Below the pieces are notes generated by a model. That model was given only the letters and a program-made list of their open reading frames with translations, had not been told where the DNA came from and searched no databases. A stretch of 64,000 nucleotides of DNA, taken from positions 97,266 to 161,265 of the IMG/VR virus record IMGVR_UViG_3300030419_004857; one strand, given 5' to 3'. The translations under genes were made by a program, and so were the position numbers. Positions 1-64,000 of the stretch are shown piece by piece. This DNA is from a virus. Positions within the stretch are counted from its first letter, which is position 1; every line of letters begins with the position of its first letter.

Positions 1-468
1 TGGTATTAAGGAAGAGATTGAATCTATAATTAATACGCAATTTGGCGTCTGTTTAATGTAGGATTCTGCAATATTGAGATAATACTCTGCACTCATTGGC
101 TCTTCATGAGTTCCTACAACTTTTATCCCGTCTCGATTTAGTCCATGAACGCCTTCAAGATTCATAGCCTTTAGCCTACCTTCTGCGTTAAGGTAGATAA
201 TAGGTCTGCTACCATACTCTTTCTTTTGGCAGGTGGCGGCAAATTGTAATGCGGTAGTGGTTTTTCCACTTTTAGGGTCGCCGGTTAGAGTCACCCAACT
301 CCCCTCTTTAATTCCGCCCCCCAAAGCTAGATCCAGTGCGGGGCTAAGCGGAATAGTTTTGAAGTTCTTAATTTCTTCAAATACGTCAGACCCACTCCTA
401 ACCACCTCTCCGTATTTCTTAATGATCTCTTTGGTTGTAGGGTCTTCAAGAAAAGTTTGTTTAGCCAT
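1..468 (-). CDS. RecA/UvsX-like recombinase, N-terminal part (runs off window start; not in ORF track)
   Basis: Manual translation from ATG at 468: MAKQTFLEDP...SPALDLALGGGIKEGSWVTLTGDPKSGKTT...IIYLNAEG...VLIIDSISSLIP; RecA-type Walker A and B. Confidence 0.85.
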   Translation of the reverse strand, partial: MAKQTFLEDPTTKEIIKKYGEVVRSGSDVFEEIKNFKTIPLSPALDLALGGGIKEGSWVTLTGDPKSGKTTTALQFAATCQKKEYGSRPIIYLNAEGRLKAMNLEGVHGLNRDGIKVVGTHEEPMSAEYYLNIAESYIKQTPNCVLIIDSISSLIP

Positions 469-877
469 CTAGTCCTCTTATCTTTTGAGTTAGTCCTTTT
501 TTTCCATAAGGCTTCATCGGCCTTTTATCGGTATTGTCTTCGTACTTGCCATCCTTCTTTGGTTGATTGTCTATCCTTTTTTGCTCTTGAACAATCAATC
601 CCTCCAAAGACTTTACCCTAAGAGAGTAGATACTTCTCCCTCTATCGGATTTTAATGCTCCTATGATGGCTTTGTCAGTATATTTTTTTAGGAGTTGGTA
701 AGCTTTGGTAACTTGGCTTTTAAACTTGGACTGCCATTTTTTAGTGTTCCATAGCTTATATCCGGGTCTGCCTTCGTTAAATCTTTCAGCCTCACGAAGA
801 CAAACCATTTCAGCAATATACTGAGCAGCGTTACAAGGTTGACCAGTGGTAACGTGCTTGTAGTTTTTATCAGTCAC
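461..877 (-). CDS. hypothetical phage protein
   Basis: 138 aa ORF overlapping neighbours in operon. Confidence 0.6.
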   Translation of the reverse strand: MTDKNYKHVTTGQPCNAAQYIAEMVCLREAERFNEGRPGYKLWNTKKWQSKFKSQVTKAYQLLKKYTDKAIIGALKSDRGRSIYSLRVKSLEGLIVQEQKRIDNQPKKDGKYEDNTDKRPMKPYGKKGLTQKIRGLDG

Positions 878-1322
878 TCAAAATACCTTTTTTAGCAATC
901 AATGATTCTTCTGATTCAATGGGGTCTCTTAACTCAACAGTCTCTGGAACAAGTTCGGGAAGTCGCCACTTTCTTACTTGCAGAGTATCACCGTTTAGGG
1001 TTCCTATAATAAAAGAGTGTACGGTTTCGTCCCCGAACAAAAAGGCTCCCGCTCCCTTGCAAAAGAAATATCCGTCACAATTAGATTCTATAGATTTCAC
1101 ATTTCCTTTGTTCCTAATCTTCATATCCGTAATGTGTAAATCGTTTTCTTCACAATAAATTTTCAACCTTATCCATGCACTCTCTGGATAGACATTGGGT
1201 CTATAATCATCCTGATACACAGATTCTCCATTTGACAAAGTAACCATCCATATAGGATTAGAATCTGCATAAACGCTAACGTACTCATTTAGCTCTTTTG
1301 ATACAAGATCATTACTCATCAT
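870..1322 (-). CDS. hypothetical phage protein
   Basis: 150 aa ORF, coupled to neighbours. Confidence 0.6.
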   Translation of the reverse strand: MMSNDLVSKELNEYVSVYADSNPIWMVTLSNGESVYQDDYRPNVYPESAWIRLKIYCEENDLHITDMKIRNKGNVKSIESNCDGYFFCKGAGAFLFGDETVHSFIIGTLNGDTLQVRKWRLPELVPETVELRDPIESEESLIAKKGILSD

Positions 1323-1632
1323 TCTTAGGGGTCCAAATGTGTCCGGTTCTGTCTATTTCGCTTGTTGTTTTTGTTGCGTCGGATAGTTCGGAAGCTGCTG
1401 GAGTCATAACGGAGACACCCTTTTTCCCCGTTGCGGTATTTGTTCCCATTAAGTTTCCAACAGTATGACCGTCTATTTTTTTTGAACCTTCTTCTTTTGT
1501 AGATGTCTTTAAATAGTTCTTGATAACTTTTTCAGACCTATTCAAATCTTCTGCAAACTCTTTTAAAGAAGCCTCGTTGTTATCCAGATAGAACTTCTCT
1601 GCCTTATTGAGGGGACCACTTTTTTTAGACAT
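1312..1632 (-). CDS. hypothetical protein, possible HTH
   Basis: SLKEFAEDLNRSEKVIKNYL is HTH-like. Confidence 0.5.
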   Translation of the reverse strand: MSKKSGPLNKAEKFYLDNNEASLKEFAEDLNRSEKVIKNYLKTSTKEEGSKKIDGHTVGNLMGTNTATGKKGVSVMTPAASELSDATKTTSEIDRTGHIWTPKNDE

Positions 1633-1921
1633 TTGTTATGTAACTCCTTTCGGCTCTCGTAAACGAGTTCTTGCTTTTTGTTTTTAAATAGTGAGAATAA
1701 AAATCGAAGGTTTCTTTTGTAACTAGCTTAAATGAAAAGAACGCAGACATGGATCGCTCTTTTCCACTATCAATACCTGTAGGGTCAAACATTCTATTGT
1801 TTAAAAACTTAATAAAGTATAGTGTTTTATTCGGATATTCCTTAATTTTTGCACAGCATTTCTGATCCTGTTCGTTGATTAGTTCACCATTCTTATCCAG
1901 ATGCGTTACAGCTTCCATCAT
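1625..1921 (-). CDS. hypothetical phage protein
   Basis: 98 aa ORF in operon. Confidence 0.55.
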   Translation of the reverse strand: MMEAVTHLDKNGELINEQDQKCCAKIKEYPNKTLYFIKFLNNRMFDPTGIDSGKERSMSAFFSFKLVTKETFDFYSHYLKTKSKNSFTRAERSYITNV

Positions 1922-1927
1922 TATCCC

Positions 1928-2173
1928 CTAAGAAATATAAAGATGTGTTACTCCGCCTTCGTTGTAGTCCATATCTTTAATCGATCTTTCGACACATGGA
2001 CGTATGCGATATTCGCCTTCTAACACGGTTACCCAGCTTTCGCCACCGCAATCATCGACAGAGCAATGAGCTATGATTTTTTCAATTTTATCCGACTCAT
2101 GAGATTTTGCCATCTCAACCAATTCTGCTCCGCAATCGGCGCATTTTATAAATTTTATTAAACCGTCGTCCAT
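1928..2173 (-). CDS. small Zn-ribbon protein
   Basis: CADC...CSVDDC. Confidence 0.55.
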   Translation of the reverse strand: MDDGLIKFIKCADCGAELVEMAKSHESDKIEKIIAHCSVDDCGGESWVTVLEGEYRIRPCVERSIKDMDYNEGGVTHLYIS

Positions 2174-2505
2174 TATTGCTTTCCGGTCCTGACGTATCGG
2201 TGTTTTTGACCATCACTCATATTATTGATGTCGGAAGAGGTTGCGCCCCCAGATTTATGATACCAAACTTCCTCCTTTTTGTCAACCTTTTTATCCTGAC
2301 CGCCTCTCTTTTTTGCGTTCTGCTCTCCCAATTGTCCCAGAGTAGTCGCCTCTCCGTGAACAAAACCGCTAGTTCTCTCTATGACTCTTTGCAATTTGTG
2401 CTTCTTACATTCCGGGCATTTTTTTCGAGTTTTATACTCTCTCATCGGAATAACTTCGGAAAACCTGTGATCACAAGCATTGCATTTATATGCGTATTCT
2501 GGCAT
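2173..2505 (-). CDS. FmdB-family zinc ribbon protein
   Basis: MPEYAYKCNACDHRF...CPEC signature. Confidence 0.8.
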   Translation of the reverse strand: MPEYAYKCNACDHRFSEVIPMREYKTRKKCPECKKHKLQRVIERTSGFVHGEATTLGQLGEQNAKKRGGQDKKVDKKEEVWYHKSGGATSSDINNMSDGQKHRYVRTGKQ

Positions 2506-2506
2506 T

Positions 2507-2848
2507 TTACCGTCCTAAATAATACAATAAACAAAACTGTAATATTGACAATGTAATTGTAACAATCCAAGCATAACGTTTTTTCCAGTGGTATAAGAAT
2601 ATCAAAGCGCCTAAAGACGTGACTGTTCCCGCCATCTTGATGCCCATAAAAAGAGCCACATCGCCTTGATCTAATTCTATAAGATATCTACCAATGGGAT
2701 TTTCTTCGATTTGAGCTATGATATGTTGATTCTTAATACACCAATACAAATCTACCGAAGAAATCAAACCTATAGACAGCCACAAAAGAGCAAAATAATA
2801 CTTATGGTATTCCTTTGGTATTATGGGAGCTATATGAAATTTACTCAT
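2507..2848 (-). CDS. DUF5658-like membrane protein
   Basis: three hydrophobic segments with D...ENP motif. Confidence 0.55.
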   Translation of the reverse strand: MSKFHIAPIIPKEYHKYYFALLWLSIGLISSVDLYWCIKNQHIIAQIEENPIGRYLIELDQGDVALFMGIKMAGTVTSLGALIFLYHWKKRYAWIVTITLSILQFCLLYYLGR

Positions 2849-3491
2849 CTTCCAGTCGATCCAAAACTTTAGCTATAATTTTATTCCTGATTATATCGCA
2901 TCTTTCTAATTCTACAAGCCCTACGCCTTTGAGATTGTCCAATCTGTCTAAACACTCTTCCAGCCCCCCTTTAAGGTTTTGTGGAAGATCAGACTGTTCT
3001 ATGTCGCCATTTATTACGCATTTAGATTGAGACCCCATCCTCGTAATCAACATCTTTATTTGTTCATACGTAGCGTTTTGTGCCTCATCTAGTATTATAA
3101 ACGAATTATGGAAATTTCTCCCACGCATATACTCAAGTGGGCAAATTTCTACATGCTTTTCCTTGATAAGTCTTTCTGTAACCTGTGTTGACAAGTACAT
3201 ATTCATTTCTTCAAAAATAGGAACGAGATATGGATGTATCTTGTCTTGAAAAGTTCCCGGTAGAAATCCCAACCCCTTACCCGATTCTACTACTGGTCTG
3301 GTAACTATTATTCTGTCTATTTTACCCTCCAGTATCTGCCCACAGGCCACTCCCACAGCTATGGTAGTTTTACCAGTTCCCGCTGGACCTATACATATTG
3401 TTATATCAGAATCAATCATTTCTCTGATATATTTTGCTTGATTTTCTGTTTTTGGTTTAAGTTTTCTACCAGCGCGTTTTTTTCTTTGCAT
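2841..3491 (-). CDS. phoH: PhoH-family ATPase
   Basis: GPAGTGKT, TRPVVE, GFLPG, YMRGRNF, ILDEAQN, GDIEQSD. Confidence 0.95.
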   Translation of the reverse strand: MQRKKRAGRKLKPKTENQAKYIREMIDSDITICIGPAGTGKTTIAVGVACGQILEGKIDRIIVTRPVVESGKGLGFLPGTFQDKIHPYLVPIFEEMNMYLSTQVTERLIKEKHVEICPLEYMRGRNFHNSFIILDEAQNATYEQIKMLITRMGSQSKCVINGDIEQSDLPQNLKGGLEECLDRLDNLKGVGLVELERCDIIRNKIIAKVLDRLEDE

Positions 3492-3494
3492 ATG

Positions 3495-3941
3495 TTATTT
3501 ACCTGATGAACCAAAACCGCCACTGCCTCTATCGGTTTCATTCAGGTCTACAACTTCCCGCAAATAAAAATTATCTACTTTTTGAATTAAAATTTGGGCT
3601 ATCCTGTCCCCTGAATTAATCGTATAGGGACGGTCGTTACTGTTATATAAACAAACCTTAATTTCTCCTCTGTATCCAGAGTCCACAACTCCAGCAAATC
3701 TATGGATGCCTTTTACACCCATAGAAGATCTATCCCAAATAAGACCAGCATGGTTTCTTGGTAAAGCCATGGCTATTCCAGTTGGGATCAATTTAGATTC
3801 TTTAGGATTTAAAATTATCTCCTTTTCGGTACAAACATACAAGTCAAAACCGGCGTCTGTTAAATTCGCTTTAGTGGGAATGGTTGCGTTTTGTTTTAGT
3901 CTTTGAACTTCAATCCCCCCCACCTCTGCTGAAATTGCCAT
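3495..3941 (-). CDS. dut: dUTP diphosphatase
   Basis: AGFDL, RSS, GVVDSGYRGE, RGSGGFGSSG. Confidence 0.95.
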   Translation of the reverse strand: MAISAEVGGIEVQRLKQNATIPTKANLTDAGFDLYVCTEKEIILNPKESKLIPTGIAMALPRNHAGLIWDRSSMGVKGIHRFAGVVDSGYRGEIKVCLYNSNDRPYTINSGDRIAQILIQKVDNFYLREVVDLNETDRGSGGFGSSGK

Positions 3942-3969
3942 CCGTTATCGCTCCTTGCTTAAGTTTAGA

Positions 3970-6150
3970 TTATATTTCACACTTTCCTCCAGCACATGCT
4001 ATCTCATGTTCTGGCACTACATTATCTTCTTCCTCTATGCATTCGGTATAATCTACAGAAGAATAGGAGCGTTTAACGTCAACCCATTCTTTCCAATTGT
4101 AGACATCCTTCATGCAGTAAGTGAGACTTTTAATATCACCATCCATATACTTATCAGCAAATCTTTGACATCTATCGGCCCAATCCTTCTTGCCGTTACC
4201 TTTAACCTTTTGACCAAGACCCAGCAAGGCATCGCAAGCAGCCCACAGATTGTCTTCCCATAAGTTCAACGCAACTTCAATTAACCCACTAACAAATACG
4301 GCTCCGTCTCCATAATGAGACACCATTTCGCTAGGTAAGTAAATAGTGGTGAAAGGAGCTTGGGGATAGTCTTTATCCCCGCTCACTGGAAGAAGTGAAA
4401 CTCCACAGAAGTATCTACGATTCTTGTAGATGAATTTTTCTACTTCGTCCCACTCTTCTGGTTTAACATTAATAGTGTTTGATACATTATGCTGTAAATA
4501 CGATTGAACACAAAGAGAGTCGGTTTTTCCTACCATAACCCAATTTTGCTGGGTGCTCTTAACATAATTTAGAAGACCGATGGCGCTGATCTTGTTCTTT
4601 AATTTGGACCCGTCTGGAACCTCTATACAGAAGGATATCACATCATCAGAGTCATTAGCGGACCAGACTGATTCCTCACAGGCTCTAGGATTTGTCTTTC
4701 TGAAATGCTGGTAGATGTTTTCCATTTTATTAGCTTGCACACGTCTAATGTACCGCTTGGCGTGGTGTGGATGAATGCCGGAACTAGTACCAAGAATGCA
4801 TGAAGCCGTACCTTCTGGCTTGATACATGTTGCCCTAGCGGCTTGATTGATACCAATAATTTTAGCTATTTCTTTGTTCGCTTTCTTGACCTCTCTCGCT
4901 CCTTCTTTTTGTATATCTGGGTCAAGACAAATTTTATGTTGTTCCATTATGCCGGTCATTGAAACCCCAAGCAGAGCTTCACGCTTAAGGATCTTCTCTG
5001 TGATTTCTCCTAGATATGGCATGGATGTAAAGCCAGCTTGTAAAGTTCCTATTATGGATGCGGCTCTACAAGACTCTAGAAACTCTTTCTTAGTCTTGAT
5101 CTTGGCGCAATTGATTGTGCTAAGATTACAAGCTTGCCAGCCCGTTTCTCCGGTTTCGTCGTCGATTGGATAAAGTCCAATTTCAACACAAGGATTGACA
5201 ACAAATTCTGTAGAGTCTGCCCATACAAAACCCGGCTCTCCAAACTCCTTCACTGACTGCATCAAAGAAGAAAATTGTTCAGGAGTCGTTGAATCCCGTA
5301 GTAAAAGAGCAGAATTATTAGACCTGCCACGTTGAGGATTATCGTGAAACCAATTACCAGTCTTTGCCATTGCCATATCTTCATCGTCTGGCGAAAAAAC
5401 ACAAATCGTAGCACTTCTGCGTACACCGCCAGAAATAACAGCGTCAGCAGCATGCATAACAACATCGTAGACATGAATTGGCTCCAATTTCTTTACACTG
5501 AATAACGCCTCTTTTATAGCCTTGTCTAAAACCTTTTTGATATTAGTAAGGGCTTTTTTAAGAGGCTCTGGACCGGGAGCTTTTCCTGAACTGGAGCTAA
5601 GATAAGATCCGGCAGGTCTGATTTCAGAAAAATCAAAGTTTACATTCTTCCCTTCGTATTCAGGAAACAGGCCACTATCCACAAAATAGCTGCTGACTAA
5701 AACTCCAACTGCGTCAGACCATCCCTCAATAGTATCTGGTATTGTGTATTTTTTTGTGCCTTCTTTTTTAAGAATGATATCCGGTAATTTTTTTACGTGG
5801 TGTTTTTGAACCGAAAAGCCCACCCCGCAGCCACACAATAAAAGATACATGCATTCCTGAAAAAATCGTGGTCTATCGGAAAACGATGCAATGCAATTAT
5901 ATACTCTAGCGTTATGCTTAACTATTGGAGAGCCTCCAAACTGTAAGGCTCTTTGTGATCCTAGAACTCTCTTTTTATACATCATATCATATGCCCATTC
6001 GATTTCCCCATTTGCTTCTGGGTACTGAGCATACATCATGTTTTTAACTCTGTCTACTGACTCTTTCCAAGTCTCTCTTCTTTTTTTCTCTGGAATCCAC
6101 CTTGCGTATTTACCGACAAAGGTGTAATTTTGCAATTCCGTTAGCGACAT
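3970..6150 (-). CDS. nrdJ: class II (adenosylcobalamin-dependent) ribonucleotide reductase
   Basis: YNC, GCGVGFS, GGVRRSA, NPCVEI, ACNL, KPEGT, C-terminal CAGGKC; no beta subunit adjacent. Confidence 0.9.
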   Translation of the reverse strand: MSLTELQNYTFVGKYARWIPEKKRRETWKESVDRVKNMMYAQYPEANGEIEWAYDMMYKKRVLGSQRALQFGGSPIVKHNARVYNCIASFSDRPRFFQECMYLLLCGCGVGFSVQKHHVKKLPDIILKKEGTKKYTIPDTIEGWSDAVGVLVSSYFVDSGLFPEYEGKNVNFDFSEIRPAGSYLSSSSGKAPGPEPLKKALTNIKKVLDKAIKEALFSVKKLEPIHVYDVVMHAADAVISGGVRRSATICVFSPDDEDMAMAKTGNWFHDNPQRGRSNNSALLLRDSTTPEQFSSLMQSVKEFGEPGFVWADSTEFVVNPCVEIGLYPIDDETGETGWQACNLSTINCAKIKTKKEFLESCRAASIIGTLQAGFTSMPYLGEITEKILKREALLGVSMTGIMEQHKICLDPDIQKEGAREVKKANKEIAKIIGINQAARATCIKPEGTASCILGTSSGIHPHHAKRYIRRVQANKMENIYQHFRKTNPRACEESVWSANDSDDVISFCIEVPDGSKLKNKISAIGLLNYVKSTQQNWVMVGKTDSLCVQSYLQHNVSNTINVKPEEWDEVEKFIYKNRRYFCGVSLLPVSGDKDYPQAPFTTIYLPSEMVSHYGDGAVFVSGLIEVALNLWEDNLWAACDALLGLGQKVKGNGKKDWADRCQRFADKYMDGDIKSLTYCMKDVYNWKEWVDVKRSYSSVDYTECIEEEDNVVPEHEIACAGGKCEI

Positions 6151-6548
6151 TATCTTTCCCTACCGTACTTTTTCTTAGTTGCGTGACCGTCCATTACCAT
6201 TCTTTCAGATATGTCTTCTCCGTCGACAAAAACATATCCTAAAACTCTATTGAAGGTAAACACATCTTTTATTTCTCCGTCTTCGTCTGCTGGAATGAAA
6301 AGAACAACATCCTTGTTAAACTTTTTTCTTCCGTAGTATAAAACTCTTTTCCCCAACAGATCTTCTATGTGGTGCTTGGCCGCTAAACCCTTCTCTTTTT
6401 CTTCTAGGTCTCCAGTTCGAGTTTCCGCACACCAGCAGTCCTTTAATCTCACTCTAATTGTTTTTTCTATTTTTAGATCTATCGTATCACCATCTACAAC
6501 ATTTACTACTTTTGCGTCTGTAACGATGCCTTTGGGTGGTTCTTGCAT
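6150..6548 (-). CDS. thermonuclease (SNase-like)
   Basis: VVDGDT...RVRL...AET...RVLG. Confidence 0.85.
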   Translation of the reverse strand: MQEPPKGIVTDAKVVNVVDGDTIDLKIEKTIRVRLKDCWCAETRTGDLEEKEKGLAAKHHIEDLLGKRVLYYGRKKFNKDVVLFIPADEDGEIKDVFTFNRVLGYVFVDGEDISERMVMDGHATKKKYGRER

Positions 6549-7183
6549 GATTGTAACCGTATATGAATTGTTGAGTCTGATTCTTCATTTTCATATCCTG
6601 TGATTAACGAGCCATCCCATTTGGTCCTGACATAATCTAGCAACTCATCTCTGTTGTAATAGTGTAGATTCGGATCTCTGTATTGAGTTTCTGTGGTATC
6701 ATCTAGGAAATTAAACGCGACATGTTTATTCGCTAGCTCACACAGATTTTCGATCCCTCTCCTTATGTGAGAGTTGTTATCGTCCACTTTTATGGTAAAA
6801 GTTCCGCTAGCAAAAACATAGTCCCACGAGGTTGGAAGTCCTGACACTCCGAATTCAGCCAGTCGAGACAGACTTCCGTTTAAGAAAGTTCCATCTGGAT
6901 TTTTTCTGCAAGCTTCTCTGATCATCATAGTGTTAATATCTATTCCAGTGTAAGAAACATCGGAATACTTTTGCAAGTAGCCCAAAAAATCTCCAACACC
7001 ACATCCCACGTCAAGTACAGAACAACCATCTAGGTCATGGTCTAGAACCAATTGGCTCCATCTGTTTTCTTGAGTGTCTTTACTGGCCCAGCCTACAAAT
7101 CTGCTATCTGATGAATCTGTAAGTATCAGATGTTTTCCGTAGTACTTTAATATCCTTTGGTAGTCTTCTATCATGGTACGCAA
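6506..7183 (-). CDS. class I SAM-dependent methyltransferase
   Basis: VLDVGCGVG, YTGIDI, DYVFASGTF. Confidence 0.85.
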   Translation of the reverse strand: MRTMIEDYQRILKYYGKHLILTDSSDSRFVGWASKDTQENRWSQLVLDHDLDGCSVLDVGCGVGDFLGYLQKYSDVSYTGIDINTMMIREACRKNPDGTFLNGSLSRLAEFGVSGLPTSWDYVFASGTFTIKVDDNNSHIRRGIENLCELANKHVAFNFLDDTTETQYRDPNLHYYNRDELLDYVRTKWDGSLITGYENEESDSTIHIRLQSCKNHPKASLQTQK

Positions 7184-7210
7184 AAAGGTTCGCAGATTTC
7201 TGCGAACCTT
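7182..7210 (-). terminator. rho-independent terminator
   Basis: AAGGTTCGCAGA/TCTGCGAACCTT inverted repeat followed by a T-run on the minus strand. Confidence 0.7.
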
Positions 7211-7327
7211 GTTAATCTTTACACTATAGTTTGTTTGATAAGCATGATGTTATTCCTTCGTTTGTATATGATTATACACGAAAGCGGATCAATTCACTTT
7301 TAATTTTCTAGTTCTTGACCATATCAT

Positions 7328-7780
7328 TTAGGAAGGCAGATGTGGGTCAAGATAGGTAATTACAAGACCATTTTCGAGCAGATGGTTGTACACAATTTTG
7401 TCTTCTTCTGTTTCCCCGTGAGCTTTGGAACCTTTTGGGACGTACCACTCACGAACCCCCGTTTGCCACAAAAGTTTTGCACAAGTGGAGCAAGGCAGGT
7501 GTGTAATGTAAGCTTTGTAGCAGTCAATCTGTTTAACGACTAAATTGCTTACCGCGTTGGCTTCTGCATGTACTATGAACGGATACTTGTCAGGTCTGGT
7601 GGTGGGGAGATCGTCTTCTTTTACCGAAGAACAAAACCCATTATACCCAACCCCAACGATTATATTGGGGTTGCCAACTATCACACATCCAACTTTGGTT
7701 TCTGAATCATGACTGCGTATAGACGCATAATGCGCCATACCCATAAAGTACTCATCCCACGTTGGTCGATTCGTAACCAC
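7328..7780 (-). CDS. dCMP deaminase
   Basis: RPTWDEYFM, GYNG, VHAEANA, PCSTC. Confidence 0.9.
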   Translation of the reverse strand: MVTNRPTWDEYFMGMAHYASIRSHDSETKVGCVIVGNPNIIVGVGYNGFCSSVKEDDLPTTRPDKYPFIVHAEANAVSNLVVKQIDCYKAYITHLPCSTCAKLLWQTGVREWYVPKGSKAHGETEEDKIVYNHLLENGLVITYLDPHLPS

Positions 7781-7859
7781 GTTTTTGATTCCTTGTTCTT
7801 CTTTCCCTTTTTAGCTTCTTCTTGTCTCTTTTACTTTTACGTCTTACTGTTTTACCCAT
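7752..7859 (-). CDS. small Lys/Arg-rich peptide (35 aa, below ORF-track cutoff)
   Basis: MGKTVRRKSKRDKKKLKRERRTRNQKRGYESTNVG; fills the gap between genes. Confidence 0.45.
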   Translation of the reverse strand: MGKTVRRKSKRDKKKLKRERRTRNQKRGYESTNVG

Positions 7860-7860
7860 T

Positions 7861-8220
7861 TTAAAAAGCTCTAATAAAATTGTTCGCTGTAACTGTTTTC
7901 ATTTGATTGAAGGAAAGTGGTTCAGATAAAATACATAGATCGTAGTCTCCGGTAGTTTCTTTAACCTGCTTTGGGGTTAAGGTCTCGTATTTTCCACGAA
8001 ACCCCATACACCGCACGGCGTATTTCATGATCTCTTCTTGATTGTTAGAAATTTCTAGGATTCTGTCAAGATGAGAAACCAGAACCCCCTCTTTGTCGAA
8101 AAATTTTTTCAGATATACACATTTGTATAATACATTTTTCTCGTGTCTTTTATCCACATAACCAACAAAACTAATTATGCGAGACAGCGGCTTTTTCCAA
8201 TCTCCTAGATCCTTGCTCAC
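7861..8220 (-). CDS. hypothetical protein
   Basis: 119 aa ORF in operon. Confidence 0.55.
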   Translation of the reverse strand: MSKDLGDWKKPLSRIISFVGYVDKRHEKNVLYKCVYLKKFFDKEGVLVSHLDRILEISNNQEEIMKYAVRCMGFRGKYETLTPKQVKETTGDYDLCILSEPLSFNQMKTVTANNFIRAF

Positions 8221-8222
8221 GT

Positions 8223-9146
8223 CTAATCCTCCAAAATTTCTAAACCATGGACACAGTGTCTAATATCGTCGCTTAACTGAATTTCTTTTTCGAATTCGTT
8301 TGTCTTTATATTATACACCAAAATTCTGGCTGGAGAAGAACCCACGAGGACCGTGTCTCCAGAGCGGGCCAGACCCCTATTCCAGTTATTAGTGGCAATG
8401 TCGTCAAGATGATAAACAGCTTTTTTCATTCTCGGAAGCTTTATAAATTGAAAGATATTTCCATCTTTATCTTTAGAAATTCCCAAACAACTCCAGCTAG
8501 TGAGATTCGCCAACACCATATCATCATATTTATAAAAGTTGTGAATAAAACTCTTGCTTCTGTTCGGCATCATTGGCATAGCTCCGACCGCGTTCATAGT
8601 TTCAAAATCATACAAACAGCTAATCAAACCAGAAAAAACCAATCTTCCGCTATGTGAACAGATGGAGTTTATGTGATAATTATCATCTACTGGAGCACCA
8701 CCGGGTTCTATCTCTCTTAATCCGGTCAAAACTTTATGATCTTGCATGCTCTCACCCAAGACCTCCCAAAATCCCTTGAGATTAAAATCTAAATCCAAAC
8801 ATGCAATAGCATCATACGAAGTTGAAGTCGCCCATATTTGATCTCTAAAAACACAGATTTCATGTATAGATCTTAAAACCGACTCGTCTTTATGACTGCG
8901 TTTTATTTCAAACGTTTGTCTATCTAGCTCCAAAAATCCGGTAGAGTTTGAGACAATTATCCTGTCGTCTAAGACGGCTATGCCTCTAAGACCCCGTTCG
9001 CCCCCTCTTTCATTTTCGTTGGTAAAATCTTCGTCGTATTCCATATAGTGAAGAATTTCTTCAGTATCAGTGTCTATGACATAGAATCCACCATGTATAT
9101 CGCCGGGCTTTGCGGCTCTCACCACTGTGGTGCATACAATTTTCAT
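8223..9146 (-). CDS. putative beta-propeller protein
   Basis: repeated RGIA/HEI/HINSI/HNF/RGLA blade-like motifs. Confidence 0.55.
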   Translation of the reverse strand: MKIVCTTVVRAAKPGDIHGGFYVIDTDTEEILHYMEYDEDFTNENERGGERGLRGIAVLDDRIIVSNSTGFLELDRQTFEIKRSHKDESVLRSIHEICVFRDQIWATSTSYDAIACLDLDFNLKGFWEVLGESMQDHKVLTGLREIEPGGAPVDDNYHINSICSHSGRLVFSGLISCLYDFETMNAVGAMPMMPNRSKSFIHNFYKYDDMVLANLTSWSCLGISKDKDGNIFQFIKLPRMKKAVYHLDDIATNNWNRGLARSGDTVLVGSSPARILVYNIKTNEFEKEIQLSDDIRHCVHGLEILED

Positions 9147-9589
9147 AATACCTTTTTCATCCCGTTATCTATTTTTATAAATCCAAACTGGTTATAAAAG
9201 GGTATATTCTTGTCAGAGCAATTCAAAATGACTTTGTAACACTTTTGCTGTTTTGCAGTCTTGATAAGACTCTTGATAAGCAAGCTTCCTATTCCAGCCC
9301 CTCTATGAGATCTTAAAACAACCACATCTTCAATGTGACCCGCAAACTTGCCGCTAATTTTTTGTTCAGTTAAAAGAGAAGCAGTTCCTACAATGTGTGA
9401 GCCAGAACTAGCTACGACTATATGATAGCTATCATTATCAATAAAGTCATTCCATAGTTTGTCAAAGTTTTTATCTATTTTGTCTTCGTACCATTCTGTC
9501 AAATCCACATTTAACGAAGGAGATAATTCATTAAGTAATTTGAAGTAATGGATGTCAAGATCGGGTCTTTGTAAATTTCTAATCTTCAT
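9143..9589 (-). CDS. glucosamine-6-phosphate N-acetyltransferase (GNA1-like GNAT)
   Basis: GHIEDVVV...RGAGIG...CYKVILNCS...FY..FGF. Confidence 0.85.
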   Translation of the reverse strand: MKIRNLQRPDLDIHYFKLLNELSPSLNVDLTEWYEDKIDKNFDKLWNDFIDNDSYHIVVASSGSHIVGTASLLTEQKISGKFAGHIEDVVVLRSHRGAGIGSLLIKSLIKTAKQQKCYKVILNCSDKNIPFYNQFGFIKIDNGMKKVL

Positions 9590-10475
9590 GGAATGTTACC
9601 ATGAATTCTTGAAACGGTTTAGAAATGTGTTTGAAATCAAACTGTTTATAATCAATTGTTTTACCCTTCAAATATCTTTCGTTAATGTCCTCGTCAGTTA
9701 TTCCCGGTTCAATTTCATCCTCTTTGACTCCCTTGTCATGTATACGATTTATACTGTTATGTATGACCATGCTGTATTCTGGACAGGACATTAAGTAAGG
9801 AACCTTTTTTGATAAATTCCCTTCATATAACATTTTTTGTAGAGTCACTTCGAAATCTGCTTTGCCATAAATTGGAGTCGATGACTCTAGGACATCTTTC
9901 AAAACAGAGCTTCTGTATATATGTCCATTTGTAGAAAAAGGAATTGCAAAGTTTGTGTATGGCTCAATTAACGTAGCATCCCACGCCAAAAATTTGTCCA
10001 GAACAAACTCGCCCTCAGATGGAATGTCAGCAAAATAGTCTTCGTTCTCGTATGGGTTCTGTATTACGGTATTATTTCCCAATCTCAAGGAGAGGGTACA
10101 CGGGTTGTATTTGGAAAATAATTCGAAAACGATCCGGTAAGATAGATCATTGGAAAACAAAACATTTTGGTCGTTAAAGATACATGTTAACAATCTAGCG
10201 TTTTTTAGGTAGAAGAGCAGATCGTCACTAAGATTTGTAGACTCTCTTTCGGCCCATCTTACGGGGTATTTATGACTGTATCTATGTTTTTGATAAAATC
10301 TTTGTTGGGCTACCATGTAACCCTTTTGTAGCTCTGGACTGGAGTATTTATAAAGAACAGTAATGTCAAAAAGGTTTCTTCCATTTTGATACAGACTGTC
10401 TAGTAGTAGGTTTAGTTGGGCTGGCTTGTCTTCTGAGACGATAACTGTGCTAATCATATCAGACGATTTCACCAT
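9579..10475 (-). CDS. GT-A-like glycosyltransferase paralog lacking the acidic motif
   Basis: colinear with 19592 and 20482 (QLxLLLxS, SLRLG, F/YxxPxSxxGHIY); NDQN where the paralogs have TDDD/VDDC. Confidence 0.6.
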   Translation of the reverse strand: MVKSSDMISTVIVSEDKPAQLNLLLDSLYQNGRNLFDITVLYKYSSPELQKGYMVAQQRFYQKHRYSHKYPVRWAERESTNLSDDLLFYLKNARLLTCIFNDQNVLFSNDLSYRIVFELFSKYNPCTLSLRLGNNTVIQNPYENEDYFADIPSEGEFVLDKFLAWDATLIEPYTNFAIPFSTNGHIYRSSVLKDVLESSTPIYGKADFEVTLQKMLYEGNLSKKVPYLMSCPEYSMVIHNSINRIHDKGVKEDEIEPGITDEDINERYLKGKTIDYKQFDFKHISKPFQEFMVTFHED

Positions 10476-11451
10476 TAGGTAGTTCGCTCTTGCGTGTTTT
10501 CATGACAGAGCTTCGTGTTTGTTCAACCCAATCTATCGTCTGCTTTAAACCATCTTCTATAGAAGTTTTAGCCTCGAATCCAAGTTTCTGTTTGCATTGA
10601 GAAACGTCTAGATATTTTCTTGGTTGTCCTTCGGGTGGCTGGTCATGCCACACCAGTTTTCCTTCATAGTTCATTATCTCGCATACTTTTGTAATCAAAT
10701 CTCTGATATTAACTTCAACCCCGTTTCCTACATTAATTATGTCTGATCCATGAAATCCTTCCATAGCAAAAATTATACTTTCAACAGCATCGTCAACATA
10801 TAAAAATTCTCTACTCGTTTGATCATGATTCCATACGGGAAATTCTTTTGTACCTTCTTGAATATTATACTTAACTCTAGTGATAATATCTGGAATTATA
10901 CGATTCCATCTGGGATCAATTTTATCTTCGGGACCATATATTGTTGGAAATATCAGTGACGTAGCACTGAACCCGAACTGTTTACCGTAAGCTGCTACAA
11001 GCTCCATTAGGGAGCGCTTCGCCACACCATAGGACCATAGAAACGGATCTGGAGGACCGTTCCATAAATCCGTTTCCTTAAAAGGAATGGGACATGTGTC
11101 TGGATAACTAATTATGGGGGCAGACATAATAAATTTAAGGCAATTGTAATGTCTTGCCTCTTCTATTACTTTAAGTCCCATATTCAAATTTTCATATATG
11201 AATCCGCCGGGATAACGAGCGGAGGCTTCAAAACCACCAGTCCTTGCGGCTAGGTGAATTACTATCTCTGGCTGTATACGCTGAAACAACCATCCGACAG
11301 TAGACTCCTCCCCCAAATCAGTGCCGCTTCTAGTACCACCCACAGCGAAGACATGTTCATATCCCCTGTGTTTTAGAACATTGTAGAGACGGGTTCCCAA
11401 AAAGCCCTTGCCGCCCGTTATAAGAATCCTGTGGTGCTTTTGAATTTCCAT
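10459..11451 (-). CDS. GDP-L-fucose synthase-like SDR (divergent copy)
   Basis: ITGGKGFLG, HLAARTGG, YGVAK, REFLYVDD. Confidence 0.8.
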   Translation of the reverse strand: MEIQKHHRILITGGKGFLGTRLYNVLKHRGYEHVFAVGGTRSGTDLGEESTVGWLFQRIQPEIVIHLAARTGGFEASARYPGGFIYENLNMGLKVIEEARHYNCLKFIMSAPIISYPDTCPIPFKETDLWNGPPDPFLWSYGVAKRSLMELVAAYGKQFGFSATSLIFPTIYGPEDKIDPRWNRIIPDIITRVKYNIQEGTKEFPVWNHDQTSREFLYVDDAVESIIFAMEGFHGSDIINVGNGVEVNIRDLITKVCEIMNYEGKLVWHDQPPEGQPRKYLDVSQCKQKLGFEAKTSIEDGLKQTIDWVEQTRSSVMKTRKSELPNGEIV

Positions 11452-11777
11452 TATAGCTCTTCTAAGAAAGTTACCAATTCTTCTGGTGGCATATTGTTAG
11501 CCTTCTTTTTGACGTTATGTTCTTCATCCATGATAACCACCGTGGGATATCTCTCTATTTGGAATTCTGATATCAAGTGCTGGTTTTCTGGATTGTCTAG
11601 AAAAAGAAAATGCGGTTTTCCACCGTAATAAGCTTTGGACGCCTTGACAACTTTGCCATCTGTCCAAACCTGATCCTTCATTTGTTTACAGTGTGGACAC
11701 CAGTTAGTAACAAAAACTACTATTTGATGTTTTTTCTTTTTACAGCCTGACCCAAACAGTTTGTCAAACATATCCAA
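11451..11777 (-). CDS. thioredoxin-like protein
   Basis: WCPHC and YPT. Confidence 0.85.
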   Translation of the reverse strand: MDMFDKLFGSGCKKKKHQIVVFVTNWCPHCKQMKDQVWTDGKVVKASKAYYGGKPHFLFLDNPENQHLISEFQIERYPTVVIMDEEHNVKKKANNMPPEELVTFLEEL

Positions 11778-11778
11778 C

Positions 11779-12714
11779 CTATTTCAAAAGAGTTGGGAAC
11801 CTAATACTATCTTTGGTTGTTATAGATTTTCCATCGGTTTTAGACGGAGTGCCACCTTCAGTTGGTAGCGATACAATGTCCTTTAGGGAAGGAACATCTG
11901 TGGTCGTATCTATAGCCCACAAGATAGACTCTTTTTTTGCCCACGTTCTCATACGTCGAACTGGGACAATAAAGTTAAAGGTTTCTCCAGCACCTCTTAC
12001 AAGCATTCCTACATATTGGCCAGCCTTATCTCCAGACCTCTCACTTAGAAAGACACCGCCACCGCTTGAACCGGGAAATGCCGTCACGGTGGTCTGATCG
12101 AAGACAACGCCGTCTCCTGAGCCTAAATCAAGAACTCTACCGACTTGAGAACAAATACCTCGCGTCATCGAATTACTTCCGACTTGGCCTAGTAATGAGC
12201 CTACATGATATAATTCAGTACCCACAGTGGTTGGAGTATTTTCTGCATAGAAGGTGGTGGTTTTAGTGATAAAGCCCTTCTTTCTCACCATAAGCAAGGC
12301 AAGATCTTCACCGTTTTCTGAATCACTGTATTTGATAACCTTGGCGTCCATTTTCAGTTCGCCAACACGCCTCCCATCTTCTATAAGCTCCTTAACAATC
12401 TGAGCGTCCTTGAATTCAACCACAGTTGTGGTCCGACCATCCTTTATCACCTTTCTAACGGATCTTAGATTGTCTACAACGTGTCCAGCAGTCCAGACGA
12501 AATTAATTTTTTCTACTCTGCCGGGTGAGACTAGAACATCTCTAGTAATCAGAACACCGGAGCCTTCCCCAAGGCCAGACTTTACTGTTACAGATACGTC
12601 CTGTAAGTGTTGGTAAAGCTGCTTGTCCGCTGAGAATGCGGAGGAGCCGAGGACAAAGAGTAATACAATAGTACCTAAGATCGCTTTTTTCATGGTTTCC
12701 TTCCTTAGTGTCAT
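11779..12714 (-). CDS. secreted trypsin-like serine protease
   Basis: signal peptide; GSGV, TAGHV, DLALL, PGSSGG. Confidence 0.85.
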   Translation of the reverse strand: MTLRKETMKKAILGTIVLLFVLGSSAFSADKQLYQHLQDVSVTVKSGLGEGSGVLITRDVLVSPGRVEKINFVWTAGHVVDNLRSVRKVIKDGRTTTVVEFKDAQIVKELIEDGRRVGELKMDAKVIKYSDSENGEDLALLMVRKKGFITKTTTFYAENTPTTVGTELYHVGSLLGQVGSNSMTRGICSQVGRVLDLGSGDGVVFDQTTVTAFPGSSGGGVFLSERSGDKAGQYVGMLVRGAGETFNFIVPVRRMRTWAKKESILWAIDTTTDVPSLKDIVSLPTEGGTPSKTDGKSITTKDSIRFPTLLK

Positions 12715-12719
12715 TGGGG

Positions 12720-12750
12720 AAAAAATAAGGGGTTTTTGTCCAGAACCCCT
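12720..12750 (-). terminator. rho-independent terminator
   Basis: AGGGGTT...AACCCCT hairpin then TATTTTTT on the minus strand. Confidence 0.55.
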
Positions 12751-12768
12751 TAACTGGCGTTTATTTTA

Positions 12769-13557
12769 CTAAACGGTTTCACCACCCTGCATTCTACGCT
12801 CTAGCTCACGCTGGGGCGAGTTTCCATCATTTTCCGCAACGCCGGGGGCAACCTGAACGTTGGGAGTAGAGATAGCACGCAGTTCATCTTCTGTAAATTC
12901 ACTACCAAGGGCCGGATGCTTGATCCATTCGATGGTTGGAATATGACTAACATCATAGTTGGCAAAATGCTCTGCTGTCAGATAGTACGGGTTTTCATCA
13001 TCGAAAACTGCATGAGCTTCGACAACAGGAACCCTGAATAATTCAACAGCCATAAGACGATAAGCCTCACGGAAAAGCTTCTTCATTTCTACAGCGGTAG
13101 AATCACTCCAGTCATTAGCCCAAGTGTTCTCGGAAAGCTGAGCAATGTCACTCATGCCCTGAAGGCATAGCTCAATCCATCTTCGGCAATAGTCATTCTT
13201 AACATCAAAATAACGAACTGGATAAATCTTGAAGGCTCTACGCTCGTGTGTAATATGGTGAGCTTCGAGTCTTTCCATGTTATCCGGCTTAGTGTTTGTG
13301 TCAATTAGATTGCACAGACGAACAAACATATTGTGATGATGCTTGACGGCAGATAGTGTCGGCGGGCCGGGAACGAAGCAGTCAGTACGTACACTGAAAG
13401 CCTGAAGATGTTCTCCAACCTTTTCAAACAGCCTAGCCATTGCCATGTTATAGGTTTCTTTGTTGTCTCCAACATTAGGAATGCCCCACTTGACCCCCTC
13501 AAACATGTAGGGAAGTATGGCGTCGTGAGTCGGAATTACCAAATTTTCGTTAGACAT
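12769..13557 (-). CDS. hypothetical protein
   Basis: 262 aa ORF followed by a terminator. Confidence 0.6.
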   Translation of the reverse strand: MSNENLVIPTHDAILPYMFEGVKWGIPNVGDNKETYNMAMARLFEKVGEHLQAFSVRTDCFVPGPPTLSAVKHHHNMFVRLCNLIDTNTKPDNMERLEAHHITHERRAFKIYPVRYFDVKNDYCRRWIELCLQGMSDIAQLSENTWANDWSDSTAVEMKKLFREAYRLMAVELFRVPVVEAHAVFDDENPYYLTAEHFANYDVSHIPTIEWIKHPALGSEFTEDELRAISTPNVQVAPGVAENDGNSPQRELERRMQGGETV

Positions 13558-13576
13558 AGTAGATCACCCACTTTCT

Positions 13577-15565
13577 TTATTCGATATTAAATTTTTCTTT
13601 AAGTCTCTGACGTAATAGCGTATCAATTTGATTCATTGTCATAGTTTGGTCATTTTGATATTCGTTGACCAACTCTCCAAATATAGTCATGATTTGTTCA
13701 GCAGTAGCTTGTTTTCTGGTGCTGAACGGAACATTCAAAAATTGTGGTGGCAATCCATGCGCCGCAACAACTTGTTGGTAATGAGGTTCAACAACCGGAA
13801 GTCCTCCATAGGGAGCAAATCCGGGGTGAAGACCTCCTTGTTGTAAATCCTTGTCGATATCATTGGTTGTTTTGCCCTGCGGCAATGATTCTAGGGGCAT
13901 TACATACTCGTTGTCGTGCGAATGTTTATGGTTATGAATATGTTCATGCTCATGTATATGTTTTTCGACCTCTGAACACCCAGAGGCGTCTCCATCTATA
14001 TTATACCCCTCTTCTCGATCATTGTCAATTTCTTTTTCGTCTTCTTCTTCTTTTCTTCGTCTTCGTCTCCTATTTAGTAGGAATGGAACGCCATATTTAA
14101 GAGCAAGCATTCCTAAGCTTGCTCCACCGAGGGTAAAACTGACATTCTCAACCGTATTGCCATTTCCTCCAGTCACATCATCCATGTAATGTCCAGAGCC
14201 TTCTTTAAGATTTGATATCTCTCCATCTTTTTCTACAATAAATCCTAACAACTGGTCTATTCTAGATTTTAAAGTATCTTTTTGGCCTTCAACAGTTCCC
14301 AAAAGATCTCTCAACCCGTTTACCTCATTTTGAGAGTCCAATAGACTGCTGTTAGTTCCACTAAGCTCAGCCTTTAAGCTTTCAGACAAAGCCTCTAGAT
14401 TTGTAAGCTTCTCTTTTAGCTCGGTAATCTTATCAAGGTACTCCTGACGCTCTTTGTCAAAATCAGGTGGGGGATCAACAGGATCGCCGGGATCAGGTCT
14501 TCCCGGCCAACCGTTAAATCCACCACCGTTGTCAGGAGGTTGAGGGTTTGGGTTTGGGTTTGGGTTCGGTGGTGGACAACGGTTAAATGGACACCACGGG
14601 AACAGACCATTACCTTCGTATAGCTCTCCAACTCTTATTCCACCGTAGTATCTTGCAGTATCTGCAATACCACCATCCTGAAACTTGAGTTCGGGGCAAA
14701 ACATAAATTCACCCTTCTTGGTTCTCCTGAGACCACCATCTTTTGGTATGACAACATGGTCACTAATCTTGTGCCCACAGTGCGGACAAACCTGATTCAA
14801 TCTTTCTTTTGCGGATTTTTTAGTCTCGTCTTTCTCATAAACAACATTATATGAAGCCTCTATAGGATGTCCCTGACCGTCACCTTCTATGATAGCATAA
14901 ATCTGTTTTAGAGATAGGCCAGCACCATAATCTGTAGGACCATCGTCAGTCCAAGCACCGTCGCCAACTCTCCAAGCAAGAAGGATACCTATTCTGGTTT
15001 GTAGTTCTCCTTCGCTATCTTTAACATTAATAAGTACGCCGCTGCCAGATTGCCCACCGATAGGAGCGGCATTGAAACTAACAGTGGCTCCATGATTTCT
15101 AATAACCCTGCCCTTCCAAGAGCAAGCCCATTGTGCAGAGGGGCATCCGCCAGCTATAACAAGATCGTTGGCCTTTATCGGTGTTCCCTTTGGAGCTAGA
15201 GGAATAACTCTGGGAGGATAATGACCAAAATACTTTTTCTTAACTGATATAATAGACAGATCTAAAGCTGTTCCATCTTCATAAGCAGTATACTCTGTCT
15301 TAAAAGGAATCATTGCGGATTTATAGCCGTCTTGAAAGAACTCTACATGGCCTCTTCTGGCTCGACCTACAACGTGTCCGTTTGTTAGGATATAGTACTT
15401 GTCTTCATCTTCTTGGAAGACCGTGCCTGAACCTCTACCCTCACTGGTATTAACCCTACATACTCCTTCCAAAGCCTCGTCCATCGTAAGCGGTTTGGCA
15501 AAACCTAAAGCTGGGAAGAGCGTCATTATTGCCAAAACTACAACAGCTTGTATTAGTTTTTTCAT
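13577..15565 (-). CDS. membrane-anchored trypsin-like protease with Pro-rich linker, coiled coil, TM helix and His-rich tail
   Basis: signal peptide; GSGT, TNGHV, LDLS, GQSGSG; (PN)n linker; heptads; hydrophobic segment followed by RRRRRRK. Confidence 0.75.
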   Translation of the reverse strand: MKKLIQAVVVLAIMTLFPALGFAKPLTMDEALEGVCRVNTSEGRGSGTVFQEDEDKYYILTNGHVVGRARRGHVEFFQDGYKSAMIPFKTEYTAYEDGTALDLSIISVKKKYFGHYPPRVIPLAPKGTPIKANDLVIAGGCPSAQWACSWKGRVIRNHGATVSFNAAPIGGQSGSGVLINVKDSEGELQTRIGILLAWRVGDGAWTDDGPTDYGAGLSLKQIYAIIEGDGQGHPIEASYNVVYEKDETKKSAKERLNQVCPHCGHKISDHVVIPKDGGLRRTKKGEFMFCPELKFQDGGIADTARYYGGIRVGELYEGNGLFPWCPFNRCPPPNPNPNPNPQPPDNGGGFNGWPGRPDPGDPVDPPPDFDKERQEYLDKITELKEKLTNLEALSESLKAELSGTNSSLLDSQNEVNGLRDLLGTVEGQKDTLKSRIDQLLGFIVEKDGEISNLKEGSGHYMDDVTGGNGNTVENVSFTLGGASLGMLALKYGVPFLLNRRRRRRKEEEDEKEIDNDREEGYNIDGDASGCSEVEKHIHEHEHIHNHKHSHDNEYVMPLESLPQGKTTNDIDKDLQQGGLHPGFAPYGGLPVVEPHYQQVVAAHGLPPQFLNVPFSTRKQATAEQIMTIFGELVNEYQNDQTMTMNQIDTLLRQRLKEKFNIE

Positions 15566-15570
15566 GACCT

Positions 15571-16224
15571 TTACCAGTCCTTACTGATGGTGAATTGATA
15601 CTTGAAAAGTGCTGACCTAGCTAAATCAGCGGGCGTAACAGCCGTGTCTGCTAAGTACGGCACTGGATCTACATACGCTTTGCGGTAAGCATAAGCGACA
15701 GCAGTGCTGCACACGAAGACATTTGTTGGTTCTTCATCCTTGATATTCTGTTTTGCTAACCTACAGAACGGTAAATAGTGCTTAGCTAATTTCATGAAGT
15801 TTTTCCAGCCATAGGGTAGGCCGGTAAGATCTAGCATAACATCCGAAACCGAATGAGCGACAGATTCACTAAAGATATCTATTTGCTCTTTTTCCTCATA
15901 TGCAACCTTTATAGATCTTTGCTCTTCATTACTAGGCCAGCCGCTAAATTTATTGTGGTGCAATATATGAGCCGGTCTGAATACATCAATATTATCCGGG
16001 TGTGTTTCAACTTGACTCTTTAGAGAAACAGATCTAGCGCCTTTAAATTCTCTAAATTCTACACACTCCAAATTTCTTCCATCCCAATGGGCCATAGCCG
16101 CATGACTATGAACACCGCTCCCATATCTTTTTATCAACCAAGAAATTAGTCCCTCACCACGAAAGAGAAGCACGTCTGCCTCTTTGATGTACGTCTTGGC
16201 TTCGTGATAAGGAACTAAAATCAT
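15571..16224 (-). CDS. permuted papain-like NlpC/P60 enzyme (YiiX/YebB-like)
   Basis: ADVLLF, HSHAAM (His first), GLPY, FVCSTAVAYAY, TPADL. Confidence 0.8.
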   Translation of the reverse strand: MILVPYHEAKTYIKEADVLLFRGEGLISWLIKRYGSGVHSHAAMAHWDGRNLECVEFREFKGARSVSLKSQVETHPDNIDVFRPAHILHHNKFSGWPSNEEQRSIKVAYEEKEQIDIFSESVAHSVSDVMLDLTGLPYGWKNFMKLAKHYLPFCRLAKQNIKDEEPTNVFVCSTAVAYAYRKAYVDPVPYLADTAVTPADLARSALFKYQFTISKDW

Positions 16225-16226
16225 TA

Positions 16227-16604
16227 CTATTTTTCTTCCAGCTTTTTGTCTATTCTATCTAATATGTCAGCAATTCTCCTTTGATCATTGACTATTTGCG
16301 TCATGATTTGCTGCATATCTTTTTGAACTTCTGCCCAGCTTCTGGGCACATAAACTAGCGGAGTCCCGTCTGAGTCTTGTCTGGATATAACTTTATAAGT
16401 ATGTTGCATCCAGTCTCGCTCTTCATCCATAAGAACAGATTTTGGCGGAACAGATTTTAAAATTAGAATTTCAATGACCTTCCCTAAACCCATAACTATG
16501 GCAACTATAGCTGCCAACGCCGGAATCGAAAGAATGTCTACATCCATCAATTTATTCTCCAGAAAAGGGTCAGGGGGCCACGCTTGTGACCCCCATGACC
16601 ACAA
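16227..16604 (-). CDS. membrane protein with coiled-coil tail (holin-like candidate; start probably near 16546)
   Basis: N-terminal TM helix and C-terminal heptads. Confidence 0.5.
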   Translation of the reverse strand: MWSWGSQAWPPDPFLENKLMDVDILSIPALAAIVAIVMGLGKVIEILILKSVPPKSVLMDEERDWMQHTYKVISRQDSDGTPLVYVPRSWAEVQKDMQQIMTQIVNDQRRIADILDRIDKKLEEK

Positions 16605-16616
16605 AAAAATTATGGA

Positions 16617-17276
16617 TTAGCCACCAGTGACAGCACTGTAATCCATGAGGTTTTCAACTCCCGTGCCGTCGCCACTTACAGAAGCGCCGTCAAAGTTTAC
16701 GAAGTTGATAAGTACTGCAAACTCGCCCGGAATAGCTCTGCTTGCTGCGGCAGCACTATCAGCAGATGCGCCTCCACCAACCGGATTGATATAGGTAGAC
16801 TTCGTACCCTTGCCGGTTCTAGTGCCGCTAAGAGCGCCCGTACCGAATATATCAAGGATCGTGTCGGCCCAAGTACCATATTGGTAATTGCTTTCAGTAC
16901 TATGAATGTTTCCAGCGGGACGACTTGTGCCATCGGAGCCGAGGACATTCAGAATATCTGCGGTAGCCGCCTTGCCACCAATAAGTGTTTGCACTCCGCG
17001 AGCCAAAAAGCCACTGTTGGCTTTTGTTCTTGAGACTGCATGACCGCTTGGGTTGTAAGCAAGGTCTTGACTTGAAACAGTTTTGTCTACCCAAGTCGAA
17101 TCAAATACTAGTGAACCATAAGAATCAGCACCATCTACTAAGGAGATGATATCTTTGTTTGTCCACCTAGAACTAGAGATGGTTCCGCCATGTGCAATTA
17201 CGCCACTGTCGGAATCTCCGCTAACTCCAGTTACAACGCCGCCTGTAGCCGTCTGTGTATGTGTGCTCGTAGCCAT
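16617..17276 (-). CDS. Gly/Ser/Thr-rich putative virion protein
   Basis: composition typical of structural proteins; own upstream GTGTATAAT motif and downstream hairpin. Confidence 0.5.
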   Translation of the reverse strand: MATSTHTQTATGGVVTGVSGDSDSGVIAHGGTISSSRWTNKDIISLVDGADSYGSLVFDSTWVDKTVSSQDLAYNPSGHAVSRTKANSGFLARGVQTLIGGKAATADILNVLGSDGTSRPAGNIHSTESNYQYGTWADTILDIFGTGALSGTRTGKGTKSTYINPVGGGASADSAAAASRAIPGEFAVLINFVNFDGASVSGDGTGVENLMDYSAVTGG

Positions 17277-17364
17277 GATATTGCCTTTCTATAAGCAATG
17301 ATCGATTCCTTTATTTCCTATTTATTGATAGTCCAGTCCTTGTATATTATACACCATAAAGAAA

Positions 17365-17883
17365 TTATTCTGACACATACTCTTTTAGCTTTTCGAGAGC
17401 GGATATGATGTATCTTCTTGCAGTTTCCCTACTGTAGTTGTTTTTTTTGCCTATTTCTTCCATTGTGAGGTTGTCAAAAAACCTTTGTTTGATTACAGTT
17501 CTTAATCTAGGGTGTAACTTTTGTAAAAGATCCTTGATTTCTGCTATTTCTACATCATTGCAAACGCCGTAATTCTCTTGGTATTCGACAGATTTCTTAT
17601 GTTTGTTGATGGAATAAAGCTGTTTTTTGCACTCCCAGTCTGCACGCTTATAAAGAAAAGAGGTGAACTTGCCACCCTTCTCGGGGTCAAAAGCTTTTAA
17701 AGCTTCCCAGAGCGCTATTAATTTGCATCTTTCTAGTTCGTCTGCTGGAATAGATTTGACATATCTAGAACATGCCTTGTTAAGAATATTGATATTGTTT
17801 CTGTCCTTAGAAGCTTCATCAAATTCTTTGTTTCCTATGGGGGTGAGCATATTTATCCTTCCTAAGACCTCCTTATAAGTCAA
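17365..17883 (-). CDS. RNA polymerase sigma-70 family factor
   Basis: region 2 ALWEALKAFDPEKGGKFTSF; region 4 LTMEEIGKKNNYSRETARR. Confidence 0.85.
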   Translation of the reverse strand: MTYKEVLGRINMLTPIGNKEFDEASKDRNNINILNKACSRYVKSIPADELERCKLIALWEALKAFDPEKGGKFTSFLYKRADWECKKQLYSINKHKKSVEYQENYGVCNDVEIAEIKDLLQKLHPRLRTVIKQRFFDNLTMEEIGKKNNYSRETARRYIISALEKLKEYVSE

Positions 17884-18502
17884 ACCCTCTTTGTATTATA
17901 GATCCGCCAAACTTCTCTTTATCCGCTTCATACCCAAAAAGAGTTTCTAGGTAGTCTCCGTCATTTGCATCGTTTGTGCTGGCGTAATCTATTTCTCCTT
18001 CTGGACTTACATATATAGCCCAATACTTATCAGAAGAAATTATATTCTTAATAAGAGCGACGGCGTCCTCTACATCCTGAGTCATGTCATCGTCTTTAGC
18101 GGGTTTTTTCTTTTTGGTCTTTGAGAGATCACATATAGATTTCTCTAGCTTGTGTCTCACATTTTTAAAATCAAAAAGCTTGCCCACACCAACGAAAAAT
18201 CTGTATCTGCTCAAGACCATCAAAAGTTCTATACCTCTGATTTTCTCGATTTTTTCTTGCACACTTTTGGTAATATCAAAATTTGTATGCCCAGTCCAGC
18301 AATCAAGCTGTTTAATGGGATTTGCTTTATCGTGAAGCTGAAAAATGCCAATCGGAGTGCTAACCAGTTTTGGAATTTTTTTCATCAAAGCCATGGCATC
18401 CGACGCTAACTCTTCATCCTCGTCGTCTATCTCTAACATTTCTGCTATTTCTTGCTCTATTAGATCGGCGTCCCATTTTTCCCACGCTATAACCTTTTTC
18501 AT
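17873..18502 (-). CDS. hypothetical phage protein
   Basis: 209 aa ORF. Confidence 0.6.
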   Translation of the reverse strand: MKKVIAWEKWDADLIEQEIAEMLEIDDEDEELASDAMALMKKIPKLVSTPIGIFQLHDKANPIKQLDCWTGHTNFDITKSVQEKIEKIRGIELLMVLSRYRFFVGVGKLFDFKNVRHKLEKSICDLSKTKKKKPAKDDDMTQDVEDAVALIKNIISSDKYWAIYVSPEGEIDYASTNDANDGDYLETLFGYEADKEKFGGSIIQRGFDL

Positions 18503-18535
18503 TATTAAGCCCTCTTGGGGGTAATCGAAGACGCA

Positions 18536-18949
18536 TTATTCACTCGCTTCTTGTATGTTTCTAGCCACGTCTGTTGGTCTTACCACTAAATCATCACTAT
18601 CTTCTTTTGTCTGATCAAGGGAAAATAAAGACAACGCCTCCTTGGCTCGCTCTTCTTCCCAATGTGCCAAATGCCTCAATATATCTATGTATAATTCTGA
18701 GCGGTCTTTATTGGAACATTCTTGCTGTAAAAATTTTAAAGTATCTTCTTGAAGAGATCCAATAGATACACTATGTAACAATTCGGCAAATCGCAAGTGG
18801 TCTCCGTCTCCAGAAGACCACTCGCAATCTACCCAAATCGTATTATCTTTATCAACAACGTAAGTTAAAGACGCAATGATACCCTCCATGGTATCCTCAT
18901 CCTTTTTTTTGCGCCAAAAGGCTCTTGTAAACAAATTTAAAAATTTCAT
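18536..18949 (-). CDS. hypothetical protein
   Basis: 137 aa ORF. Confidence 0.55.
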   Translation of the reverse strand: MKFLNLFTRAFWRKKKDEDTMEGIIASLTYVVDKDNTIWVDCEWSSGDGDHLRFAELLHSVSIGSLQEDTLKFLQQECSNKDRSELYIDILRHLAHWEEERAKEALSLFSLDQTKEDSDDLVVRPTDVARNIQEASE

Positions 18950-19137
18950 CCAATATCCTTAATACAGTTTAGGCAACTATCTGCATGCTCATAATCTTGA
19001 AGTGCATTAATTGCTTCTTCTACGATATTAGAATGATCTCCAATACCTATGAAATTTAGAGTATACAGTTGATACCTAACAAGAGCTTCCTCTCTCTTAG
19101 CTTCAAAATGTTTAATAACAGCCTTCTTAGCATCCAT
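18946..19137 (-). CDS. hypothetical phage protein
   Basis: GIGDHSNIVEE motif resembles small marine phage proteins; RBS GAGG. Confidence 0.55.
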   Translation of the reverse strand: MDAKKAVIKHFEAKREEALVRYQLYTLNFIGIGDHSNIVEEAINALQDYEHADSCLNCIKDIG

Positions 19138-19165
19138 GTTTTTTCCTCACGTGGTTGTAAAAAAA

Positions 19166-19399
19166 TTAAGCAGCCCTTAGACTATCGCCAACAATCCAAG
19201 CACCACCCAGAAGCACTACGTGGTTAACTTGCTCCGCTGATAGGCCAAGACCCAGACCGTCAAAAATGACGAAAGCAACGCCACCAATGGCGAGCCAAAA
19301 TCTACGAGATCCAAAAAGTGATTGTATCTTGTTCAGCATCATCAGTCCTCCATCTAAAGTAAAGAAACAACAAAATAACACCAACTGGTGTTTGTTCAC
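19166..19399 (-). CDS. small two-TM protein (holin-like; start probably near 19342)
   Basis: SRRFWLAI plus two hydrophobic helices. Confidence 0.55.
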   Translation of the reverse strand: MNKHQLVLFCCFFTLDGGLMMLNKIQSLFGSRRFWLAIGGVAFVIFDGLGLGLSAEQVNHVVLLGGAWIVGDSLRAA

Positions 19400-19407
19400 T
19401 CGTTCAC

Positions 19408-19614
19408 TCAGCCCTTACATCCGCACACGCCGCCAGACAAACATACACAGTTATCACCACATGCACAGTCATCACAAACGCAAGCAGTCTTGTCCCCAGC
19501 GTGTGGGCAAACATGACTGTGTCCCAAAAGTGGACACCAGTGTAATGAATAACCAATTCCCACGCCGATTAAAAGGCATAGCCAATGATTCTTAATTAGA
19601 TCTAGCATATTCAT
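19408..19614 (-). CDS. small Cys-rich metallothionein-like protein with N-terminal hydrophobic segment
   Basis: 11 Cys, four CxC motifs. Confidence 0.55.
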   Translation of the reverse strand: MNMLDLIKNHWLCLLIGVGIGYSLHWCPLLGHSHVCPHAGDKTACVCDDCACGDNCVCLSGGVCGCKG

Positions 19615-20482
19615 GCTCCTTCTGTAAAAATTTAAAACTTAATGGTATCTCATTGTGACACCACGACACGTTTTGGAACATAGGTTCCAAAGCATTTAAA
19701 TCAATAACCTCTCCATCAAGATAACGTTTGTTCAAATCACTCTCAGTATGTGGGTTAATTTGTCCTGAAATCATTGGTGGATCTTGAACACAGTTGCAAG
19801 GAATGCTAAAAAGAACATTCTGTCTGTATGCCACCATATGATCTCCGAGACTGTTGGTTTCGTCAAAAACTTTTCCACCTCTCCTTGTTCTTCCAGCTAA
19901 TATTCCCTCCCACTGTCTTAAATAATCAAACTCATACTTCGTAGTTAATTCCGCTAATTCGCCGCCCCTATAAATATGACCGTCTAACGAAATAGGATAT
20001 CCGTAATTCAATTTTGAATCCCATTCTAGCCAATTCCATTTAACAAAATGAGGACTAACGACGGGGTTCTGTAAGTAGTATTTATATTTTGGTTGTAGGT
20101 AATCTTGTACTGCGGTGTTCAACCCCATGCGAAAAGAAAAACAAAACACGTCATCTTCAAATTGTTGTTCAATCAATCCTGCCCCACTAGGAAGCTTCTT
20201 ATAAAAAATACAGTCGTCTACAATCCCGCAGATATAGCCAGCACTATAATCAATAATAGTTCCAATAAAGTCTTTTGTAAAGTCTTTTTCTCTTTGCCAC
20301 TCGATATTTTCCAAAATTTTTTCTTCTTGTAGTTTTATATATCCAGCTTCATATTCGTCATTGGATGCAGTATATAGGATATGAATTTTTGTAAAGACAT
20401 CGTTCGTATTTTGTTTGATACTTTCTAATAACAATCTAAGCTGACAAGCTCTGTCTTTTGACGGCACTAAAGCGTTTATCAT
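19592..20482 (-). CDS. GT-A-like glycosyltransferase
   Basis: SKDRACQL, VDDC, YGYPISLDGHIY. Confidence 0.65.
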   Translation of the reverse strand: MINALVPSKDRACQLRLLLESIKQNTNDVFTKIHILYTASNDEYEAGYIKLQEEKILENIEWQREKDFTKDFIGTIIDYSAGYICGIVDDCIFYKKLPSGAGLIEQQFEDDVFCFSFRMGLNTAVQDYLQPKYKYYLQNPVVSPHFVKWNWLEWDSKLNYGYPISLDGHIYRGGELAELTTKYEFDYLRQWEGILAGRTRRGGKVFDETNSLGDHMVAYRQNVLFSIPCNCVQDPPMISGQINPHTESDLNKRYLDGEVIDLNALEPMFQNVSWCHNEIPLSFKFLQKEHEYARSN

Positions 20483-21330
20483 TAATTTTCCGATTCAAAG
20501 TGATATTGAATTTCTTGATGACATCCTTTCACATTGGAAAAATCCATAGCGTCCAGATCTATGAATTGCCCAGATAAAAATAATCTGTTCAGTTCTCTTA
20601 ATTCAACTCCATAAACCTCTCCAGCTTTATTCTTTGATGATCCAACAATGTTTATAGGGTCGTTTACAACAACGCTTTCATTAAGACAGGCCATAAAAGG
20701 GGGTGAAGTTTGTCGATTAAAACTATCGGATTTCTCAAAATTGTTGGGAGTATCAAAGTCGTATGTCATCATTTTCAAGATTCGTTTTGTTTTGTATATG
20801 TGACCATCAACAGAAAAGGGATAGCCAAAATTGGTATTGTTGGGAATTTTAGTCCAATCCCAGACTACATACTCGCCATTATTTACTATTATTTTTTCCT
20901 TGGGAAGAGGGCATATTGTTTGATTGTACTGACTTTGTACTGTTGTATTTGACCCAAGTCTTAATGAAAGACATAATAACAGATCCTTTTTATCATTAAA
21001 ATGCTCGAACAGTGTGTCAACAGAATTTATAGAAATATCTATTCTTCTATAAACAATGTCATCGTCAGTAAAAAAGCAAACATATTTGTCTGACTGGTTG
21101 ATTGCTTCTAATGTTATCTTTTTGAAATCTGAAGGAGGTGTTTGTTGTTTAATCCATCGTATATTTTTGTGCTGACTTTGTAGTAGATCATATCCCTCTT
21201 GAAATTCATTATCGGATGCGCTATAAATTATTGTTATATCAAAAAGATGAGAACAATTTTTTCTTATACTATCTAAAAGCAAGTTGAGTTGACTGGCTCT
21301 GTCTTTGGAAAAGATAATAGCAGATATCAT
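20482..21330 (-). CDS. GT-A-like glycosyltransferase
   Basis: FSKDRASQL, FFTDDD, FGYPFSVDGHIY. Confidence 0.65.
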   Translation of the reverse strand: MISAIIFSKDRASQLNLLLDSIRKNCSHLFDITIIYSASDNEFQEGYDLLQSQHKNIRWIKQQTPPSDFKKITLEAINQSDKYVCFFTDDDIVYRRIDISINSVDTLFEHFNDKKDLLLCLSLRLGSNTTVQSQYNQTICPLPKEKIIVNNGEYVVWDWTKIPNNTNFGYPFSVDGHIYKTKRILKMMTYDFDTPNNFEKSDSFNRQTSPPFMACLNESVVVNDPINIVGSSKNKAGEVYGVELRELNRLFLSGQFIDLDAMDFSNVKGCHQEIQYHFESEN

Positions 21331-21332
21331 TA

Positions 21333-21662
21333 TTACTCCTTTGGAACACAGTTTCCATCTTTCTCTACGTATCCTTCGTTACAATTGGGTGGATAGCCAG
21401 CCTTATCATCGGCATAAGATTCTGATACTTTATTTAAAATATGATCTGGCATTTTTGATGCTTCAATAAGATCTTGCGCTCGCTGCGTTAGAAAGTAATG
21501 ATGTTTTTTATATTCGGCGCTTGACATAGTACCATCTCTCCATTGACTATGGCAAAACGCCACCCTTTGTTGTTGATTTGGAAACTTGTTTTTGGATTCT
21601 CTACTAGCCATACATCTTGATATAAATTTAGACTGTCTCTCGCCTTCACGGGGATGTGGCAT
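21333..21662 (-). CDS. hypothetical phage protein
   Basis: PxPxxGExxxxFISRCM...QRVAFCxSQW. Confidence 0.55.
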   Translation of the reverse strand: MPHPREGERQSKFISRCMASRESKNKFPNQQQRVAFCHSQWRDGTMSSAEYKKHHYFLTQRAQDLIEASKMPDHILNKVSESYADDKAGYPPNCNEGYVEKDGNCVPKE

Positions 21663-22734
21663 TGATAATCTCCTTGGCTGTATTCTCCCAAGAATACTTT
21701 TTAGCGGTCTCTATGCCGCCGGAATTTGTATGTAGATTTCCAGATTGTTTGAGGTCATGAATCATGCGCAGATGTTCTACTAAAGAGTTAAATTGTGCGT
21801 CTTCAATTTTGGCCCAGTTGCCTTGTCCAAAAAACCACTTGCCGTCCTGTGCTGGTTCAACACCGTCTGTGTCTATCAGAAGACAATTATTGTTATTGCA
21901 AAATTCAGTATGCGCGGAATAATTGGTGGCTATCACCTGTTTTCCGCAACTCATCATCTCCAGTAACTCTAAATTCCAACCTTCTGCTCTAGCAGGAAAC
22001 ACTCCACAATCTGTTTGTATCATAATATTATACACATCATTTTGCGTTTGCTGCCTCGGAATCATTCTAATCTTATTACCCAATCCAGACTCCTTGTACA
22101 TCATCTCCCAATTGGCGTTTTCTTCCCTAGAATAGAAAGGGTTTTCGCACATCATCCATAGTTCAACATCGTCTTCTTCTCCAAAGGCTTCATTAAAAGC
22201 TTTAACAAGTATATCATGCCCTTTTCTTACTTCCCACTTGCCACAATTGAAGAAGACCGTCTCTTTTCTGGGGGAAGGTGCTTCTCTGAAAATATCTCTG
22301 TCTACTCCTAAAGGTATAATATGAGTATTAAGGGCTATGTTGTCATTTTTATATTGATTATACAAATTGGTAACTACAACATCTTTTGCCCACTGACTGC
22401 AAACAAAGATCTTATCTAGGTAGTCTAGGTGGTGCATCTCTTGGGCGGTGAACGTGTCCAGTTCAAAAATGGGAAATCCTATGTGTTGTCCCCTGCCGAT
22501 GAATTCAGCCATTGCATGTTGATGCCATATGCGTATACATGGGGCATGAAAATCAGGAACCCCGGCGTTGTTCACACAGGATTGTAATACGTTAGAGTAT
22601 TCGGGAGGGGCTTCTACGTGTCCTATGGTAAATAGACTTACATCATGCTCCAATTCTGACAAAGCCTTAACAATATTAAGACCCGCTATACCGTAGCCCA
22701 ACTGGTTAATGGGCGATATGACGTTTAGATTCAT
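21646..22734 (-). CDS. GT4-family glycosyltransferase
   Basis: RKGHDIL, FPARAEGWNLELLE, IATNYSAH, YSWEN. Confidence 0.85.
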   Translation of the reverse strand: MNLNVISPINQLGYGIAGLNIVKALSELEHDVSLFTIGHVEAPPEYSNVLQSCVNNAGVPDFHAPCIRIWHQHAMAEFIGRGQHIGFPIFELDTFTAQEMHHLDYLDKIFVCSQWAKDVVVTNLYNQYKNDNIALNTHIIPLGVDRDIFREAPSPRKETVFFNCGKWEVRKGHDILVKAFNEAFGEEDDVELWMMCENPFYSREENANWEMMYKESGLGNKIRMIPRQQTQNDVYNIMIQTDCGVFPARAEGWNLELLEMMSCGKQVIATNYSAHTEFCNNNNCLLIDTDGVEPAQDGKWFFGQGNWAKIEDAQFNSLVEHLRMIHDLKQSGNLHTNSGGIETAKKYSWENTAKEIINATSP

Positions 22735-23659
22735 CTATTTGTTCCTTCCAGTACGATAATTTTGCCCGACTTAGATCATATTCCATATTTTGAAACTTTT
22801 CATGCTGATCTTGTAAAAAGTTATAGTTGATTTGATTCCAGTTGTCAATAATTAATATTGGCAAATCTCTTAAATATTGTGTGGTTGGAGAATTCAAAAC
22901 TATGGGAATGCAGCCTACATAAATAGCCTCCAACGTTCGATAACAATCCACTCCGTTTCCCGCAGGACATACAACAAAAGCATGTTGGGCTAATTCATCT
23001 AAAAACTCAGAAAATTCCTTTGGCTCTTCTACGATTGTCATCCAGTGGGTTTTATTGGATTTAAAAGCTTGTAGCAGACCGTGTCTCTCTACGGTATAAT
23101 TTTGCCAATTGATATACAACCAGTTTTGTTTTTCGTTTCCAGCATATTTTTTGGTTTTAGATATTTCTTCGCTGGCATCTTTTCCCACACCAAGCGGAAT
23201 GCCTTGAATTCTTTTGTCATAGGTCATGGAGTTGACTAAAAACCACTTCTTTACGTTTGGGGGAATCTCATTAAAAGTAGCTCTGGTATGCGCATAACAT
23301 CTAACCGAGTACATATCCTCTATATCGCATTGATCTCGGTCACAGGGGGCGGGAATTTCTAAAGAATTATATTCCAAGCGGGGAATAATTGATTGAGCAT
23401 ACGTAGAAAGCCATTTTAACATATCCATGCAAACCGGATATTCTTTTTGGAGAGCCACTCCATAATCACTGAATCCACTTATGACAACATACTCATTGTT
23501 GGTGTGGCTACATTTATCAAAAAATTCTGTAATATGTTCTATATTACAATATACAACTCCAGATTCTGGAATGGAGTCATCTTTGTGATCAATCTCATAA
23601 TTACAATCTCCAAGATCCATCCACGACTTCACCGTTATAATATCATCTTTTGAAATCAT
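22706..23659 (-). CDS. exostosin/GT47-like glycosyltransferase
   Basis: FVVCPAGNGVDCYRTLEAIYVGCIPIV. Confidence 0.7.
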   Translation of the reverse strand: MISKDDIITVKSWMDLGDCNYEIDHKDDSIPESGVVYCNIEHITEFFDKCSHTNNEYVVISGFSDYGVALQKEYPVCMDMLKWLSTYAQSIIPRLEYNSLEIPAPCDRDQCDIEDMYSVRCYAHTRATFNEIPPNVKKWFLVNSMTYDKRIQGIPLGVGKDASEEISKTKKYAGNEKQNWLYINWQNYTVERHGLLQAFKSNKTHWMTIVEEPKEFSEFLDELAQHAFVVCPAGNGVDCYRTLEAIYVGCIPIVLNSPTTQYLRDLPILIIDNWNQINYNFLQDQHEKFQNMEYDLSRAKLSYWKEQIDESKRHIAH

Positions 23660-23693
23660 TTATCAGACTCGCTGACTCATTGAGCTATGAACA

Positions 23694-24617
23694 CTAAAAA
23701 TATAGTTTTTGGGTTTTCTCTAAGTAGCTTACAGTCTTCTCTAAGCCGGATTTTAATTCCGTTTTTGCTTCAAAACCCAAAAGCTCTTTTGCTTTAGAGA
23801 CATCTAAACATCGTCTCGGTTGTCCATCCGGCTTTGTTGTATCATACTCGATTTTACCATCAAAATTCATTATATCTGCTATCATCTCTACGAGGTCGCA
23901 GATTTTTATTTCTTTTCCTGTTCCAATATTAATCGGATCTGGTGGAACATCTTTTTCTACTGCGAACCGGACTGCCTCCGCACAATCTTCAACGTACAAA
24001 AATTCTCTGGACGCTTGTCCGGTTCCCCACAGTGTAATACTCTTTTCGTTATTACGGATAGCATGTTTTACTTTTAGTATTAATGCAGGAATTACATGTC
24101 CGCTGGTGAGATTAAAATGATCATATGGACCATACATATTTACTGGCAATAAATTGACACCGTTGAATCCATACTGTTCATGATATGTTTCTATTAACTT
24201 CATTAGAGCCTTTTTGGCTATACCATATGGAGCATTGGTTTCTTCTGGATAGCCATTCCATAATTCCGATTCTTGAAATGGAACCGGAGTAAACTTGGGG
24301 TAGGAACATACTGTACCTAGAAGAACAAACTTCTTAATCCCGTGTGTGTGGGAGCTATGGATTAGATTCGTTCCCATGATTAGGTTTTCATACATAAACT
24401 TACCGGGGTTTTCTTTGTTTGCTCCTATGCCTCCAACAGAACCGGCTGTGTGTACCACCACGTCTGGCTCTGCATCTTCTAATAGTTGATCGCACAGTTG
24501 TTGATTTCTCAGATCGTAAAATCCAGAACCAACCCCGTAGGCTTCATAAGATTCTTTAAGGATAGGTTCTAAATTCCTACCTAAAAATCCAGTTACACCT
24601 GTTATTAATATTTTCAT
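23694..24617 (-). CDS. fcl: GDP-L-fucose synthase
   Basis: VGGIGAN, LGTVCSYPK, YGIAK, SGHVIPAL, REFLYVED, KPDGQPRR. Confidence 0.9.
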   Translation of the reverse strand: MKILITGVTGFLGRNLEPILKESYEAYGVGSGFYDLRNQQLCDQLLEDAEPDVVVHTAGSVGGIGANKENPGKFMYENLIMGTNLIHSSHTHGIKKFVLLGTVCSYPKFTPVPFQESELWNGYPEETNAPYGIAKKALMKLIETYHEQYGFNGVNLLPVNMYGPYDHFNLTSGHVIPALILKVKHAIRNNEKSITLWGTGQASREFLYVEDCAEAVRFAVEKDVPPDPINIGTGKEIKICDLVEMIADIMNFDGKIEYDTTKPDGQPRRCLDVSKAKELLGFEAKTELKSGLEKTVSYLEKTQKLYF

Positions 24618-24698
24618 ACTGACTCAGAGGCTAACGCAAAGAAGCGGGTAAATTGGGCAGAGACAAAAAAATAAAAAGGGCTAAATAAAAAGAAGAAA

Positions 24699-24968
24699 CT
24701 ACTTACCACTTTCAGAAAAACGTTTTTCAACAAAATTCCAGTCAACATTGTTATATACTTCTTTGACACAGGAAACAAAAAAAGGATGAGATTTTTTAGC
24801 TTCTAGACATAACATACGAAAATGAGGTTGTATAGATTTGACCGGACCATTCAACCCCTGTTTATCCACATAATCGCAAACTATACTGGTAGCCCTATTG
24901 GGAAAACTAGACACTGAAACTTTTTCCACAGCCGCATCCTCCTGTTGCATTTGGATTTTCAAAAACAA
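24699..24968 (-). CDS. hypothetical protein
   Basis: 89 aa ORF overlapping the IscA end. Confidence 0.35.
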   Translation of the reverse strand: MFLKIQMQQEDAAVEKVSVSSFPNRATSIVCDYVDKQGLNGPVKSIQPHFRMLCLEAKKSHPFFVSCVKEVYNNVDWNFVEKRFSESGK

Positions 24969-25242
24969 AACCGCGCTTCATTAAATCTTCATACCAATCA
25001 ATCGTAACGCCTTGAATAAAAGGCTCACTCCTTTTATCCACTACTATTCCTATACCCGCTTGTGAATACATGCTATCATTGTTAACTGAATATTCTGATT
25101 CTTCTATAAAGCCCATGTTATATTCAAATCCAGAACATCCTCCACCAACGACACTAACCCGAAGCAACCTATTGGTTGCCTCGGGCGTGTCGTTCATGAG
25201 TTTTTTTAATTCTTTAACTGCTGCTTCAGTTAAAGTTATCAT
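24907..25242 (-). CDS. iscA: HesB/IscA Fe-S cluster assembly protein
   Basis: GGGCSGFEY and NPNATGGCGCGKSF. Confidence 0.92.
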   Translation of the reverse strand: MITLTEAAVKELKKLMNDTPEATNRLLRVSVVGGGCSGFEYNMGFIEESEYSVNNDSMYSQAGIGIVVDKRSEPFIQGVTIDWYEDLMKRGFVFENPNATGGCGCGKSFSV

Positions 25243-26477
25243 AGAATGACCTTTGCATCACTCTCTACGAAGTATCTTGGACGACCAGCAAAGTCAATCT
25301 TCTGAGTTTGAGGATCAATTCCAAGATGAGCAAACAAAGTAGCAGTAACATCCTTTGGGCCAAATGGGTCGCTCTTTGGAGTTTCCACCTTGGAAGTGGA
25401 TTCTCCAATTACCCTGCCCATATCGAAGTCCCCACCGCTGAACATAAGAGGACTAAGCTGGGGCCAGTGATCCCTACCACCATTTTTGTTAACACGGTAG
25501 GTTCGACCAAACTCTCCTGTCACAACTAGCAACACATCCTTGCTCATACCCCTGTCCTCTAGGTCATCAATAAAGGTGGACAAAGCGTGGTCAAGTGGCG
25601 GCATTCTTCCATCAAGAGACTTAGCGATATTGCTATGCATGTCCCAGCCTCCATAATGGAGCGTAACAAACCTAGTTCCATTTTCAACTAGGCGTCGGGC
25701 TAGAAGCATTTGTTCTCCCAATCCCTTGCCGTATCTATTACGGTTTGCTTCTGGTTCTTTTTTGAGATCAAAAGCCTCGCTAGCCTTGCCTAGAATTAGG
25801 CCATAAGACTGCTTACGCAAATCCGGCCAGATTTCAAGGTCGTTCTCAATCTTCAACCTATCCAGCCCACCGATAAGATCTCGCCTTTGAAGGAAGCGGT
25901 TGTTCTCCACTCTGGACTGAAGGTTTTTCACGCCTTCTCCACTTGCTTCGTATGGCTTATACTGACCACCAAGCCAAGCGGGTCCGTCAAAAGTGATACC
26001 ATTGATCTTTACATAGCTTGGCATACCATTAATAGGATGGTTTGTTCCGTACATAGAAGATACAATAGAACCATATGAAGGTTCGGTCTGCATTGACTGT
26101 GGGGTATTATCAGTTGAGTTATGACCAGTCATTACCCAATGAGTGCCAGTTCTGTGACTAGAATTTCTGTGAGCAAATGATCTAACAATAGCAATCTTAT
26201 CTGACCTAGTAGCCAGCTTGAGGAAGTTGCCACCAAGCAAGAAATCTCCCTTGGTCATAATTGCCCCATTGGTAGACCGCACTCCAACTGGAGCAGAGGG
26301 CTTGGGGTCAAAAGTTTCAATATGAGTTGCGCCCCCACCTAGCCACAACCAAACTACTGACTTTTCACCAGTAGGAAGATTGGCCGCATTAGCATCTGTT
26401 AGACCTACAGAAGAAAGAGCGGCGCTAATTCCTCCAACTTTCATAAAATCGCGTCTATTGAATTGAACATTAAACAT
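25239..26477 (-). CDS. DUF1501 domain protein with Tat signal
   Basis: NRRDFMK, WLGGGATHIETFDPKP, LARRLVENG, GWDMH, GEFGRT, GRDHW. Confidence 0.9.
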   Translation of the reverse strand: MFNVQFNRRDFMKVGGISAALSSVGLTDANAANLPTGEKSVVWLWLGGGATHIETFDPKPSAPVGVRSTNGAIMTKGDFLLGGNFLKLATRSDKIAIVRSFAHRNSSHRTGTHWVMTGHNSTDNTPQSMQTEPSYGSIVSSMYGTNHPINGMPSYVKINGITFDGPAWLGGQYKPYEASGEGVKNLQSRVENNRFLQRRDLIGGLDRLKIENDLEIWPDLRKQSYGLILGKASEAFDLKKEPEANRNRYGKGLGEQMLLARRLVENGTRFVTLHYGGWDMHSNIAKSLDGRMPPLDHALSTFIDDLEDRGMSKDVLLVVTGEFGRTYRVNKNGGRDHWPQLSPLMFSGGDFDMGRVIGESTSKVETPKSDPFGPKDVTATLFAHLGIDPQTQKIDFAGRPRYFVESDAKVIL

Positions 26478-26727
26478 TGGGCTTCTCCTTGGTATACCAA
26501 TTTAGACGGCTTGTATTGTAACGCTTAGGATCTGCAAGACCGTTATCTAGTCTATTCTTATCCGTTATATAGTAACCATGCTCATCCTGTATCACAACTT
26601 TATTTTCGTCATTAAGTTCTTCGGTCTTTTCTTCATCGACCATTGACTCATGACTGCCATACCTTGTAGGATATGTGTAAGGTTCTGGCTTTTTGATAAT
26701 CCTTTTCTGTCTAAGCTGTCGTACCAT
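26470..26727 (-). CDS. hypothetical protein
   Basis: 85 aa ORF in operon. Confidence 0.55.
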   Translation of the reverse strand: MVRQLRQKRIIKKPEPYTYPTRYGSHESMVDEEKTEELNDENKVVIQDEHGYYITDKNRLDNGLADPKRYNTSRLNWYTKEKPNV

Positions 26728-27337
26728 TTTTTACTCCATATACTTTTTCAAAATCAAAGAATCTCCATCTATCTAAATGATCCACAGTTTCGGAAGAATC
26801 TATTTCTCTAAGGTAGGCTAGAAGGTCTGCCCAAGTAGAAAAGATTAACTCGTGGGGTATAACCCCAAACAACCAATTAGGTAAACTGTTCTTTCCCTGC
26901 TCACATTTGATAAGCACTGGCTTCTTTTGGAAGACTGCCATAAATGCTTCATGGTAAGAACCACACATATGAACATCTACATCTAAATCCATAACCAGAA
27001 AATGTGCAATATCCACCATTCTCAAATCAACTGCACAAATTGGTTTCATAATTTCAGAAACCTTGGCGTAGTTGCCCACTTCTTTATAATAGTTGATGGC
27101 ATTTCTTGTGGTTTCATCTTCTGGGGCGAAGTCACTAGGTTTGTTGCAAGGGTTGTATACCCCAACACCCAAGTCGTAAAGATGGGGAGTAATCCATTCC
27201 CTCCAAGCAACCCCGCCATCCTCGACGCGATCCATAGCGCCGCATAAGTAACAAGTCATACCTTTTAATCTGTTCATTTTATATCGCCTCGTAAAATAAA
27301 AAGCACCCCTCTTTGGCTTGATCGAGGGTGAGACCAA
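26711..27337 (-). CDS. nucleoside 2-deoxyribosyltransferase-like protein (start probably 27277)
   Basis: YLCGAM, WRE, YNP, DLRMVD, GSYHE. Confidence 0.7.
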   Translation of the reverse strand: MVSPSIKPKRGAFYFTRRYKMNRLKGMTCYLCGAMDRVEDGGVAWREWITPHLYDLGVGVYNPCNKPSDFAPEDETTRNAINYYKEVGNYAKVSEIMKPICAVDLRMVDIAHFLVMDLDVDVHMCGSYHEAFMAVFQKKPVLIKCEQGKNSLPNWLFGVIPHELIFSTWADLLAYLREIDSSETVDHLDRWRFFDFEKVYGVKNGTTA

Positions 27338-27345
27338 AGAGGGGT
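27296..27345 (-). terminator. rho-independent terminator
   Basis: 12-bp stem ACCCCTCTTTGG/CCAAAGAGGGGT followed by a T-rich run on the minus strand. Confidence 0.7.
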
Positions 27346-27354
27346 ACTGAACAT

Positions 27355-27858
27355 TTAACCTTTCTTATAAAGATCTTTTAATAGGCTTTCTACATTATAA
27401 TATTTCTTAGATTTGACGGCTTCATTGACCATCCTAGTAGCTTCCGCTTTAGAGTGACCCATTGATCTCAAAGTTTCAACAGCATCTTCAATCACAGTTT
27501 TTGGAGTGGAAATCTTGTCCTTAACTTCTTCCTTTTTAAGAACGTGTTTGACAACCCACTCTCTAGCTCTGTGATCTCCTCCTTTAGCATCGTCAATAGC
27601 CATCCTACAAATCTCGTCCCAATCATCCTCACTAAATGGCTTCCTACTTTTCTTCCTAACTGTTGCAACTGTTTTTACTACAGGAGTAGCAGGAACAGCA
27701 GCAGGAGTAGGAGTGGCGTAGCTTACAGCATCCTCATCATCATCTACGAACACCTTTAGAAAGCCAACACGAAAATTATAAGCGATGATTAGCACAAATA
27801 TAATACCATAAATAGCCTGTTCACCATTAAAGTTTGGAGTATAGGCGAGCATGGTCAT
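27355..27858 (-). CDS. TM protein with C-terminal RuvA domain III/UBA-like helical domain
   Basis: EDAVETLRSMGHSKAEATRMV. Confidence 0.55.
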   Translation of the reverse strand: MTMLAYTPNFNGEQAIYGIIFVLIIAYNFRVGFLKVFVDDDEDAVSYATPTPAAVPATPVVKTVATVRKKSRKPFSEDDWDEICRMAIDDAKGGDHRAREWVVKHVLKKEEVKDKISTPKTVIEDAVETLRSMGHSKAEATRMVNEAVKSKKYYNVESLLKDLYKKG

Positions 27859-27867
27859 AGGACTACC

Positions 27868-28740
27868 TTAGTTAAGACCGGGATTATAACCTTCGTCGTT
27901 CCAGTCTTGCTCATCATATTCCTCAACATCCTCATTACGATGCATAAGGGTGGTCATGAAGTTAGCGAAGTCGTCCTGACTCCATTCTTGGCTATTCTGG
28001 TGATGGACAGGTTGCTCAAGTTTTCCCTCGTAATCAGCAACCACTTCGTATGCACAAGTACGAACCTTCTGGCACTCACAATCGAGAGGCACAGAAACAA
28101 CATCCTTGGGGTTCACCTTGACGATAACCACTTTATCATCGGTCTCTGGATCACCATTAATACGACTATAGCCTTCCACATACTCGATTGCACCACAGTG
28201 AAGACCTTCGCTGCAACCAACGTCACAGTTGTCGTTCACCTTACGGCGCTTCATGCCTACTTGCTGACCAACACTATTATCAATAGTGCCAGACCACTTA
28301 TCCTTGTAGTCATGGGTTACAGCCTTGTATGCCAGAAAACATCCATCATCAGTAATAGGCAGATTCTTATGCTCAAGGAAGGAGTACAATTCCTCCACAG
28401 CACGATTGCTGGGATTCTCAAGTACGTTGGCCAAGAAATTAAGCATAGGCTTGAAAGGGAAGCCATCCCTCATCATTTGCATAACACGATCAGTTAGCGC
28501 GTTATGAATCTCCTCTCCGTCATACTGAAGGATGCCATCCTTAATATCAACTTTTCCCTCAGTATAATTGAGGATAGACTTAGGGATGTCGAGCAACGGG
28601 ATCAAAGTAGCTTCATCGTTGTTACCAAGGCATTCCTTAATTGCCATGTAATTAGGATGGTCATGTCCAACTGTGTGACTTTCGTTGTTCACAACGATTG
28701 TCATAGTTCCGTTACCGCTTACAATGTAATTCATTTTCAA
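27868..28740 (-). CDS. rIIB: rIIB-like protein
   Basis: NPS, ITDDGCFLAYKAV, DNSVG, CSEGLH, VKVNPKDVVSVP, KVRTCAYEV. Confidence 0.9.
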   Translation of the reverse strand: MKMNYIVSGNGTMTIVVNNESHTVGHDHPNYMAIKECLGNNDEATLIPLLDIPKSILNYTEGKVDIKDGILQYDGEEIHNALTDRVMQMMRDGFPFKPMLNFLANVLENPSNRAVEELYSFLEHKNLPITDDGCFLAYKAVTHDYKDKWSGTIDNSVGQQVGMKRRKVNDNCDVGCSEGLHCGAIEYVEGYSRINGDPETDDKVVIVKVNPKDVVSVPLDCECQKVRTCAYEVVADYEGKLEQPVHHQNSQEWSQDDFANFMTTLMHRNEDVEEYDEQDWNDEGYNPGLN

Positions 28741-28752
28741 TACCTTTTTAAG

Positions 28753-28992
28753 TTACGCAGACTGACAAACCTTAAGACCGACAACCTTGCTCACACTAAA
28801 TGACTTAGTATCTACATCATTTTCGATGGTAAAAAACGGGCCTTGGGGACCAACCCCAAAGTCAACCAACTCACCATGACGAGGCTTATCATTATAGGTG
28901 AACTCAATGTCACTGTTAATGGCCTTACCCAAAACATCCTTCAATTCACTAAAACTCTTTCCACTAATTCTCATCTTTACTTTCCTTCTCAA
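28753..28992 (-). CDS. small Sm/WYL-like beta protein, paralog of 61784..61963
   Basis: FTYNDKPRHG...GPQG...KSFS. Confidence 0.55.
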   Translation of the reverse strand: MRRKVKMRISGKSFSELKDVLGKAINSDIEFTYNDKPRHGELVDFGVGPQGPFFTIENDVDTKSFSVSKVVGLKVCQSA

Positions 28993-31195
28993 TAAGGTCT
29001 ACATATCGTGCCAAATCTTTGATAGCTTCACTCGGCTTATCGAAATGATTTGAACCAAAGCTACGGCACACAGCTTTGACAAGGGGATACTTCTCCCACA
29101 ATGCCTTCTCCGCTTTGTTAAAATCCTCCTTACTAATACCGTTATTGATTTTCTCTACTTTTATTTCCGCACAGTTCACCAATGTCTTAACTGCTTTATA
29201 TTCTTCACTCTCCTCTACCTTTTCGGATTCATAGAGCTTCATGAAGTTCTTGAGGTCGTTATCTGTCTCAGTTAGCTTGCTGAGTGTCAAGGCATCTTCA
29301 TAATCAATATTATGATTCTGATAACGGAACAGGTCGGAACGACCCTCTCTCATTCCAATTATAGTGCGATAGCCTTTGTTGTCAAGATAATCTTCGGCAA
29401 TTTCTTCAGCTTTGTCAAAGATATTGACCCAAACACCAGCCGCTTCCAGATCACGAAACTTCTTACTGTTCTTAACTGCTGTCTTAACACCATAGATTTT
29501 ATCAATACTAATACCGAGTTTGGCACACTTATCAATAATAGTCTGGAGAACCTCACATCTGTTGCTATAATCACCCCACTGTTTCTTAGGGTTCTTAAAC
29601 TTGTACCTATTGATCTCTACAAAGTAGCCACCTTCCTTAAGATCTTTAGTCACATCATCCCAGTTGTCATTAGGCTTTCCCCACATTGAAGTGTTACCAT
29701 TCCAAACAGCAATCTTAGTTCTAGCTTCAGTGTCGGAGTAAGAACTAGAGTTATCCGGCCTAGGCAAATCAGATGCCAGATAAATATCACTATCCTTACA
29801 TCCCAGAGTATCCTTGAGTTCTTGGATAGCAGTATCATCACCCTTAACAAGATAGACCCTAAAGCCTGTGTCAGAACCTCCCCATCTGTTGTGGGTAGTA
29901 TTGTCCTTAACAAGTTGCTTGGTCCTACCGATAGCACCACGCTTAAGGTCATCTACATAGATAACATAATTACCCTTGGGAGCAATACCAGTTTTGCCAT
30001 CTCTTTGGACTGCTTCTTTCCATCCGTCCCTGTAGAACATCACTACACTAAGACCATCAATATGCCCTGTGCTAATGTGATAACCCCACTGGGTACTCTC
30101 AGGGAATAGCTTATGACCCTTCCATACAGCATTTTCTTTGTCGATGCTTTGACCGATTCTACCTAGCTGACGATCTGAGTCACAAATCTCAACGAATTGC
30201 TTCCTAGCATCCCAGAGGGTTTCAGCATCCTCAATTGACTTCTCGACAATACCAGCGGCCTGTTCGAGAACTTGCTCGCACTTTCTAATGATAGCCTTCT
30301 GAGTGTAGTCATTATAGCTAAGAGATTCACGAGAAGGCGTGATATTAATTTCACCAATGTCAAAGAACAAATCTGTCTTCGACATCAATACTGACTTAAT
30401 CTCATTAGGAAAATCACCCATAGCGTCTTGGTCGATTTCGTAGCAGACTTGACCCATGATAGCACTGGCATAATAATTAGTTCCACTACCATCGTGAACA
30501 GACCAGCCGTCACCTTCAAGGAGATACTTGACTGGTTCGAGTTCAATCTTCTGACCAGAGACTTTAGGCTTAACTTTGAAGTAGGTGTAAATCTCAGTAG
30601 CTTCTTCAGCAAACCTGTCGAAGTCATTATCATAAGTATGAGACTGCACAGGGAAGCTAACCCTCAAGCCGTTAGGTTCACTGGTATCCTTTTCATTAAG
30701 CATGGCAAACACAGGTTCTTCACGCTCATTCTTATACGCTGTATAGGTACGATGCTTACCGTTATAAAATGACTCAACAGAAAAGCTATCGTTATAAGCG
30801 AAGGGTGACTTACTACCAAGACCCATGCACCCAACAGCATCATTACTATCGGTTCGATTAGACCGAAAATAGGTAGTATACAGATCCATACAATCTTCAT
30901 GAGAAAGACCTGTACCAAAATCCCGAATAGAAAAATGGGGTTCCATCGAATTAGGCAAGTGAACCTCGAAGGGAACGTCTGTCTTTCCAGCATCGACGTG
31001 AGAGTCGTAAGCATTTGTGCTAAGTTCACGAACAACCGCTCTAATCTTGTTGGCATACAAGCCATCAGAAAGAATGGAGAAGGCTTTTGCTGTAGCGTCA
31101 ATAGTGTAATTCGATTCCTCGAAGTTACCGGACCTTCCAATTACATTAACATTTTTGTCCAACTTCATTTCTTTTCCCTCGATCAACAAAAACAA
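28964..31195 (-). CDS. rIIA: rIIA-like protein (GHKL ATPase N-terminus)
   Basis: LYANKIRAVVRELSTNAYDS, IRDFGTG, GLGSKSPFAY, PSRESLSY; upstream of rIIB. Confidence 0.9.
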   Translation of the reverse strand: MFLLIEGKEMKLDKNVNVIGRSGNFEESNYTIDATAKAFSILSDGLYANKIRAVVRELSTNAYDSHVDAGKTDVPFEVHLPNSMEPHFSIRDFGTGLSHEDCMDLYTTYFRSNRTDSNDAVGCMGLGSKSPFAYNDSFSVESFYNGKHRTYTAYKNEREEPVFAMLNEKDTSEPNGLRVSFPVQSHTYDNDFDRFAEEATEIYTYFKVKPKVSGQKIELEPVKYLLEGDGWSVHDGSGTNYYASAIMGQVCYEIDQDAMGDFPNEIKSVLMSKTDLFFDIGEINITPSRESLSYNDYTQKAIIRKCEQVLEQAAGIVEKSIEDAETLWDARKQFVEICDSDRQLGRIGQSIDKENAVWKGHKLFPESTQWGYHISTGHIDGLSVVMFYRDGWKEAVQRDGKTGIAPKGNYVIYVDDLKRGAIGRTKQLVKDNTTHNRWGGSDTGFRVYLVKGDDTAIQELKDTLGCKDSDIYLASDLPRPDNSSSYSDTEARTKIAVWNGNTSMWGKPNDNWDDVTKDLKEGGYFVEINRYKFKNPKKQWGDYSNRCEVLQTIIDKCAKLGISIDKIYGVKTAVKNSKKFRDLEAAGVWVNIFDKAEEIAEDYLDNKGYRTIIGMREGRSDLFRYQNHNIDYEDALTLSKLTETDNDLKNFMKLYESEKVEESEEYKAVKTLVNCAEIKVEKINNGISKEDFNKAEKALWEKYPLVKAVCRSFGSNHFDKPSEAIKDLARYVDLIEKESKDEN

Positions 31196-31212
31196 AAATT
31201 CAACCCGTGTGA

Positions 31213-31240
31213 ATTATAGCCGACAATCAGGATTTGTCAA
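31213..31240 (-). promoter_or_regulatory. sigma70-type promoter of rIIA
   Basis: TTGACA-N16-TATAAT. Confidence 0.75.
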
Positions 31241-31718
31241 CACCGCCTTCCTTCGATTTTAGAAATTTTTTAATTGGCCTAACCAAATAATGTCCGATGA
31301 ACCCACCTATCCTTGGCATACCAAGAGAGGTTCTGATATAGTTTTCCAGTCTGGTTAACGGACATATCTCTCTAGTGAATGTAACCGTAAGGATAAAACT
31401 GTTGAGAGGCATCCATACTAAAAGTGGATACAAGAATGGTAAGATAAAAAAGGCAACAATATTTACAGCTATAACAAAAGCGTGAAAAGTTACTAATGAA
31501 TAAAAGAAAATCTTCTTTGCGAGATCTTTTTTCCTGCTTCCGGTTCTATCTTTATAAAGCTCCCTAAGCATCTCAAGGCTAACTTTTAGTGAATCATTGT
31601 CAGTATGTTGACCGATTTCTTGTTCCAATCTCGCAGTAAGTTCTCTGGCATCGTCTGCATCCAGAAAATCATCCATTATTTCTACAATACTGTTGGCTTC
31701 TTGTACACTAGTAGGCAT
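31227..31718 (-). CDS. DUF2784-like membrane protein
   Basis: TM helices with H...CPLTRLEN...GGFIGHY. Confidence 0.6.
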   Translation of the reverse strand: MPTSVQEANSIVEIMDDFLDADDARELTARLEQEIGQHTDNDSLKVSLEMLRELYKDRTGSRKKDLAKKIFFYSLVTFHAFVIAVNIVAFFILPFLYPLLVWMPLNSFILTVTFTREICPLTRLENYIRTSLGMPRIGGFIGHYLVRPIKKFLKSKEGGVDKS

Positions 31719-31750
31719 TTTGTGACCTCTCTACCTTTACGTTTTAATTA

Positions 31751-32590
31751 CTAGATAATTGCTCTACCTTTTAGACTCTCCCAATCCTTCTCTGGTCTAG
31801 CCATGAGATTAGTATTCCAAGCTCCCTGTACGGTATTAGCCTTTATGCATAAAGTTTGAGCAAGATGCATTAGGGCATTTATATCTTTGGGGAAACAGCT
31901 TCCACCAAATCCGTAGTGGCCGTCAGGTCCGGGTACGGACCAATGTGTGTTTCCTAGACGCTCATCATGTAAAGCATATTCTGCTACTTTATCGTAATCT
32001 ATATCTAGGCTTTCACAGATGGCATACATTTCATTTGCAAACGAAACTTTAACTGCAAGAAATGAATTGGTTAAATACTTTACCATTTCTGCTACCGTTG
32101 AGTCTGTTTTAATAATATGTGCGCTGGGAAATATTCTGGAATAAAACTGTTTCAGTCTTGTTGTTGCTGGTCTGGGACCACCCAGAATAACTCGTGTGGT
32201 ATTTTGAAAATCTTCTTCAGCATTACGTTCAAGCAAAAATTCTGGATTAAAAACTATCTGTGAATCTTGACATAATTCTTGTAATGACTTTGTTGTGTTT
32301 GGTGGGATGGTAGATTTGATTGCAATAATATTCTTTCTTCCGGTACTACAGGCTTGCTTCACAACTTCTTCCACTATGGAAACATCACAAGAGCCGTCTT
32401 CCTTCATGGGGGTTGGAACACAAACAAATAGTAATTCACAAACTCTAGACAGATCAAAAACATTTTTATGAGTAGATAAATCTGTACGCATCTTATCGTA
32501 AGTGTAAACCTTATAATGTGGAGAAAAACTGCTGGCTAAAGCACTTCCCACAAACCCCTGTCCAATTATTCCGACGTTCTGTATTTTCAT
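31751..32590 (-). CDS. UDP-glucose/GDP-mannose dehydrogenase family (lacks C-terminal domain)
   Basis: GQGFVG, CVPTP, KSTIPP, NPEFL, AEMVKY, GFGGSCFPKD. Confidence 0.9.
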   Translation of the reverse strand: MKIQNVGIIGQGFVGSALASSFSPHYKVYTYDKMRTDLSTHKNVFDLSRVCELLFVCVPTPMKEDGSCDVSIVEEVVKQACSTGRKNIIAIKSTIPPNTTKSLQELCQDSQIVFNPEFLLERNAEEDFQNTTRVILGGPRPATTRLKQFYSRIFPSAHIIKTDSTVAEMVKYLTNSFLAVKVSFANEMYAICESLDIDYDKVAEYALHDERLGNTHWSVPGPDGHYGFGGSCFPKDINALMHLAQTLCIKANTVQGAWNTNLMARPEKDWESLKGRAII

Positions 32591-33792
32591 AGTTCTGTTA
32601 CCGCCTCTTTTATAAAAGAGATTGCATGATTAGCATCTTCAATAGAAAACGTAAGAGGAGGCCGAAGTCTTATTGATCTTTTTCCAGATTTTAAAACGAG
32701 CATATTTTTCGAGAGCTTAGATATAACAAGATCTCTAACATATTCCTCAGAAAGATCGAATGCTATCATTAATCCTCTACCACGAACATTATCTATTACT
32801 GGCAGCTTTCTTAACTCCCAAAGTAAATGTCTTCCAATATCTTCTGCATTGTTAATTAAATTATTTTTCTGAATTGCATCTATTATGTATCTCGATCTAA
32901 TCATATCTACTATATTGCCACCCCAAGTAGAATTAATCCTACCACTGGTGTTAAAAACATTGTCCTTAACCTCATCTATTCTCTCAGTTGAACAAAATCC
33001 ACACACCTGAGTTTTCTTACCAAAGCACATAATATCTGGAACAATATTAAAATGTTCGTATGCCCACATTTTACCAGTTAGCCCCATACCCGTCTGTACT
33101 TCATCAAATATAAGTAAGCAATCATTGTCGTCTGCTATACGTCTAAGATTAGTAAAAAACTCTAGAGGAAAATGATTGTCGCCGCCCTCCCCTTGTATGG
33201 GTTCTATAATAATAGCAGCTACTTCACTATGAATACGTTTTTCTATATCTTTCCAATCAGGCTCTACCGTTGTCCATCTAAACTTGGGGAATAGAGCAGT
33301 TTTTTCTGGGGTAGTATTAGTCAGGGACAGAGTATACCCCGTCCTTCCATGAAAAGCATTCTTAAGATGGAAGACATCTAGATTGTTAATGTCGACTGTG
33401 TGGCTGTAGTTTAACTTTTTAGCTTTCCAGTCAAAGGCAGCTTTCAATGCATTCTCTACAGCCAACGCCCCACCATCTATAAAGAAATAGTGTTTGAAGT
33501 CTGGAGTAATCTCAGAGAACTTGTCAACAAAATCGGCGTACTCCTCTGAGTACATATCGCTATTGGCCAATTTAATCCTGCCTGAAATACCCATTTCGTT
33601 TTGAGCTTTCAGCAGCGCCGGATGTCTCCATCCTAATGGTTGGCTGGCAAACTGTGAATAACAATCAAGATATTTATTACCATCAGTATCAACCACCCAA
33701 GATCCTTCACTGGACATTGGGTCAACGACAACATGAAATCCGTCTGTTAATATATGTTTTGAAAGCCTGTCTATAACTTGAGAGTTAGACAT
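32587..33792 (-). CDS. lat: L-lysine 6-transaminase-like class III aminotransferase
   Basis: GALAVENALKAAFDWK, AFHGRTGYTLSLT, EPIQGEGGD, DEVQTG, FGKKTQVCG, RINSTWGG. Confidence 0.85.
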   Translation of the reverse strand: MSNSQVIDRLSKHILTDGFHVVVDPMSSEGSWVVDTDGNKYLDCYSQFASQPLGWRHPALLKAQNEMGISGRIKLANSDMYSEEYADFVDKFSEITPDFKHYFFIDGGALAVENALKAAFDWKAKKLNYSHTVDINNLDVFHLKNAFHGRTGYTLSLTNTTPEKTALFPKFRWTTVEPDWKDIEKRIHSEVAAIIIEPIQGEGGDNHFPLEFFTNLRRIADDNDCLLIFDEVQTGMGLTGKMWAYEHFNIVPDIMCFGKKTQVCGFCSTERIDEVKDNVFNTSGRINSTWGGNIVDMIRSRYIIDAIQKNNLINNAEDIGRHLLWELRKLPVIDNVRGRGLMIAFDLSEEYVRDLVISKLSKNMLVLKSGKRSIRLRPPLTFSIEDANHAISFIKEAVTEL

Positions 33793-34577
33793 TTTACTGC
33801 TCCTCCAGCCTTCATAAATTCTGACATGTTACACCAATGGGCATTATACTGGCTTCCAAATGAATCAATTCCTTCAATACAAGGTGTTATTACATTGTTG
33901 TTAACTTCAACAGTATTACATATAAACTGTTCGGCTTCGGGGTTGCTCACATTTAGTATATCCACAGGTTTTCCGCTGAATAAACATCTCTCAAATATAG
34001 ACTTCATCATTTTGTCAGCAGATTCTTCAGAAAATGCATCACGATGATAAACAATTCTATCATTCATAGGAAAGAAACACGTATCTAAATGATAAAAATT
34101 CGGATTTACTAGTTCGCAAGAAACATAATCAACACCTAATGCATTAGCAATTATTTTGTGGGACTTTTTGCTTGTCCTAAAACCATATCCCAGATATAGA
34201 ACATCGTTAAAGAAAAGAGCGTCTCCAGCACCCTCAAAATAGATATCTTTTGGTAACTCGACTACACGATAGCCGTTATTAAGAAACCATTTCTTAAAAA
34301 GAACACTCTCCCCCTGTCTCTCTTTATGTTTATTGTTTGATAGTATAACAACATTATCCATTACTAATCCAGCATTAGCGGTAAAAACCATATCTGGAAA
34401 ATGCGGATGTGGTTTTATTAAACGAACCCTAGCTCCCAGATCAGTTATAGTATCATATAATATCTCCCACTGATCTTTTGCTAGATCGGTGTCTGGCTCA
34501 TTGTGTATATCCATCCAAGCGTTGATTTCGTAATCAACATTATAATGCTCTGGTGAACACATTAAGAATTCTGGCAT
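33771..34577 (-). CDS. amidinotransferase/DDAH-family (arginine dihydrolase-like) enzyme
   Basis: YEINAWM, PDMVFTANAG, ERQGE, FEGAGD, YHLDTC, KAGGAVKCLTL. Confidence 0.85.
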   Translation of the reverse strand: MPEFLMCSPEHYNVDYEINAWMDIHNEPDTDLAKDQWEILYDTITDLGARVRLIKPHPHFPDMVFTANAGLVMDNVVILSNNKHKERQGESVLFKKWFLNNGYRVVELPKDIYFEGAGDALFFNDVLYLGYGFRTSKKSHKIIANALGVDYVSCELVNPNFYHLDTCFFPMNDRIVYHRDAFSEESADKMMKSIFERCLFSGKPVDILNVSNPEAEQFICNTVEVNNNVITPCIEGIDSFGSQYNAHWCNMSEFMKAGGAVKCLTLKL

Positions 34578-34581
34578 CCAG

Positions 34582-36075
34582 CTACTCCGATCCAGTATTC
34601 ATTCCTTGTGGAAAGTTTAGGCTATCGCCGTGATTGACAGTCCAAGCAACTTCATGAGTAACGGATCTGAAAGTTCGAGCAGCACTAGGCTGTCCGTTGC
34701 CAGACTTCTTTACTCCACCAAAACCCAAATGGCTCTCAGCAGCAATGCTGCCACCATTCCAATAACCCAAACCAAAATCACATTGGTTGCGAATTCTTCT
34801 AGCAACCTTGAAATCATTTGTTAGAACCCCCAAAGACAATCCATAATCAGTATCATTATAAATATTAATGGCTTCTGTTACGGTGTCGTAAGGAATGATT
34901 GCAACGTGTGGTCCAAAGACTTCATTCTTTAGGTATGGAGCATCTCTCCACTCTGTCTTATAAACTGTTGGAGTCATAAATAACCCGTTTGGGTCAGATC
35001 TAACCCCAGCCAATAAAACATCAACATTGTTGTCAGTGAAGACCATGCTGTTAAAATGTTCAACTTTATCCAACCCCTGTTTGTTTACAAGGGGTCCGTA
35101 AAAAGTCTCGGGATCAAATGGGTCTCCTGTTTTGAGCATAGCACTTCTTGCTGCAAACTCTTCTGCAAATGGTTTATATAAAGATCTATGAATAATCATT
35201 CTACCGGCAGAAACACATCTCTGTCCTGACAATTTGTAAGCGCTAGCTAGACAAGCAGCCATAGCCATATCAAAATTGGCATCTTCATGCACAATTACAG
35301 CAGACTTACTGCCCATCTCACACGAGCAAGTCTTGTGCCAACTTTCTGCACATACTTTTCGGACGTGCATTCCCACTTCTGCACTACCAGTAAAACACAC
35401 ATGATCTACTGGTTGGTGAATTATCCAGTTGCCAGTTTTTCCATCTCCTTGTAGAAGATTAAAAACACCGGGTGGAAATCCCGCATCGTGATATAGCTGT
35501 GCTGTTATTTGACCAATTAGAGGAACATCCTCACTAGGTTTTAGAATTACAGTATTACCCTCAACAAGAGCAGGACCAGCGCACCAAAAACCGCCAATCG
35601 CAAAAGGAAAATTAAAAGGCGCAATAATTGCAACGACTCCTTTTGGCTTCCTAAGCATGTACGCATCTTTTTCCGGCAATTCTGAAGCAATTGCTTCACC
35701 ATAAGGCATTCTCCCTGTACCAAAAGCATATTGTGCCATATGCAGAGCTTCATTTACCTCTGCAATAGATTCATTTAAAACCTTTCCAGTTTCTACACTG
35801 ATAGCTTTCGCTATATAATCTCTTCTTTCCTCTATAAGATTAGCTAGATTAAGAAAGTATTCCGCTCTTTGAACTCTACTATACTCTCTCCAACCTAAGA
35901 AAGCCTCTTTAGCAAAATGATAAGTGCTTTCTATCTCGGCTAATTGGGCTTTAGGAACATCTCCTATGACTTCTTGGGTGGCTGGATTAATAGTCTTAAA
36001 AGAATCCTTTTCGCTTCCATCACTCCAACATCCGTTAATGTAATGCTTTCCCTTGGTAATAAGATCTGTAGTCAT
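34582..36075 (-). CDS. aldehyde dehydrogenase
   Basis: PFNFP, KPSE, FTGS, EMGSK, GQRC, EVFGP, FGGVKKSG. Confidence 0.95.
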   Translation of the reverse strand: MTTDLITKGKHYINGCWSDGSEKDSFKTINPATQEVIGDVPKAQLAEIESTYHFAKEAFLGWREYSRVQRAEYFLNLANLIEERRDYIAKAISVETGKVLNESIAEVNEALHMAQYAFGTGRMPYGEAIASELPEKDAYMLRKPKGVVAIIAPFNFPFAIGGFWCAGPALVEGNTVILKPSEDVPLIGQITAQLYHDAGFPPGVFNLLQGDGKTGNWIIHQPVDHVCFTGSAEVGMHVRKVCAESWHKTCSCEMGSKSAVIVHEDANFDMAMAACLASAYKLSGQRCVSAGRMIIHRSLYKPFAEEFAARSAMLKTGDPFDPETFYGPLVNKQGLDKVEHFNSMVFTDNNVDVLLAGVRSDPNGLFMTPTVYKTEWRDAPYLKNEVFGPHVAIIPYDTVTEAINIYNDTDYGLSLGVLTNDFKVARRIRNQCDFGLGYWNGGSIAAESHLGFGGVKKSGNGQPSAARTFRSVTHEVAWTVNHGDSLNFPQGMNTGSE

Positions 36076-36077
36076 TA

Positions 36078-36578
36078 TTATAATCCTTTCGTACTATTCA
36101 TTAAGTCCCGAACTGAATTTTGACAGAACCCTTTAGATCCTCTCTCAATTAGTTCTATAATTATTCCACCCATGTAGTCTAATGGCTTAGTAAAAATTTG
36201 CCTGAGATCATCGTCTGGACAATCAATAATATCATCTGTTAGAAACTCGACTGTTCCTTTACTTCTCCAATCGTTAACTATACTGTCTATGTCTTTAACT
36301 TTATAAGCTATATGATGCACACCTCCAACCCCTCCCCTAGCTTCAACCCAGTCACCAACAATTGATCCGGGGGTTCCATCAGAAATAAAAATTTCTGGAC
36401 CTTCACGAACTAAAACAATTGGAAGAAGAGGAGGAATAAGAGCATAACATTCTGCCTTAGAGCCATCATCAAAATCTATATCAAACTCCGCTCCAACTTC
36501 ATAGTTGAGCATTGATTGAAAAAAATTAACAGCCTTATGTCTGTCTGCAACTCTAAGAGCAATATGATCCAGTTTCAT
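36078..36578 (-). CDS. VOC-fold metalloenzyme (HPPD C-domain-like)
   Basis: LDHIA, GGVHHIAY, LRQIFTKP, IELIER, GF. Confidence 0.75.
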   Translation of the reverse strand: MKLDHIALRVADRHKAVNFFQSMLNYEVGAEFDIDFDDGSKAECYALIPPLLPIVLVREGPEIFISDGTPGSIVGDWVEARGGVGGVHHIAYKVKDIDSIVNDWRSKGTVEFLTDDIIDCPDDDLRQIFTKPLDYMGGIIIELIERGSKGFCQNSVRDLMNSTKGL

Positions 36579-36979
36579 AGCGGGTTTCCGTACCTATCCT
36601 TTCCCTCAAGATTGTCTATTTCTTCCCACACTTCTTCCCATCCGGTTTCGTCATCCCCTCTAACCCTAGCCGCTTTATCGTCTATATATATAGCACCGGC
36701 TGGCTTGCCCATCCAAGCATAGGTATATTTAACACCATGCTTCTCAAGCCAGTCGGTCCACTCTCTGTAACCCCTTTCGTACTGACGATGGATATTGCCA
36801 TTCTCTCTATCGCCGTAACGGGCTGTATATAGAACAACCTCAAAACCCATGTCGTATAGTTTATTAACTTGTTCTATACCATGAGGTAGAGGATCAGCCT
36901 TAGCGTATTCACCGCCATGCTTTTTTCCTGCTATCACTCCGTCACAATCTACGATTAATCTTTTCGCTGAATCTGGCAT
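36575..36979 (-). CDS. HAD-like phosphatase (capsule-biosynthesis type)
   Basis: VDCDGVI, YTAR, GKP, YIDDKA. Confidence 0.8.
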   Translation of the reverse strand: MPDSAKRLIVDCDGVIAGKKHGGEYAKADPLPHGIEQVNKLYDMGFEVVLYTARYGDRENGNIHRQYERGYREWTDWLEKHGVKYTYAWMGKPAGAIYIDDKAARVRGDDETGWEEVWEEIDNLEGKDRYGNPL

Positions 36980-37049
36980 TGTTTTCTCCTATGGTGAGAT
37001 TTCCACATAAGATAGTAACTAAACCATTCAAAAAAAACAAATCAAATAG

Positions 37050-37123
37050 TACCCTCGGCAGGACTCGAACCTGCAACCTACGGTTTAGAAGACCGTTGCT
37101 CTGTCCTGTTGAGCTACGAAGGC
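37050..37123 (-). tRNA. tRNA-Arg(UCU)
   Basis: cloverleaf GCCTTCG...ACGGT-CTTCTAA-ACCGT...GGTTCGAGTCC...CGAGGGT-A. Confidence 0.92.
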
Positions 37124-37389
37124 CCGTCGAAGCCTCCGTTTTCCTTATATTCATCTATAATTGTGTCAGTAGATACCATAGTGTCATTGACCGTATCTAA
37201 AATAAAAGGTTCTCGATTAGAGGGAAAGCCTCGTTCGTTAACTATAAACGCCTCTCCTAAAGTAACATTTCTACCTGTCTCGTGATAAGTTTTTGTAGCT
37301 TTATATACCGCCAGAAGACAGGCTTTGTTTGGGTCGTTGGCTTGAACTACTTCTTGTAAAGTTCCGGTCTCTACATAGTATTTTGGCAT
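37114..37389 (-). CDS. hypothetical protein
   Basis: 91 aa ORF. Confidence 0.55.
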   Translation of the reverse strand: MPKYYVETGTLQEVVQANDPNKACLLAVYKATKTYHETGRNVTLGEAFIVNERGFPSNREPFILDTVNDTMVSTDTIIDEYKENGGFDGPS

Positions 37390-39185
37390 TAGACAGTTAC
37401 ACTCTTTGCTAGGTTACGAGGACGGTCAGGATTAAGCCCTTTTTCAACAGCCACATAATACGCAAGTAGCTGTAGTACAACATTTGCTGAAAGCGGTTCC
37501 ATCGCAGGATTATGCAGAGCATATGTTTGAAAAGTCCAGTCTGCAACTTCTTTAACTCTATCATAATTAACAGGGCTGGTAATAGCAAACACTTTTCCGT
37601 TTCTAGATTTAACTTCTCTCATATTAGAAATAATTGCATCCATGCCAAAAGAGCCAGTAACAGTAAATATACTTGGAGTCTCTTCGTCAACTAAAGCGAT
37701 GGGTCCATGTTTCATTTCTGCCGCTGGCATACCCTCCGCATGGATATAGCTAACCTCCTTCAACTTAAGCGCACCCTCTAAAGCTATTGGATAGTCCCAA
37801 TGTCTGCCCAAAAATAGAGCATTATCATATTGAGATACAATCTTTGCAATAGTTGATATGTCTTGTTCACGGTCAAGCACATGTTTAATTCCATTGGCTA
37901 AGGCGTATTGGTAGTCTAATACTTTAAGCTCGTTTTCTTCAGATTCAGATGACCAGTGCCAAGCAAGTTCCCATAATGCATAACAAGTTAGAGTAAAGGT
38001 TTTAGTGGCCGCAACTCCTCGTTCAATGTTTGCACCAATATCAATCGTATTGAAGAAAGAATTGCCAAGATGGGAGAAGGGTTGATTTGTAACTATAAAT
38101 ATACTGTCCGATCTCTCATTATGAGATGCACGAATAATATCTTTAGTTTCTCCACTTTGACTTATGTAGATTCTAGTTTCTTTAGGATCTTTAAGCGTTG
38201 CGTTAATAGCCTCGCTTCCGTAAGTTACCTTAGTGGGGATCTTTGCGAGTTCCTCAAACCAAACCTTTGCCCACATAGCTGCATAATAGCTACTACCACA
38301 ACCAATTAGATGTAGCCTCTTTGGACGAAACGGAGGATGGTACATAGGGTAATTGCCCATGTCCTCCATGAGAGAATATTGTTCTTTAATTTCCTTAAGC
38401 ATATAATGCTCTTCGGACATTTTAGCGTCTTCAGACTCTTCTGGAATTACAACTACTCGGTTTGGAGGGCTATTATAATTTCTTACAGAAGATATAATTC
38501 CAGAGGAAGACACACATGCTGTTGAGTTGGTTAATACTTCAGCCTCCTTTGCCATTCCAGATATTGCATAAGAATCACTACTGATATATCCATTGTTAGT
38601 GACAAGCAATGATTTATCACCTTTGCTTGCACAAAAAATGTGATCCGGTAGCTTTGAGAACGACACTAAGAAGGCATTGTCGCCTTCAAGATTTTGAATT
38701 ACTGAGTTGACTATCATTAGATAGTCTTCTGTAGAGATGGTAGGTTTTTTACGCAGAGGCTTAGTAAAACGATCCTCACTTTCAGCGACCATCCAATGCT
38801 GCGTTGTTCGCACCTTTAATTGCTGAACAATATATTTTGTATCCAACATATCTGCTGGAGAATTATCTACAGTTCCATTATGAACTACAAATATAGTCTC
38901 TTGATTATCATGTTGCGGATGAGCATTTCCTTTAGTGACCTCTCCGTGGGTTGCCCATCTGGTATGACCTATTGCGGAATTATAATTATAATCCTTAAGT
39001 GTGTCTGCGTAAGCATCAAGCCTAGTGTTTTGAGATATAATTCCAACATCTCTACAGAGAAGTTTGGAACCCTCTTTAAACGCGCAAAAGCCGTAGCTGT
39101 CATAGCCACGGTATTCCATTCGTTTCATTCCTGTTATAACCGATTCAACAGGATTGTCTCCTACGCACCCGATCACACCGCACAT
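37389..39185 (-). CDS. glmS: glutamine--fructose-6-phosphate aminotransferase
   Basis: MCG, EYRGYDS, GHTRWATHG, HNG, SQSGET, EGALKLKE, RNLAKSVTV. Confidence 0.95.
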   Translation of the reverse strand: MCGVIGCVGDNPVESVITGMKRMEYRGYDSYGFCAFKEGSKLLCRDVGIISQNTRLDAYADTLKDYNYNSAIGHTRWATHGEVTKGNAHPQHDNQETIFVVHNGTVDNSPADMLDTKYIVQQLKVRTTQHWMVAESEDRFTKPLRKKPTISTEDYLMIVNSVIQNLEGDNAFLVSFSKLPDHIFCASKGDKSLLVTNNGYISSDSYAISGMAKEAEVLTNSTACVSSSGIISSVRNYNSPPNRVVVIPEESEDAKMSEEHYMLKEIKEQYSLMEDMGNYPMYHPPFRPKRLHLIGCGSSYYAAMWAKVWFEELAKIPTKVTYGSEAINATLKDPKETRIYISQSGETKDIIRASHNERSDSIFIVTNQPFSHLGNSFFNTIDIGANIERGVAATKTFTLTCYALWELAWHWSSESEENELKVLDYQYALANGIKHVLDREQDISTIAKIVSQYDNALFLGRHWDYPIALEGALKLKEVSYIHAEGMPAAEMKHGPIALVDEETPSIFTVTGSFGMDAIISNMREVKSRNGKVFAITSPVNYDRVKEVADWTFQTYALHNPAMEPLSANVVLQLLAYYVAVEKGLNPDRPRNLAKSVTV

Positions 39186-39595
39186 ACCACATCTCCATTT
39201 TTATCCGACCACCAAATATCATCTACTCCGATGGCAGACAATACTGTTTGACAATCACCACACGGCTTGGAATTTCTCAGAATACATCCTCTTGACACTC
39301 TTAAAGATACTAAACTAAATGAACTATCTATTTGAGTCTTTCCCCATGCTTTTTGTACTGCATTGATCTCTGCGTGAATATACGGATACTTGATGCGGTG
39401 ATGGGTTTTAAATCTTTTAGCAAAGTACAAAGCCTTAGCGCAAGGTTTATCTTCACAATTCTGACCGATAGATATCAGCCTGTTCTTTTTCCACAAGAAG
39501 GAAAAATGAAAAGCCTTACATTTTTTAGCACTATATCGTTCGGGAAAAAGTTGACAGGCTATCTGAACAGACTTATCAATGTTCTTCTGATTCAT
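39173..39595 (-). CDS. Zn-dependent cytidine deaminase-like protein
   Basis: HAE...SKPCGDC. Confidence 0.75.
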   Translation of the reverse strand: MNQKNIDKSVQIACQLFPERYSAKKCKAFHFSFLWKKNRLISIGQNCEDKPCAKALYFAKRFKTHHRIKYPYIHAEINAVQKAWGKTQIDSSFSLVSLRVSRGCILRNSKPCGDCQTVLSAIGVDDIWWSDKNGDVVCAV

Positions 39596-39944
39596 TATAA
39601 TGAAGCTCTCTATGACAATTAGCGCAAAGAAGCATACACTTTTCGGCTTCTTTTACAAGTGTTTCAAATTTACACCTCATCTTACTTCCAGACAGTCTGA
39701 ATTCTTTTTCCTCTGGATTTATGTGATGAAAGTCTAAAGCGGCTGGGCATCTGTCATATCCACACAACTTACACTTACCGCCAAGATGTTCAACTAGCCT
39801 TTTTTTTCGAATCCGACCTAAAGTAACACCGAATATCCGATGGCATTCTTTACACCATACCGTGAGTCCGTCTGATTGGCTTCTGTTTTTAGAAAACTTA
39901 GCAGTCGTTTTTTCTTCACCACACTTACTACACTTCTTTATCAT
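39576..39944 (-). CDS. HNH endonuclease
   Basis: CSKC, CKEC, CKLCG, LDFHH, LCANCH. Confidence 0.85.
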   Translation of the reverse strand: MIKKCSKCGEEKTTAKFSKNRSQSDGLTVWCKECHRIFGVTLGRIRKKRLVEHLGGKCKLCGYDRCPAALDFHHINPEEKEFRLSGSKMRCKFETLVKEAEKCMLLCANCHRELHYNESEEH

Positions 39945-40113
39945 TCTTAGGGTTCCTAATGGGAGTTATTCTTTCTCTAGCGTCCCATTGAATTCTCTCA
40001 ACTTCTTTTTTTAGTTTTCTCTCTTCTCTTAAACTCTTGCGCCTATCTAGAACCTTTTTCTTCGCTAATCGTTCGCGCTGTTTTTTCTTCTTTTGCTTTC
40101 TTTTCAATGTCAT
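39928..40113 (-). CDS. small basic protein
   Basis: Lys/Arg-rich 61 aa, coupled to neighbours. Confidence 0.5.
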   Translation of the reverse strand: MTLKRKQKKKKQRERLAKKKVLDRRKSLREERKLKKEVERIQWDARERITPIRNPKNDKEV

Positions 40114-40595
40114 CCCTGTCCTCCCAAATCTAGCTCAAACGGATTATCTGGATCATTATGTGTTTTTAAATCTTCATCTTTATGGTTGTAGTCTTTGGAA
40201 TGAATAACTAAGTCACTACTACTTTGAACCTTTGCTCCTCCAAGATTCCATTTTAAACCAACACCATACTTTTCACAAAACTTAACCTCTGGAACATTAT
40301 TAGAAATCCTATCTCCACCGTTTCCAAAATAGCATGGTCGTAATCGGTCTAATGCATCACACACAGTCCCATCAGAGTCGTCAACCGAAACAACATGATG
40401 AACATCGGCAAATGCCTCTAGGATAGCTTTACGCTCTTCAAAAGTCATAAAGGCGTACCCCTTCTTACGAACCAACCATTCGTCACTGTTTAAAATAACA
40501 ATAACGCTACCATATTTAGCAGCATCTTTAATCATATTTAAGTGGCCGACATGAACGGGGTCAAAGCCTCCACTAATAGCTATAGTTTTATTCAT
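40110..40595 (-). CDS. cytidylyltransferase-family protein (TagD-like)
   Basis: SGGFDPVHVGH, NSD, ER, NGGDR, SSS. Confidence 0.85.
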   Translation of the reverse strand: MNKTIAISGGFDPVHVGHLNMIKDAAKYGSVIVILNSDEWLVRKKGYAFMTFEERKAILEAFADVHHVVSVDDSDGTVCDALDRLRPCYFGNGGDRISNNVPEVKFCEKYGVGLKWNLGGAKVQSSSDLVIHSKDYNHKDEDLKTHNDPDNPFELDLGGQG

Positions 40596-40610
40596 TTACA
40601 CCACCTAATT

Positions 40611-40871
40611 TTAAAAGTCAAAGAAGGCAATGCATTGCTCACCTTCTTCTGTAAACCTCATGCTTGCAGCCTTATTCATAAACTTTAGTAGCTCATCAGG
40701 CTCCAAACCAAAGATGATCCCTTCGTCTTCGGTATATCTTTTTTCAAAACTTGTAACTTGGATAGGACCAGTTTTGCTGTGGGATGCACTTGCCAACCAG
40801 ACGACATTAGACGCATCCATATCCATCTGAAAGAAAACTGTTACATCATTTTTGAATTTAATCTCGGGCAT
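40611..40871 (-). CDS. hypothetical protein (start trimmed to MPEIK to avoid the tmRNA)
   Basis: RBS AAGGA upstream of ATG at 40871. Confidence 0.55.
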   Translation of the reverse strand: MPEIKFKNDVTVFFQMDMDASNVVWLASASHSKTGPIQVTSFEKRYTEDEGIIFGLEPDELLKFMNKAASMRFTEEGEQCIAFFDF

Positions 40872-40888
40872 TTTTAATTCCTTTAAAG

Positions 40889-41228
40889 TGGAGGCGGCGG
40901 GAATCGAACCCGCGTCCTGTATAGTTTCCACAACAGCTTCTACATGGTTAGTTTATTGTATTCGCACAACAAACAAGGCTAGCCTGATAAGTTCGGTTGG
41001 TATGCTCAGACGGCCCATATCCAACCTAGAGTGTATTATTAAGGAAACACACTAAAACCTTTTTTGGTCTGATTGGTTAATAAGGCTCAGACCGACCCCA
41101 AGCTACACTAGGCAGCTAACGCATACTGCTTTTCGGCAGTTACTTTTTGGTCAGCTTTTATAGTGGCCAACTGACCAACCACTCCATGCAACTATTACTT
41201 CTGCTACCAGTCGAAACCAATCGCCCCC
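40889..41228 (-). ncRNA. ssrA: tmRNA, tag (A)AEKQYALAA at 41137-41108
   Basis: 5' GGGGGCGA...GGTTTCGAC; 3' GGACGCGGGTTCGATTCCCGCCGCCTCCA with G3-U70; resume context TAACT-GCC; tag ends ALAA-stop. Confidence 0.93.
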
Positions 41229-41234
41229 CTTGTA

Positions 41235-42257
41235 TTAAATACTTGTAATAAACGGCGGGAGTCCCGCCCCTAGAGCTAATGCTACATCTATCTCTGCGGC
41301 ACTATCAACTATATCTTCATTAAGAAGTCTATCGGCTTCTTCAAGCATAGGTGACATTAACCTATCTTTAATTACACTAGACGATTCCCTAACCTTTCCC
41401 GGCACAGAAAATCTACCAGCCCTTTTACCTGATATAACATCGTAGCTATAAAATCCTCTATGTGACTTTCTTCCGAAGTCTTTATTTTTGTATAGTTGAT
41501 GGCATACGCTATTATCAGAAACGGTTATGTGGTCATATGCTTTTGCTATACTTTGAGATCCGTGGTAGATAACATCAAGACCAACGAGATCACATAGTTC
41601 TGCTGGACCCATAGGCCAACCGTGATTTTTCATAACCGTATCTATATGAGAATAGTCATGACCTTCTGAGACCATCTTATCAAACTCAATAAGATAAGGC
41701 ATTAACATTCTATTGACTACAAAACCGCTACAGTCATTGCAAATCAGTGGCACTTTTCCTATAGCTAAAGATGTCTTACATAGAATAGCTACGGTTTCTT
41801 CTGAGGTAGATGAACCTGAAACTACTTCGACGAGAGGCATTTTAGATACAGGATTAAAGAAGTGCATTCCTCCAAAATTGCTTCTGGATGATATGTCTTC
41901 TACTTTAAATGTTGAAGTGTTTGTAGCAACAAACTGATCCACACACTTGGAAACAACTTCTCTCTTTAATGAAAGAACCTCTGGAACTGCCTCTATAACA
42001 AGATCGGAAGATTCAATTGCCTCTGATAGATCAGTTGTGGTTCTGATTAATGGAATATCTTCGGCTAACTTAAATTGACCTACATCTATATCATATAGGT
42101 TGACATTAATAGACGCCTTCTCAGCCAAAACAGAAGCAATACCCATACCCATAGCACCTGCTCCAAGAACAGCAACGGTTTTTGGGATATCGGCGTTGGC
42201 AGAAATTTTTTCTGCTTTGGATATGAGACCTGAATAAAATTTACTATTATCTGACAT
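41235..42257 (-). CDS. 3-hydroxyacyl-CoA dehydrogenase (C-terminal half of a FadB/FadJ-type protein)
   Basis: VLGAGAMGMGIA, IEAVPE, TNTST, GMHFFNPV, GFVVNR, GWPMGP..L.D.VGLD. Confidence 0.9.
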   Translation of the reverse strand: MSDNSKFYSGLISKAEKISANADIPKTVAVLGAGAMGMGIASVLAEKASINVNLYDIDVGQFKLAEDIPLIRTTTDLSEAIESSDLVIEAVPEVLSLKREVVSKCVDQFVATNTSTFKVEDISSRSNFGGMHFFNPVSKMPLVEVVSGSSTSEETVAILCKTSLAIGKVPLICNDCSGFVVNRMLMPYLIEFDKMVSEGHDYSHIDTVMKNHGWPMGPAELCDLVGLDVIYHGSQSIAKAYDHITVSDNSVCHQLYKNKDFGRKSHRGFYSYDVISGKRAGRFSVPGKVRESSSVIKDRLMSPMLEEADRLLNEDIVDSAAEIDVALALGAGLPPFITSI

Positions 42258-42418
42258 TTTTAACCTTGTGTGGAGTATCTTTCCAGAGTAAATAATTTAC
42301 CACTCCCCAGATCGCAAAGTAGTTGGCTTGATCTACATCTCTAAGAGCAAACGATATCATCGCCATACTCCAGCATAAAATATACGCAACATGTAAACAC
42401 GTCTTTAACATTATTAAG

Positions 42419-42490
42419 TACCCCCGGTGAGAGTCGAACTCACGTTACCGCTTTATAAGAACGGCGTTCTAACCGTTGAACTACGGGGGC
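42419..42490 (-). tRNA. tRNA-Ile(UAU)
   Basis: GCCCCCG...CCGTT-CTTATAA-AGCGG...GAGTTCGACTC...CGGGGGT-A. Confidence 0.88.
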
Positions 42491-42495
42491 AAGCC

Positions 42496-42762
42496 TTATG
42501 CCTTATCCCTATCTATACGGTTCAATATTTCCCGTAGTTCGTCGGTAGTCATTATTACGCTCTGCTTGCTCAATATTTTGGTATCATCAAACCATGTCTG
42601 AATAAAAGACACTTCTTTATTACCCTCGGAAGTAAAGGCTTTGGTTTCCCAATGAAAGCTACCCATGCCTTCGTCACATTTATATATTAACCGTCCCATG
42701 AAGTTCGCCTTGTGTTGATAGACTGCATTGAATTGCTCTTCCCAACAAAGCGTCCTTCGCAT
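42496..42762 (-). CDS. hypothetical protein
   Basis: ORF overlapping the aldolase end; real start likely near 42699. Confidence 0.45.
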   Translation of the reverse strand: MRRTLCWEEQFNAVYQHKANFMGRLIYKCDEGMGSFHWETKAFTSEGNKEVSFIQTWFDDTKILSKQSVIMTTDELREILNRIDRDKA

Positions 42763-43654
42763 CTTCCTTATTACCTTCGGCCCAATACTTTAGAGCATTG
42801 TGTTGTAATTCTCTCCCAAATGAGAACGACATATACCAAGGTAAATCATTTTCATTATTAATAGCATTAAGATTTTCCACCGCAACTCCATCATCCTGTC
42901 CACCACTAAGAAAAGCAATTATCGGAACGGCAGATGGAACTGTTCGCTTGAACGACCTCACAGTAAATTCCGCAGTAACGCTTGGATCATTCTTTATACC
43001 TGAAGCATACCCATTTAGAATCATGTTAGGTTTAAGTATCATATATTCCAACTTAACCTTTTCATAGAACATGGCATCAAATACATGATGCAACACTCTT
43101 TCAGTTACATCGGCAGCTTCATCTATACAATGAAATCCATCCATTATGATTTCTGGTTCGACAATAGGGACAACACCTTCAAGCTGGCACTTTTTAGCAT
43201 ACCTAGCAAGGTTCCAAGCGTTAGCGAGAATACAAGAACCACTATCATCAACATTAATAATAGCACGCCACTTGGCGAATTCGGCCCCCAAGTCTTTATA
43301 GAGGCTGAGTCTTTCTGTAAGTCCATCCAGCCCCTCCGTTAGTTTACATCCTACGCCATATGGTTTAGCCCCCGTGTCAACTTTAATACCCAGCGTAATC
43401 CCCTTTTCCCTTAAAGGTTGTACGGTGGGTTCACCATCCATAATATGTTTTAAGGTTTCCTCATACAAGATAACACCACTAATATAGTCCTCTAGAGCTT
43501 CTGTGGAAAACAGCGTGTGCCTATAATTATGCCTAGTTCCCGGCGTGGAGTCTACACCAACGGAATCAAACCTTTTTTTGATTGTTGGGCTACTCTCATC
43601 TGCTGCCAGAATACCCTTTCCATTCACGCTGAGTTTTTCAATGATGTCTTGCAT
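42680..43654 (-). CDS. fructose-bisphosphate aldolase class I
   Basis: GILAADES, GIKVD, FAKWR, VPIVEPE, LKPNM, FLSGGQ, SFSFGR. Confidence 0.93.
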   Translation of the reverse strand: MQDIIEKLSVNGKGILAADESSPTIKKRFDSVGVDSTPGTRHNYRHTLFSTEALEDYISGVILYEETLKHIMDGEPTVQPLREKGITLGIKVDTGAKPYGVGCKLTEGLDGLTERLSLYKDLGAEFAKWRAIINVDDSGSCILANAWNLARYAKKCQLEGVVPIVEPEIIMDGFHCIDEAADVTERVLHHVFDAMFYEKVKLEYMILKPNMILNGYASGIKNDPSVTAEFTVRSFKRTVPSAVPIIAFLSGGQDDGVAVENLNAINNENDLPWYMSFSFGRELQHNALKYWAEGNKEDAKDALLGRAIQCSLSTQGELHGTVNI

Positions 43655-43672
43655 TTTTATTTAATCCGTTGA

Positions 43673-43723
43673 AAATAATGGCCGACAACACCAGTAGTTT
43701 GTGGACTACTGATGCTGTCAGCC
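43673..43723 (-). terminator. long RNA hairpin (terminator or processing site)
   Basis: 19-bp stem at 43680-43723 with three G-U pairs on the minus strand, followed by ATTATTTT. Confidence 0.65.
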
Positions 43724-43749
43724 AACAGGTAGAACGCTAGCCTCCGTTT

Positions 43750-44055
43750 CTAGACCTCAAGAACCTGACGAATCTTACCCCTAAGAACTTGGTAGTTTCC
43801 ACGATTTGAAGAAGCCGTAGTAGCTCCAACAATACTATCCTTAAGAGAAGTAGTCACACCCAGCTTCTTTGCAGCTTGAGTAGTGGTTCCATTACCGAGT
43901 CCCGATGAACGACAAACGGCAGTAAGAGGATTAAACTTCTTTCCACGAGTCTTGCCATTTTTGGCAGTACCAACAATCTTCTTTCCCTCTACTGTCCATG
44001 TGTAGGCAGTAGTTGTCTTATTAAGGGCCATCAAAAATTGTGTCTCAGTCATCAT
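43750..44055 (-). CDS. hypothetical basic protein
   Basis: 101 aa, RBS GGAGG. Confidence 0.6.
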   Translation of the reverse strand: MMTETQFLMALNKTTTAYTWTVEGKKIVGTAKNGKTRGKKFNPLTAVCRSSGLGNGTTTQAAKKLGVTTSLKDSIVGATTASSNRGNYQVLRGKIRQVLEV

Positions 44056-44225
44056 TACTTTCCTCCGGGTTATTTCCTAGTTCTTTTTCGCAATCAGCGA
44101 TATGGGCTTGCAGAGTAGCTACTTGCTTCTCTAATTCCAAGACCTTTTGTTTGCAATGCTCAATATAAGCATTAGCCATCTCTTCTTTACTCGGCATCAC
44201 GTTCCTCCTTTACCTGTTTACTTAG

Positions 44226-44543
44226 TTAATATTTCTTAACAATTTTAGGATTAGCAGATAGGCGGTTGTTTTTACCTACCGTAACAAAAAAAGAGTCTGT
44301 TATCTTAAAGCCGGGAACAACCTTGTCAGTGCTATTGTAGAATTTGCACCATACATTTACTCGCCAGTAGTTATCCCACAGATGGTTTGCATCAACTCTA
44401 AAAAAGCCTTTTGGTTTCCCTAGTCTTGATATAATCTTTTTCTTTATCTGCTCCTCTAGTTCAGAGTTATCTCCTTTTGAGCTTGGTACATCCTGATGCA
44501 TTGAGTTCACACTTTTTTCAAGAACTTGAGTTTGCACATTCAT
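44226..44543 (-). CDS. hypothetical protein
   Basis: LWDNYWRVNVW...ITDSFF. Confidence 0.6.
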   Translation of the reverse strand: MNVQTQVLEKSVNSMHQDVPSSKGDNSELEEQIKKKIISRLGKPKGFFRVDANHLWDNYWRVNVWCKFYNSTDKVVPGFKITDSFFVTVGKNNRLSANPKIVKKY

Positions 44544-44643
44544 TCTCTCTTTCCCAAATAAACAATCCTGTTTTAGAGACTATCCCGCTCTATCACAATG
44601 ATACGCTTTTGATGGGAAAATGTCAACACTTTTTTAATTTTTT

Positions 44644-44859
44644 TTATTCTGCAAAAGACTCTTCCTCGGTAGAAATAACATTAAATGAGTCCTTAACGTA
44701 TCTACTATCATTCACGCCTCCTTCTGGAATGTCTATATCTGATATTAGATCCTCCAGAAGATAGTCTTCACTATAAAGATTTTCATCTTCATCTGTTTCT
44801 TCTGGAACTAAAACAGTACAGTCGTAGCTCACGGTGTATCGAACCTTATAAGTCCTCAT
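44644..44859 (-). CDS. hypothetical acidic protein
   Basis: 71 aa; resembles 51677..51880 (YVxxSF). Confidence 0.5.
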   Translation of the reverse strand: MRTYKVRYTVSYDCTVLVPEETDEDENLYSEDYLLEDLISDIDIPEGGVNDSRYVKDSFNVISTEEESFAE

Positions 44860-45025
44860 AGATTATACTCCCAGATCAACCAGCCAATACCAAGACCTAC
44901 ACCGAGTATGAGAAGATTGTAAAAACTTATAGTTAACATATCAAGTATATCATATCTTCTAAACTTTGGCTCCACTTTAAGTTCTCCCGTCTCTTTAGTA
45001 AGTATCTTGTTTTTATCCACCACGT

Positions 45026-45301
45026 CTACTCCTCTAGCTTATACAGATTTAAGAAGCGCTTAAAATATATCGCATTAGCTATGTTAATAATCTTGTTATA
45101 TTCTTCTGTTGATAGTGTAATGCTGGAGTGAGTTAGAACTTCAGAGCCATCAAAGATGGATTGAGTTACCGTCAGGCTGGCATCATCCATATCAAAAAAG
45201 GCCACTGTCTCAGTTTCCCTATTGGTTTTCTTAGACTTGTCTTTTTCATCGTATATAATCATTAGTAGTGAACCCTTCCAACTCTTACGAAAGTTGCGCA
45301 T
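45026..45301 (-). CDS. hypothetical protein
   Basis: ORF downstream of guaC. Confidence 0.45.
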   Translation of the reverse strand: MRNFRKSWKGSLLMIIYDEKDKSKKTNRETETVAFFDMDDASLTVTQSIFDGSEVLTHSSITLSTEEYNKIINIANAIYFKRFLNLYKLEE

Positions 45302-46305
45302 TTTGGAAAGTCTTTTAGATTTCTTGCACCTACATAAGCACAGGCGCTTCTTAAGCCTCCTGTAATTTGTTGGACAATATTAGAGACCGGTCCTTTATAA
45401 TCTACAAACATGGACTTACCTTCTGATGTTCTATAATTTCCTACGCCACCATTGTGTGCATCCATAGCATCTTCGCTAGACATTCCATAAAACTTTAAAG
45501 ACTTATTTTCTCCTTCATATTCCCATTTGCCTTCACATTCCTCGGTCCCGGCAAACATGCTTCCAAGCATAACAAAATCGGCCCCAGCGGCAAAAGCCTT
45601 AACGACATCGCCAGATGTCCTGCATCCGCCATCTGCACAGATATGACCGTTTAGACCATGAGCCGCATCCGCACATTCTATAATAGCTGACAACTGAGGA
45701 TAACCGCAACCTGTTACCATTCTAGTTGTGCATACACTACCCGGCCCGATACCAATTTTAACTATGTCGGCCCCACCACTGATTAGTAGTTCGCTTACCA
45801 TCTCTGGCGTACACACGTTTCCAGCCATAATTACAGACTCTGGAAACATCTCTCTAATACGTTTAACGTGATCTACAAAAACTTTTTGATAGCCGTTTGC
45901 CACATCAATACATATTTTATGTATGCCAAGACCCTCTTCCTCTATATCTGGAAGTTGATCATCAACCTCTAGCAGTTTATCAACCTCTTCTTCTTTTATA
46001 CCCAAAGTGTAGAATGTATTTCGTCTGGGGTGAAAAGTAAAGTAGTCTACTAAATCGTCTACCTCGTAGAATTTATGAAGACAGGTTTGCATTCCGTAGT
46101 CATGTAGGCTGTCAGACATTTCCATAGTGCCTACAGTGTCCATGTTAGCGGCAACAATAGGAACAACAAGCTCTTTTACTGGCACATGAAGATAGTGATA
46201 TTCTTTTCGGATATCCACTCTAGACCTACTGGTAAGAGTAGACCTTTTCGGCCTGATAAGAACATCATCAAAATCCAGCTTAATTCCGTCCGCTATGATA
46301 ACCAT
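45262..46305 (-). CDS. guaC: GMP reductase
   Basis: KLDFDDVLIRPKRSTL, ANMDTVG, IDVANGY, GIGPGSVCTTR, YPQLSA, FYGMSS, SEGK. Confidence 0.93.
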   Translation of the reverse strand: MVIIADGIKLDFDDVLIRPKRSTLTSRSRVDIRKEYHYLHVPVKELVVPIVAANMDTVGTMEMSDSLHDYGMQTCLHKFYEVDDLVDYFTFHPRRNTFYTLGIKEEEVDKLLEVDDQLPDIEEEGLGIHKICIDVANGYQKVFVDHVKRIREMFPESVIMAGNVCTPEMVSELLISGGADIVKIGIGPGSVCTTRMVTGCGYPQLSAIIECADAAHGLNGHICADGGCRTSGDVVKAFAAGADFVMLGSMFAGTEECEGKWEYEGENKSLKFYGMSSEDAMDAHNGGVGNYRTSEGKSMFVDYKGPVSNIVQQITGGLRSACAYVGARNLKDFPKCATFVRVGRVHY

Positions 46306-46308
46306 TCT

Positions 46309-46566
46309 TTATTTCCTCCAACCTAATCTCCAAAGCACGGTAGCAATTTCACTTGCCGTCTGTTCAACCCATTCTTCATCCTTCCACCAGTCAGCAGCGT
46401 GAAGTAGTTCATGTAATAGTGTATCTAGCTCCTCTTTACCTTCTATATCCTTAGATATTTTTATCTTCTTTTCGGGTATATGTGGGGCGTCACATTTTCC
46501 TAAATATTTTCCCTTCATTTTGGAAAAGATTAAGTCCCAATACTTTCCGCCTACTTTTATTCTCAT
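46309..46566 (-). CDS. small HExxH metalloprotease-like protein
   Basis: DTLLHELLHA. Confidence 0.6.
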   Translation of the reverse strand: MRIKVGGKYWDLIFSKMKGKYLGKCDAPHIPEKKIKISKDIEGKEELDTLLHELLHAADWWKDEEWVEQTASEIATVLWRLGWRK

Positions 46567-48422
46567 ACTTGTTCATCGTATCTCATAAGTATAGAATCAT
46601 ATGCGTTTCCATTCTGGGGATTTGCTAGAGTTTTACCAAGAGATACGCTCTTTCTAATTTGAAGATCCGTTGGGTGACTGCCTGTTATTTTATTTTTTAG
46701 GTTCTCGCAAGATACATCCGCTATAGCGGCCATTAGTGGGTCTGCTTTAGCAAAGGTATAGCAGACTGTAACCATCATAGTCACTAAATGTTGTATTCTT
46801 CGAGAAAGAATAGACATTCTGCATTGCTTATCCGCTAATCCTAGTTGGTATTTACGCATAAGACCGCTAATTTCTAAAGCGGATCGTTGAAGACCTCGAA
46901 TGGCATAGTTCGCGTGATCTATTATATTACTATTGAATCCTATTGGACGAATTCCCCTCTTGGGAAGGATGGTTTCTTTGATTAGCCACTCGGCATAGGG
47001 CGTGAATGTTTTATAGTTCTTTATTATATCTATAGGGCTTAAACTCTTCTTACCTAGACCGGACATTAACTTTCCAACAGGTTCAAAGAAGGTGGAGCCA
47101 TGATCTTTTACCAGACTTTTGAAAAAGGCCATATTTAACATATCGCCCTCGCCCTCATAAATTAGCGGGGCAAGAACATCGTGAATGTTGTCACCTACTA
47201 CATGACCACCCAAAAAGGATCTTCCGCCATGAGTTTTCATGCAAAGGTCTATAGCCGCTTCTTTCTGACACTCAGACCCAAAAGTTTTGGCTATAATACA
47301 TTCTAATTCTCCTCTGTAACCTTTGTCAATAAGACCTGAACACCAAGCAACAAGGGCATCTGAGGATAGTATATATCCAGCTAGCCTAGCGATACGCTCC
47401 TGCACTAACTCTCTGTTCTTAATCGACTGCCCATATGTTGATCTGTAGCTTGCCCAAGGTATCATAGATTCTAACATTGTCTTCATGCAGCCTGACGCAT
47501 TAGCACACAAAGAAATTCTACCTAAGTTTAACCCATGATATGCTACAGTCAAACCATCGCCCCTGTCCAACTCTATTAAGTTTTCTTTAGGGACTCTATG
47601 ATTCGTAAAGATTAGTGAATTGTTATTTAATCTTCTAAGAGCATGAATTTTATAGTGTCCAATTCTAAAAGTGTCAGTATCGCCGTCAGGGATTTCTACC
47701 AATAGAACTTGTGGCTTATTGTTTATTTGGCATACAACAGAAACAAGTCCTCCATAGTGGACGTTTGTGATAAATAGCTTTGTTCCATTCAGGATGTAAT
47801 GATCCCCATCCAATTTAGCATATGTTTTCAACGCTGTCAAGTCTGATCCTGCACATGGTTCGGTTAAAGCAAAAGCAGAAAGAAAAGTTCCATCAGCAAG
47901 TCCCGGCAAATACTTTTCTTTTTGATATTCATTTCCAAATGTTCTAACGGGATCTACTGATCCTATGCAGCCGTGAATCGAACACATACCAGCCACGCTA
48001 GGTTCAATCCTAGCCATCTCTGTAAGAAAGGATGAAAACTCTGAAAATGATAGGGCTGGTTTATTTGGCAATGGAACCAGTAAGCCGTAATAGCCACTAT
48101 CAGATAATGCTTGAATCACCTCTTTGGTTAACTTATCTTCGGATGTATACATCGCATCATCTGACTGATATTTTTTTACAATATCAATACAGTTGTTGAG
48201 CATGGTAGAGTTCGGTCTGTGAAAATCAAACTCAAAGAATTCCCTAGTAGGGAACTCTCGGCTCCATACAGCTTTAAATGCTGGACTATTCTTGGTTTGA
48301 TGCTTATCATCAAACAGTTCCTCTACCTGATCGTCTGCTATATCTACCTTGCCTATACTGGTAGACTCTGCTGCGGTCTTACCGCTTAACTCCATAGCAG
48401 TTTCAGCAAAAGATTTACTCAT
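46563..48422 (-). CDS. acyl-CoA dehydrogenase (FadE-like)
   Basis: AFALTEPCAGSD, LNGTKLFITN, LNLGRI, HGGRSF, IYEG. Confidence 0.9.
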   Translation of the reverse strand: MSKSFAETAMELSGKTAAESTSIGKVDIADDQVEELFDDKHQTKNSPAFKAVWSREFPTREFFEFDFHRPNSTMLNNCIDIVKKYQSDDAMYTSEDKLTKEVIQALSDSGYYGLLVPLPNKPALSFSEFSSFLTEMARIEPSVAGMCSIHGCIGSVDPVRTFGNEYQKEKYLPGLADGTFLSAFALTEPCAGSDLTALKTYAKLDGDHYILNGTKLFITNVHYGGLVSVVCQINNKPQVLLVEIPDGDTDTFRIGHYKIHALRRLNNNSLIFTNHRVPKENLIELDRGDGLTVAYHGLNLGRISLCANASGCMKTMLESMIPWASYRSTYGQSIKNRELVQERIARLAGYILSSDALVAWCSGLIDKGYRGELECIIAKTFGSECQKEAAIDLCMKTHGGRSFLGGHVVGDNIHDVLAPLIYEGEGDMLNMAFFKSLVKDHGSTFFEPVGKLMSGLGKKSLSPIDIIKNYKTFTPYAEWLIKETILPKRGIRPIGFNSNIIDHANYAIRGLQRSALEISGLMRKYQLGLADKQCRMSILSRRIQHLVTMMVTVCYTFAKADPLMAAIADVSCENLKNKITGSHPTDLQIRKSVSLGKTLANPQNGNAYDSILMRYDEQV

Positions 48423-48622
48423 TTTTCTCCTTCATCTTCCAACCAAGGAACTTTTTGACCATTGTGATCCACTTGAATAAAACCACACCCCTCACACAAA
48501 ACTGTGACTACAAGACCTTGTTCAACTTCTTCTTTTGTAAGAAGTCCAGCAAAATCACACTCGGCCTCATTAGTCTTACTACCAAACAAAAAATTACTAC
48601 AATCCAAACAGAAATCAGCCAT
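48419..48622 (-). CDS. small Zn-binding phage protein
   Basis: MADFCLDCS...LCEGCG. Confidence 0.6.
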   Translation of the reverse strand: MADFCLDCSNFLFGSKTNEAECDFAGLLTKEEVEQGLVVTVLCEGCGFIQVDHNGQKVPWLEDEGEK

Positions 48623-48624
48623 AA

Positions 48625-49245
48625 CTAGTCTCTCCTAGCTGTGAATACGAAAACATCCATGTAGTTTTCGTCGATTCCCTCAACATCTCTAGATATAGAA
48701 TTGCCGTCGTGCCATACTTCTCTATCATTAAATACAACAACTTCTCCCGGCTTCATTAACATACTCCAGACGGGATGCTCATCTTTATCGTCAAATACTA
48801 ACAGTTCGCCCCCGCACACATTGTGTCTGGCTATAGAAAATATACCAACAGCATCATACCCATCTTGATGTGGACCTTCTGGGGATAATTCAGCCATCAC
48901 AGAACTATGAGGAACCGTAACTCTCATTTGATGAACTTCCACGTTCTCCACGTCGAGATCGCCAGCCTGTCTAAATAGACCTAACATTTTTTTGAAGCAT
49001 TTGGTATTAACTACAGATTCTTGAATCGGCTCGAACTCTCTAGCTATATCCCCCTGATACTTATTATAGTCAGAGGATTGAGTAAATATACTTCCATCTA
49101 CAGGTGAGCCTAGAAAATCTATAACAGAATATCGTCTAAGTCTAAATTCACTATCTTTATGTCCCGTGTGTGGAAGATCATTAAATGATGACCTAACTTC
49201 ATCAACTAATTCGTCAGGTAGTCTATCTAAGATAAGTTTATGCAT
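48625..49245 (-). CDS. 2OG-Fe(II) dioxygenase (BsmA/Ido-like family)
   Basis: RLRRYS, YN, HQMR, PEGPHQDG, VWH. Confidence 0.8.
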   Translation of the reverse strand: MHKLILDRLPDELVDEVRSSFNDLPHTGHKDSEFRLRRYSVIDFLGSPVDGSIFTQSSDYNKYQGDIAREFEPIQESVVNTKCFKKMLGLFRQAGDLDVENVEVHQMRVTVPHSSVMAELSPEGPHQDGYDAVGIFSIARHNVCGGELLVFDDKDEHPVWSMLMKPGEVVVFNDREVWHDGNSISRDVEGIDENYMDVFVFTARRD

Positions 49246-49249
49246 TTTT

Positions 49250-49456
49250 CTACTCCATTATACTGTCGTGATAGTAACACACCAGTTCCCACCCTCTAAG
49301 ATTTTTTAACTCTTTTTGAAATTTAGATATTCCTACTATAAACCTATGACTTACCCACTCTTTTCTTAGTTCGATTGGTAATGTAAGAAAAGAATTTATG
49401 CCTTTGGTTTTTCTCTGGAAAAGAGCATATACTACAACTATATCTTCTCTAGCCAT
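49250..49456 (-). CDS. hypothetical protein
   Basis: 68 aa ORF in operon. Confidence 0.45.
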   Translation of the reverse strand: MAREDIVVVYALFQRKTKGINSFLTLPIELRKEWVSHRFIVGISKFQKELKNLRGWELVCYYHDSIME

Positions 49457-49736
49457 CTACCCCGTCGCTTGAAGGAATATCTATACCTAATTCTTCTATA
49501 CAATACTTATTAAGTGCTTCTCTTGCTTCTTTTTCTGTGTTGTATGGTCCGTAAGAATCCAACCAAATCTCATCCCAGAAATACCAACCTGCTTCTCTAT
49601 TTTCCGGTCTAGCATATTCAACATGGTCGTGAGGTATAAACTCTTTTAAGTTTAACTTTTCTCTAAACTCTTTCTTTTCCTCGTCACTTAATCTAATGTA
49701 TCTATACCAGCACTCTTTAGTTGCCTGACTGTTCAT
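49449..49736 (-). CDS. hypothetical protein, related to 53585..53782
   Basis: GWYF...GPYxTxxEA. Confidence 0.55.
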   Translation of the reverse strand: MNSQATKECWYRYIRLSDEEKKEFREKLNLKEFIPHDHVEYARPENREAGWYFWDEIWLDSYGPYNTEKEAREALNKYCIEELGIDIPSSDGVDG

Positions 49737-50013
49737 GGGTCATCTCATTTATGTCTAATTGTTTTTCTAAAGATTTATACATAAGGTTGCATGATATTTT
49801 AGCAATAGCCACACACTCCTCTCTCCTCTCTAGATCATCCTCCCCCATATAATCGGCTACAGCTTCAATAAACGAATACAGTACAATAGCTAACGACGGA
49901 TTATCTTTTTCTAAAGCAGAGGCAAATTCCTCTAGACCAAACATTTCATGCTTAGCATAAACCTCGTCTATTATACTCTCTACAGTTATACCTTTAACGT
50001 ATGGTAATTTCAC
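49717..50013 (-). CDS. hypothetical protein, related to 61960..62265
   Basis: PxV...NPxL...YxxLxxQ...EM pattern. Confidence 0.55.
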   Translation of the reverse strand: MKLPYVKGITVESIIDEVYAKHEMFGLEEFASALEKDNPSLAIVLYSFIEAVADYMGEDDLERREECVAIAKISCNLMYKSLEKQLDINEMTHEQSGN

Positions 50014-50975
50014 CCTCTTTCTCCGTTAAGGAACTTCTGTACCAGTTCTCTGCATTCGTCGCTCCTGACCAGTGGAATAAAAGCCTTACGCTCCATTTCC
50101 AGTGACTCATGCCTATGCATCGTTCTAGTTTTCTTTAGCACCTCTAAGGCTTTATAAGGAGAGGGGTACTTATTAGGGTCGCCAAACATCTTCTTCTGCT
50201 TCTTTTTGATGCTATACTTAACAAGTGGATAAGTTATACTGGCTCGGAACCTACCCATGCTGGTGGGGTTGATTTTATCATTCCTAATTTGCCAGAGAAG
50301 AATATTATTATTACTGAGATCGTTAATAACTTTACGGGCAGTATTCATAGCTTCGCTGTACTCTACTATACTATCAACCAGACCAATTTTCAATGCCTCT
50401 TTTTGTTTTACATTCCTTCCCGTACAAATAAGTTCAATAGCCTTGGTGGGATCAATGATTCGAGGCAGTCTGGTAGTCCCTCCCCATGAAGGCAAAATGC
50501 CTAGCTTAACTTCTGGCAACGCCAGCTTGGTAAGTTGTAGGGTAGTGTACTCTGGATTTTCTGGAACAGGGTCTTTAACCAAAATCCTAGTGGTACAAGC
50601 TAGAGCTAATTCTAGCCCTCCACCCATCGTTGTTCCCTTGATTATCGAGCAGGTAGGTATAGGTAAGTCTTCAATTCGGTTGAGTACATCTTGTCCCTCA
50701 GTTAAGAACCCATTTATTGTTTCATCATCTGCATCGTGTGCTGTAACAAATATTTTAATGTTAGCACCAACTATAAATGTTGACTTGTTGCTGCTAAATA
50801 TAACACCTTTGTAATCCCCTTTTTCCGCTACACCAACAAGAACCTCTAATTCCTGAAGGGTTTGCGTGTCAAGAAAATTATATGGTCTTTTCATATGGTC
50901 AAAGACGATATGCATAATATCATTGTGTCTATACGCTTTAAAATTTTCTAATGTTTCGCCTTTAAGTAACATCAT
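50010..50975 (-). CDS. enoyl-CoA hydratase/isomerase (N-terminal half of a FadB/FadJ-type protein)
   Basis: FIVGANI, GGGLELALAC, LPEVKLGILPSWGGTTRLPR, YPSP...FLN. Confidence 0.9.
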   Translation of the reverse strand: MMLLKGETLENFKAYRHNDIMHIVFDHMKRPYNFLDTQTLQELEVLVGVAEKGDYKGVIFSSNKSTFIVGANIKIFVTAHDADDETINGFLTEGQDVLNRIEDLPIPTCSIIKGTTMGGGLELALACTTRILVKDPVPENPEYTTLQLTKLALPEVKLGILPSWGGTTRLPRIIDPTKAIELICTGRNVKQKEALKIGLVDSIVEYSEAMNTARKVINDLSNNNILLWQIRNDKINPTSMGRFRASITYPLVKYSIKKKQKKMFGDPNKYPSPYKALEVLKKTRTMHRHESLEMERKAFIPLVRSDECRELVQKFLNGERG

Positions 50976-51213
50976 CTTTATGTCCCCATTTATTCACTAT
51001 GCGTTTTGCCATAGCTTTTGTATCGTACCACTCTAGCATATTGTTGAGTCTATATGATACGTCGGCCATCTCATCTTGAATTTTATTGTGGCGATCCTGC
51101 CAAGGCTTATTAGATTGTTTGATTAGTTCTCCAGCTAATTCTATTAGTTCTTCGGCTAACTTTTTAGCATCATGTTTCCAATCTTCATTATTATGCATTA
51201 TGCCTAAAGCCAA
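50962..51213 (-). CDS. MazG-like helical protein
   Basis: EELIEL...DEMADV. Confidence 0.55.
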   Translation of the reverse strand: MALGIMHNNEDWKHDAKKLAEELIELAGELIKQSNKPWQDRHNKIQDEMADVSYRLNNMLEWYDTKAMAKRIVNKWGHKDDVT

Positions 51214-51406
51214 TCTTTACAGTGTTGTTTTTAACATCAGTGGTAATGATCTCCTCTGGACGCACCCATTCGTTAGTCCTAGATTTACCATTCCACCAAC
51301 AACATTTATACTGAATCAAATCCTCAGATAAAATACTAACAGCAGTTACTCTGGCTTTGATATCATCACAAAGAATAACCTCTGTTCCCGGTTTATAAAC
51401 TTCCAT
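51191..51406 (-). CDS. small SH3-like protein (DUF2158-like)
   Basis: YKPGTEV...YKCCWWNG. Confidence 0.5.
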   Translation of the reverse strand: MEVYKPGTEVILCDDIKARVTAVSILSEDLIQYKCCWWNGKSRTNEWVRPEEIITTDVKNNTVKIGFRHNA

Positions 51407-51507
51407 CTTTATCTCCCCCTTAATCTATTTCTTCGAGCCAACCAAAATAGTCAGCCAGAAATGCAAACGTCCAAAGTCCAGCAAGACCACCTATAATTAA
51501 TACCCAG

Positions 51508-51735
51508 TCATTCATAGCTATCTTCCATTTGCATTTCTATCCAGTCTTGTTGAAATACCATCTCGTCTGCTTCATACTCTCGCATCAACTGATCCATAGC
51601 GAGTTCTTCTAATCCTGTGTTATCAAGAGACATAACGATCTTCCTGCACAGTTCACGCACATTTTCTTCAGTATAATCAGCCATTGTTAATATCCTCTGC
51701 AATTTCACGGTCAACTTGAAAACTACCATCAACAT
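51508..51735 (-). CDS. hypothetical protein, paralog of 53224..53526
   Basis: MADYTEEN...FQQDW vs MAEYTSEK...FHEDW. Confidence 0.55.
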   Translation of the reverse strand: MLMVVFKLTVKLQRILTMADYTEENVRELCRKIVMSLDNTGLEELAMDQLMREYEADEMVFQQDWIEMQMEDSYE

Positions 51736-51880
51736 AACTACTTTTGCTAGGCAAAGGAAAGTCGTTATCCTCTACTTTTTCAATTGCCTCGTCGAGATTT
51801 CTAGCAGCAACCTCAACAGTTCCATAAACCTCCCAACTACAGGGAATCTCATACCAATGCAAGTTATGCAAGTTACTCAT
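51677..51880 (-). CDS. hypothetical protein
   Basis: VEVAARNLDEAIEKV, RBS AGGAG. Confidence 0.55.
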   Translation of the reverse strand: MSNLHNLHWYEIPCSWEVYGTVEVAARNLDEAIEKVEDNDFPLPSKSSYVDGSFQVDREIAEDINNG

Positions 51881-51895
51881 TTTTAACTCCTTTCA

Positions 51896-52180
51896 TCACC
51901 AAGGAAGGTTATCATCAGAACCTAACATTTCATTACAGTCTTCGTCTGGGAATCCTACCTGTGGACATTCAACATGGGCATACTTTTCTTCAATATGCTT
52001 AACAAAAGCTAGAGCATCTTTAAGAGCTACAACGGCCCTCCTTGTAGGTGTAGTAGCCTTTTCGTATGCTTCTACTGTGGTGCTTTCACCGGGTGCAATT
52101 TCTTGCAGAGCATCACAGATTAGTTTGTCAATAGACCCTAGCATAACCTTTGTTCCGTAAGCACAATCACTCATCTTCAA
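51896..52180 (-). CDS. hypothetical protein
   Basis: 94 aa ORF. Confidence 0.5.
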   Translation of the reverse strand: MKMSDCAYGTKVMLGSIDKLICDALQEIAPGESTTVEAYEKATTPTRRAVVALKDALAFVKHIEEKYAHVECPQVGFPDEDCNEMLGSDDNLPW

Positions 52181-52457
52181 AATCCTTTAGAACATAGGAC
52201 TTGGCAATATCTTCAATTCTTCTAATTGCTTCCCACAAATCACTCTTATCTGGTTCATGGTCAGGGGGAAGACTGTCTAGTTTATTGATAATGCTAACAA
52301 TGTCGGCCATCTTAAATTTCGCAACCATATTTAAACCTTCTGAACTAGGTTCTGGTGGCGGTGCTAATACACAGTCAACTAAAGTATGTCCCGTACTTCC
52401 ACACCATGCACACATTGGAGCGTCACTCATTTTCAATCTCCTGTAGTTACATCCCAA
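52167..52457 (-). CDS. hypothetical protein with CCHC zinc knuckle
   Basis: CAWCGSTGHTLVDC. Confidence 0.55.
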   Translation of the reverse strand: MGCNYRRLKMSDAPMCAWCGSTGHTLVDCVLAPPPEPSSEGLNMVAKFKMADIVSIINKLDSLPPDHEPDKSDLWEAIRRIEDIAKSYVLKDFEDE

Positions 52458-52595
52458 TCATCAATAAGTTTAGTTTCAGATTCATCTTCCTTCAAAAAAA
52501 ATGCACATTCATGGCATCTGTAAACTACATTATCGTCGTCATAACATTTATAAACAACTCCTGTGATTTTGTTACAGTCTTCACAAACAGGCAAA

Positions 52596-53366
52596 TTACT
52601 CATCTTCAACCTCCTTGAAGTCTAACGCTTCAGCCGTGATGGGAAATTCAATATTAAATATACTCTTTATTTCTTCTGCAATGTCTCTATGTTCTTTCTG
52701 TGTTGAGGGATCTGTTCTTAACTTTATATAATGTATCCAGCTACGCACAGTTCCATTCATATACATCCTTGTCTTGGTGCTTAGTGGTAATAGGAATCTA
52801 GCACATTCCTTGGCTATTCCTTTTTCCAGTGCCTTCTTATACAGACGCTCACTGTCATCCTGTACAGAAAGCATAGCAAGTCTATACCAATCTTTATCAT
52901 CATCACTAAGATCGTCTAAAGAATTCTGCCTATTTTTCTTGTCCTGTCTTCTTGGAGGATTATACTCAAACCCTAATGCCTCTGCGTACCTCTGACTAAA
53001 TTCTTGAAAGGAAAAGCTACGATGTCTAAGTATCTGAGCAGCTATACCTCTAGTGGTTTCAATTTCCACTACCATGTTAGCCATCTCAAATATAGACCAG
53101 TGGCCGTACTTAATACAATAAGACAGAAGTTTAGATACATCTGGGTTATCTTGATTTGCAGGATTACTGACTCTGGCACAATAGCCAATAATATTCTCTG
53201 CATTGGGAGTTACTGATATTAGTTTAACTCTCAAAATCTTCTCCTTCGTATCCACCTTCATGCCTAAACAATCTAAGATCAGGATGGCTAATATCTTCTT
53301 CATCAAGACCAAAGTAGGTATGCCAGTCTTCATGAAACCCTTCTTCGTTGACTTCATATCCTTCAC
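52596..53366 (-). CDS. thyX: flavin-dependent thymidylate synthase (true start downstream, about 53260-53225)
   Basis: [43 protein letters not shown]. Confidence 0.93.
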
Positions 53367-53526
53367 GGATATAATGATAAGCTAAATCAAGCAATTGCTC
53401 CTGATCCATAGACTCAACAACATAATTAGCTAGCTCGGTCATTTTCTCACTGGTGTATTCCGCCATTATGCTCTCCTTAGTTACTAATGTTAAAGAAAAC
53501 CCCGCCAGACTAAAGAAGAAACACAA
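53224..53526 (-). CDS. hypothetical acidic protein (start probably 53466)
   Basis: RBS AAGGAG; paralog of 51508..51735. Confidence 0.55.
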
Positions 53527-53584
53527 ATGGGTACGTTAGCCTAGACGATATTTCGCGCCTATAAAGTTAACTTACATACTTGAA

Positions 53585-53782
53585 TTAATCTGACGGGGTT
53601 TGTTCTCTCTGTTCAGCTTCCTCTTTACTATCGTATGGTCCCCACAATTGACCACCATAAAAATAGTACCAACCTTTGCCATTATATCCAGCAGTACCAC
53701 ATTCAGGATAGCTATTCCCAGTAAACGCTGGGTCCATACGATAATAATCTACGCTCATAGTACCACCGGGATCTCCAGACAC
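53585..53782 (-). CDS. hypothetical protein
   Basis: GWYYF...GPYDSKEEA. Confidence 0.5.
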   Translation of the reverse strand: MSGDPGGTMSVDYYRMDPAFTGNSYPECGTAGYNGKGWYYFYGGQLWGPYDSKEEAEQREQTPSD

Positions 53783-53976
53783 TTACCAACCTTATAAGCA
53801 TAAGTATCGGCAGTCATCTTATTGAATGTTTCATAACGAAGGGGAAAATGTTTGTATGCACCCAAACGTCCTTCGTCTGGATTCTTAGCAAACAACTTAA
53901 TATGGTAGTAGGGCTTATCGTGCTTGTAATGCTTCTCAACTTTAACGTAACTATCTTTGACTTTACTCATCTTCAA
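53755..53976 (-). CDS. hypothetical protein
   Basis: 73 aa ORF. Confidence 0.5.
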   Translation of the reverse strand: MKMSKVKDSYVKVEKHYKHDKPYYHIKLFAKNPDEGRLGAYKHFPLRYETFNKMTADTYAYKVGKCLEIPVVL

Positions 53977-54442
53977 TATCTCCTACAATGTTTTTAATAG
54001 CGTCCCAATCAATGGTTTCTACTTTTTCAACCTTCTTCTTAGCTACAGCTTTTTGCCTCCTCTTTCTCTTGAACTTAGGAGTAGCCAGTTTAACCTTATA
54101 TGGCCGTCTGATTATAGTATCCACAACAGGACTAGGATATTCATCTCCAGTAATACGAATAGTAGATTTCGACCCAAATAAACCTCCCGGCCAGCAATGG
54201 ATTACATCCATCTCTATTCCATCCTCACCATCGAATATACCTATTACCTTCCATTTTCCTCTCATTGTGTCCAAGCTGACTTTCACACCATCTTTATTAA
54301 CCCAGTAAGTTCCTTTACTTACCTTAATGATATCACCAACCACAATTTGAACTCTAGGGCTGAGTTGGTAATTCTCCAACACTTCTCTTGTTTCAATATA
54401 TCCCCAACCATGAGGATTATCTTTAGTCGGCGGAACTGGCAT
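53963..54442 (-). CDS. hypothetical protein
   Basis: 159 aa ORF. Confidence 0.55.
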   Translation of the reverse strand: MPVPPTKDNPHGWGYIETREVLENYQLSPRVQIVVGDIIKVSKGTYWVNKDGVKVSLDTMRGKWKVIGIFDGEDGIEMDVIHCWPGGLFGSKSTIRITGDEYPSPVVDTIIRRPYKVKLATPKFKRKRRQKAVAKKKVEKVETIDWDAIKNIVGDIEDE

Positions 54443-54980
54443 AACTACTGATTACCTTTTTAAGATTCTTAAGAGCATTAGAGATTGATTGCTGAACAGC
54501 CTGTCTTGTTACCCTATACTGGGTAGCAATCTCTTGATACGTCCTTCCGTAGATGTACCTTTCTCTCATATACCTACGTTGGATTTTATTAATGCACTTA
54601 TTGCTCAAAATGTCTTCTACAAGTTCAGCGGATAGCTCATGATCTCTTTCTTTTTTGTAACTTTCATCTGTTAAAATAACACCAGATTCTTCTCTATCAC
54701 TTTCGATTTGATTGATTGCAATATGTTTATGCTTGGATGCTTTCTTACGTTTCTTGTAGATATCAAGAACAGCATACTTACCATAGTTGATTCTATGTGT
54801 TAGTCTGGAAGCACCTTTATTGGGATCATATTTCCACTCGGCAAGCATAATATTATGTGCTACATCAGCAACAGCGTCATCATCCTTGAGCATATTAAAA
54901 TCGCCCCATTTAATGATAACATACCTAGCCTCTTTCAAATAATCTTTTAGTGTTCTCAACTGGTTCATAAGGTTATCCAT
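54423..54980 (-). CDS. second sigma-70 family factor
   Basis: KYDPNKGASRLT; GRTYQEIATQYRVTRQAVQQSISNALKNLK. Confidence 0.8.
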   Translation of the reverse strand: MDNLMNQLRTLKDYLKEARYVIIKWGDFNMLKDDDAVADVAHNIMLAEWKYDPNKGASRLTHRINYGKYAVLDIYKKRKKASKHKHIAINQIESDREESGVILTDESYKKERDHELSAELVEDILSNKCINKIQRRYMRERYIYGRTYQEIATQYRVTRQAVQQSISNALKNLKKVISSYASSAD

Positions 54981-55360
54981 TATCCGATCTAGGGACCATA
55001 TTAGGGTTAGTTCCTTCTGTCATCCAACGTATCAATTCTTCATTCAATAACTCCTCTGGTGCTATTTCTTTCTCCTCTTTTCTCTTGTTTTCTCCCTCGG
55101 TTTTTGTTTTTTCTTTCATTGTAGTGTCTCGCAGAATAGAGTTATACTTACTATAAGAGGGGTAAACCCTATTAAGAATACACTATATATACAGTATATC
55201 GTATAAAACAGTAATCGTTAGGTTTAGTGTAATTGTCAAAATTAACCACAGTGGGGTACAATAAGTGGGATACGCGCCCAAAAGGTATATAACTGGCGGT
55301 TTTTTTGTGTATTTACTGCCCAAAAGGTCTTATGTTGTGTTGTATTCTGTTCTCCCACCT

Positions 55361-55389
55361 ATTTTATCGGCATTTCTCGGGGTTGTCAA
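55361..55389 (-). promoter_or_regulatory. sigma70-type promoter heading the long leftward gene block
   Basis: TTGACA-N17-TAAAAT with overlapping CGATAA. Confidence 0.65.
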
Positions 55390-55433
55390 GAACTTTTCGG
55401 GCCTTTCTCAGAAGTTTTTCCAGATTTTCTGGA

Positions 55434-55603
55434 TTGACACGCCGCATACTGACGATATAAGTAACATAAGCGGGGCGTTCTGTCTCGCTATTCTCCACAA
55501 CATCCAATTTCAATCTTAGTATTGACAAAACGGCACATATCTTCTATATTTATTAGAAAGGAGAGGGGTAATGCCTTGACAGGAAACAAGCGTTGGTTAC
55601 ATT
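55434..55603 (+). promoter_or_regulatory. three tandem sigma70-like promoters
   Basis: TTGACA at 55434, 55522, 55576 with TATAAG, TATATT, TACATT at 16/17/16 bp. Confidence 0.6.
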
Positions 55604-55700
55604 ACTCTAATACATACCTTGAAACACAAAATCACTGACTTTCGCATGTGAGCGCAAAGAAGGTGGAAAGTTTACGTATTACACCATTAACTGGAGGTAC

Positions 55701-56063
55701 ATGATGTACGTTAAGATGATTATCGCCGCATTAATTATGATGTGTGGTTCTACTGTGTCAAATGCCGCTGAATGGGTTCTTATCGACCCGCCTACTTATG
55801 TGAGTAGAGACTGCAACAACTGTACGATTACGTTCAGCAAGGGTGGCTATACTATTACTACCATTGACGGTCTATGTGTATTAAAGAAAGGTACATATGG
55901 TATTATCAACGGGAGTGGCGCGCTCTTGCATAATATAGTTCCGCCCTATTGTCACTGTGGATGCAATCATTATAGTCACCAGCACAGTTACCTATTCCAA
56001 AGGCCACGCTGGTCACACTATTCTATTTTCCACTATAGACGATACCGGAGATGCGTCAGGTAA
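55701..56063 (+). CDS. secreted Cys/His-rich hypothetical protein (only credible plus-strand gene)
   Basis: RBS GGAGG, signal peptide, own promoters and terminator. Confidence 0.65.
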   Translation: MMYVKMIIAALIMMCGSTVSNAAEWVLIDPPTYVSRDCNNCTITFSKGGYTITTIDGLCVLKKGTYGIINGSGALLHNIVPPYCHCGCNHYSHQHSYLFQRPRWSHYSIFHYRRYRRCVR

Positions 56064-56082
56064 CTTCTAACTATTCTATTAA

Positions 56083-56123
56083 GAATCCTCGGTAGGGATA
56101 ACACCTTGCCGGGGATTTTTTTA
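56083..56123 (+). terminator. rho-independent terminator
   Basis: AATCCTCGGTAGGG...CCTTGCCGGGGATT then a T-run. Confidence 0.75.
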
Positions 56124-56311
56124 TACTGACTCACGCCGCGTACTTAAACACCTCCTATAGGAGAAACTGGATCATTTACCTAGTACATTACGATGCTATT
56201 AAATATTTTTCACTGGCCCAGCGCTTCCCGCGCACGAGCGGGCTAGCTCTCGTAGGACGAGGCTGGTACGCCCCGTTCTACCTTAACCTATAGGTTGTCA
56301 AGACCTATATT

Positions 56312-56344
56312 AAAAAAAACCCGCCCCGGCGAACCGGAGCGGGC
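56312..56344 (-). terminator. rho-independent terminator with CCGG-TTCG-CCGG cap
   Basis: GC stem plus T8; similar to 61332..61366. Confidence 0.8.
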
Positions 56345-56460
56345 TTCTTACTAATAGCAGTTGTTGGTTAGTCTTCAGATAATGCGTATCCTATAACGAA
56401 GCTACCAAGTCCTATTAGTGCGACCATACAAATTATCATCTCCATGATGTTGACCCCCCT

Positions 56461-57783
56461 CTAAGCGGCCAACACCGCCTTGCTGGAAAAGATTCGGGCA
56501 AAGTCATCGTCCTCGTATTCCGCAGCGCGGTTACAAACACGATCCCACTGGTTGTCGTTGTAGTTGACCAACTTGCCACCAAGCTGATCGAACTTCACCC
56601 AGTTGTCATTTCCAAGGAACTGACCAGCGCGGGTGACACTGTTGACAACCCCGAACAGGTTACGATTCTCGCCGGGAGTCTTCGACTCGAACATAACCCA
56701 TGCTTCGAGAACGGCAGTCGCTTCACGCTTCTGCAACTTCTCGATGTCGGAAACCGCAGCGATAACCGACTTCATCGTGTTGCCTTCGTTCTCCTTCAGG
56801 CGAACACCCAGCAGTCTCTCAATACCAGCGGGGAGCAGGGGAATCTGCACCTCGATGTTATTGCGAATCTTCTTGGAAAGCTGATCGAGGTCGATGTCAC
56901 CGATGTGGCGAACACGAATCTCACTACCCTTAGTTTGTCCCCAGATGCATCCGTTCATGCAGATGGCTCGGAACAGACTGGGCATCGACAACACGTTGCG
57001 TTTGCCGATCTCACAGTTTCCAATGCTCACCATCCCGCCGTAATCGGAATCCTCTTCCTCGCGGATGGTATCGGGAATCAGGACGTTGCCGTAAATAGTA
57101 TCGGCATTGCCACGCCAGTGGCTCAGACGGCCACTCGGGATAATATCCTCGATCTGCTCCAAGTACCAACGATTGTCAACCTCGGCGTATTTCTCACTGA
57201 GGAAAGCACGCATCGTGCCATCGTCGTAGGTGCGAACCTTGTACTTGGTATCAGGCTTGTCCTCACGGATTCGACGGAACCCGTTTTCGATAATAGCCTG
57301 AATCGTCTCAGCATCCTGATAGTCACGCTTGTAACGAGTCTCCTCTTTGGCGTTGACCTGATCCTCAGTCAGCCAGCGAGTAAAACCCGTGCCTTTGCCC
57401 TCGCACAACTTCGCTGTCATTTGTGAGAGCGCATGGTTGTTAGGAACAAAGTTCTGATCGTCAACAGAGACGACAAACCGGGGTTTGCCATCAACGTCCT
57501 CGATTCCGAATTCCAACTCCGAAACTGGAACAAGGTAGTCCTGACGATGGCCTTGCTCGGCCTCCAACAATTCCATCCCCTGATCGTAGCTGATCGTCTT
57601 GGGATACCAGTGCTTTGACACATGGCCGAACCCCTCATCAGAGGCAACGCCTTGCTGGTCATAAACCCACTGGCCTTCTTGGTTCGCTCCGTCATACGCT
57701 TCAATTCTTTCGTTCATCTTCGTCACTCCAAAAGTCTGGTTTCTGTACTTGTTCATAGTAACATAAGTAGCCAAGAAAGTCAA
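56461..57783 (-). CDS. DUF932/DUF945-like phage protein (start probably 57717)
   Basis: RAFLSEKY...DN, GNCEIG, RAICMNG, RH. Confidence 0.65.
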   Translation of the reverse strand: MTFLATYVTMNKYRNQTFGVTKMNERIEAYDGANQEGQWVYDQQGVASDEGFGHVSKHWYPKTISYDQGMELLEAEQGHRQDYLVPVSELEFGIEDVDGKPRFVVSVDDQNFVPNNHALSQMTAKLCEGKGTGFTRWLTEDQVNAKEETRYKRDYQDAETIQAIIENGFRRIREDKPDTKYKVRTYDDGTMRAFLSEKYAEVDNRWYLEQIEDIIPSGRLSHWRGNADTIYGNVLIPDTIREEEDSDYGGMVSIGNCEIGKRNVLSMPSLFRAICMNGCIWGQTKGSEIRVRHIGDIDLDQLSKKIRNNIEVQIPLLPAGIERLLGVRLKENEGNTMKSVIAAVSDIEKLQKREATAVLEAWVMFESKTPGENRNLFGVVNSVTRAGQFLGNDNWVKFDQLGGKLVNYNDNQWDRVCNRAAEYEDDDFARIFSSKAVLAA

Positions 57784-57837
57784 GAGAAAAGCAGGGCCAC
57801 CCCGTAGGGTGACCCCACTTTCTCCCGCGACGGATGA

Positions 57838-58209
57838 CTACTCCGAAGCGGTCTCGGCCTCGTCACTGTCGGCCATCAGGCTTGCGAGGTAATCGCCAGC
57901 CAAGGCAGCAGCCTCGTCGTAAGACGAACCGCTCCGACCCTGCCTCTTGAGCTTGGGCAGTTTGATGCCCCGCTCTGCGAGTGCGGGAGTCAGCGCGTTC
58001 TTCTTCTGACGCGCCTGTTCAACCGACCGACCCAACTCATCAGCAACGTCGGCAATTGTGCCGCCGTTCTGGTGAACCTTGACATACGCCTCAACGAATG
58101 CCGTTGCCGAAATCGCCTCTGCTCGTTGCTTCTTCTCACTCATGTTTTCATCTCCGTTCGCTTCCAAAGTCTTGCCGGTGAAACACTCACCAACTCTCAA
58201 TGTCTCCAT
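57838..58209 (-). CDS. small HTH-like protein (start probably 58143)
   Basis: TIADVADELGRS. Confidence 0.55.
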   Translation of the reverse strand: METLRVGECFTGKTLEANGDENMSEKKQRAEAISATAFVEAYVKVHQNGGTIADVADELGRSVEQARQKKNALTPALAERGIKLPKLKRQGRSGSSYDEAAALAGDYLASLMADSDEAETASE

Positions 58210-58360
58210 TATATGTTATCGTCACGATATGTCAAGAGTCTTTAGCCCCGTTTGGCAAAAAAACGAAATTTTTTTCACTGACTGGCACACAAGGCGACCC
58301 CGTGACATGATCGGCGTGGGTTAGCAGGGACGGCTTACATCGCCGCGTTTTACCCGAACT
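58208..58360 (-). repeat. early promoter/hairpin cassette, copy B
   Basis: TTGACA-N16(CGATAA)-TATAAT, CTGGCAC box, CGGCG hairpin, GTTTTACCCGAAC box. Confidence 0.75.
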
Positions 58361-58429
58361 ATCTCGAAAAGTACCGCATATATAGTTCGAATGCATAAAG
58401 ACCTACATAGGCCCACGCTGCTATAATTA

Positions 58430-58870
58430 TCAAGAGGTCTCGCATAGCTCACCTTCCGGCTCTAGGGCCATCACTGTCGGGGCGTTCCGATCATTGTCCT
58501 TATACATAGCAACGTAGTTTGCTCTATATACCGGGATCGGATGCTGATCATCACACACACCAGTCCGCTCTACAAACGTCTCGTGCTTATAAGGGTTATA
58601 CATCACCCACACCTGTTTATCGTAGAACCCATTCCACACCATCCGGTCAACGCTACACGGATCTTCCAACAGGTAACCGCTCACACCGGCGTGGACGTTC
58701 TTCTTTCCTTCACGTCGAACCCTCGCCTGTCCAGCCTTGCCGACGAGGAACTTACAATCCCGCAACGATAGCAGGTGGGCGTGGTCCACGATAAGCCCGG
58801 ACTGTCTCACACTCCACAGTTTCCGGTGGAGATTCCAGTAGACATAAACCCGCTTATTATAGTCGATCAT
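58430..58870 (-). CDS. conserved phage hypothetical protein
   Basis: VYVYWNLHRKLWSVR...RVRREGKKNVHA...YNPY. Confidence 0.7.
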   Translation of the reverse strand: MIDYNKRVYVYWNLHRKLWSVRQSGLIVDHAHLLSLRDCKFLVGKAGQARVRREGKKNVHAGVSGYLLEDPCSVDRMVWNGFYDKQVWVMYNPYKHETFVERTGVCDDQHPIPVYRANYVAMYKDNDRNAPTVMALEPEGELCETS

Positions 58871-59067
58871 TCCTCATCCCCGAACAGGTTATCAAAACAC
58901 GGGCCGCACATCCCACTTATGAGAACTTCCCGTTCATCCGCCGACAGGTAGGGCATGGCGTTCTGAATCAGTTCGCCATTCTCCCAAGCTTCATAGTCCT
59001 CCGCTTGGACCTGCATTTCCACCTGCCCCTTGCACCGGTTACACGTTGCCCACAATTTCGTCATCAT
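58867..59067 (-). CDS. small Zn-binding phage protein
   Basis: CNRC...IQNAMPYLSADEREVLISGMCGPC. Confidence 0.7.
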   Translation of the reverse strand: MMTKLWATCNRCKGQVEMQVQAEDYEAWENGELIQNAMPYLSADEREVLISGMCGPCFDNLFGDEE

Positions 59068-59921
59068 TTCGTCACCTTCCTAGAATAAGAACCTTTACCC
59101 TTCAACTCTCGCAACGCCGTCGCCGCTTCCGTTCCTTTGGGCTGTGTCCCGTGCAGCAGCAGAGCGAAACTCTGGTCCCGCAAGCTAGGCCGAGCAGCGT
59201 GGGAATCGTCGTGGTCAATTTCCGCTCCAAGACGATCCGCTTCCGCTTCCGAGAACACAACCGTGGCAGACCGCAAACCCTCCGTGGCAATCAAGTGATC
59301 GTCACGTCCACCATAGGATGCCGTCAATACCATATTCTCTGGGATATTATCCCGATTGTCAACCCAGTATTTTAGGCTTTTGGTGTAGGCATAGAACAGT
59401 CTATCGGGATGCGTTTCGGCAATAAACATCCACGCCTTGAAATAGCTCGCGTTGAAGAAATCACCCGCAACGTGAATCCGACAGATGCCGAGATTCTCGG
59501 GCATTGAATCCCTGAGCATATCGGACATATGCCAATCGTTGCCGGGATGCTCACTCAACTGCCGGAAGTTGTGGGATCGGGAATTGTACACGTTGGTGTA
59601 TTGGGCTTCCTGCGATGCCGAGAAACAACGGAACTTCGTATTCGGCCCATCGACAACTTTCCGCTTGCCGCTATAATCAACAGTCACAGCTTTCGATAGG
59701 CACTCGTTAGCAAACGGGCACGAGTGTCCCGACAACAGGTCAAGACTATAGATCTTGCGTCCACCTTCAAGGTACGCCGCCAGTTCAGGAACTTCCGACA
59801 TTGCGTGTGTCTTGGCGTTGGCTCGGGAGTAGTTGACGGTTTCCAGCGGATAGATTGATTGTGCCATTGTGTGCCCTTGTGTTGTGTTTGTTACTCCCCC
59901 ATTATATACAGTTATCGGCAC
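59064..59921 (-). CDS. Gp88-like (radical-SAM-related) phage protein (start probably 59867)
   Basis: SCPFANEC, CFSA, RIHVAGDFF, FYAYTKS. Confidence 0.7.
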   Translation of the reverse strand: MPITVYNGGVTNTTQGHTMAQSIYPLETVNYSRANAKTHAMSEVPELAAYLEGGRKIYSLDLLSGHSCPFANECLSKAVTVDYSGKRKVVDGPNTKFRCFSASQEAQYTNVYNSRSHNFRQLSEHPGNDWHMSDMLRDSMPENLGICRIHVAGDFFNASYFKAWMFIAETHPDRLFYAYTKSLKYWVDNRDNIPENMVLTASYGGRDDHLIATEGLRSATVVFSEAEADRLGAEIDHDDSHAARPSLRDQSFALLLHGTQPKGTEAATALRELKGKGSYSRKVTK

Positions 59922-60048
59922 ATGTCAACCCCCAACTCCAACAAAATCCGACATCCCACCAAAATATTTCGCTGGCCCACCGTGGCCCTTCACGGCGAGC
60001 GGCAAGGATGTGGCGCGACACATCCGCCGCTGCGTTTTACCCGAACCG
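59901..60048 (-). repeat. early promoter/hairpin cassette, copy C
   Basis: same boxes; hairpin AGCGGC-GGATGTG/CACATCC-GCCGCT. Confidence 0.75.
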
Positions 60049-60195
60049 CTACTTACCCTCCCCTCGCATTTTTTTCCAAGTTGTCTTGTCGCAGAACGCC
60101 CACCCGTCCGCGACCAATTTCTTGATAGCATCCCACTGGGCCTTAGTGGAATCCTTCACCCGCTTGAACTCGTCGCCCTTACGCAATGTCTTCAT
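60049..60195 (-). CDS. small hypothetical protein (48 aa, not in track)
   Basis: MKTLRKGDEFKRVKD...GWAFCDKTTWKK; RBS GGGAG. Confidence 0.5.
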   Translation of the reverse strand: MKTLRKGDEFKRVKDSTKAQWDAIKKLVADGWAFCDKTTWKKMRGEGK

Positions 60196-60320
60196 TCGTC
60201 ATCTCCCTAAGTTCTTGGTTATCATCAACCATCATGCCGGTGAAGATTACCACCTCACCCTCGGTATCCTCACCAACGTGGCACAGCGGAAAGTGTTTCA
60301 ACGCAATCCTGAAAACGTCA

Positions 60321-60884
60321 TCAAGCGTCATCAAAGTCAAGCTCCTTCTGTCCGGGCAACGGGTACGGGAACTGATCGCTAGGTGCGGAATCTTCTTCCA
60401 TCACCTTACGCTCATCTTCCCAAAGTTTCGGATCATCACGGTAGTCAACGTGTTCGAGACTAGAAATCATCCGGTTGCCAAGGCTATTCTCGTTAGCTTC
60501 CGGGTTGACCAGTTGCGAAGCCAGATTGATGAAATCCAGCACTTCCTGAATGGTCATGTATCCGCACACGTCATCGTAGAAAGTTTCCACGTCCTCGCTA
60601 CCGATAGGCCCGGTGAATCCCGGCACGCCAACCCAAGACAGGTTGCTACCAGTAAGGTAGGCAGCACACTCAGCGAGGTTGGAACCCCAGAATTCCCCAT
60701 TCGCAGCCGCCTTGGCGGGGGCGTCGAATCCCGCATTCCTCACCTCTTGGTCGGCGTAGTTCCCCGGTCCAAACTGAACCGAAACGGTAACGCCGTTGGG
60801 CAGATCCAGATGGAATCCCTTGCCTTCAGTAATCCGCATAGCCTTGTCGCGCATGTCATTCATCTCCCTATTCATTCCAACCAA
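60321..60884 (-). CDS. hypothetical phage protein
   Basis: GFHLDLPNGVTVSVQFGPGNY. Confidence 0.65.
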   Translation of the reverse strand: MVGMNREMNDMRDKAMRITEGKGFHLDLPNGVTVSVQFGPGNYADQEVRNAGFDAPAKAAANGEFWGSNLAECAAYLTGSNLSWVGVPGFTGPIGSEDVETFYDDVCGYMTIQEVLDFINLASQLVNPEANENSLGNRMISSLEHVDYRDDPKLWEDERKVMEEDSAPSDQFPYPLPGQKELDFDDA

Positions 60885-60922
60885 GCCAGTCAGCTAACCA
60901 ACAAACGAAACCCAATAACACT

Positions 60923-60951
60923 AGTATACAGGCAAACGATCCCCATGTCAA
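60923..60951 (-). promoter_or_regulatory. sigma70-type promoter
   Basis: TTGACA-N17-TATACT. Confidence 0.65.
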
Positions 60952-61157
60952 CATAGCTGCTCCATAATTGCGGTGCGATTCTGTGACGACCGTGTCCGGT
61001 TGCGTTTAGTTCGCCTGTCCTTGTGCTTTCCCGCTCCCGCCTTATTGACGGAATGAATCCTTCCAACCTTCCACGGCTCGTCGTCAAGTGTGATCGTGAT
61101 GCAGTCAGCACCAAACTCGATCATTCCACGGTTCATCTTCTTCGTCTTGCGTTTCAT
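60948..61157 (-). CDS. small basic protein
   Basis: AGKHKDRRTKRNRTRS; directly downstream of cassette D promoter. Confidence 0.6.
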   Translation of the reverse strand: MKRKTKKMNRGMIEFGADCITITLDDEPWKVGRIHSVNKAGAGKHKDRRTKRNRTRSSQNRTAIMEQLC

Positions 61158-61186
61158 GTCTTGCTCCGTCGTTGCGTTACTCCTCC

Positions 61187-61325
61187 ATTATAGTATATTA
61201 TCGTCCAATGTCAACACCGATCTTGAGGTTTTCTCGATTTATTTTCTGACTCACTGGCACGGGGGTTGCTTCTCTTCGAGCGGCGAGCTTGTGGAAAGAC
61301 AAGCTCGCCGCGCAGTTTTACCCCA
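61187..61325 (-). repeat. early promoter/hairpin cassette, copy D
   Basis: same boxes; 13-bp stem GCGGCGAGCTTGT/ACAAGCTCGCCGC. Confidence 0.75.
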
Positions 61326-61331
61326 TCCAAT

Positions 61332-61366
61332 AAAAAACCCCCGCACCGGCGAACCGGAACGGGGGC
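61332..61366 (-). terminator. rho-independent terminator
   Basis: CCCCCG...CCGG-TTCG-CCGG...CGGGGG plus T6. Confidence 0.8.
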
Positions 61367-61411
61367 CAGCGACTGAGGAAAGGGCGAAACTCCAAGCCGC
61401 TGTATGTAATA

Positions 61412-61586
61412 TGGGTGGGCGGGACTTACAATATTACCCGCATCTTTTCGGGGTTGGATATGGCAACGGGTTTGACCCGCTTCCCTACTTCCGAACCACT
61501 TCGCACAGCCTCACCCAGTCGGGCCTACTCTGTGCTTGGTGTGCGTTACCGTCTCCAACTGGCTCCGGTTATTCCGCCACCACCCT
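61412..61586 (-). ncRNA. expanded tRNA-like RNA (class II/Leu-like scaffold)
   Basis: GGGTGG/CCACCC acceptor, TGGCGGAAT...AACGC D-arm, GCGGG/CCCGC T-stem; arms enlarged by hairpins. Confidence 0.6.
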
Positions 61587-61604
61587 AAACGGGGAGCTAC
61601 CCCG

Positions 61605-61781
61605 CTACTTAGTTTCCTCCAATGTCACTTTGATCTTCTGAGGTGCGTTCTTGCCGAGAATGTACTTCTGGATGTAGATGGTATTGACCACTGGGGCCAC
61701 CCCCTCATCCGGCGTCTCGCTATATCGCACCGTGTTCTTGGTTTCCTTTTCCAGTTCAAACGTCGCGGTTGTCGTCTTCAT
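61605..61781 (-). CDS. small hypothetical protein (58 aa, not in track)
   Basis: MKTTTATFELEKETKNTVRYSE...TIYIQK...PQKIKVTLE. Confidence 0.6.
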   Translation of the reverse strand: MKTTTATFELEKETKNTVRYSETPDEGVAPVVNTIYIQKYILGKNAPQKIKVTLEETK

Positions 61782-61783
61782 GC

Positions 61784-61963
61784 TTACGCCCTTCGCAGGT
61801 TACTAATCTTGGGTTGTGAGAACGTCTTGTGTGTCCCATCGTCTTGTGCGATGATGACATAGACGCCTTTGGGACCATTCCCAACCTTCTCAATGCGACC
61901 ACTCCGAGCCTTGTCGTGGTAGTCAAACTTCACGCTCGCGCCTCTTCCAATGTACGTCGTCAT
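61784..61963 (-). CDS. small Sm/WYL-like protein (59 aa, not in track)
   Basis: KFDYHDKARSG...GPKG...KTFS; paralog of 28753..28992. Confidence 0.6.
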   Translation of the reverse strand: MTTYIGRGASVKFDYHDKARSGRIEKVGNGPKGVYVIIAQDDGTHKTFSQPKISNLRRA

Positions 61964-62265
61964 TCAACCGTCTCCTCTTCACCAAACAAACTTGCCATTT
62001 CAGCCGCAGCCATCTGCGACTTGATCATCCTGTACACCACGCCGACCACAGCCATACCCGCTGCGGTTCGTGCCGCTTCCGCTTCCTCGCTTTCCATACC
62101 AGTAGTGAGGAAGTTGGTCAGCAGGAAGCTGATAGCCGCCAGCAGATCGGGTTGCTCTCGGAGCAACTCCTCAGTAATTTCCAGTGCGAAGTTGCCGAAG
62201 TCCTGTTGTGTGGATTTCTCCATCACAGCAATCGTACACTCTCGCGTCACTCTCGGAATCGTCAT
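61960..62265 (-). CDS. hypothetical protein
   Basis: downstream of promoter 62300-62327; related to 49717..50013. Confidence 0.6.
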   Translation of the reverse strand: MTIPRVTRECTIAVMEKSTQQDFGNFALEITEELLREQPDLLAAISFLLTNFLTTGMESEEAEAARTAAGMAVVGVVYRMIKSQMAAAEMASLFGEEETVE

Positions 62266-62299
62266 CTCGTCGCCTTTCTGTTTGCCGTTTCGATATCCA

Positions 62300-62327
62300 A
62301 TTATACCACAGGTGCTGTGGTTGTCAA
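62300..62327 (-). promoter_or_regulatory. sigma70-type promoter
   Basis: TTGACA-N16-TATAAT. Confidence 0.75.
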
Positions 62328-62330
62328 GCC

Positions 62331-62534
62331 CTAATAACAGCCTTCGCTTTCCCCGTGCCAGATTTCGTCAGCGATTGCGAGGGCGTCGTCCTCGTCCTCG
62401 ACATCCGCCACGCATTCGTAAACGAAGTCTTCCGGGCCATCCGCCACGGGTCGCCACACCTCAAACACCCCACCGTATCGGGGGCAGTAGACAACCTGAA
62501 TGCCATCAATCTCGTAAACCACTTCGCCGTGCAT
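62331..62534 (-). CDS. acidic hypothetical protein, paralog of 63502..63822
   Basis: DGIQVV..P.Y...EVW...CVAD shared. Confidence 0.65.
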   Translation of the reverse strand: MHGEVVYEIDGIQVVYCPRYGGVFEVWRPVADGPEDFVYECVADVEDEDDALAIADEIWHGESEGCY

Positions 62535-62566
62535 CTCGTTCTCCCTTTCGTTTGCGTTACTCCCCC

Positions 62567-62720
62567 ATTATAGTATATTATCGGCATATGTCAAGGCCAC
62601 TCTCCACTAAATCCGGCACTTTCTCAAAAAAATCCGCTGGCTGGCACACAAGCCGACCCCGCGACATCAAGCGGCGCGGTTGTCCAAAGACACCGCGCCG
62701 TCCCGTTTCACCCGAACCGG
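62567..62720 (-). repeat. early promoter/hairpin cassette, copy E
   Basis: same boxes; 62641-62669 matches 58282-58310 at 26/29 nt. Confidence 0.75.
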
Positions 62721-62815
62721 GTATATAAAACAACCGCCACTCCCGGCCCCGATGAAATATATAAGTATATAAAACAGGGCGACCAACTCGGGAGCAGCGG
62801 CTATATATAATAAAG

Positions 62816-62889
62816 CGAGGACGGCGGGATTCGAACCCGCAACCACCGGATAGACAATCCGACACTCTAGCCTGTTGAGTTACGTCCCC
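62816..62889 (-). tRNA. tRNA-Asp(GUC), atypical U37
   Basis: GGGGACG...TCGGA-TTGTCTA-TCCGG...GGTTCGAATCC...CGTCCTC-G. Confidence 0.85.
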
Positions 62890-62892
62890 GGA

Positions 62893-63075
62893 TCTATAGC
62901 AGGTGGCAAGCCTTTCCACTTTTCACCCTTCACGCTAGAAGGCTTTGACTGGGCTGCTATATGTAAGGTACTAGCCCTATTTATCTCCACCCCTTCTCGG
63001 GGTTTGTAGGCGTGGCTAGATTTACGGCTGTGCCGCTCTGACGCCTCGTTGTTCACTGGTATACACCAGCTACAT
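62893..63075 (-). ncRNA. unknown structured RNA between tRNA-like genes
   Basis: nested helices TATAGCAG/CTGCTATA, AAGCCTT/AAGGCTT, CTAGCC/GGCTAG, ACCCC/GGGGT, CTGGT/ACCAG. Confidence 0.45.
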
Positions 63076-63083
63076 AAAAGTGC

Positions 63084-63229
63084 TGCCCCCGGAGGGATTC
63101 GAACCAAACGCCGCCGGGACGTTTACGGGGTGAAAAAGTGTGTACACACTTACCGGTATCTGTACTGGACACCGGCCCGCCACGATTCTACGGCTTACAG
63201 CCGCGCTCATGCCACCGAGCTACAAGGGC
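63084..63229 (-). ncRNA. tRNA-like RNA (GUA loop) with structured insertion of about 75 nt
   Basis: GCCCTTG/CGGGGGC acceptor, GCTC/GAGC D-stem, GCGG-CTGTAAG-CCGT, GGTTCGAATCC. Confidence 0.6.
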
Positions 63230-63242
63230 TTCACTTGTTTCA

Positions 63243-63256
63243 ATTGTAAAAGAACG
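63243..63256 (-). promoter_or_regulatory. boxA-like antitermination element, preceded by a 13-bp hairpin at 63265-63319
   Basis: CGTTCTTTTACAAT versus rrn boxA TGCTCTTTAACAA. Confidence 0.55.
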
Positions 63257-63400
63257 CTGTATTATCTCCCCCCGGCGGGAGTCGGCTAGCACCTACCAAT
63301 TGGTTACCGCCGGGGGGAGTTGTTGTGCCGCGTTTATACCCAGTCGGTGGCTGTTAGGCTTTCACTTCACCGATAGGGAGCGGCGTTGTTTCGTGCGTGT

Positions 63401-63429
63401 ATTTTACCAGACACGCGGCTGGTTGTCAA
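63401..63429 (-). promoter_or_regulatory. promoter of the stable-RNA operon
   Basis: TTGACA-N17-TAAAAT with extended TG. Confidence 0.75.
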
Positions 63430-63501
63430 GGTTTCTTTTCCATCATCCGCAAAGAATTGCGAGAATGACCAACCACAGTGGCACGTCCATTGTCGTTCCT
63501 C

Positions 63502-63822
63502 CTAAAAGTCAATTCCACTTTCGAAATAATCAGGGAACAGCGAGGTTGCCGAGTCAACGTCGAGAGGCGGCATCTCAGTCGAACCCGATTCCCCCGTCTC
63601 ACGCAGCTTTGCGATATGGATATCTTTGGCCTCGTCAATCGCCTCCTGCTGGTCGGGCGTGTCTGCCACACAATCCCAGAGGACGGCTTCCCCGTCTTGC
63701 TCAACCCGCTGCCACACTTCGTAAACAGCGTACTTCGGAGACCAGACCACTTGAATTCCGTCGACCATCCATACCACGTCGCTTGTCATTGTTCTTCCTT
63801 CGTTGTGTTGTATGTTCCCCAT
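63502..63822 (-). CDS. acidic hypothetical protein (start probably 63789)
   Basis: RBS GAAGGA; paralog of 62331..62534. Confidence 0.65.
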   Translation of the reverse strand: MGNIQHNEGRTMTSDVVWMVDGIQVVWSPKYAVYEVWQRVEQDGEAVLWDCVADTPDQQEAIDEAKDIHIAKLRETGESGSTEMPPLDVDSATSLFPDYFESGIDF

Positions 63823-63848
63823 TATAATATATTATCGACATTTTGCAA
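63821..63848 (-). promoter_or_regulatory. cassette-type promoter, copy F
   Basis: TTGCAA-N16(CGATAA)-TATAAT. Confidence 0.65.
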
Positions 63849-64000
63849 CCCCAATCTGCACATTATTCCGGAATTTTATCAAAGTTTTTTTTGTCGTAAG
63901 TCCTTATGCGGTAACGAGTTATGGGTCGCCGGTCTGCCCGGCAGCCGGGCCCGTGTCAAGCCGTATTCTGGTTTTCCGGCACGATTATCAGGATCGGCTT

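Follow-up and report, generated by a model that had tools for sequence, protein, structure and literature searches.

A large marine phage has a tightly packed set of four enzyme genes, encoding a VOC metalloenzyme (VOC), an aldehyde dehydrogenase (ALDH), an ArgZ-like guanidino-group hydrolase (GME) and a class III aminotransferase (AT), which together may constitute an auxiliary metabolic module that turns host basic amino acids into acidic ones, freeing extra nitrogen and yielding reducing power. We consider the chances of this reading to be even.

Organization of the Gene Cluster

The four genes are co-directional minus-strand ORFs at 32587-36578 of the window (the whole stretch of 64,000 nucleotides that was analyzed), where they abut or overlap each other; the initial annotation had described them as tightly coupled, with coordinates that proved exact (Table 1). 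VOC and ALDH are separated by a gap of 2 nt and ALDH and GME by one of 4 nt, and GME overlaps AT by 22 nt, an overlap that is kept in every related locus. Overlaps of 4 nt also join the end of a HAD-like gene to the VOC start and the AT stop (ATGA) to a short UDP-glucose-dehydrogenase-like gene, and the packed run, of at least seven genes, extends past the four enzymes on both sides. The enzyme families assigned initially (VOC, ALDH, amidinotransferase-fold hydrolase, Lat-like aminotransferase) were confirmed, and the catalytic motifs described as intact are indeed present in all four enzymes and invariant among relatives. The notion of a self-contained four-gene operon could not be upheld, as the genes form two sub-modules (VOC-ALDH and GME-AT) with differing distributions inside the longer packed run. 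The phage origin of the cluster holds: rIIA lies 1.4 kb downstream, and the source record is a 161-kb IMG/VR marine virus with a CheckV estimate of 100% completeness.

Table 1. Features of the gene cluster and its flanks (positions in the window)
Feature	Position	Strand	Evidence
DUF2784 membrane protein, 163 aa, final gene of packed run	31227..31718	-	Pfam DUF2784
Sigma-70 consensus TTGACA-16-TATAAT	31213..31240	-	12/12 matches
Short nucleotide-sugar-dehydrogenase-like protein P0125, 279 aa	31751..32590	-	Pfam, TIGR03026
Class III aminotransferase (AT) P0004, L-lysine 6-transaminase family, 401 aa	32587..33792	-	TIGR03251
ArgZ-like guanidino-group hydrolase (GME) P0003, 268 aa, putative arginine dihydrolase	33771..34577	-	PDB matches
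Aldehyde dehydrogenase (ALDH) P0002, 497 aa	34582..36075	-	Pfam
VOC metalloenzyme P0001, 166 aa, single-domain, first gene of VOC-ALDH pair	36078..36578	-	Pfam, structure model
HAD-like phosphatase P0126, 134 aa	36575..36979	-	TIGR01689, phrog_1238
tRNA-Arg (anticodon TCT), directly upstream of packed run	37049..37123	-	ARAGORN

Conservation and Gene Neighborhoods

ALDH, GME and AT are contiguous in every one of the 21 IMG/VR loci with a GME of at least 48% identity, as well as in independent ENA and JGI assemblies, and co-conservation of all four genes was seen in at least 21 IMG/VR contigs and in other assemblies, which answers the concern that they might never occur together. A neighborhood search, which had been proposed for phages and hosts, found the cluster conserved in viral contigs and in none of the 80 cellular GME loci examined; among the data examined it occurs only in viral contigs, and its flanks and accessory genes are shuffled among the loci that bear it.

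The unit is composite, with VOC-ALDH as the older and wider pair. Across 80 VOC-anchored viral loci, ALDH lies directly downstream of VOC in 58, GME-AT is present in 16, in each case immediately after ALDH, and a lysine-6-dehydrogenase-like (LysDH-like) gene usually accompanies the VOC-ALDH pair (41 loci). When plotted on the ALDH tree, the distribution of GME-AT requires three or more gains or losses, every one at the ALDH 3' end. AT homologs at least 61% identical occur only inside the cluster, and GME and AT are each found alone in many other phages.

Two unrelated functions might share a hypervariable island of auxiliary genes, with GME-AT as a separate arginine/ornithine couple and VOC-ALDH acting on a non-amino-acid substrate, for example as an epimerase like methylmalonyl-CoA epimerase (MMCE) with a (methyl)malonate-semialdehyde-type dehydrogenase tied to beta-oxidation genes, or as a ring-cleavage-type semialdehyde pair. 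VOC-ALDH indeed lacks GME-AT in 42 of the 58 loci, and in loci L179/L180 VOC stands without ALDH beside genes for enoyl-CoA hydratase and 3-hydroxyacyl-CoA dehydrogenase; moreover, the best NCBIfam match of ALDH is HpaE, the MMSDH model also scores 245 bits, and in both Foldseek and NCBIfam the top relative of VOC is MMCE. We nevertheless regard such a chance association as unlikely, since GME-AT is never found without this ALDH at the identity levels given above (48% for GME, 61% for AT) and has been repeatedly gained or lost exactly at the ALDH 3' end, the usual third partner of VOC-ALDH resembles a lysine-converting enzyme, and ALDH keeps the hydrolytic Glu253.

The arginine/lysine theme of the initial annotation, and with it the reading as a basic amino acid module, is strengthened by the neighbors in sister phages. 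Their LysDH-like protein (about 360 aa, Sacchrp_dh) has as its best solved relative the L-lysine 6-dehydrogenase of P. horikoshii (PH1688, PDB 3abi; E 6e-21), of the same length and at low identity; the protein has no NCBIfam match, and neither this window nor the rest of the genome contains the gene. In sister phages, ornithine cyclodeaminase/mu-crystallin (OCD) genes are found close to the cluster, one such gene is located elsewhere in this genome, and an Ldh_2 (DpkA-family) gene accompanies the VOC-ALDH pair in L178.

The Guanidino Hydrolase and the Aminotransferase

GME matches the N-terminal domain of the cyanobacterial enzymes ArgZ (Sll1336) and AgrE (Alr4995; PDB 6juy, 6lrf) over its full length (E 7e-60, about 42%-45% identity). 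Cys263, His163, Glu115, Asn68, Arg87 and Arg134 align with identical ArgZ/AgrE residues, Asp165 is also conserved with respect to ArgZ, and the aligned active-site residues, including the two Arg, do not vary among 19 phage and cellular relatives. According to the ArgZ and DDAH literature, the Cys, His and Glu are catalytic and the two Arg bind the alpha-carboxylate, while the Asn of the TAN motif (Asn71 in ArgZ, the counterpart of Asn68) is presumably needed for the second hydrolysis. GME is a putative enzyme for the conversion of L-arginine to ornithine, 2 NH3 and CO2, although its score against the arginine dihydrolase domain model NF052232 (248.9 bits) lies below the curated cut-off of 450. 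In contrast to ArgZ/AgrE, GME is a stand-alone protein of 268 aa without the C-terminal ornithine-cyclodeaminase-type domain and has other partner enzymes. It falls in a phage-only clade, with no cellular relative above 46% identity among the best 80. Homoarginine, initially suggested as a substrate, found nothing in its support. Dimethylarginine dimethylaminohydrolase was considered as an assignment and rejected (NF045659, 222.7 bits versus 300; NF045658, 42.8 versus 450), PDB entries of DDAH being matched only at E 5e-6.

AT is closest by far to M. tuberculosis Lat (E 5e-103; next family 3e-46) and keeps its key residues, with Lys259, Glu202, Arg150 and Arg377 corresponding to Lat Lys300 (the PLP lysine), Glu243 (the Glu switch), Arg170 and Arg422; all four are invariant in 11 phage homologs. 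The TIGR03251 (LAT_fam) model is matched in two stretches with 475 bits, below its curated cut-off of 520.8; about 25 residues corresponding to Lat 199-225 are missing, which accounts for the shortfall. The astC model yields 157 bits. The known substrate of Lat enzymes is lysine and not ornithine, and in Mycobacterium, Streptomyces and Flavobacterium Lat and piperideine-6-carboxylate (P6C) dehydrogenase convert lysine to 2-aminoadipate. The phage system differs from this pair in the residues missing from AT, in an ALDH that is not of the ALDH7 type and in the guanidino hydrolase gene placed between the two.

Instead of catabolism, the module could also serve biosynthesis, with ornithine, proline, pipecolate or 2-aminoadipate being supplied for polyamines, osmoprotection, or virion/DNA modification. 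Phages encode polyamine enzymes and arginase was reported absent from phages in a published survey (PMC9992855), a gap that an ArgZ-type enzyme could fill; OCD-family genes co-occur with the cluster, and in Ralstonia phage RsoM2USA a solitary GME has ThyA-like, dCMP deaminase and beta-glucosyltransferase-like genes as neighbors. However, AdoMetDC/SpeD-type decarboxylase, Orn/Arg decarboxylase and proline dehydrogenase were not found in this genome, the gene near the cluster in relatives is ThyX and not a hydroxymethylase, and an aminotransferase and a dehydrogenase right after the hydrolase would consume ornithine, not deliver it. A supply role appears quite improbable to us.

The Aldehyde Dehydrogenase

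ALDH is a clear member of the Pfam Aldedh family (E 2.5e-126) and meets no NCBIfam equivalog cut-off, its best matches all scoring about 270-310 bits. The glutamate semialdehyde dehydrogenase model gives 289 bits (cut-off 648) and the AstD models give 268-278 bits (cut-offs 514-579); an assignment as ALDH7-type P6C dehydrogenase (NF050084) was rejected at 272.1 bits versus a cut-off of 730. The invariant residues are N155, E253, R286-C287, E385 and E109, which include the catalytic Cys287, Asn155 and Glu253.

The L-amino-acid end of the substrate is anchored by Arg301-Cys302 and Glu121 in ALDH7A1 and by Lys347-Cys348 and Glu165 in ALDH4A1 (PMC13162559, PMC11362210). Arg286-Cys287 of the phage enzyme matches the Arg-Cys dyad by which ALDH7A1 holds the carboxylate of its substrate, which is also in line with the arginine/lysine theme, and Glu109 fits ALDH7A1 Glu121 by register only (Asn155 versus Asn167). 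The dyad is also present in methylmalonate-semialdehyde dehydrogenases and hence indicates a carboxylated substrate, not which one. ALDH probably represents an uncharacterized subfamily whose substrate is a carboxylate-bearing (amino acid) semialdehyde.

The VOC Protein

VOC matches Pfam Glyoxalase_4 (E 7e-8), and its AF2 model (pLDDT 85) ends in a C-terminal helix at 153-162. Invariant among relatives are H5, E62, H88, H89, E142, Q127-x-F-T-x-P and K149-G-F-C, with His5/His89/Glu142 forming a metal site that corresponds to the facial triad of the HPPD type. The paired beta-alpha-beta-beta-beta module and the His/His/Glu site are shared with the HPPD/hydroxymandelate synthase (HMS) domain, HglS and MMCE. 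VOC resembles MMCE in size and HPPD in motifs (QIFTKP and ELIERG-KGF, which align to the HPPD C terminus) and in the C-terminal helix. It has an additional invariant Glu62 and three invariant Cys, and is a single domain of 166 aa compared with about 350-390 aa in HPPD; HglS has about 450 aa. In Foldseek searches, MMCE gave the best E-value (4e-11; TMq 0.55-0.64) and the HMS/HPPD catalytic domain the highest query-normalized TM-scores (TMq 0.71-0.74). The curated models for MMCE (TIGR03081, 34.8 bits, cut-off 114.95) and for 4-hydroxyphenylpyruvate dioxygenase (TIGR01263, 32.2 bits, cut-off 277) were not reached, the two-barrel architecture of the latter being absent, and no DUF1338 (HglS) Pfam match was found at E up to 0.01. 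The features of VOC lie between MMCE and the HPPD catalytic domain, and the initial proposal of a minimal HPPD-like 2-oxoacid dioxygenase has no more in its favor than an epimerase/isomerase. VOC belongs to a small family of short proteins, with 606 cluster representatives among 1.84 billion proteins; every homolog with an examined contig is viral. The module is a common one, with the exact VOC protein on 37 contigs and related ones on hundreds.

An alternative in line with the initial annotation is a route from lysine to 2-oxoglutarate, in which Lat (in sister phages LysDH) would form aminoadipate semialdehyde, ALDH would oxidize it to 2-aminoadipate, a host aminotransferase or the OCD-family dehydrogenase would produce 2-oxoadipate, and VOC would, like HglS, decarboxylate and hydroxylate the latter to 2-hydroxyglutarate, with GME working on homoarginine or being an add-on. 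Both the Lat family and the LysDH-like neighbor point to aminoadipate semialdehyde, VOC and ALDH are nearly always adjacent, and the HPPD-type motifs, the C-terminal helix and the top TM-scores of VOC (0.72-0.74, to the HMS/HPPD catalytic domain) would suit the last step. Against this route, the HglS match is lacking and the HPPD model score is low, and both the Foldseek E-values and NCBIfam slightly favor MMCE. If the invariant Glu62 served as a fourth metal ligand, as it might by analogy with MMCE and glyoxalase I, O2 activation would be disfavored. In addition, the alpha-transamination step is missing, and the strict coupling of GME to AT is left unexplained because GME keeps arginine-length binding residues. 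We hold this lysine route to be a distinctly slim prospect.

Proposed Pathway

In the reading that we prefer, the conversion of basic to acidic amino acids, homology and conserved active-site residues suggest that GME would first hydrolyze L-arginine to L-ornithine, 2 NH3 and CO2. AT, which is translationally coupled to GME, would then move the omega-amino group of ornithine, and probably also of lysine, onto 2-oxoglutarate, giving glutamate together with glutamate-5-semialdehyde or 2-aminoadipate-6-semialdehyde. ALDH, whose Arg-Cys dyad suits a carboxylate-bearing semialdehyde, would oxidize this product to glutamate or 2-aminoadipate with NAD(P)+. VOC would be a metal enzyme placed immediately before or after ALDH in the route, either as a 2-oxoacid dioxygenase or as an epimerase/isomerase. 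Two unrelated enzymes accompany this ALDH, the Lat-type AT and the LysDH-like protein, and both families make 2-aminoadipate semialdehyde; the VOC-ALDH pair would be fed by the LysDH-like enzyme in most phages and by GME-AT in this lineage. Against the pathway, none of the enzymes reaches a curated equivalog cut-off; the lysine preference of known Lat enzymes, the VOC genes that stand beside beta-oxidation genes without ALDH, and the solitary GME and AT genes of many other phages likewise count against it.

The net chemistry would equal that of the AstB-AstC-AstD core of E. coli and Pseudomonas or of arginase-RocD-RocA, carried out on free arginine by unrelated enzyme lineages. The Ast pathway likewise combines a guanidino dihydrolase (2 NH3 + CO2), a class III omega-aminotransferase and a semialdehyde dehydrogenase, and in the ast operon the ALDH gene adjoins the dihydrolase gene. 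In contrast to it, the phage cluster lacks AstA and AstE, so that the substrate would be free and not N-succinylated arginine, and its dihydrolase is ArgZ-type, its aminotransferase Lat-type and its ALDH not AstD. In a more far-reaching version, which we consider rather unlikely, the cluster would be the marine phages' own route for dismantling free arginine and lysine, assembled from parts that are unclustered in the cellular genomes examined, with the phage-restricted VOC as a new minimal single-barrel HPPD/HglS-type 2-oxoacid dioxygenase or a new epimerase completing the conversion to a compound that enters the TCA cycle. The most nitrogen-rich amino acids of the host would then yield ammonium, glutamate and 2-oxoglutarate from which the virus could make nucleotides.

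Auxiliary metabolic genes reveal the host resources by which virus production in the sea is limited, and no publication describing such an arginine/lysine module in viruses was found. Arginine contains four nitrogen atoms. With an ArgZ-type dihydrolase firmly coupled to an aminotransferase and a dehydrogenase, the virus would have built its own means of mobilizing amino acid nitrogen. The four enzymes are small, soluble and directly assayable, and among them are a VOC from a family not yet studied and an ALDH whose subfamily has an ALDH7-like substrate anchor.

Flanking Genes and Signals

P0125 contains the Pfam UDPG_MGDP_dh_N and central domains only, and exceeds the TIGR03026 cut-off (197.9 versus 189.8) despite the absence of the third, C-terminal UDP-binding domain; no variation is seen in its catalytic Cys232, Lys171, Asn175 and Asp236. 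Other marine phages that lack the cluster encode this short form too, next to PMM, glycosyltransferases and NeuB. P0125 is translationally coupled to AT, yet probably has a separate, sugar-related function. P0126 matches the capsule-biosynthesis phosphatase model TIGR01689 below its cut-off (52 bits) as well as phrog_1238. Its gene is syntenic upstream of VOC in the closest relatives, and in many VOC-ALDH loci a homolog of about 30% identity separates ALDH from the LysDH-like gene. The DUF2784 gene is syntenic in close relatives and directly follows VOC in L179/L180, loci without ALDH-GME-AT.

Promoter-like sites are no more numerous in the region than in shuffles, and only the position of the sigma-70 consensus site was noted, which at the end of the run and ahead of rIIA marks the downstream boundary of the unit. 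At the other end, the tRNA-Arg is 86%-95% identical to the tRNA-Arg of T4-like Yersinia, Salmonella and Escherichia phages.

Organisation of the gene run

The interval singled out in the initial annotation corresponds exactly to four minus-strand open reading frames, encoding a VOC protein, an aldehyde dehydrogenase (ALDH), an ArgZ-like guanidino-group-modifying enzyme (GME) and a class III aminotransferase of the Lat (L-lysine 6-transaminase) family (AT). Taken in that order, the first three are separated by gaps of 2 nt and 4 nt and the last two overlap by 22 nt, and the tight packing extends past the four genes on both flanks. Just past the packed run and before rIIA stands a perfect match to the sigma-70 consensus. 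A promoter and terminator scan within the cluster gave a site count not above that of shuffled sequences.

Features of the packed run and its flanks (positions in the window)
Feature	Position	Strand	Product	Placement
tRNA-Arg(TCT)	37049-37123			directly upstream of the packed run
HAD-like gene	36575-36979		134 aa	4-nt overlap with VOC start
VOC	36078-36578	-	166 aa
ALDH	34582-36075	-	497 aa
GME	33771-34577	-	268 aa
AT, class III aminotransferase	32587-33792	-	401 aa
Short UDP-glucose-dehydrogenase-like gene	31751-32590		279 aa	4-nt overlap with AT stop
DUF2784 membrane protein	31227-31718			after the short UDP-glucose-dehydrogenase-like gene

The window forms the final 64 kb of its source, an IMG/VR virus record of 161 kb that is rated complete by CheckV, and close homologues come from ocean metagenomes, Tara among them. 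Auxiliary genes are plentiful around the cluster (GlmS-like, class I aldolase, 3-hydroxyacyl-CoA dehydrogenase, GMP reductase-like and tmRNA). The class I fructose-bisphosphate aldolase gene lies a few genes from the cluster in several lineages (window 42680-43654; L005:9436-10404, L026:10413-11477 and L031:9981-10949 on other contigs), in some of them directly 3' of AT or of a conserved 140-aa unknown protein. The tRNA-Arg gene, which adjoins a run encoding a putative arginine-degrading enzyme, shares 86-95% identity with the tRNA-Arg of T4-like phages of enterobacteria and was the sole match when GenBank phages were searched at the nucleotide level with the region. In the final 8 kb of the record (window 56000-64000) the G+C content stands at about 0.52, up from about 0.39.

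Co-conservation across viruses and cells

We ran searches anchored in turn on GME, AT and VOC and inspected the neighbours of the matches. Contiguous ALDH-GME-AT was present in all 21 IMG/VR loci with a GME at least 48% identical, most of which also carry VOC upstream, and was found again in independent ENA and JGI assemblies; the GME/AT overlap has the same length in all loci. GME stands alone in about 55 further viral loci at 31-45% identity. In the AT-anchored search, homologues at least 61% identical were confined to the cluster, and AT was solitary in 27 loci at 45-59% identity, many of them in phages of 100-530 kb. With VOC as the anchor, 58 of the 80 loci also held ALDH, almost always directly downstream, and 16 held GME-AT; a Sacchrp_dh protein of about 360 aa, resembling lysine 6-dehydrogenase, lies within a few kb of VOC in 41.

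A maximum-likelihood tree of ALDH (55 rows) contains a fully supported clade of 13, the window included, in which every member has GME-AT, a clade of 32 in which GME-AT is absent throughout, and a third, mixed clade of 9. This distribution implies at least three gains or losses of GME-AT, always at the 3' end of ALDH. The four genes comprise two sub-modules, VOC-ALDH and GME-AT. The four-gene unit proposed initially is thus co-conserved, as a repeated and position-specific association of two parts rather than as one indivisible operon.

A cellular origin of the cluster was rejected: we inspected the neighbours of the 80 cellular loci with the best GME matches, which reach 46% identity at most and belong to Verrucomicrobiota, Planctomycetota, Cyanobacteria, Dormibacterota and other groups, and ALDH-GME-AT occurred in none of them. 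On one Verrucomicrobiales contig, a lat-ALDH pair of the conventional kind lies some 2 kb away. Several jumbo-phage contigs hold homologues of GME, VOC and/or the Lat-like AT at widely separated positions (3300032334_002567, 381 kb, loci L044, L251 and L285; 3300020172_006270, 223 kb, L049 and L293; 3300049215_000771, 533 kb, L236 and L281), so the same enzymes recur unclustered in very large phages. In one relative (L021), a 121-aa SET-domain-like open reading frame (4188-4553) sits between ALDH and GME and the place of VOC is taken by a 291-aa RXYLT1-like protein. On a 155-kb phage contig without GME-AT, a Volactin/MreB-like actin-fold gene lies directly 3' of VOC-ALDH (L178:9313-10566).

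A proposed route from arginine and lysine

GME can be aligned over its full length to the arginine dihydrolase domains in ArgZ (Sll1336) and AgrE (Alr4995) with an E value of 7e-60, against only 5e-6 for the best DDAH structure, and scores below curated cut-offs (249 versus 450). The positions aligned to ArgZ/AgrE, namely the catalytic Cys263, His163 and Glu115, Asn68 of the TAN motif, Arg87 and Arg134, are invariant across 19 phage and cellular relatives. In ArgZ- and DDAH-type enzymes the TAN-motif asparagine is linked with the second hydrolysis, and the alpha-carboxylate is bound by the two arginines; if these roles hold here, the GME substrate would have an arginine-length amino-acid end. 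Ralstonia phage RsoM2USA (L002, MG752970.1 1-11941) encodes a solitary ArgZ-like GME, gp5 (37% identical). Its block also includes a ThyA-like protein, a dCMP deaminase, and proteins resembling T4 beta-glucosyltransferase and CofD, and every member is annotated as hypothetical. The first three of these neighbours prompted us to consider a role in DNA hypermodification, which was set aside as no comparable genes flank the cluster clade.

The nearest match of AT, by a wide margin, is the lysine epsilon-aminotransferase of M. tuberculosis, at E 5e-103 against 3e-46 or weaker for other class III enzymes. AT retains the counterparts of Lat Lys300, Arg170, Glu243 and Arg422. It falls just under the family cut-off (475 versus 520.8) because about 25 residues present in Lat are missing.

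ALDH fits no curated equivalog, a dozen families scoring 270-310 bits. Its hydrolytic residues are Asn155, Glu253 and Cys287, the last immediately preceded by Arg286, which is also invariant. Arg301-Cys302 with Glu121 in ALDH7A1, and Lys347-Cys348 with Glu165 in ALDH4A1, anchor the L-amino-acid end of the substrate, aminoadipate or glutamate semialdehyde (PMC13162559, PMC11362210). T. thermophilus P5C dehydrogenase has GQKC at the position of Arg286-Cys287, and Glu109 of the phage enzyme matches the anchoring glutamate by register only. ALDH7A1 was not among the matches listed in short-segment PDB searches with the anchor loop.

Neighbouring genes give further indications of the substrate. The best solved relative of the Sacchrp_dh protein is 3ABI (E 6e-21, equal length), confirmed as L-lysine 6-dehydrogenase (PMC10413350); next among the PDB matches come AASS, through its saccharopine dehydrogenase domain, and saccharopine reductase. 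A carboxyspermidine dehydrogenase (CASDH) reading was rejected, since the PDB matches contained no CASDH structure and lysine 6-dehydrogenase was best. Two unrelated ALDH-linked enzymes, the Lat-type AT and this LysDH-type protein, thus belong to families that make 2-aminoadipate semialdehyde. In sister phages the cluster has ornithine cyclodeaminase/mu-crystallin genes close by, with a 61.5% identical gene elsewhere in this genome (G000:C1:14009-14920), and one relative has an Ldh_2 gene (DpkA family) nearby. All of these neighbours fit arginine, ornithine and lysine metabolism. For the ornithine cyclodeaminase/mu-crystallin gene of this genome, the top-scoring model is that of archaeal alanine dehydrogenase (225 bits versus a cut-off of 409). 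The gene is overlapped at its start by a GDP-mannose 4,6-dehydratase gene, an odd sugar/amino-acid enzyme pairing outside the window (G000:C1:12918-14920; L093:2919-4927).

Drawing on homology, residue conservation and the coupling of the genes, we propose, with confidence and doubt in about equal measure, a three-step route. GME would convert arginine to ornithine, two NH3 and CO2; AT would carry out omega-transamination of ornithine, and probably of lysine, with 2-oxoglutarate; and ALDH would oxidise the resulting semialdehyde to glutamate or 2-aminoadipate. This chemistry would equal that of arginase-RocD-RocA or, within the arginine succinyltransferase pathway, of its AstB-AstC-AstD core, but the phage route would act on free arginine and use other enzyme lineages. 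Polyamine supply was rejected as a purpose, the genome having no SpeD/AdoMetDC, ornithine or arginine decarboxylase, or proline dehydrogenase. Our literature search turned up no relevant work on arginine dihydrolase, DDAH-like or OCD genes as auxiliary genes of phages, and a survey of polyamine metabolism in the virosphere reported no arginase in phages (PMC9992855). All the enzymes come from known superfamilies; the cluster would be an auxiliary amino-acid catabolic module whose composition is specific to phages and which includes one enzyme family that is still poorly understood.

The VOC protein

The VOC family is small (606 cluster representatives among 1.84 billion, nearly all of 150-200 aa), and its homologues are metagenomic and viral in every contig examined. 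Kinship with the catalytic domain of HPPD and hydroxymandelate synthase is suggested by a QIFTKP motif, by ELIERG-KGF followed by a C-terminal helix, and by the top query-normalised TM-scores (0.72-0.74). Single-domain size and the best Foldseek (4e-11) and NCBIfam E values point to methylmalonyl-CoA epimerase, as does the invariant Glu62, which could be a fourth metal ligand. VOC also occurs without ALDH, adjoining enoyl-CoA hydratase and 3-hydroxyacyl-CoA dehydrogenase. Given these mixed features and the beta-oxidation-type neighbours, the HglS-like 2-oxoadipate dioxygenase role first suggested for VOC is possible, and we do not favour it over an epimerase or isomerase role.

A fifth gene in the packed run

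The short UDP-glucose-dehydrogenase-like protein retains the full UGDH catalytic set (Cys232, Lys171, Asn175, Asp236 and the NPEFL motif) and scores above a nucleotide-sugar dehydrogenase subfamily cut-off, yet lacks the UDP-binding domain. Its AF2 model is poor (pLDDT 65.6, with residues 209-279 under 50). Other marine phages commonly carry this short form, adjoining phosphomannomutase, PALP, glycosyltransferases and NeuB, and we therefore treat the gene as having a separate, sugar-related function and as merely packed into the same run. A part in the amino-acid route, as imine reductase or alcohol-to-acid oxidase, was rejected given these sugar contexts. The family, of about 280 aa, is widespread in marine phages (window 31751-32590; L174:7001-7849; L176:7001-7855), with one member found on 176 contigs.

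Follow-up and report, generated by a model that had tools for sequence, protein, structure and literature searches.

Separate genes for the two halves of a FadB-type beta-oxidation enzyme in a marine phage

The locus lies in an uncultured marine phage (IMG/VR record IMGVR_UViG_3300030419_004857, 161,265 bp), of which we analyzed bases 97266–161265, a 64,000-nt stretch referred to here as the window. The features that concern us are as follows.

50010–50975, minus strand: enoyl-CoA hydratase, 321 aa (P0001; Pfam ECH_1, 3.9e-27, and ECH_2)
49250–50013, minus strand: three small ORFs of 98, 95 and 68 aa between hydratase and dioxygenase (from the ORF list)
48625–49245, minus strand: 2OG-Fe(II) dioxygenase, PF10014 (Pfam 1.5e-41)
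46563–48422, minus strand: acyl-CoA dehydrogenase (ACAD), 619 aa (P0003; Pfam Acyl-CoA_dh_N, _M and _1, all three)
45262–46305, minus strand: IMPDH/GMP-reductase family gene between ACAD and HADH (Pfam IMPDH, 1.8e-74)
42680–43654, minus strand: class I fructose-bisphosphate aldolase, immediately upstream of HADH (Pfam Glycolytic, 1.1e-101)
41235–42257, minus strand: 3-hydroxyacyl-CoA dehydrogenase (HADH), 340 aa (P0002; Pfam 3HCDH_N, 1.6e-34, and 3HCDH, 2.5e-29)

A Pfam search of the three small ORFs gave zero matches, and no family was assigned to them. The hydratase and HADH ORFs were confirmed at these coordinates, each with its own start and stop, and are separated by 7.7 kb with the ACAD in between. 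At least 60% of the sampled words of the 9.7-kb stretch that spans them occur in each of 19 marine metagenome runs, which come from six or more studies. Two independent runs of other studies match it at near identity in all 30 bins, which shows that the layout did not arise as an isolated assembly artefact; it is also kept in a relative, L001. RNA-library contigs span the HADH and ACAD genes, a weak hint of expression given that such libraries can contain DNA.

The hydratase ORF corresponds to the N-terminal part of a FadB-type enzyme, comprising the crotonase domain and linker helices, and its translation ends ...KYPSPYKALE...CRELVQKFLNGERG*. Its best match among solved structures is E. coli FadB (6tnm_A, residues 15–310, E = 2e-48); the top-scoring monofunctional crotonase reaches 1e-25. 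The match includes the FadB-specific C-terminal helices and linker, with P0001 residues 240–318 aligned to 6tnm residues 225–310, and about 80 FadB-specific residues follow the crotonase core. An AF2 model (pLDDT 85.7) predicts a FadB-type fold over the full length, with Foldseek TMq values of 0.86–0.87 against FadB alpha subunits (314 columns, rmsd 1.8–2.0 Å) and 0.58–0.67 against crotonases. Glu122 and Glu155 align with the catalytic Glu residues of the E. coli enzyme, and neither varies among 21 homologues (15 plus six further loci); between them, P0001 and every split hydratase have a 13-residue insert. The gene is under purifying selection (dN/dS 0.107 against L001). Next after its own split family, the nearest relatives of P0001 are fused proteins of 650–730 aa, which places it outside the monofunctional crotonases.

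The HADH ORF, whose translation begins MSDNSKFYSGLISKAEKISANADIPKTVAVLGAG, corresponds to the C-terminal part of such an enzyme, with the Rossmann domain, the 3HCDH domain and what may be the beginning of the second 3HCDH-like repeat. Its best structural match is the same FadB chain (6tnm_A, residues 315–681, E = 3.6e-54; best monofunctional HADH, 1.6e-43). Monofunctional HADHs cover only P0002 residues 65–275, whereas fused proteins score higher and reach residue 336, and residues 273–340 are FadB-specific; P0002 extends past the monofunctional HADH/Hbd architecture (~290 aa, one 3HCDH C-domain) and is not a member of that group. It has the NAD-binding GxGxxG motif and the catalytic His-Glu pair, and G32-x-G34-x-x-G37, D56, H132 and E144 are invariant across 13 sequences; N182 is invariant as well and S115 nearly so. 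It also has a deletion of about 25 positions in the NAD domain and a new 11-residue N-terminal leader. Residues 296–336 align to 6tnm residues 640–681, and the protein stops at GLPPFITSI, about 50 residues short; the AF2 model of the whole ORF is of low confidence (pLDDT 59.9). This gene too is under purifying selection (dN/dS 0.157).

The nearest relatives of both halves are short fused FadB proteins of 644–670 aa (40–44% identical to the hydratase and 51–62% to the HADH; alignment A1, containing P0005, P0158, P0159, P0164, P0190, L005, L019 and others). All known members of the family come from viral and metagenome contigs, and a search of cellular genomes from 185,579 species returned no relative above ~40% identity. 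One fused member, P0005, shares 42% identity with the hydratase ORF and 56% with the HADH ORF, in line with the sequence-only reading, to which the two ORFs looked like consecutive halves. That reading had also placed the split at the FadB linker, in agreement with the adjoining 6tnm_A intervals given above and with the fused-family profile, on which the window ORFs occupy complementary positions 3–289 (hydratase) and 294–648 (HADH). The profile end is at 289 in 16 of 16 split hydratases and the start at 293–296 in 12 of 12 full-length split HADHs, with a gap at 348–374 common to all split HADHs. At the junction, FLNG-ERG* of the hydratase is aligned against FFGE-RKLKATAQELAS, followed by LISKAEKISA. 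The shortened C-terminus of the split HADH is shared with the fused family, whose members end soon after GFPPF. Fused versions accompanied by a thiolase, which it had been suggested to look for, were found in other contigs: viral contig L005 and metagenome contig L019 contain intact ACAD-FadB-thiolase cassettes, with the fused FadB between the other two genes. At the sequence level, these alignments support descent of both ORFs from a fused FadB-type enzyme with a break within the inter-domain linker.

In phylogenetic trees, each half forms a single clade (100/100) nested in an inner clade of fused proteins (100/98 to 100/100). Pfam gives only generic domain names, which would also suit crotonase and Hbd-type enzymes of the usual monofunctional kind, each acquired on its own from bacteria and only superficially like FadB. 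We consider this extremely improbable, as every nearest relative beyond the split families themselves is fused, the FadB-specific C-terminal residues and FadB-like fold of the hydratase and residues 273–340 of the HADH are present, and both halves lie inside the fused clade with 100% support. A monofunctional crotonase/Hbd identity was rejected on the trees and profile coordinates; the grouping with unrelated monofunctional enzymes that the earlier reading had named as counterevidence did not occur, both halves nesting in one fused clade.

The congruent phylogeny that the sequence-only reading proposed as a check was not recovered. The sister of the split hydratase clade is P0175/P0184/P0190 (100/97) and that of the split HADH clade is the P0005 group (98/91), and the AU test rejects the swapped placements, both hydratase with the P0005 clade (p = 0.004 and 0.012) and HADH with the P0175 clade (p = 0.0002). 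To account for this mismatch, one must assume a further recombination event in the P0175 clade, an effect of long-branch attraction, or separate origins of the two halves. The last of these would involve two independent truncations, an older one leaving a P0175-like hydratase remnant, which became widespread among these phages, and a younger one a P0005/L019-like HADH remnant that perhaps arrived with the ACAD, the complementary ends reflecting only the domain boundary where truncation is tolerated. The differing sisters and significant AU tests favor this account, as do the deeper diversity of the split hydratases (48–100% identity, ~75 clusters, vs 67–100% for the HADHs), the existence of phages with either half alone, and the exchange of single genes in the region, indicated by an ACAD that is 90% identical between the window and L103 next to a hydratase that is only 63% identical. 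A tree that leaves P0175 beside L005 and attaches the split clade there is also not rejected by the hydratase data (AU p = 0.10). Nevertheless, the ends are complementary to within about four profile positions in every member, with no overlap or gap. The hydratase has about twice the evolutionary rate of the HADH (dN 0.118 vs 0.063), which alone explains its deeper diversity and its longer stem (0.85), and because it is almost equally similar to every inner fused clade (40–44% identity), its sister placement may be long-branch attraction. On balance we regard two truncations as unlikely, and favor a single fission.

Only the window and L001 have both halves. The hydratase without the HADH, with both catalytic Glu residues kept, is found in at least two large records from related phages, G005 (77 kb) and G006 (119 kb, 79% complete), so the hydratase can presumably work by itself, and some shorter contig fragments have the HADH without the hydratase. 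Related phages often keep a single half, and the halves now behave as independent genes. Accordingly, the earlier proposal of one fission with both halves retained stands for the window and L001 as regards retention, whereas other related phages have one half only and the two halves lack a shared sister. A locus in which the two split halves are adjacent was not found among the related loci, and the order hydratase-ACAD-HADH cannot come from ACAD-FadB-thiolase by simple insertion. In L110, the genes are only 33–35% identical to those of the window and their order is opposite.

The two proteins could still associate as a non-covalent FadB-like heterodimer, possibly docking on a host thiolase, which would render the split functionally silent. 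In MFE-1/FadB structures, the first part of the second 3HCDH-like repeat lies packed on the hydratase domain, and P0002 keeps the residues aligned to it (296–336), which monofunctional HADHs do not have; the window and L001 also each retain both halves. An obligate complex is unlikely, since the hydratase, its active site intact, is found by itself in records of related phages as long as 119 kb, and other phages show only the HADH. The two genes are also 7.7 kb apart with unrelated genes between them. We consider such a heterodimer rather unlikely.

The third enzyme of the locus, P0003, is a long ACAD of the VLCAD/ACAD9-like size class whose PDB matches, across residues ~70–464, are ACADs including VLCAD and ACAD9. 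It shares 61% identity with the ACADs encoded immediately before the fused FadB in L005 and L019, and its dN/dS is 0.043. Three of the four beta-oxidation steps are thus encoded and a thiolase is missing, as noted earlier from the window alone; this absence extends to the whole record, with zero matches to the thiolase domain PF00108 across 161,265 bp where the same search was positive in 14 of 14 control genomes. ETF and AMP-binding acyl-CoA ligase were likewise searched for in the 161-kb record and not found. With thiolase, ETF and acyl-CoA ligase missing from its genome, the phage must use the host for these steps.

The absence of a thiolase would also suit action on some other CoA thioester, such as a branched-chain or hydroxylated acyl-CoA linked to the PF10014 dioxygenase, or a hydratase that is mainly an isomerase or epimerase, activities that the FadB N-domain also has. 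The dioxygenase is near the hydratase in most related loci (L001, L103, L104, L105, L106 and L108), the hydratase occurs without ACAD or HADH, and the insert between its catalytic Glu residues is found in all split hydratases. Set against this, the closest relatives are in complete ACAD-FadB-thiolase cassettes, the catalytic residues of the standard reactions are all kept, and the dioxygenase proximity may be mere conserved synteny. We think this alternative reading improbable.

We infer a single fission from the patterns above, and likewise that both proteins are active and independent of each other, what they act on and which way the flux runs. The ancestor would be a virus-borne short FadB, a 644–670-aa hydratase-dehydrogenase in an ACAD-FadB-thiolase cassette elsewhere, in which most likely a single linker break left two genes, one for a hydratase that ends ...FLNGER and one for a dehydrogenase, which acquired a short new leader. 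Both genes may then have moved apart, been exchanged and been lost independently in a variable metabolic-gene region of this phage family, with both products probably still working enzymes. ACAD, hydratase and HADH would probably act during infection as separate soluble enzymes, taking host acyl-CoA to 3-ketoacyl-CoA in three steps and giving reduced flavin and NADH, with fatty-acid activation, ETF re-oxidation and the thiolytic step left to the host. As a whole, from the splitting of the virus-borne enzyme and dispersal of its halves to a functional three-enzyme route in infection, we consider this scenario somewhat probable. Fatty-acid degradation proteins are known to increase in nutrient-limited virocells (PMC11170926).

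The phage enzymes share with FadB, the alpha subunit of the gammaproteobacterial aerobic fatty-acid oxidation complex (6tnm; Pseudomonas fragi 1wdk), their domain content and order, the catalytic Glu/Glu and His-Glu residues and the fold of the hydratase part; among solved structures, FadB is the best match for both ORFs. They differ in that FadB is a single 715–729-aa chain bound to the thiolase FadA, whereas the phage has two chains, ~33–39% identical to FadB, with the hydratase insert, the NAD-domain deletion and the truncated end described above. Two features of FadB/FadJ-type enzymes (TFE-alpha/MFE-1) are thus absent from the phage: one polypeptide, and a partner thiolase (FadA/FadI) encoded alongside. 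The short fused viral FadB is likewise one chain in its cassette, unlike the two separate ORFs of the window. Crotonase and Hbd/HADH pairs (Clostridium Crt 5z7r; human HADH 1f0y) resemble the phage form in having steps 2 and 3 on separate proteins, but are separate older families, crotonases being hexamers of ~260 aa and HADHs dimers of ~300 aa, without the FadB-type tail and second repeat, and match the phage ORFs far less well. Another beta-oxidation gene of marine viruses, the fadB of Pacific Ocean viromes (Hurwitz et al. 2013, PMC4053976), is a read-level detection. With that report and the intact cassettes of L005 and L019, the earlier description of such genes as unusual for a bacteriophage was overstated; our literature search found no paper describing the split form.

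Because the enzymes are ordinary and viral fadB was already known, the advance is one of evolution and ecology, not mechanism. The locus shows, cleanly and datably, the cutting of a multifunctional metabolic enzyme at a domain linker within a virus lineage, and the intact enzyme, the split pair and lone pieces can all be compared. It is a further sign that fatty-acid oxidation enzymes are encoded by some large marine phages themselves. It can now be tested how much a phage needing only a short burst of reducing power depends on substrate channelling and the FadA complex, and what role a lone FadB hydratase domain has in the infected cell. On the latter, we offer as a speculative and rather unlikely reading that the freed hydratase domain may be a stand-alone, widespread phage metabolic gene, usually near the PF10014 dioxygenase and retaining both catalytic Glu residues in many phages without HADH, ACAD or thiolase. 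If so, it would point to a phage-specific CoA-thioester reaction or host lipid manipulation, not ordinary beta-oxidation, and the phage of the window would represent a rare state in which the pieces still coexist.

The 161,265-bp IMG/VR virus record, whose bases 97266–161265 form the window, has a CheckV completeness of 100% and carries RIIA-like, ribonucleotide reductase and terminase genes. The hydratase and 3-hydroxyacyl-CoA dehydrogenase (HADH) ORFs stand at either end of a run of genes on one strand, which reads in order of transcription:

50975 to 50010, minus strand: hydratase ORF, 321 aa, first in the order
after the hydratase ORF, minus strand: three small ORFs
after the three small ORFs, minus strand: PF10014 2OG-Fe dioxygenase
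48422 to 46563, minus strand, after the dioxygenase: acyl-CoA dehydrogenase (ACAD), 619 aa
after the ACAD, minus strand: IMPDH/GMP-reductase family gene
between the IMPDH/GMP-reductase gene and the aldolase, minus strand: several small ORFs
directly before the HADH ORF, minus strand: class I aldolase
42257 to 41235, minus strand: HADH ORF, 340 aa, last in the order

Comparison of translations gave the end of the hydratase and the start of the HADH exactly as described in the sequence-only reading, which had proposed that a FadB-type enzyme was split at its domain linker. E. coli FadB (6tnm_A) is the top solved-structure match for both ORFs: the hydratase aligns to chain residues 15–310 (E 2e-48; best monofunctional crotonase, 1e-25) and the HADH to residues 315–681 (E 3.6e-54), with the best monofunctional HADH reaching 1.6e-43 over query residues 65–275 only. 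From these extents, the hydratase ORF bears about 80 residues of FadB-specific tail, and the HADH ORF bears the start of FadB's second 3HCDH-like repeat. Superposition of the hydratase's AlphaFold model (pLDDT 85.7) on FadB alpha subunits extends over 314 columns (TMq 0.86–0.87, rmsd 1.8–2.0 Å), whereas monofunctional crotonases score lower (TMq 0.58–0.67); the AF2 model of the HADH was poor (pLDDT 59.9) and was kept out of the structure comparison. Both active sites are intact and invariant in aligned homologues, with Glu122 and Glu155 in the hydratase and GxGxxG, Asp56, His132, Glu144 and Asn182 in the HADH. Descent of both ORFs from FadB is thus upheld, by these consecutive matches and by the nesting of both among fused proteins. 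Searching GenBank phages with both halves by tblastn returned only mislabelled bacterial records and distant crotonase or HADH genes.

Searched exhaustively without a profile, the hydratase had as its top match a split homologue at 61% identity, followed by P0005, a fused protein of 663 aa with 42% identity to the hydratase ORF in its N half and 56% identity to the HADH ORF in its C half. This protein is a member of a family of short fused FadB proteins (644–670 aa) found in metagenomes only, on contigs of up to 151 kb and 156 kb, and was itself absent from the viral contig collection searched. Bacterial FadB proteins proper, of at least 713 aa, rank after this family, at 41% identity or less, and a scan of one genome per species across 185,579 prokaryote species yielded no relative closer than about 40%, the top matches being gammaproteobacterial and Bdellovibrionota FadB. 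Fused versions and thiolase, both sought in relatives, were found together in the two genomic contexts of fused FadB that we recovered, each with ACAD, fused FadB and thiolase in this order, almost without spacing, and each with an ACAD 61% identical to that of the window:

L005, 60.8-kb IMG/VR viral contig: complete ACAD-FadB-thiolase cassette
L019, 15-kb metagenome contig: ACAD-FadB-thiolase cassette

A search of the L005 record found no terminase, and its viral status therefore rests on IMG/VR classification and gene content alone. CheckV puts this record at 12% completeness, a hint that the genome is very large. Besides the cassette, the contig has genes for a GlpX-type fructose-1,6-bisphosphatase and for an actin homologue of the Volactin family (L005:2724–6500). 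Beyond the cassette, L019 has one other gene in common with the window's phage, a 412-aa DUF1501 protein (window 25239–26477, L019:6444–7682; 83% identity) whose flanking genes are unrelated. A second, unrelated phage cassette of thiolase, fused FadB and ACAD lies at 8721–13649 of L110, a 107-kb viral contig with a terminase, at 28–35% identity to window genes; it differs in its opposite gene order, and 33–35% identity to the window's genes was also recorded. Two library proteins, P0006 and P0008, open with E. coli FadB and then run on into unrelated sequence; as probable chimeric assemblies, they were excluded throughout.

We mapped the breakpoint by matching the split proteins to a profile of the fused family. 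Every one of the 16 split hydratases matches profile positions 3–289 and ends 3–4 residues beyond. The 12 full-length split HADHs all begin to match at 293–296, behind a leader of about a dozen residues that lacks homology to the profile, and have in common a gap at profile positions 348–374. In the junction alignment, built by adding fragments (MAFFT addfragments), the hydratase end ...ELVQKFLNG-ERG* lies over ...SLIEIFFGE-RKLKATAQELAS, after which GLISKAEKISA takes over; the split ends complement each other without overlap or gap. P0357 and P0358 (336–338 aa) were considered as further splits and rejected, as they start at profile positions 313–318 and group with fused proteins; they look like truncated gene calls.

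Maximum likelihood trees were built under LG+C20+F+G4 for two partitions, hydratase and HADH, the latter on a reduced set of 40 rows out of 60. The rows dropped were 16 long-branched proteins (about 700 aa, origin unknown), P0345, two fragments truncated at the N terminus (P0357 and P0358) and two duplicates (L089 and L019). The two trees share their broad outline, in that each split set forms one clade (100/100) nested in the same inner clade of fused proteins, but they lack the congruent phylogeny expected of the two halves. The sister groups differ, being P0175/P0184/P0190 for the hydratase (support 100/97) and P0005/P0158/P0159/P0160/P0163 for the HADH (98/91). AU tests support this difference. 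On the hydratase data, joining the split hydratases to the P0005 group in one clade is rejected (p 0.004 when 3 split rows are used, 0.012 when 16 are), and uniting them with L005 and the P0175 group is not (p 0.10); on the HADH data, a clade that unites the split HADHs and the P0175 group is rejected (p 0.0002). Such results fit two separate truncations of different alleles, an origin that we nevertheless consider unlikely, given that the exact complementarity of the split ends favours one break and that the hydratase's rate of evolution is about twice that of the HADH, which accounts for the deeper diversity of the hydratase. Long-branch attraction behind the hydratase placement also fits, as the split hydratase stem is long (0.85), the P0175 hydratases are fast-evolving too, and the window hydratase is almost uniformly 40–44% identical to every inner clade. 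Once the P0175 lineage is pruned from the hydratase tree, the P0005 group is the nearest fused relative of both halves. We judge it probable, on the sequence comparisons, that a single fission of FadB gave rise to both ORFs; one fission together with domain-level recombination in the P0175 lineage would fit the tree results. The order hydratase, ACAD, HADH poses a further difficulty, being not derivable from ACAD, FadB, thiolase by simple insertion.

A second viral contig of 84.5 kb, L001, repeats the window's order of hydratase, dioxygenase, ACAD, GMP-reductase-like gene, aldolase and HADH, at 80%, 83% and 90% identity for hydratase, ACAD and HADH, with dN/dS of 0.107, 0.043 and 0.157, respectively. 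Most of the 9.7-kb stretch is present in 19 marine metagenome runs, which come from at least six studies; two runs of other studies span its full length. As far as sequence can tell, the gene layout is real and both genes are alive. One metatranscriptomic library, in which DNA may be present, has contigs over the HADH, ACAD and dioxygenase, a weak hint only of their expression; the same run has none over the hydratase, which is not evidence of silence.

Retention of both halves, as had been proposed, holds for the window and L001 and breaks down elsewhere. The split hydratase is present in another six viral contigs, always with both catalytic Glu residues and the FL.GER end. In L103 it lies directly upstream of an ACAD, and HADH is absent from the entire 24.6-kb record; the fetched loci of L104 to L108 contain neither ACAD nor HADH, and whole-record searches of two related phages, G005 (77 kb) and G006 (119 kb, 79% complete), found neither. 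Conversely, L003 (a 36.6-kb record) and L089 have the HADH, and neither hydratase nor ACAD lies within reach of it. Because the halves occur alone in related viral contigs, an obligate two-piece enzyme is unlikely, and either half is evidently useful by itself. In L103:8222–13893 the hydratase, 6 nt upstream of the ACAD, is 63% identical to that of the window and the ACAD 90%, a sharp mosaic boundary that makes it clear that genes of this region are exchanged singly.

The window's phage encodes steps 1–3 of beta-oxidation, and the proposed lack of a thiolase extends to the entire 161,265-bp record, as does that of ETF and an AMP-forming acyl-CoA ligase. Read most economically, the phage would boost host acyl-CoA oxidation, yielding NADH and reduced flavin, and host enzymes would perform the remaining steps, in line with viral fadB reported in marine viromes (PMC4053976) and fatty-acid degradation raised in nutrient-limited virocells (PMC11170926). 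Viral fadB is already known and the enzymes themselves are ordinary; new here are the split itself, the conservation of a single breakpoint and the separate ways that the halves have gone, and our literature search found no paper on FadB fission.

The genes belong to a dense one-strand metabolic run (window 37389–54980) with GlmS-like amidotransferase, dCMP deaminase, cytidylyltransferase, class I aldolase, IMPDH/GMP-reductase family, PF10014 dioxygenase, ThyX and sigma-70 region-4 genes, and gene content here varies among related phages. Promoter and terminator scans gave matches not above shuffled expectation; a hairpin just upstream of the aldolase gene (43679–43724) has a 20-bp stem, 85% complementary, a 6-nt loop and a T-rich tail. 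GC rises from about 0.39 to about 0.52 across the record's final 8 kb (window 56000–64000). A chimeric join at this 52%-GC end was rejected: its GP88-like and DUF932-like genes have the same adjacency in L001, so the end is native DNA.

Follow-up and report, generated by a model that had tools for sequence, protein, structure and literature searches.

Background

The manA RNAs have had no known function since 2010; they were described in potential 5′ UTRs, and a cis-regulatory role was the original hypothesis (PMC2864571). RNA-only cages have recently been reported for the family: octamers, decamers and a 60-mer form via L5-L7′, L8-L9′ or L3-L8′, and L1-L1′ contacts, and the variant manA_6FAB, which has no P4-P7 junction, forms octamers and decamers (10.64898/2026.07.01.735769). 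For manA, all evidence of cages comes from that one preprint and from in vitro work at ~ 3 mg/mL. ROOL and GOLLD, two other phage-associated RNAs of unknown function, also form RNA-only cages; they differ from the RNA described here in being several hundred nucleotides long and unrelated in sequence, and an Rfam search of the present RNA matched neither of them.

The RNA in question lies in a 64-kb stretch of viral DNA (hereafter the window) that forms the end of an IMG/VR record 161 kb long. A single copy was found in this genome.

Boundaries, fold and conservation

The whole element occupies positions 61412–61605 on the minus strand (~ 194 nt), from a 5′ hairpin, P1, through a discriminator-like A. 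Its ends were placed by conservation (Rfam match, alignment A1 and model R1, described below) rather than by RNA data. An earlier sequence-only reading of the window had given the extent as 61412–61586, which held for the 3′ part but set the start ~ 20 nt too late, leaving out the hairpin at 61605–61589.

Homologues were retrieved with the pattern TGGC-N-GAATAA...TAA-N-GCACA, in which two positions were left free. This produced 91 distinct sequences, with the free letters able to pair in 79 of them and a further inner stem present in 76. Narrower patterns yielded close homologues, 35 of which make up alignment A1; those contigs with readable names were marine. Across A1, 99% of cells were paired, and 25 of 49 base pairs displayed changes on both sides, compared with 12.5 ± 1.7 in shuffled controls and at most 7 in slid controls. 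The fold is taken as proven on account of this covariation among 35 homologues, and not of its folding energy, which was modestly better than chance (z = − 2.2). The element is almost certainly a real, selected, structured non-coding RNA, as judged from these comparisons; homologue covariation was also one of the checks that the sequence-only reading had named. Other searches were less productive: BLAST against cultured phages returned chance matches of 23–25 nt and nothing else, and one pattern run against GTDB genomes gave three matches, none with the fold, although that pattern would miss differently lettered members (e.g. in Photobacterium). Initial patterns keyed to the T arm or to P1 produced nothing beyond chance matches, and a looser pattern gave mostly noise, with three canonical manA RNAs among its matches.

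The P1 hairpin (61589–61605) carries a palindromic loop, UAGCU (61599–61595); this hairpin and the stop codon of the ORF ahead of it overlap. P1 is followed by the acceptor-like 5′ strand of P2 (61580–61585), which forms 6 bp with 61418–61413 and is 100% paired, two of its pairs being compensatory. The 3′ end (61412–61418) comprises the other P2 strand and an invariant A73 with no encoded CCA; the letters after the 6-bp stem are A and then UAU. P3 (61542–61579) contains the core of a tRNA D arm, in which G18G19 are replaced by a hairpin, P3b (ACCG/CGGT). An arm at 61497–61541, P4, stands in place of the anticodon arm and consists of P4a, P4b, a purine-rich internal loop and P7; the P7 hairpin bears a GACU loop, and there is no P5/P6 junction, as in manA_6FAB. 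P8 (61450–61485) takes the position of a variable arm, and the T arm is represented by U48 plus P9 (61419–61442), with G53-C61, U54·A58, U60 and an enlarged 13-nt loop without TTC.

Most of these arms had already been recognised from the letters of the window, and homologues bear out the acceptor-like GGGTGG/CCACCC plus A (61585–61580/61418–61412), the Leu-type D-arm signature with its ACCG/CGGT insert, the GCACAG/CTGTGC stem capped by GCCC-GACT-GGGT, and the T-stem GCGGG/CCCGC with its 13-nt loop. For the variable arm, the proposed inner stem GCGGG/CCCGT stood, and the proposed outer stem TCGG/CCGA was rejected, being paired in only 46% of cases; the outer P8 stem retained here is GGG/CCC, 100% paired among the 35 homologues. 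Absent from the earlier description was a 6-bp pseudoknot joining loop L3 (GUUGGA, 61559–61554) to the 3′ bulge of P8 (UCCAAC, 61458–61453), which is 99.5% paired and has five of its six pairs changing on both sides.

Relationship to manA

At the gathering level, Rfam returned no match for the element. Below that level, the manA model (RF01745) aligned over its full length to 61409–61606 with 24.9 bits (E = 0.0037; cut-off 55.2), which places the element outside the curated family and means that it is not undescribed, as had been supposed. The gap is bridged by homologues with manA scores of 33.5, 35.8, 41.1, 55.4, 69.2, 77.9 and 119.8 bits. In the reverse direction, model R1, built from the 35 homologues of the close clade only, matched a homologue scoring 69.2 bits in Rfam (L217, E = 7.5e-8) and a canonical manA RNA scoring 119.8 bits (L092, E = 3e-4), each along its full length, as well as two further members (L135, E = 7.5e-15; L182, E = 4e-5), all these E-values being rough. 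In a comparison by eye, L217 was nearly identical to the published manA_6FAB, for which it served as a stand-in; identity of the window RNA to L217 is ~ 44%. Collectively, the full-length Rfam match, the continuum of scores and the R1 matches make the window RNA very probably a divergent member of the manA type, beyond the curated cut-off and in a 6FAB-like branch without P5/P6. Members lacking P5/P6 are already present in the original manA alignment.

Shared with manA and 6FAB are the helix order P1-P2-P3a/b-P4-P7-P8-P9, the pseudoknot of L3 with the P8 bulge, a GAAUAA/UAA module, the P1 loop UAGCU, the P7 loop GACU and a marine phage origin. Most manA members have a four-way junction P4-P5-P6-P7, which is absent in both 6FAB and the window RNA, where P4 leads through the internal loop to P7. 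The window RNA differs in its longer L3, its 6-bp pseudoknot and 6-bp P2, and in an L9 that pairs with the P8 bulge rather than with L8, weakly in this copy. It also precedes a terminator instead of lying in a 5′ UTR, and it comes from a probable Planctomycetota phage, so that this branch would extend the family to such phages.

A core resembling class II tRNA

Under a mapping in which P2 is the acceptor, P3 the D arm, P4 the anticodon arm, P8 the variable arm and P9 the T arm, the window RNA reads U8 G9 G10 C11 G12 G13 A14 A15, A21 A22 C23 G24 C25 A26, U48, G53 U54, A58 G59 U60 C61 and A73, with the D-arm pairs G10-C25, C11-G24, G12-C23 and G13·A22. Reference profiles were made from phage tRNAs matching none of the search patterns (91 of class I and 7 tRNA-Leu of class II). 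The 22 core positions scored 21.5 bits on the class I profile and 28.7 bits on the class II Leu profile (reference n = 7), where real tRNA-Leu averaged 24.7 bits and none of 300,000 random draws, made with forced stems, exceeded 17.7. Positions fixed by no pattern (48, 53, 54, 58–61 and 73) gave P ~ 2e-4. These values come from a mapping made post hoc and, for class II, from a small reference set of seven. Spacing is tRNA-like too: 2 nt precede the D-stem and 1 nt follows it, the T-stem is stacked on the acceptor strand, and a 2-nt bulge comes after A58. Canonical manA members keep most of the core positions, with acceptors of 4–6 bp in most.

Class II bacterial tRNA-Leu/Ser (RF00005) therefore has in common with the window RNA the cloverleaf, the long variable arm, a 3-bp D-stem with G13·A22, and U8, G9, A14, A15-U48, A21, A26, G53-C61, U54·A58, U60 and A73. 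Unlike these tRNAs, the window RNA has no 7-nt anticodon loop with U33, G18G19, TTC loop, 7-bp acceptor or CCA, and it adds a 5′ hairpin and a pseudoknot, reaching about 195 nt. The Rfam tRNA model did not match it at E 10, and ARAGORN called no tRNA at the element, lowered thresholds included. A tRNA-derived core nevertheless appears likely from this comparison, in agreement with the tRNA-Leu-like character that the sequence-only reading had ascribed to the RNA. No paper linking manA to a tRNA fold was found in a search that left most subscription journals outside, and the word tRNA is absent from the cage preprint and its supplement (10.64898/2026.07.01.735769).

A search for a class II D arm combined with a normal T loop returned ~ 45 distinct phage RNAs (L344–L395) with odd anticodon domains. 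ARAGORN calls ~ 8 of these tRNA-chassis RNAs tRNA; the rest carry unrelated inserts at the anticodon position, often with a GGAAGGT/ACCTTCC acceptor. They share with the window RNA the class II D-arm letters, often a GGAAGG/CCTTCC acceptor, and a remodelled anticodon domain; GGAAGG is the commonest acceptor strand both in the close homologues (20/35) and in the tRNA-chassis RNAs (11/45). Unlike the window RNA, they have a 7-bp acceptor, D-loop GG and a canonical T loop, pass the Rfam tRNA cut-off, and have neither P1 nor the pseudoknot. R1 found no match at their loci. They look like a half-way stage between tRNA and manA.

Predicted contacts between molecules

N90, which immediately precedes the 4-bp stem of P7, and N97, third in the tetraloop, are Watson-Crick complementary in 93 of 94 homologues (T-A in 49, G-C in 27, C-G in 17). 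On the tree this pair changes 11 times, and after clustering at 70% identity it is complementary in 18 of 19 clusters. The pair next to it is either A-U or G·U. Since P7 itself covaries, and both helices are impossible within one strand (zero-length links), we infer that the N90-N97 contact forms between molecules. In the window RNA (61517–61526), A61526/G61525 of one molecule would pair with C61518/U61517 in the P7 loop of another, and L217 carries identical contact letters (AG with CU). This 2-bp contact on the P7 side probably joins molecules head to tail, in place of L5-L7′, and the analysis thereby names a specific base pair (G61525/C61518) for mutation.

The P1 loop is UAGCU in 27 of 35 close homologues, and its central GC is present in all 35. 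Among the members checked, the loop was self-complementary or GACG in 19 of 20 (6.9 expected); counted as distinct loops, this was 9 of 10 (3.2 expected). It is a candidate for a self-kiss matching the L1-L1′ contact of the preprint. Together, the trans pair and the palindromic P1 loop point to self-assembly, and it seems reasonably likely from these patterns that the RNA assembles into rings or cages. Most close homologues can pair L9 to the P8 bulge (84% of cells), but this pairing is lost in six and has a U·U mismatch in the window RNA; this contact being weak here, particle size is uncertain, and assembly could stop at rings or dimers. An L8-L9 kiss as in A0F1 was tried and rejected, there being no own-versus-cross gain in the close clade (2.74 vs 2.81).

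Genomic context

The window encodes a 2908-aa protein, a tmRNA, three tRNAs and a DUF1501 gene (25239–26477, minus strand, E = 7e-73), which is of host type. DUF1501 is typical of Planctomycetota and points to them as hosts; the virus is a probable Planctomycetota phage. The tmRNA (40886–41228, minus strand) has the tag AEKQYALAA; in two phages with homologues (L140, L234) a tmRNA lies within ~ 2 kb of the manA-type RNA, one being scored as permuted.

The element sits in a GC-richer region that we read as the early one and that is rich in perfect TTGACA-16-TATAAT promoters (26, against 8 in shuffled controls). Repeated hairpins with GTYYTACCY boxes occur upstream of early promoters (56275, 58347, 60034 and 61315, plus strand; genome 700–6700). 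One perfect sigma-70-type promoter (62300–62327, minus strand) is the likely source of a transcript running through three small ORFs (62265–61605) and on into the RNA, and a further promoter lies upstream at 62594. The last codon of a 58-aa ORF, its stop, marks where the RNA begins. Paralogous small ORFs at 62331–62587 and 63502–63822 (minus strand) have near-identical promoters; the one that was searched had no match in Pfam or PHROG. About 70 nt downstream of the element is a predicted intrinsic terminator (61333–61367, minus strand), a consensus match consisting of a GC hairpin and a U run, and behind it the next downstream gene has its own perfect promoter (61187–61214, minus strand). The three upstream ORFs and the terminator had both been noted before. 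Between RNA and terminator lies a small hairpin (61366–61402, minus strand), whose GAGTTT..CCCTTT core recurs downstream of the RNA in several homologues (L238, L267 and L279).

Among the 35 close homologues, a hairpin-U terminator follows within 115 nt in 17, a tRNA-Ile is next in 4, an ORF starts within 40 nt in 3, and most others have a U run after the RNA. Roughly half of them start at or within ~ 12 nt of a stop codon. The adjoining ORFs (27 on each side) fell into 10 unrelated clusters upstream and 16 downstream. A terminator combined with varying neighbour genes indicates a free-standing RNA gene and not a cis-regulator. At one locus (L262) the ORF 3′ of the RNA resembles, by eye, a small heat-shock protein, echoing the ibpA association reported for manA.

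Proposed model and alternative explanations

We propose, with a probability of roughly 0.68, that the element is a free-standing phage manA-type RNA built on a class II tRNA core, made early and capable of self-assembly. Comparison demonstrates the fold, the pseudoknot, the manA kinship, the tRNA-core nucleotides and the independence from neighbouring genes. The sigma-70 promoters at 62594 and 62327 would drive early transcription of a short operon whose 3′ end is the RNA, and the RNA would then persist as a stable species. The tRNA core would fix the arm angles; copies may link head to tail, internal loop to the neighbour's P7 loop, by the 2-bp contact, and rings may pair via the palindromic P1 loop into closed 8–10-mers, as reported for manA_6FAB.

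The tRNA likeness itself could be convergence or coincidence, manA having no tRNA ancestry. The tRNA model misses the element at E 10, R1 misses the tRNA-chassis loci, and the cryo-EM preprint makes no mention of tRNA (10.64898/2026.07.01.735769). We nonetheless find this doubtful, as the core score equals that of real tRNA-Leu, the same positions recur in canonical manA, the spacing is tRNA-like and GGAAGG is the commonest acceptor strand in both groups. If the likeness is instead taken at face value, the RNA might act as a monomer that LeuRS, tRNA-processing enzymes or anticodon nucleases take as a decoy or substrate, and the sequence-only reading had offered such a decoy for nucleases or synthetases. 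LeuRS charging needs G18-U55, G19-C56, A73 and U8-A14, and the anticodon arm is dispensable (PMC2377443). A73, U8-A14 and A15-U48 are kept, which belong to the leucine identity set, the altered anticodon arm would be no obstacle to charging (PMC2377443), and ACC follows the stem in 7 of ~ 20 broader members. However, the required elbow pairs G18-U55 and G19-C56 are missing (PMC2377443), which makes a chargeable mimic unlikely; the G18G19/TTC elbow is gone, the acceptor has 6 bp (4–6 in most relatives) and no CCA, no anticodon loop is left for an anticodon nuclease, and the kept 5′ hairpin adjoins the acceptor while the conserved loops are self-complementary instead. These points speak against the decoy idea, and a monomeric mimic of any kind is unlikely.

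Both remaining alternatives tie the RNA to a neighbouring gene. A complex fold with a pseudoknot, the potential 5′ UTR locations of manA (PMC2864571) and the three of 35 homologues with an ORF start within 40 nt would suit a riboswitch or other cis-regulatory element for the downstream gene, but with a terminator 70 nt downstream, a next gene that has its own perfect promoter, downstream ORFs in 16 unrelated clusters among 27 and a tRNA-Ile next in four homologues, this is very improbable for the present RNA, and the branch argues against the 5′-UTR/riboswitch idea for manA. Conversely, the RNA could serve as a 3′ stability or processing element on an early mRNA, an exonuclease shield whose self-assembly is incidental. 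Consistent with this, about every second close homologue starts at a stop codon or no more than ~ 12 nt from one, and the RNA ends in a U run or terminator; yet the genes ahead of it belong to 10 unrelated clusters, ORFs in such compact genomes adjoin tRNA genes as well, and neither the trans pair nor the palindromic loop requires an mRNA role. We regard it as quite unlikely.

The self-assembling manA-type reading also accommodates the scaffold option of the sequence-only reading. As to what an assembled RNA would do, our tentative guess is that early in infection it would resist nucleases and serve as a multivalent scaffold or sponge for host proteins involved in defence or RNA binding. With somewhat more assurance, we lean towards an origin of the whole manA family from a class II tRNA whose core was kept and whose anticodon, D-loop and T-loop were swapped for self-pairing loops, the chassis RNAs standing half-way and the present branch assembling by the 2-bp contact of internal loop and tetraloop. 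If manA is a remodelled tRNA, the path by which a tRNA became a self-assembling particle could be traced through it.

The element at 63084–63229

An RNA at 63084–63229 (minus strand), which the sequence-only reading had suggested might form one class with the manA-type RNA, has D-loop GG, a large variable region folded into two hairpins, and a normal T loop. R1 gives no match to it, membership of the same class was rejected, and it is a separate tRNA-derived RNA of another family as judged from these features. In its relatives L260, L264 and L317, the hairpin at the anticodon position is 42 nt longer. The start of the contig (1–154) is a 92% copy of window positions 63010–63163, which indicates diverged terminal repeats or a merged assembly. 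Several of the phage tRNA-Leu(UAA) genes at the L141, L157 and L280 loci are short and of class I, without the long variable arm.

What the first reader, a model, noticed from the sequence alone, without database searches (positions are those of the whole stretch)
62816..63429. rrn-style stable-RNA operon carrying mostly unknown RNAs
Seen in transcription order: strong promoter (63429-63401); structured leader (GCCGC/GCGGC, TCGGTG/CACCGA, about 63385-63325); 13-bp hairpin CTCCCCCCGGCGG/CCGCCGGGGGGAG; boxA-like CGTTCTTTTACAAT; tRNA-like RNA; about 180-nt multi-helix RNA; tRNA-Asp. No credible ORF over about 600 bp. Known: boxB/boxA recruit Nus factors for untranslated RNA operons, and flanking tRNAs direct RNase P/Z processing. 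Inference: an early-expressed ncRNA cassette released by tRNA punctuation.
Basis: partly seen in the sequence, partly recalled or inferred. Interest (0 to 1): 0.75.

Follow-up and report, generated by a model that had tools for sequence, protein, structure and literature searches.

The report
Phage RNA array with candidate ribozyme
A marine virus packs several previously undescribed folded RNAs behind one strong promoter, among them a tRNA-shaped RNA built to stick to copies of itself and, right behind it, a widespread new RNA fold placed exactly where a self-cutting ribozyme would trim the tRNA end.

Summary
Confirmed, and richer than described. In this 161-kb marine phage (host probably Planctomycetota) a sigma-70 promoter heads a non-coding array: A, B, boxA, tRNA-shaped T, D, E, tRNA-Asp. 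Only tRNA-Asp matches Rfam. In 44 metagenome relatives about 13 RNA modules are mixed in 26 orders; A, B, T and D covary. BoxA matches planctomycete rRNA leaders; 'boxB' is unsupported; the '180-nt RNA' is two RNAs. Two new points. (1) T keeps a tRNA acceptor and elbow but carries arms tipped with palindromes that switch to other palindromes (CUAG/CCGG/CGCG, 46/46), the published sign of intermolecular kissing. (2) D is a widespread, uncatalogued pseudoknotted motif (70 distinct viral copies). It starts exactly one base after the discriminator of many unrelated tRNA-shaped RNAs (G-C at +1/+2 in 49/54; 0/208 ordinary tRNAs). It sits like a theta ribozyme but fails the HDV fold. Best reading: D is a new self-cleaving ribozyme that releases self-assembling tRNA mimics (about 55%). 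Transcription, catalysis and purpose are untested. The scan noted other enlarged tRNA-shaped RNAs on other DNA; I found no note of D or T elsewhere.

The parts
63401..63429 (-). sigma-70-type promoter with extended -10, one of a battery of early-type promoters in the GC-rich terminal region
   Evidence: the same position directly before the array in relatives
63327..63384 (-). Module A: 58-nt stem with conserved internal and apical loops; uncatalogued, optional
   Evidence: 6 of 14 pairs change on both sides, 96% paired, 0/500 shuffles; distant copies in L055, L056, L060, L068, L083, L084, L095
63266..63319 (-). Module B: three-way junction on a 13-bp stem with an invariant 16-nt core; optional; not a boxB
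   Evidence: 99.6% paired, 3 pairs change on both sides; second allele at the other end of the genome
63243..63255 (-). boxA (NusB/NusE site, inferred), 12-13 nt before T
   Evidence: 41 copies in relatives; matches planctomycete rrn boxA; boxA-like before 8 of 37 unrelated shells against 0 of 210 by chance
63084..63229 (-). T: non-decoding tRNA-shaped RNA. 7-bp acceptor, A73 at 63084, D arm, shortened first arm (63203-63191), T stem split between positions 51 and 52 by an 80-nt insert with three hairpins (loops GUAC, GUAC, CCGG), canonical T loop
   Evidence: 53 pairs, 94% paired, 28 change on both sides; T-stem triplets covary; loop counts
62971..63083 (-). D: pseudoknotted trailer RNA that begins at G+1 behind the discriminator; candidate new self-cleaving ribozyme. 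P1 63078-63074/62984-62980, loop-E hairpin 63073-63051, P2 63046-63041/63013-63008, pseudoknot 63019-63014/62976-62971, P4 63003-62989
62895..62961 (-). Module E: 67-nt multi-helix RNA, optional, separate from D
   Evidence: present in L030, L039, L047; diverged stand-alone copies in L056, L108; covariation not counted
62815..62889 (-). tRNA-Asp(GUC) without encoded CCA; optional last member
62731..62802 (-). long imperfect hairpin followed by a T-rich run; possible end of the transcript
   Evidence: z -4.4; terminator-like; not tested further

Best explanation
Host RNA polymerase transcribes the array early from the sigma-70 promoter, and boxA recruits host Nus factors so that the untranslated RNA escapes Rho termination and folds (inferred). 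The modules are independent small RNAs on short A/C-rich linkers, gained and lost by recombination (shown by comparison). Host RNase P cuts in front of T, which keeps the acceptor, T stem and elbow (inferred). D folds on the sequence directly behind the discriminator and cuts its own backbone between N73 and G+1, releasing T with an exact 3' end, as theta ribozymes do but with another fold (position and fold shown; catalysis inferred, about 0.55). Released T cannot decode. Its palindromic loops pair with the same loops on other T molecules and build a multivalent cage or network that displays tRNA elbows and acceptor arms (covariation shown; assembly inferred, about 0.7). The most likely purpose is early host take-over or counter-defence, as a multivalent decoy for host proteins that bind or cut tRNA (inferred from the early, hypervariable location only, about 0.4).
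For: Array real and modular: 26 module orders among relatives; covariation. D: found with a pattern that held no upstream sequence; 70 distinct copies; 54 have a T arm within 90 nt upstream and 49 of those have G-C directly after N73, against 0 of 208 ordinary tRNAs without D. The long-range helices P1 and the pseudoknot pair within but not across 8 families (permutation p 5e-5 and 1e-4). +1 is mostly G, sometimes A, also where D follows non-tRNA hairpins that RNase Z would not cut. Shells without D (L055 family; L006, one base out of register) end in encoded CCA. Theta ribozymes have this geometry: 77% within 1 nt, 4.5% encoded CCA (PMC10879173). Kissing: the arm-4 loop is CUAG 30, CCGG 15, CGCG 1 of 46, at positions the search did not fix; 53 of 91 cargo loops in 37 dissimilar shells hold a 4-nt palindrome against 19.9 +/- 3.9 shuffled, maximum 31. 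Palindrome-to-palindrome change marks cross-chain pairs in OLE and GOLLD (bioRxiv 2024.12.08.627333).
Against: No transcript or cleavage data. Several of D's most conserved bases lie at the junction at the far end of P1, 7-8 bp from the proposed cut, and were partly fixed by my search patterns. The window's P1 is irregular (5 bp plus bulges). A 2',3'-cyclic phosphate end would need healing before CCA addition, and the phage encodes no CCA enzyme, RNA ligase (PF09414), RtcB or 2H phosphoesterase. The window's short allele has lost the first palindrome, and L006 has a non-palindromic arm 4. Counts include related phages and are not independent events. Nothing here tests the purpose.
Confidence: 0.55

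Rival explanations
1. D is not catalytic. Host RNase Z cuts after N73, and D is itself a stable RNA or a 5'-end block (working like an exonuclease-resistant RNA) or a protein-binding signal that starts at that cut.
For: The start of D coincides with the RNase Z site of a CCA-less tRNA (established knowledge). A junction plus a loop-to-3'-tail pseudoknot closing near the 5' end resembles flaviviral xrRNA topology (from memory, not tested). Conserved bases cluster at the junction. No healing enzymes in the phage.
Against: D also follows non-tRNA hairpins and unstructured sequence with the same +1 purine and P1. Zero spacing in 49 of 54 is what the upstream RNA needs, not the downstream one. D often ends the array, with nothing behind it to protect.
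Confidence: 0.3
2. T and D stay one molecule, and D caps the acceptor end so that the mimic is neither charged nor degraded.
For: T and D are adjacent in all but one near relative; P1 could stack on the acceptor stem.
Against: D follows ordinary tRNAs in L174 and L179, which need a free 3' end, and T occurs without D in L006.
Confidence: 0.1
3. The GUAC loops are tRNA-Tyr anticodon (GUA) decoys against anticodon nucleases or tRNA-modifying enzymes and do not pair with each other.
For: G1-C72, A73 and GUA are bacterial Tyr identity elements (from memory); the window's short allele keeps GUA but loses the palindrome.
Against: Other shells in the same slot use GAUC, CUAG, UUAA, UGCA, CGCG loops, so palindromy and not GUA is shared; arm 4 has no GUA and still covaries as a palindrome.
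Confidence: 0.15
4. The features are DNA-level repeats or an assembly chimera without RNA function.
For: The contig ends overlap inside T, so the two ends may come from two strains; the palindromes are also restriction or methylation sites.
Against: Each junction occurs in independent contigs (L037; L030, L047). G-U pairs, a D-loop/T-loop elbow, pseudoknots and one-strand orientation behind promoters are RNA features.
Confidence: 0.02

Closest known systems
Theta ribozymes, minimal HDV-like ribozymes behind phage tRNAs (Kienbeck et al. 2024, PMC10879173)
   Same: Begin at a G directly behind the 3' end of CCA-less phage tRNAs; a 7-bp P1 at the 5' end with a short pseudoknot helix directly after its 3' strand; viral; some copies not tRNA-linked.
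   Different: Strand order is not HDV-like and 0 of 70 copies fit an HDV descriptor; D mostly follows non-decoding tRNA shells; the near relatives come from marine data sets; no CCA enzyme or RNA ligase in this phage; catalysis untested.
Phage T4 RNA C and RNA D (rnaC, rnaD), small RNAs of unknown function (PMC9697503)
   Same: Phage-coded small stable RNAs of unknown function; from memory, they lie in the tRNA cluster and RNA C ends in a T arm and acceptor.
   Different: No sequence match in cultured phages; T4 RNAs are late and, from memory, carry CCA; no palindromic arms or D trailer reported.
GOLLD, ROOL, OLE and manA homo-oligomeric RNAs (bioRxiv 2024.12.08.627333; bioRxiv 2026.07.01.735769)
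   Same: Non-coding RNAs, several phage-borne and near tRNAs, that assemble by kissing loops; palindrome-to-palindrome covariation; manA shows that RNAs under 200 nt can build cages.
   Different: No Rfam match to T; T is built on a tRNA body and uses three or four symmetric loops.
Synthetic RNA nanostars (PMC11567899, PMC11289419; abstracts only)
   Same: One short strand with several arms from a junction; from memory each arm ends in a palindromic kissing loop and the stars condense.
   Different: Artificial; T is natural, has 4-6-nt palindromes and a tRNA acceptor and elbow.
Bacterial rrn leader boxA / Nus antitermination (PMC5725501)
   Same: boxA sequence and position before a stable RNA; equals the planctomycete rrn form.
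   Different: No boxB or boxC shown; viral, short transcript, no rRNA.

Membership tests
HDV-like / theta ribozyme (module D) | G1 (or A1) at the 3' end of a tRNA | tested here: met
   49 of 54; control 0 of 208
HDV-like / theta ribozyme (module D) | Nested double pseudoknot in the order P1, P2, P3, P1.1, P4 with L3 and a J4/2 cytosine | tested here: not met
   own descriptor, 0 of 70 copies (no positive control run); no Rfam HDV hit at E up to 3-10; covarying helices give another order
HDV-like / theta ribozyme (module D) | Self-cleavage in vitro | not testable with these tools
   needs a bench assay
Other self-cleaving ribozymes in Rfam (hammerhead, twister, twister-sister, pistol, hatchet, hairpin, glmS) | Covariance-model match | tested here: not met
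   no hit over D in the window or in 18 other loci; the glmS-like words at the 5' end come with a different helix order
Canonical tRNA (module T) | 7-bp acceptor, D arm, T loop | tested here: met
Canonical tRNA (module T) | 5-bp anticodon stem with 7-nt loop and uninterrupted T stem | tested here: not met
   first arm 4 bp in the window, about 20 bp in relatives; 80-nt insert in the T stem; no ARAGORN or Rfam call
Intron-containing tRNA (module T) | Recognisable group I/II intron, or a removable insert that restores a normal tRNA | tested here: not met
   no intron family hit; removing the T-stem insert still leaves an abnormal anticodon arm
Y RNA (YrlA) (module T) | Rfam match and a Ro60/TROVE partner gene | tested here: not met
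GOLLD / ROOL / OLE / manA (module T) | Covariance-model match | tested here: not met
GOLLD / ROOL / OLE / manA (module T) | Symmetric kissing loops shown by palindrome covariation | tested here: met
   criterion
GOLLD / ROOL / OLE / manA (module T) | Homo-oligomer in solution | not testable with these tools
   needs mass photometry or cryo-EM
rrn antitermination signal | boxA equal to the host rRNA-leader form | tested here: met
   the window allele differs at one base, and exact alleles occur in relatives and at the other genome end; host assignment is inferred
rrn antitermination signal | boxB hairpin constant before boxA | tested here: not met
   B optional; boxA follows A, B2, J, G, PK2 or the promoter in relatives
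rrn antitermination signal | NusB/NusE binding | not testable with these tools
   bench assay

The most novel reading that the evidence does not exclude
D is a new structural class of natural self-cleaving ribozyme, used by many environmental phages to cut tRNA-shaped RNAs free exactly at the discriminator, and the released RNAs are natural 'nanostars' that assemble through palindromic loops into tRNA-displaying cages or condensates as part of an all-RNA, mix-and-match early arsenal.
Probability: 0.4. Interest if true: 0.95.

Novelty: categorically new. Interest (0 to 1): 0.86.

Why it matters
Only about ten natural classes of self-cleaving ribozyme are known (PMC10085705). D is a compact (about 70-115 nt), widespread fold with a predicted cut site to the base, so one gel can decide it. 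It would show that phages evolved tRNA-end ribozymes twice, with different folds. T gives a testable idea for the old question of what tRNA-shaped phage RNAs such as T4 RNA C do: here they look built to polymerise. The array adds about a dozen uncatalogued RNA families in a swap-in cassette, which suggests that phages keep RNA-only accessory islands just as they keep islands of small accessory proteins. 'Categorically new' refers to the RNA classes, which failed every family test; the jobs proposed for them have known analogues.

Tried and rejected
Rfam: only tRNA-Asp in the cassette. An engA hit overlapping D in L179 is a chance fit across tRNA arms. Cultured phage records: only tRNA matches, none for D. 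D resemblances recalled from memory (group I core, glmS, pistol, twister, hatchet) were dropped on helix order and missing Rfam hits. No module shares a clearly longer word with planctomycete rRNA loci than shuffles do (B2 14 nt against a shuffled maximum of 13), so simple rRNA mimicry is unsupported. D was not found in 141 genomes of the presumed host class (one weak hit inside a gene) nor in 48 further gp88-family phage records (one weak hit, rejected). Genome-collection hits were chance except L159, a T-D copy in a contig binned as Gammaproteobacteria, probably a phage fragment. The T model does not reach the other shell families, so they are analogous in plan, not shown homologous. No TROVE, RtcB, CCA enzyme, PF09414 ligase or 2H enzyme in the genome; the PF09511 test was uninformative. 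One search used a mis-set register and was replaced. Literature searches found no description of D, T or such arrays; subscription journals are not covered.

Full report
Setting. The window is the right end of a 161,265-base virus record. The last 8 kb are GC-rich (0.52 against 0.40) and hold a battery of near-consensus sigma-70 promoters before small genes, as in early take-over regions of large phages (inference). The host is probably Planctomycetota: the phage carries a DUF1501 gene whose named relatives are from Pirellulales, and its boxA equals the planctomycete rRNA form. Several relatives' record names point to marine sampling.

Observation. The region folds far better than shuffles, has no credible reading frame, and takes frame-breaking indels in relatives. 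Rfam knows only tRNA-Asp. A second, partial copy lies at the other contig end, without A and with a compensated B. The contig may have broken where two strains differ, but each junction of the window's array occurs in independent contigs.

The array is modular. A pattern from T found 44 true metagenome loci. Directly behind a promoter they carry strings of short structured RNAs on A/C-rich linkers. About 13 module families occur in 26 orders around a constant core, boxA-T-D. A, B, T and D show compensatory changes beyond shuffled and slid controls; related sequences can beat such shuffles, so the independent families below carry more weight. The '180-nt RNA' is D plus E, since E is swapped out or stands alone. 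B is optional, so it is not a boxB. BoxA is real by sequence: 24 of 29 planctomycete 16S leaders carry the same word against 1 of 29 in two controls. It differs from the gamma-proteobacterial consensus (PMC5725501) and precedes 8 of 37 unrelated shells.

T. The acceptor stem covaries at 6 of 7 pairs and A73 is kept; the D arm and T loop are canonical. The T stem has five pairs, split between positions 51 and 52 by an 80-nt insert; the outer triplets covary (GUG/CAC, GAG/CUC, UUG/CAA), although mismatched combinations are common. The anticodon arm is about 20 bp in most relatives and 4 bp in the window's short allele, so T cannot decode (inference from tRNA geometry). Three arms end in invariant GUAC loops. 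The fourth reads CUAG, CCGG or CGCG in all 46 copies with that arm, at positions my search left free. Adjacent bases cannot pair within one loop, and this kind of change marks cross-chain kissing in OLE and GOLLD. Other phages put unrelated tRNA shells in the same slot, with GAUC, CUAG or UUAA loops. Over 37 dissimilar cargos, 53 of 91 predicted loops hold a palindrome against 19.9 +/- 3.9 in shuffles. Self-assembly is therefore the likeliest role of the arms; a Tyr-anticodon decoy is the weaker rival.

D. Patterns made only of D's core found 24 and then at least 119 viral stretches; after filtering with a covariance model 70 distinct copies remained, near relatives included. In 54 a T arm lies within 90 nt upstream, and in 49 of these G-C follows the discriminator with no spacer. 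None of 208 ordinary tRNAs without D has G-C there. From +2 a helix of up to 7 bp (P1) pairs with a strand near D's 3' end. A pseudoknot helix of 2-7 bp follows that strand directly and pairs with the loop of the conserved 6-bp P2; a variable P4 and optional hairpins complete the fold. Both long-range helices pair within but not across 8 families (p 5e-5 and 1e-4). The upstream partner is usually a cargo-bearing tRNA shell, sometimes a normal tRNA (L174, L179) or a plain hairpin. Shells without D tend to encode CCA. This is the geometry of theta ribozymes, but D fits neither an HDV descriptor nor any Rfam family. D was not found in 141 genomes of the presumed host class.

Mechanism. Shown: sequence elements, modularity, secondary structures, the exact register of D, palindrome covariation. 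Inferred: early transcription, Nus loading, RNase P cleavage before T, self-cleavage by D at 63084/63083 (0.55; RNase Z with a non-catalytic D 0.3; uncut T-D 0.1), assembly of T (0.7), and a decoy or counter-defence purpose (0.4). Against catalysis: conserved junction bases lie far from the proposed cut in two dimensions and were partly fixed by my patterns, the window's P1 is irregular, and the phage encodes no end-healing or CCA enzyme, so it would rely on the host or leave T uncharged.

Comparison and novelty. D is placed like a theta ribozyme but is not one. T recalls T4 RNA C and, in its loops, GOLLD, OLE, manA and synthetic nanostars, yet matches none. Earlier notes of this scan describe other enlarged tRNA-shaped phage RNAs and other folded trailers on other DNA (not checked here), but sequence look-ups for D and for this cassette returned only this genome. 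Literature searches found no description.

Verdict. A real, conserved, uncatalogued RNA system with a sharp bench test. Interest 0.86.

Noticed in passing
window 61409-61606 (-): manA-like RNA: Rfam RF01745 at 24.9 bits, E 0.01, below the gathering score; relatives reach E 2e-8 (L021 3786-3959, L006 7424-7597). manA forms cages in a 2026 preprint, and this copy has a tRNA-like outline, which hints that manA is itself a tRNA-shell RNA.
   Followed up: partly
G000:C1:1-194 (L053, -): Second, partial copy of the array (promoter, B allele, boxA, 5' part of T) running off the contig end; terminal redundancy or a two-strain break.
   Followed up: partly
L007 350-433, L012, L021, L032, L040, L088, L096, L102: Tandem 28-nt H-type pseudoknot repeats (PK2) in the same arrays; in form they recall type III antitoxin repeats and phage pseudo-ToxI (from memory, untested).
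   Followed up: no
L005 8794-8825 (module B2): 32-nt hairpin with a GNRA loop and a symmetric internal loop like SRP helix 8 (from memory); identical in 12 copies.
   Followed up: no
L055 9336-9507 and 9583-9751; L060; L095; L056: Two further tRNA-shell families flanking module A, with palindromic loops and without D; one ends in encoded CCA.
   Followed up: partly
L012 750-871, L005 8302-8449, L013 174-246, L028 2487-2567, L021 799-863, L019 near 2480, L011 886-919: Seven more uncatalogued structured modules (H, F, G, I, J, K, PK1) in relatives' arrays; no Rfam hit over those in the loci scanned.
   Followed up: partly
L174 about 1817-1889; L205 3222-3471: D follows a tRNA that ARAGORN reads with a UUA (ochre) anticodon in L174; two D copies stand in tandem inside a tRNA cluster in L205.
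   Followed up: no
window 63222-63209; L014, L039, L044: Position 8 and the second-last D-loop base of T change together (U/A to A/U), a possible tertiary pair; only two haplotypes.
   Followed up: no
window 63205-63184 and 63038-63020: The short first arm of the window's T allele closely resembles D's inner hairpin with its flanks; the allele may have arisen by gene conversion.
   Followed up: no
window 40888-41271, 37049-37123, 42418-42490: Phage tmRNA (tag AEKQYALAA), tRNA-Arg(UCU) and tRNA-Ile(UAU); tRNA-Asp(GUC) recurs near gp88 in many relatives.
   Followed up: no
window 63505-63822 and 62334-62534: Two small acidic ORFs flanking the array resemble each other by eye and have no Pfam match.
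   Followed up: no
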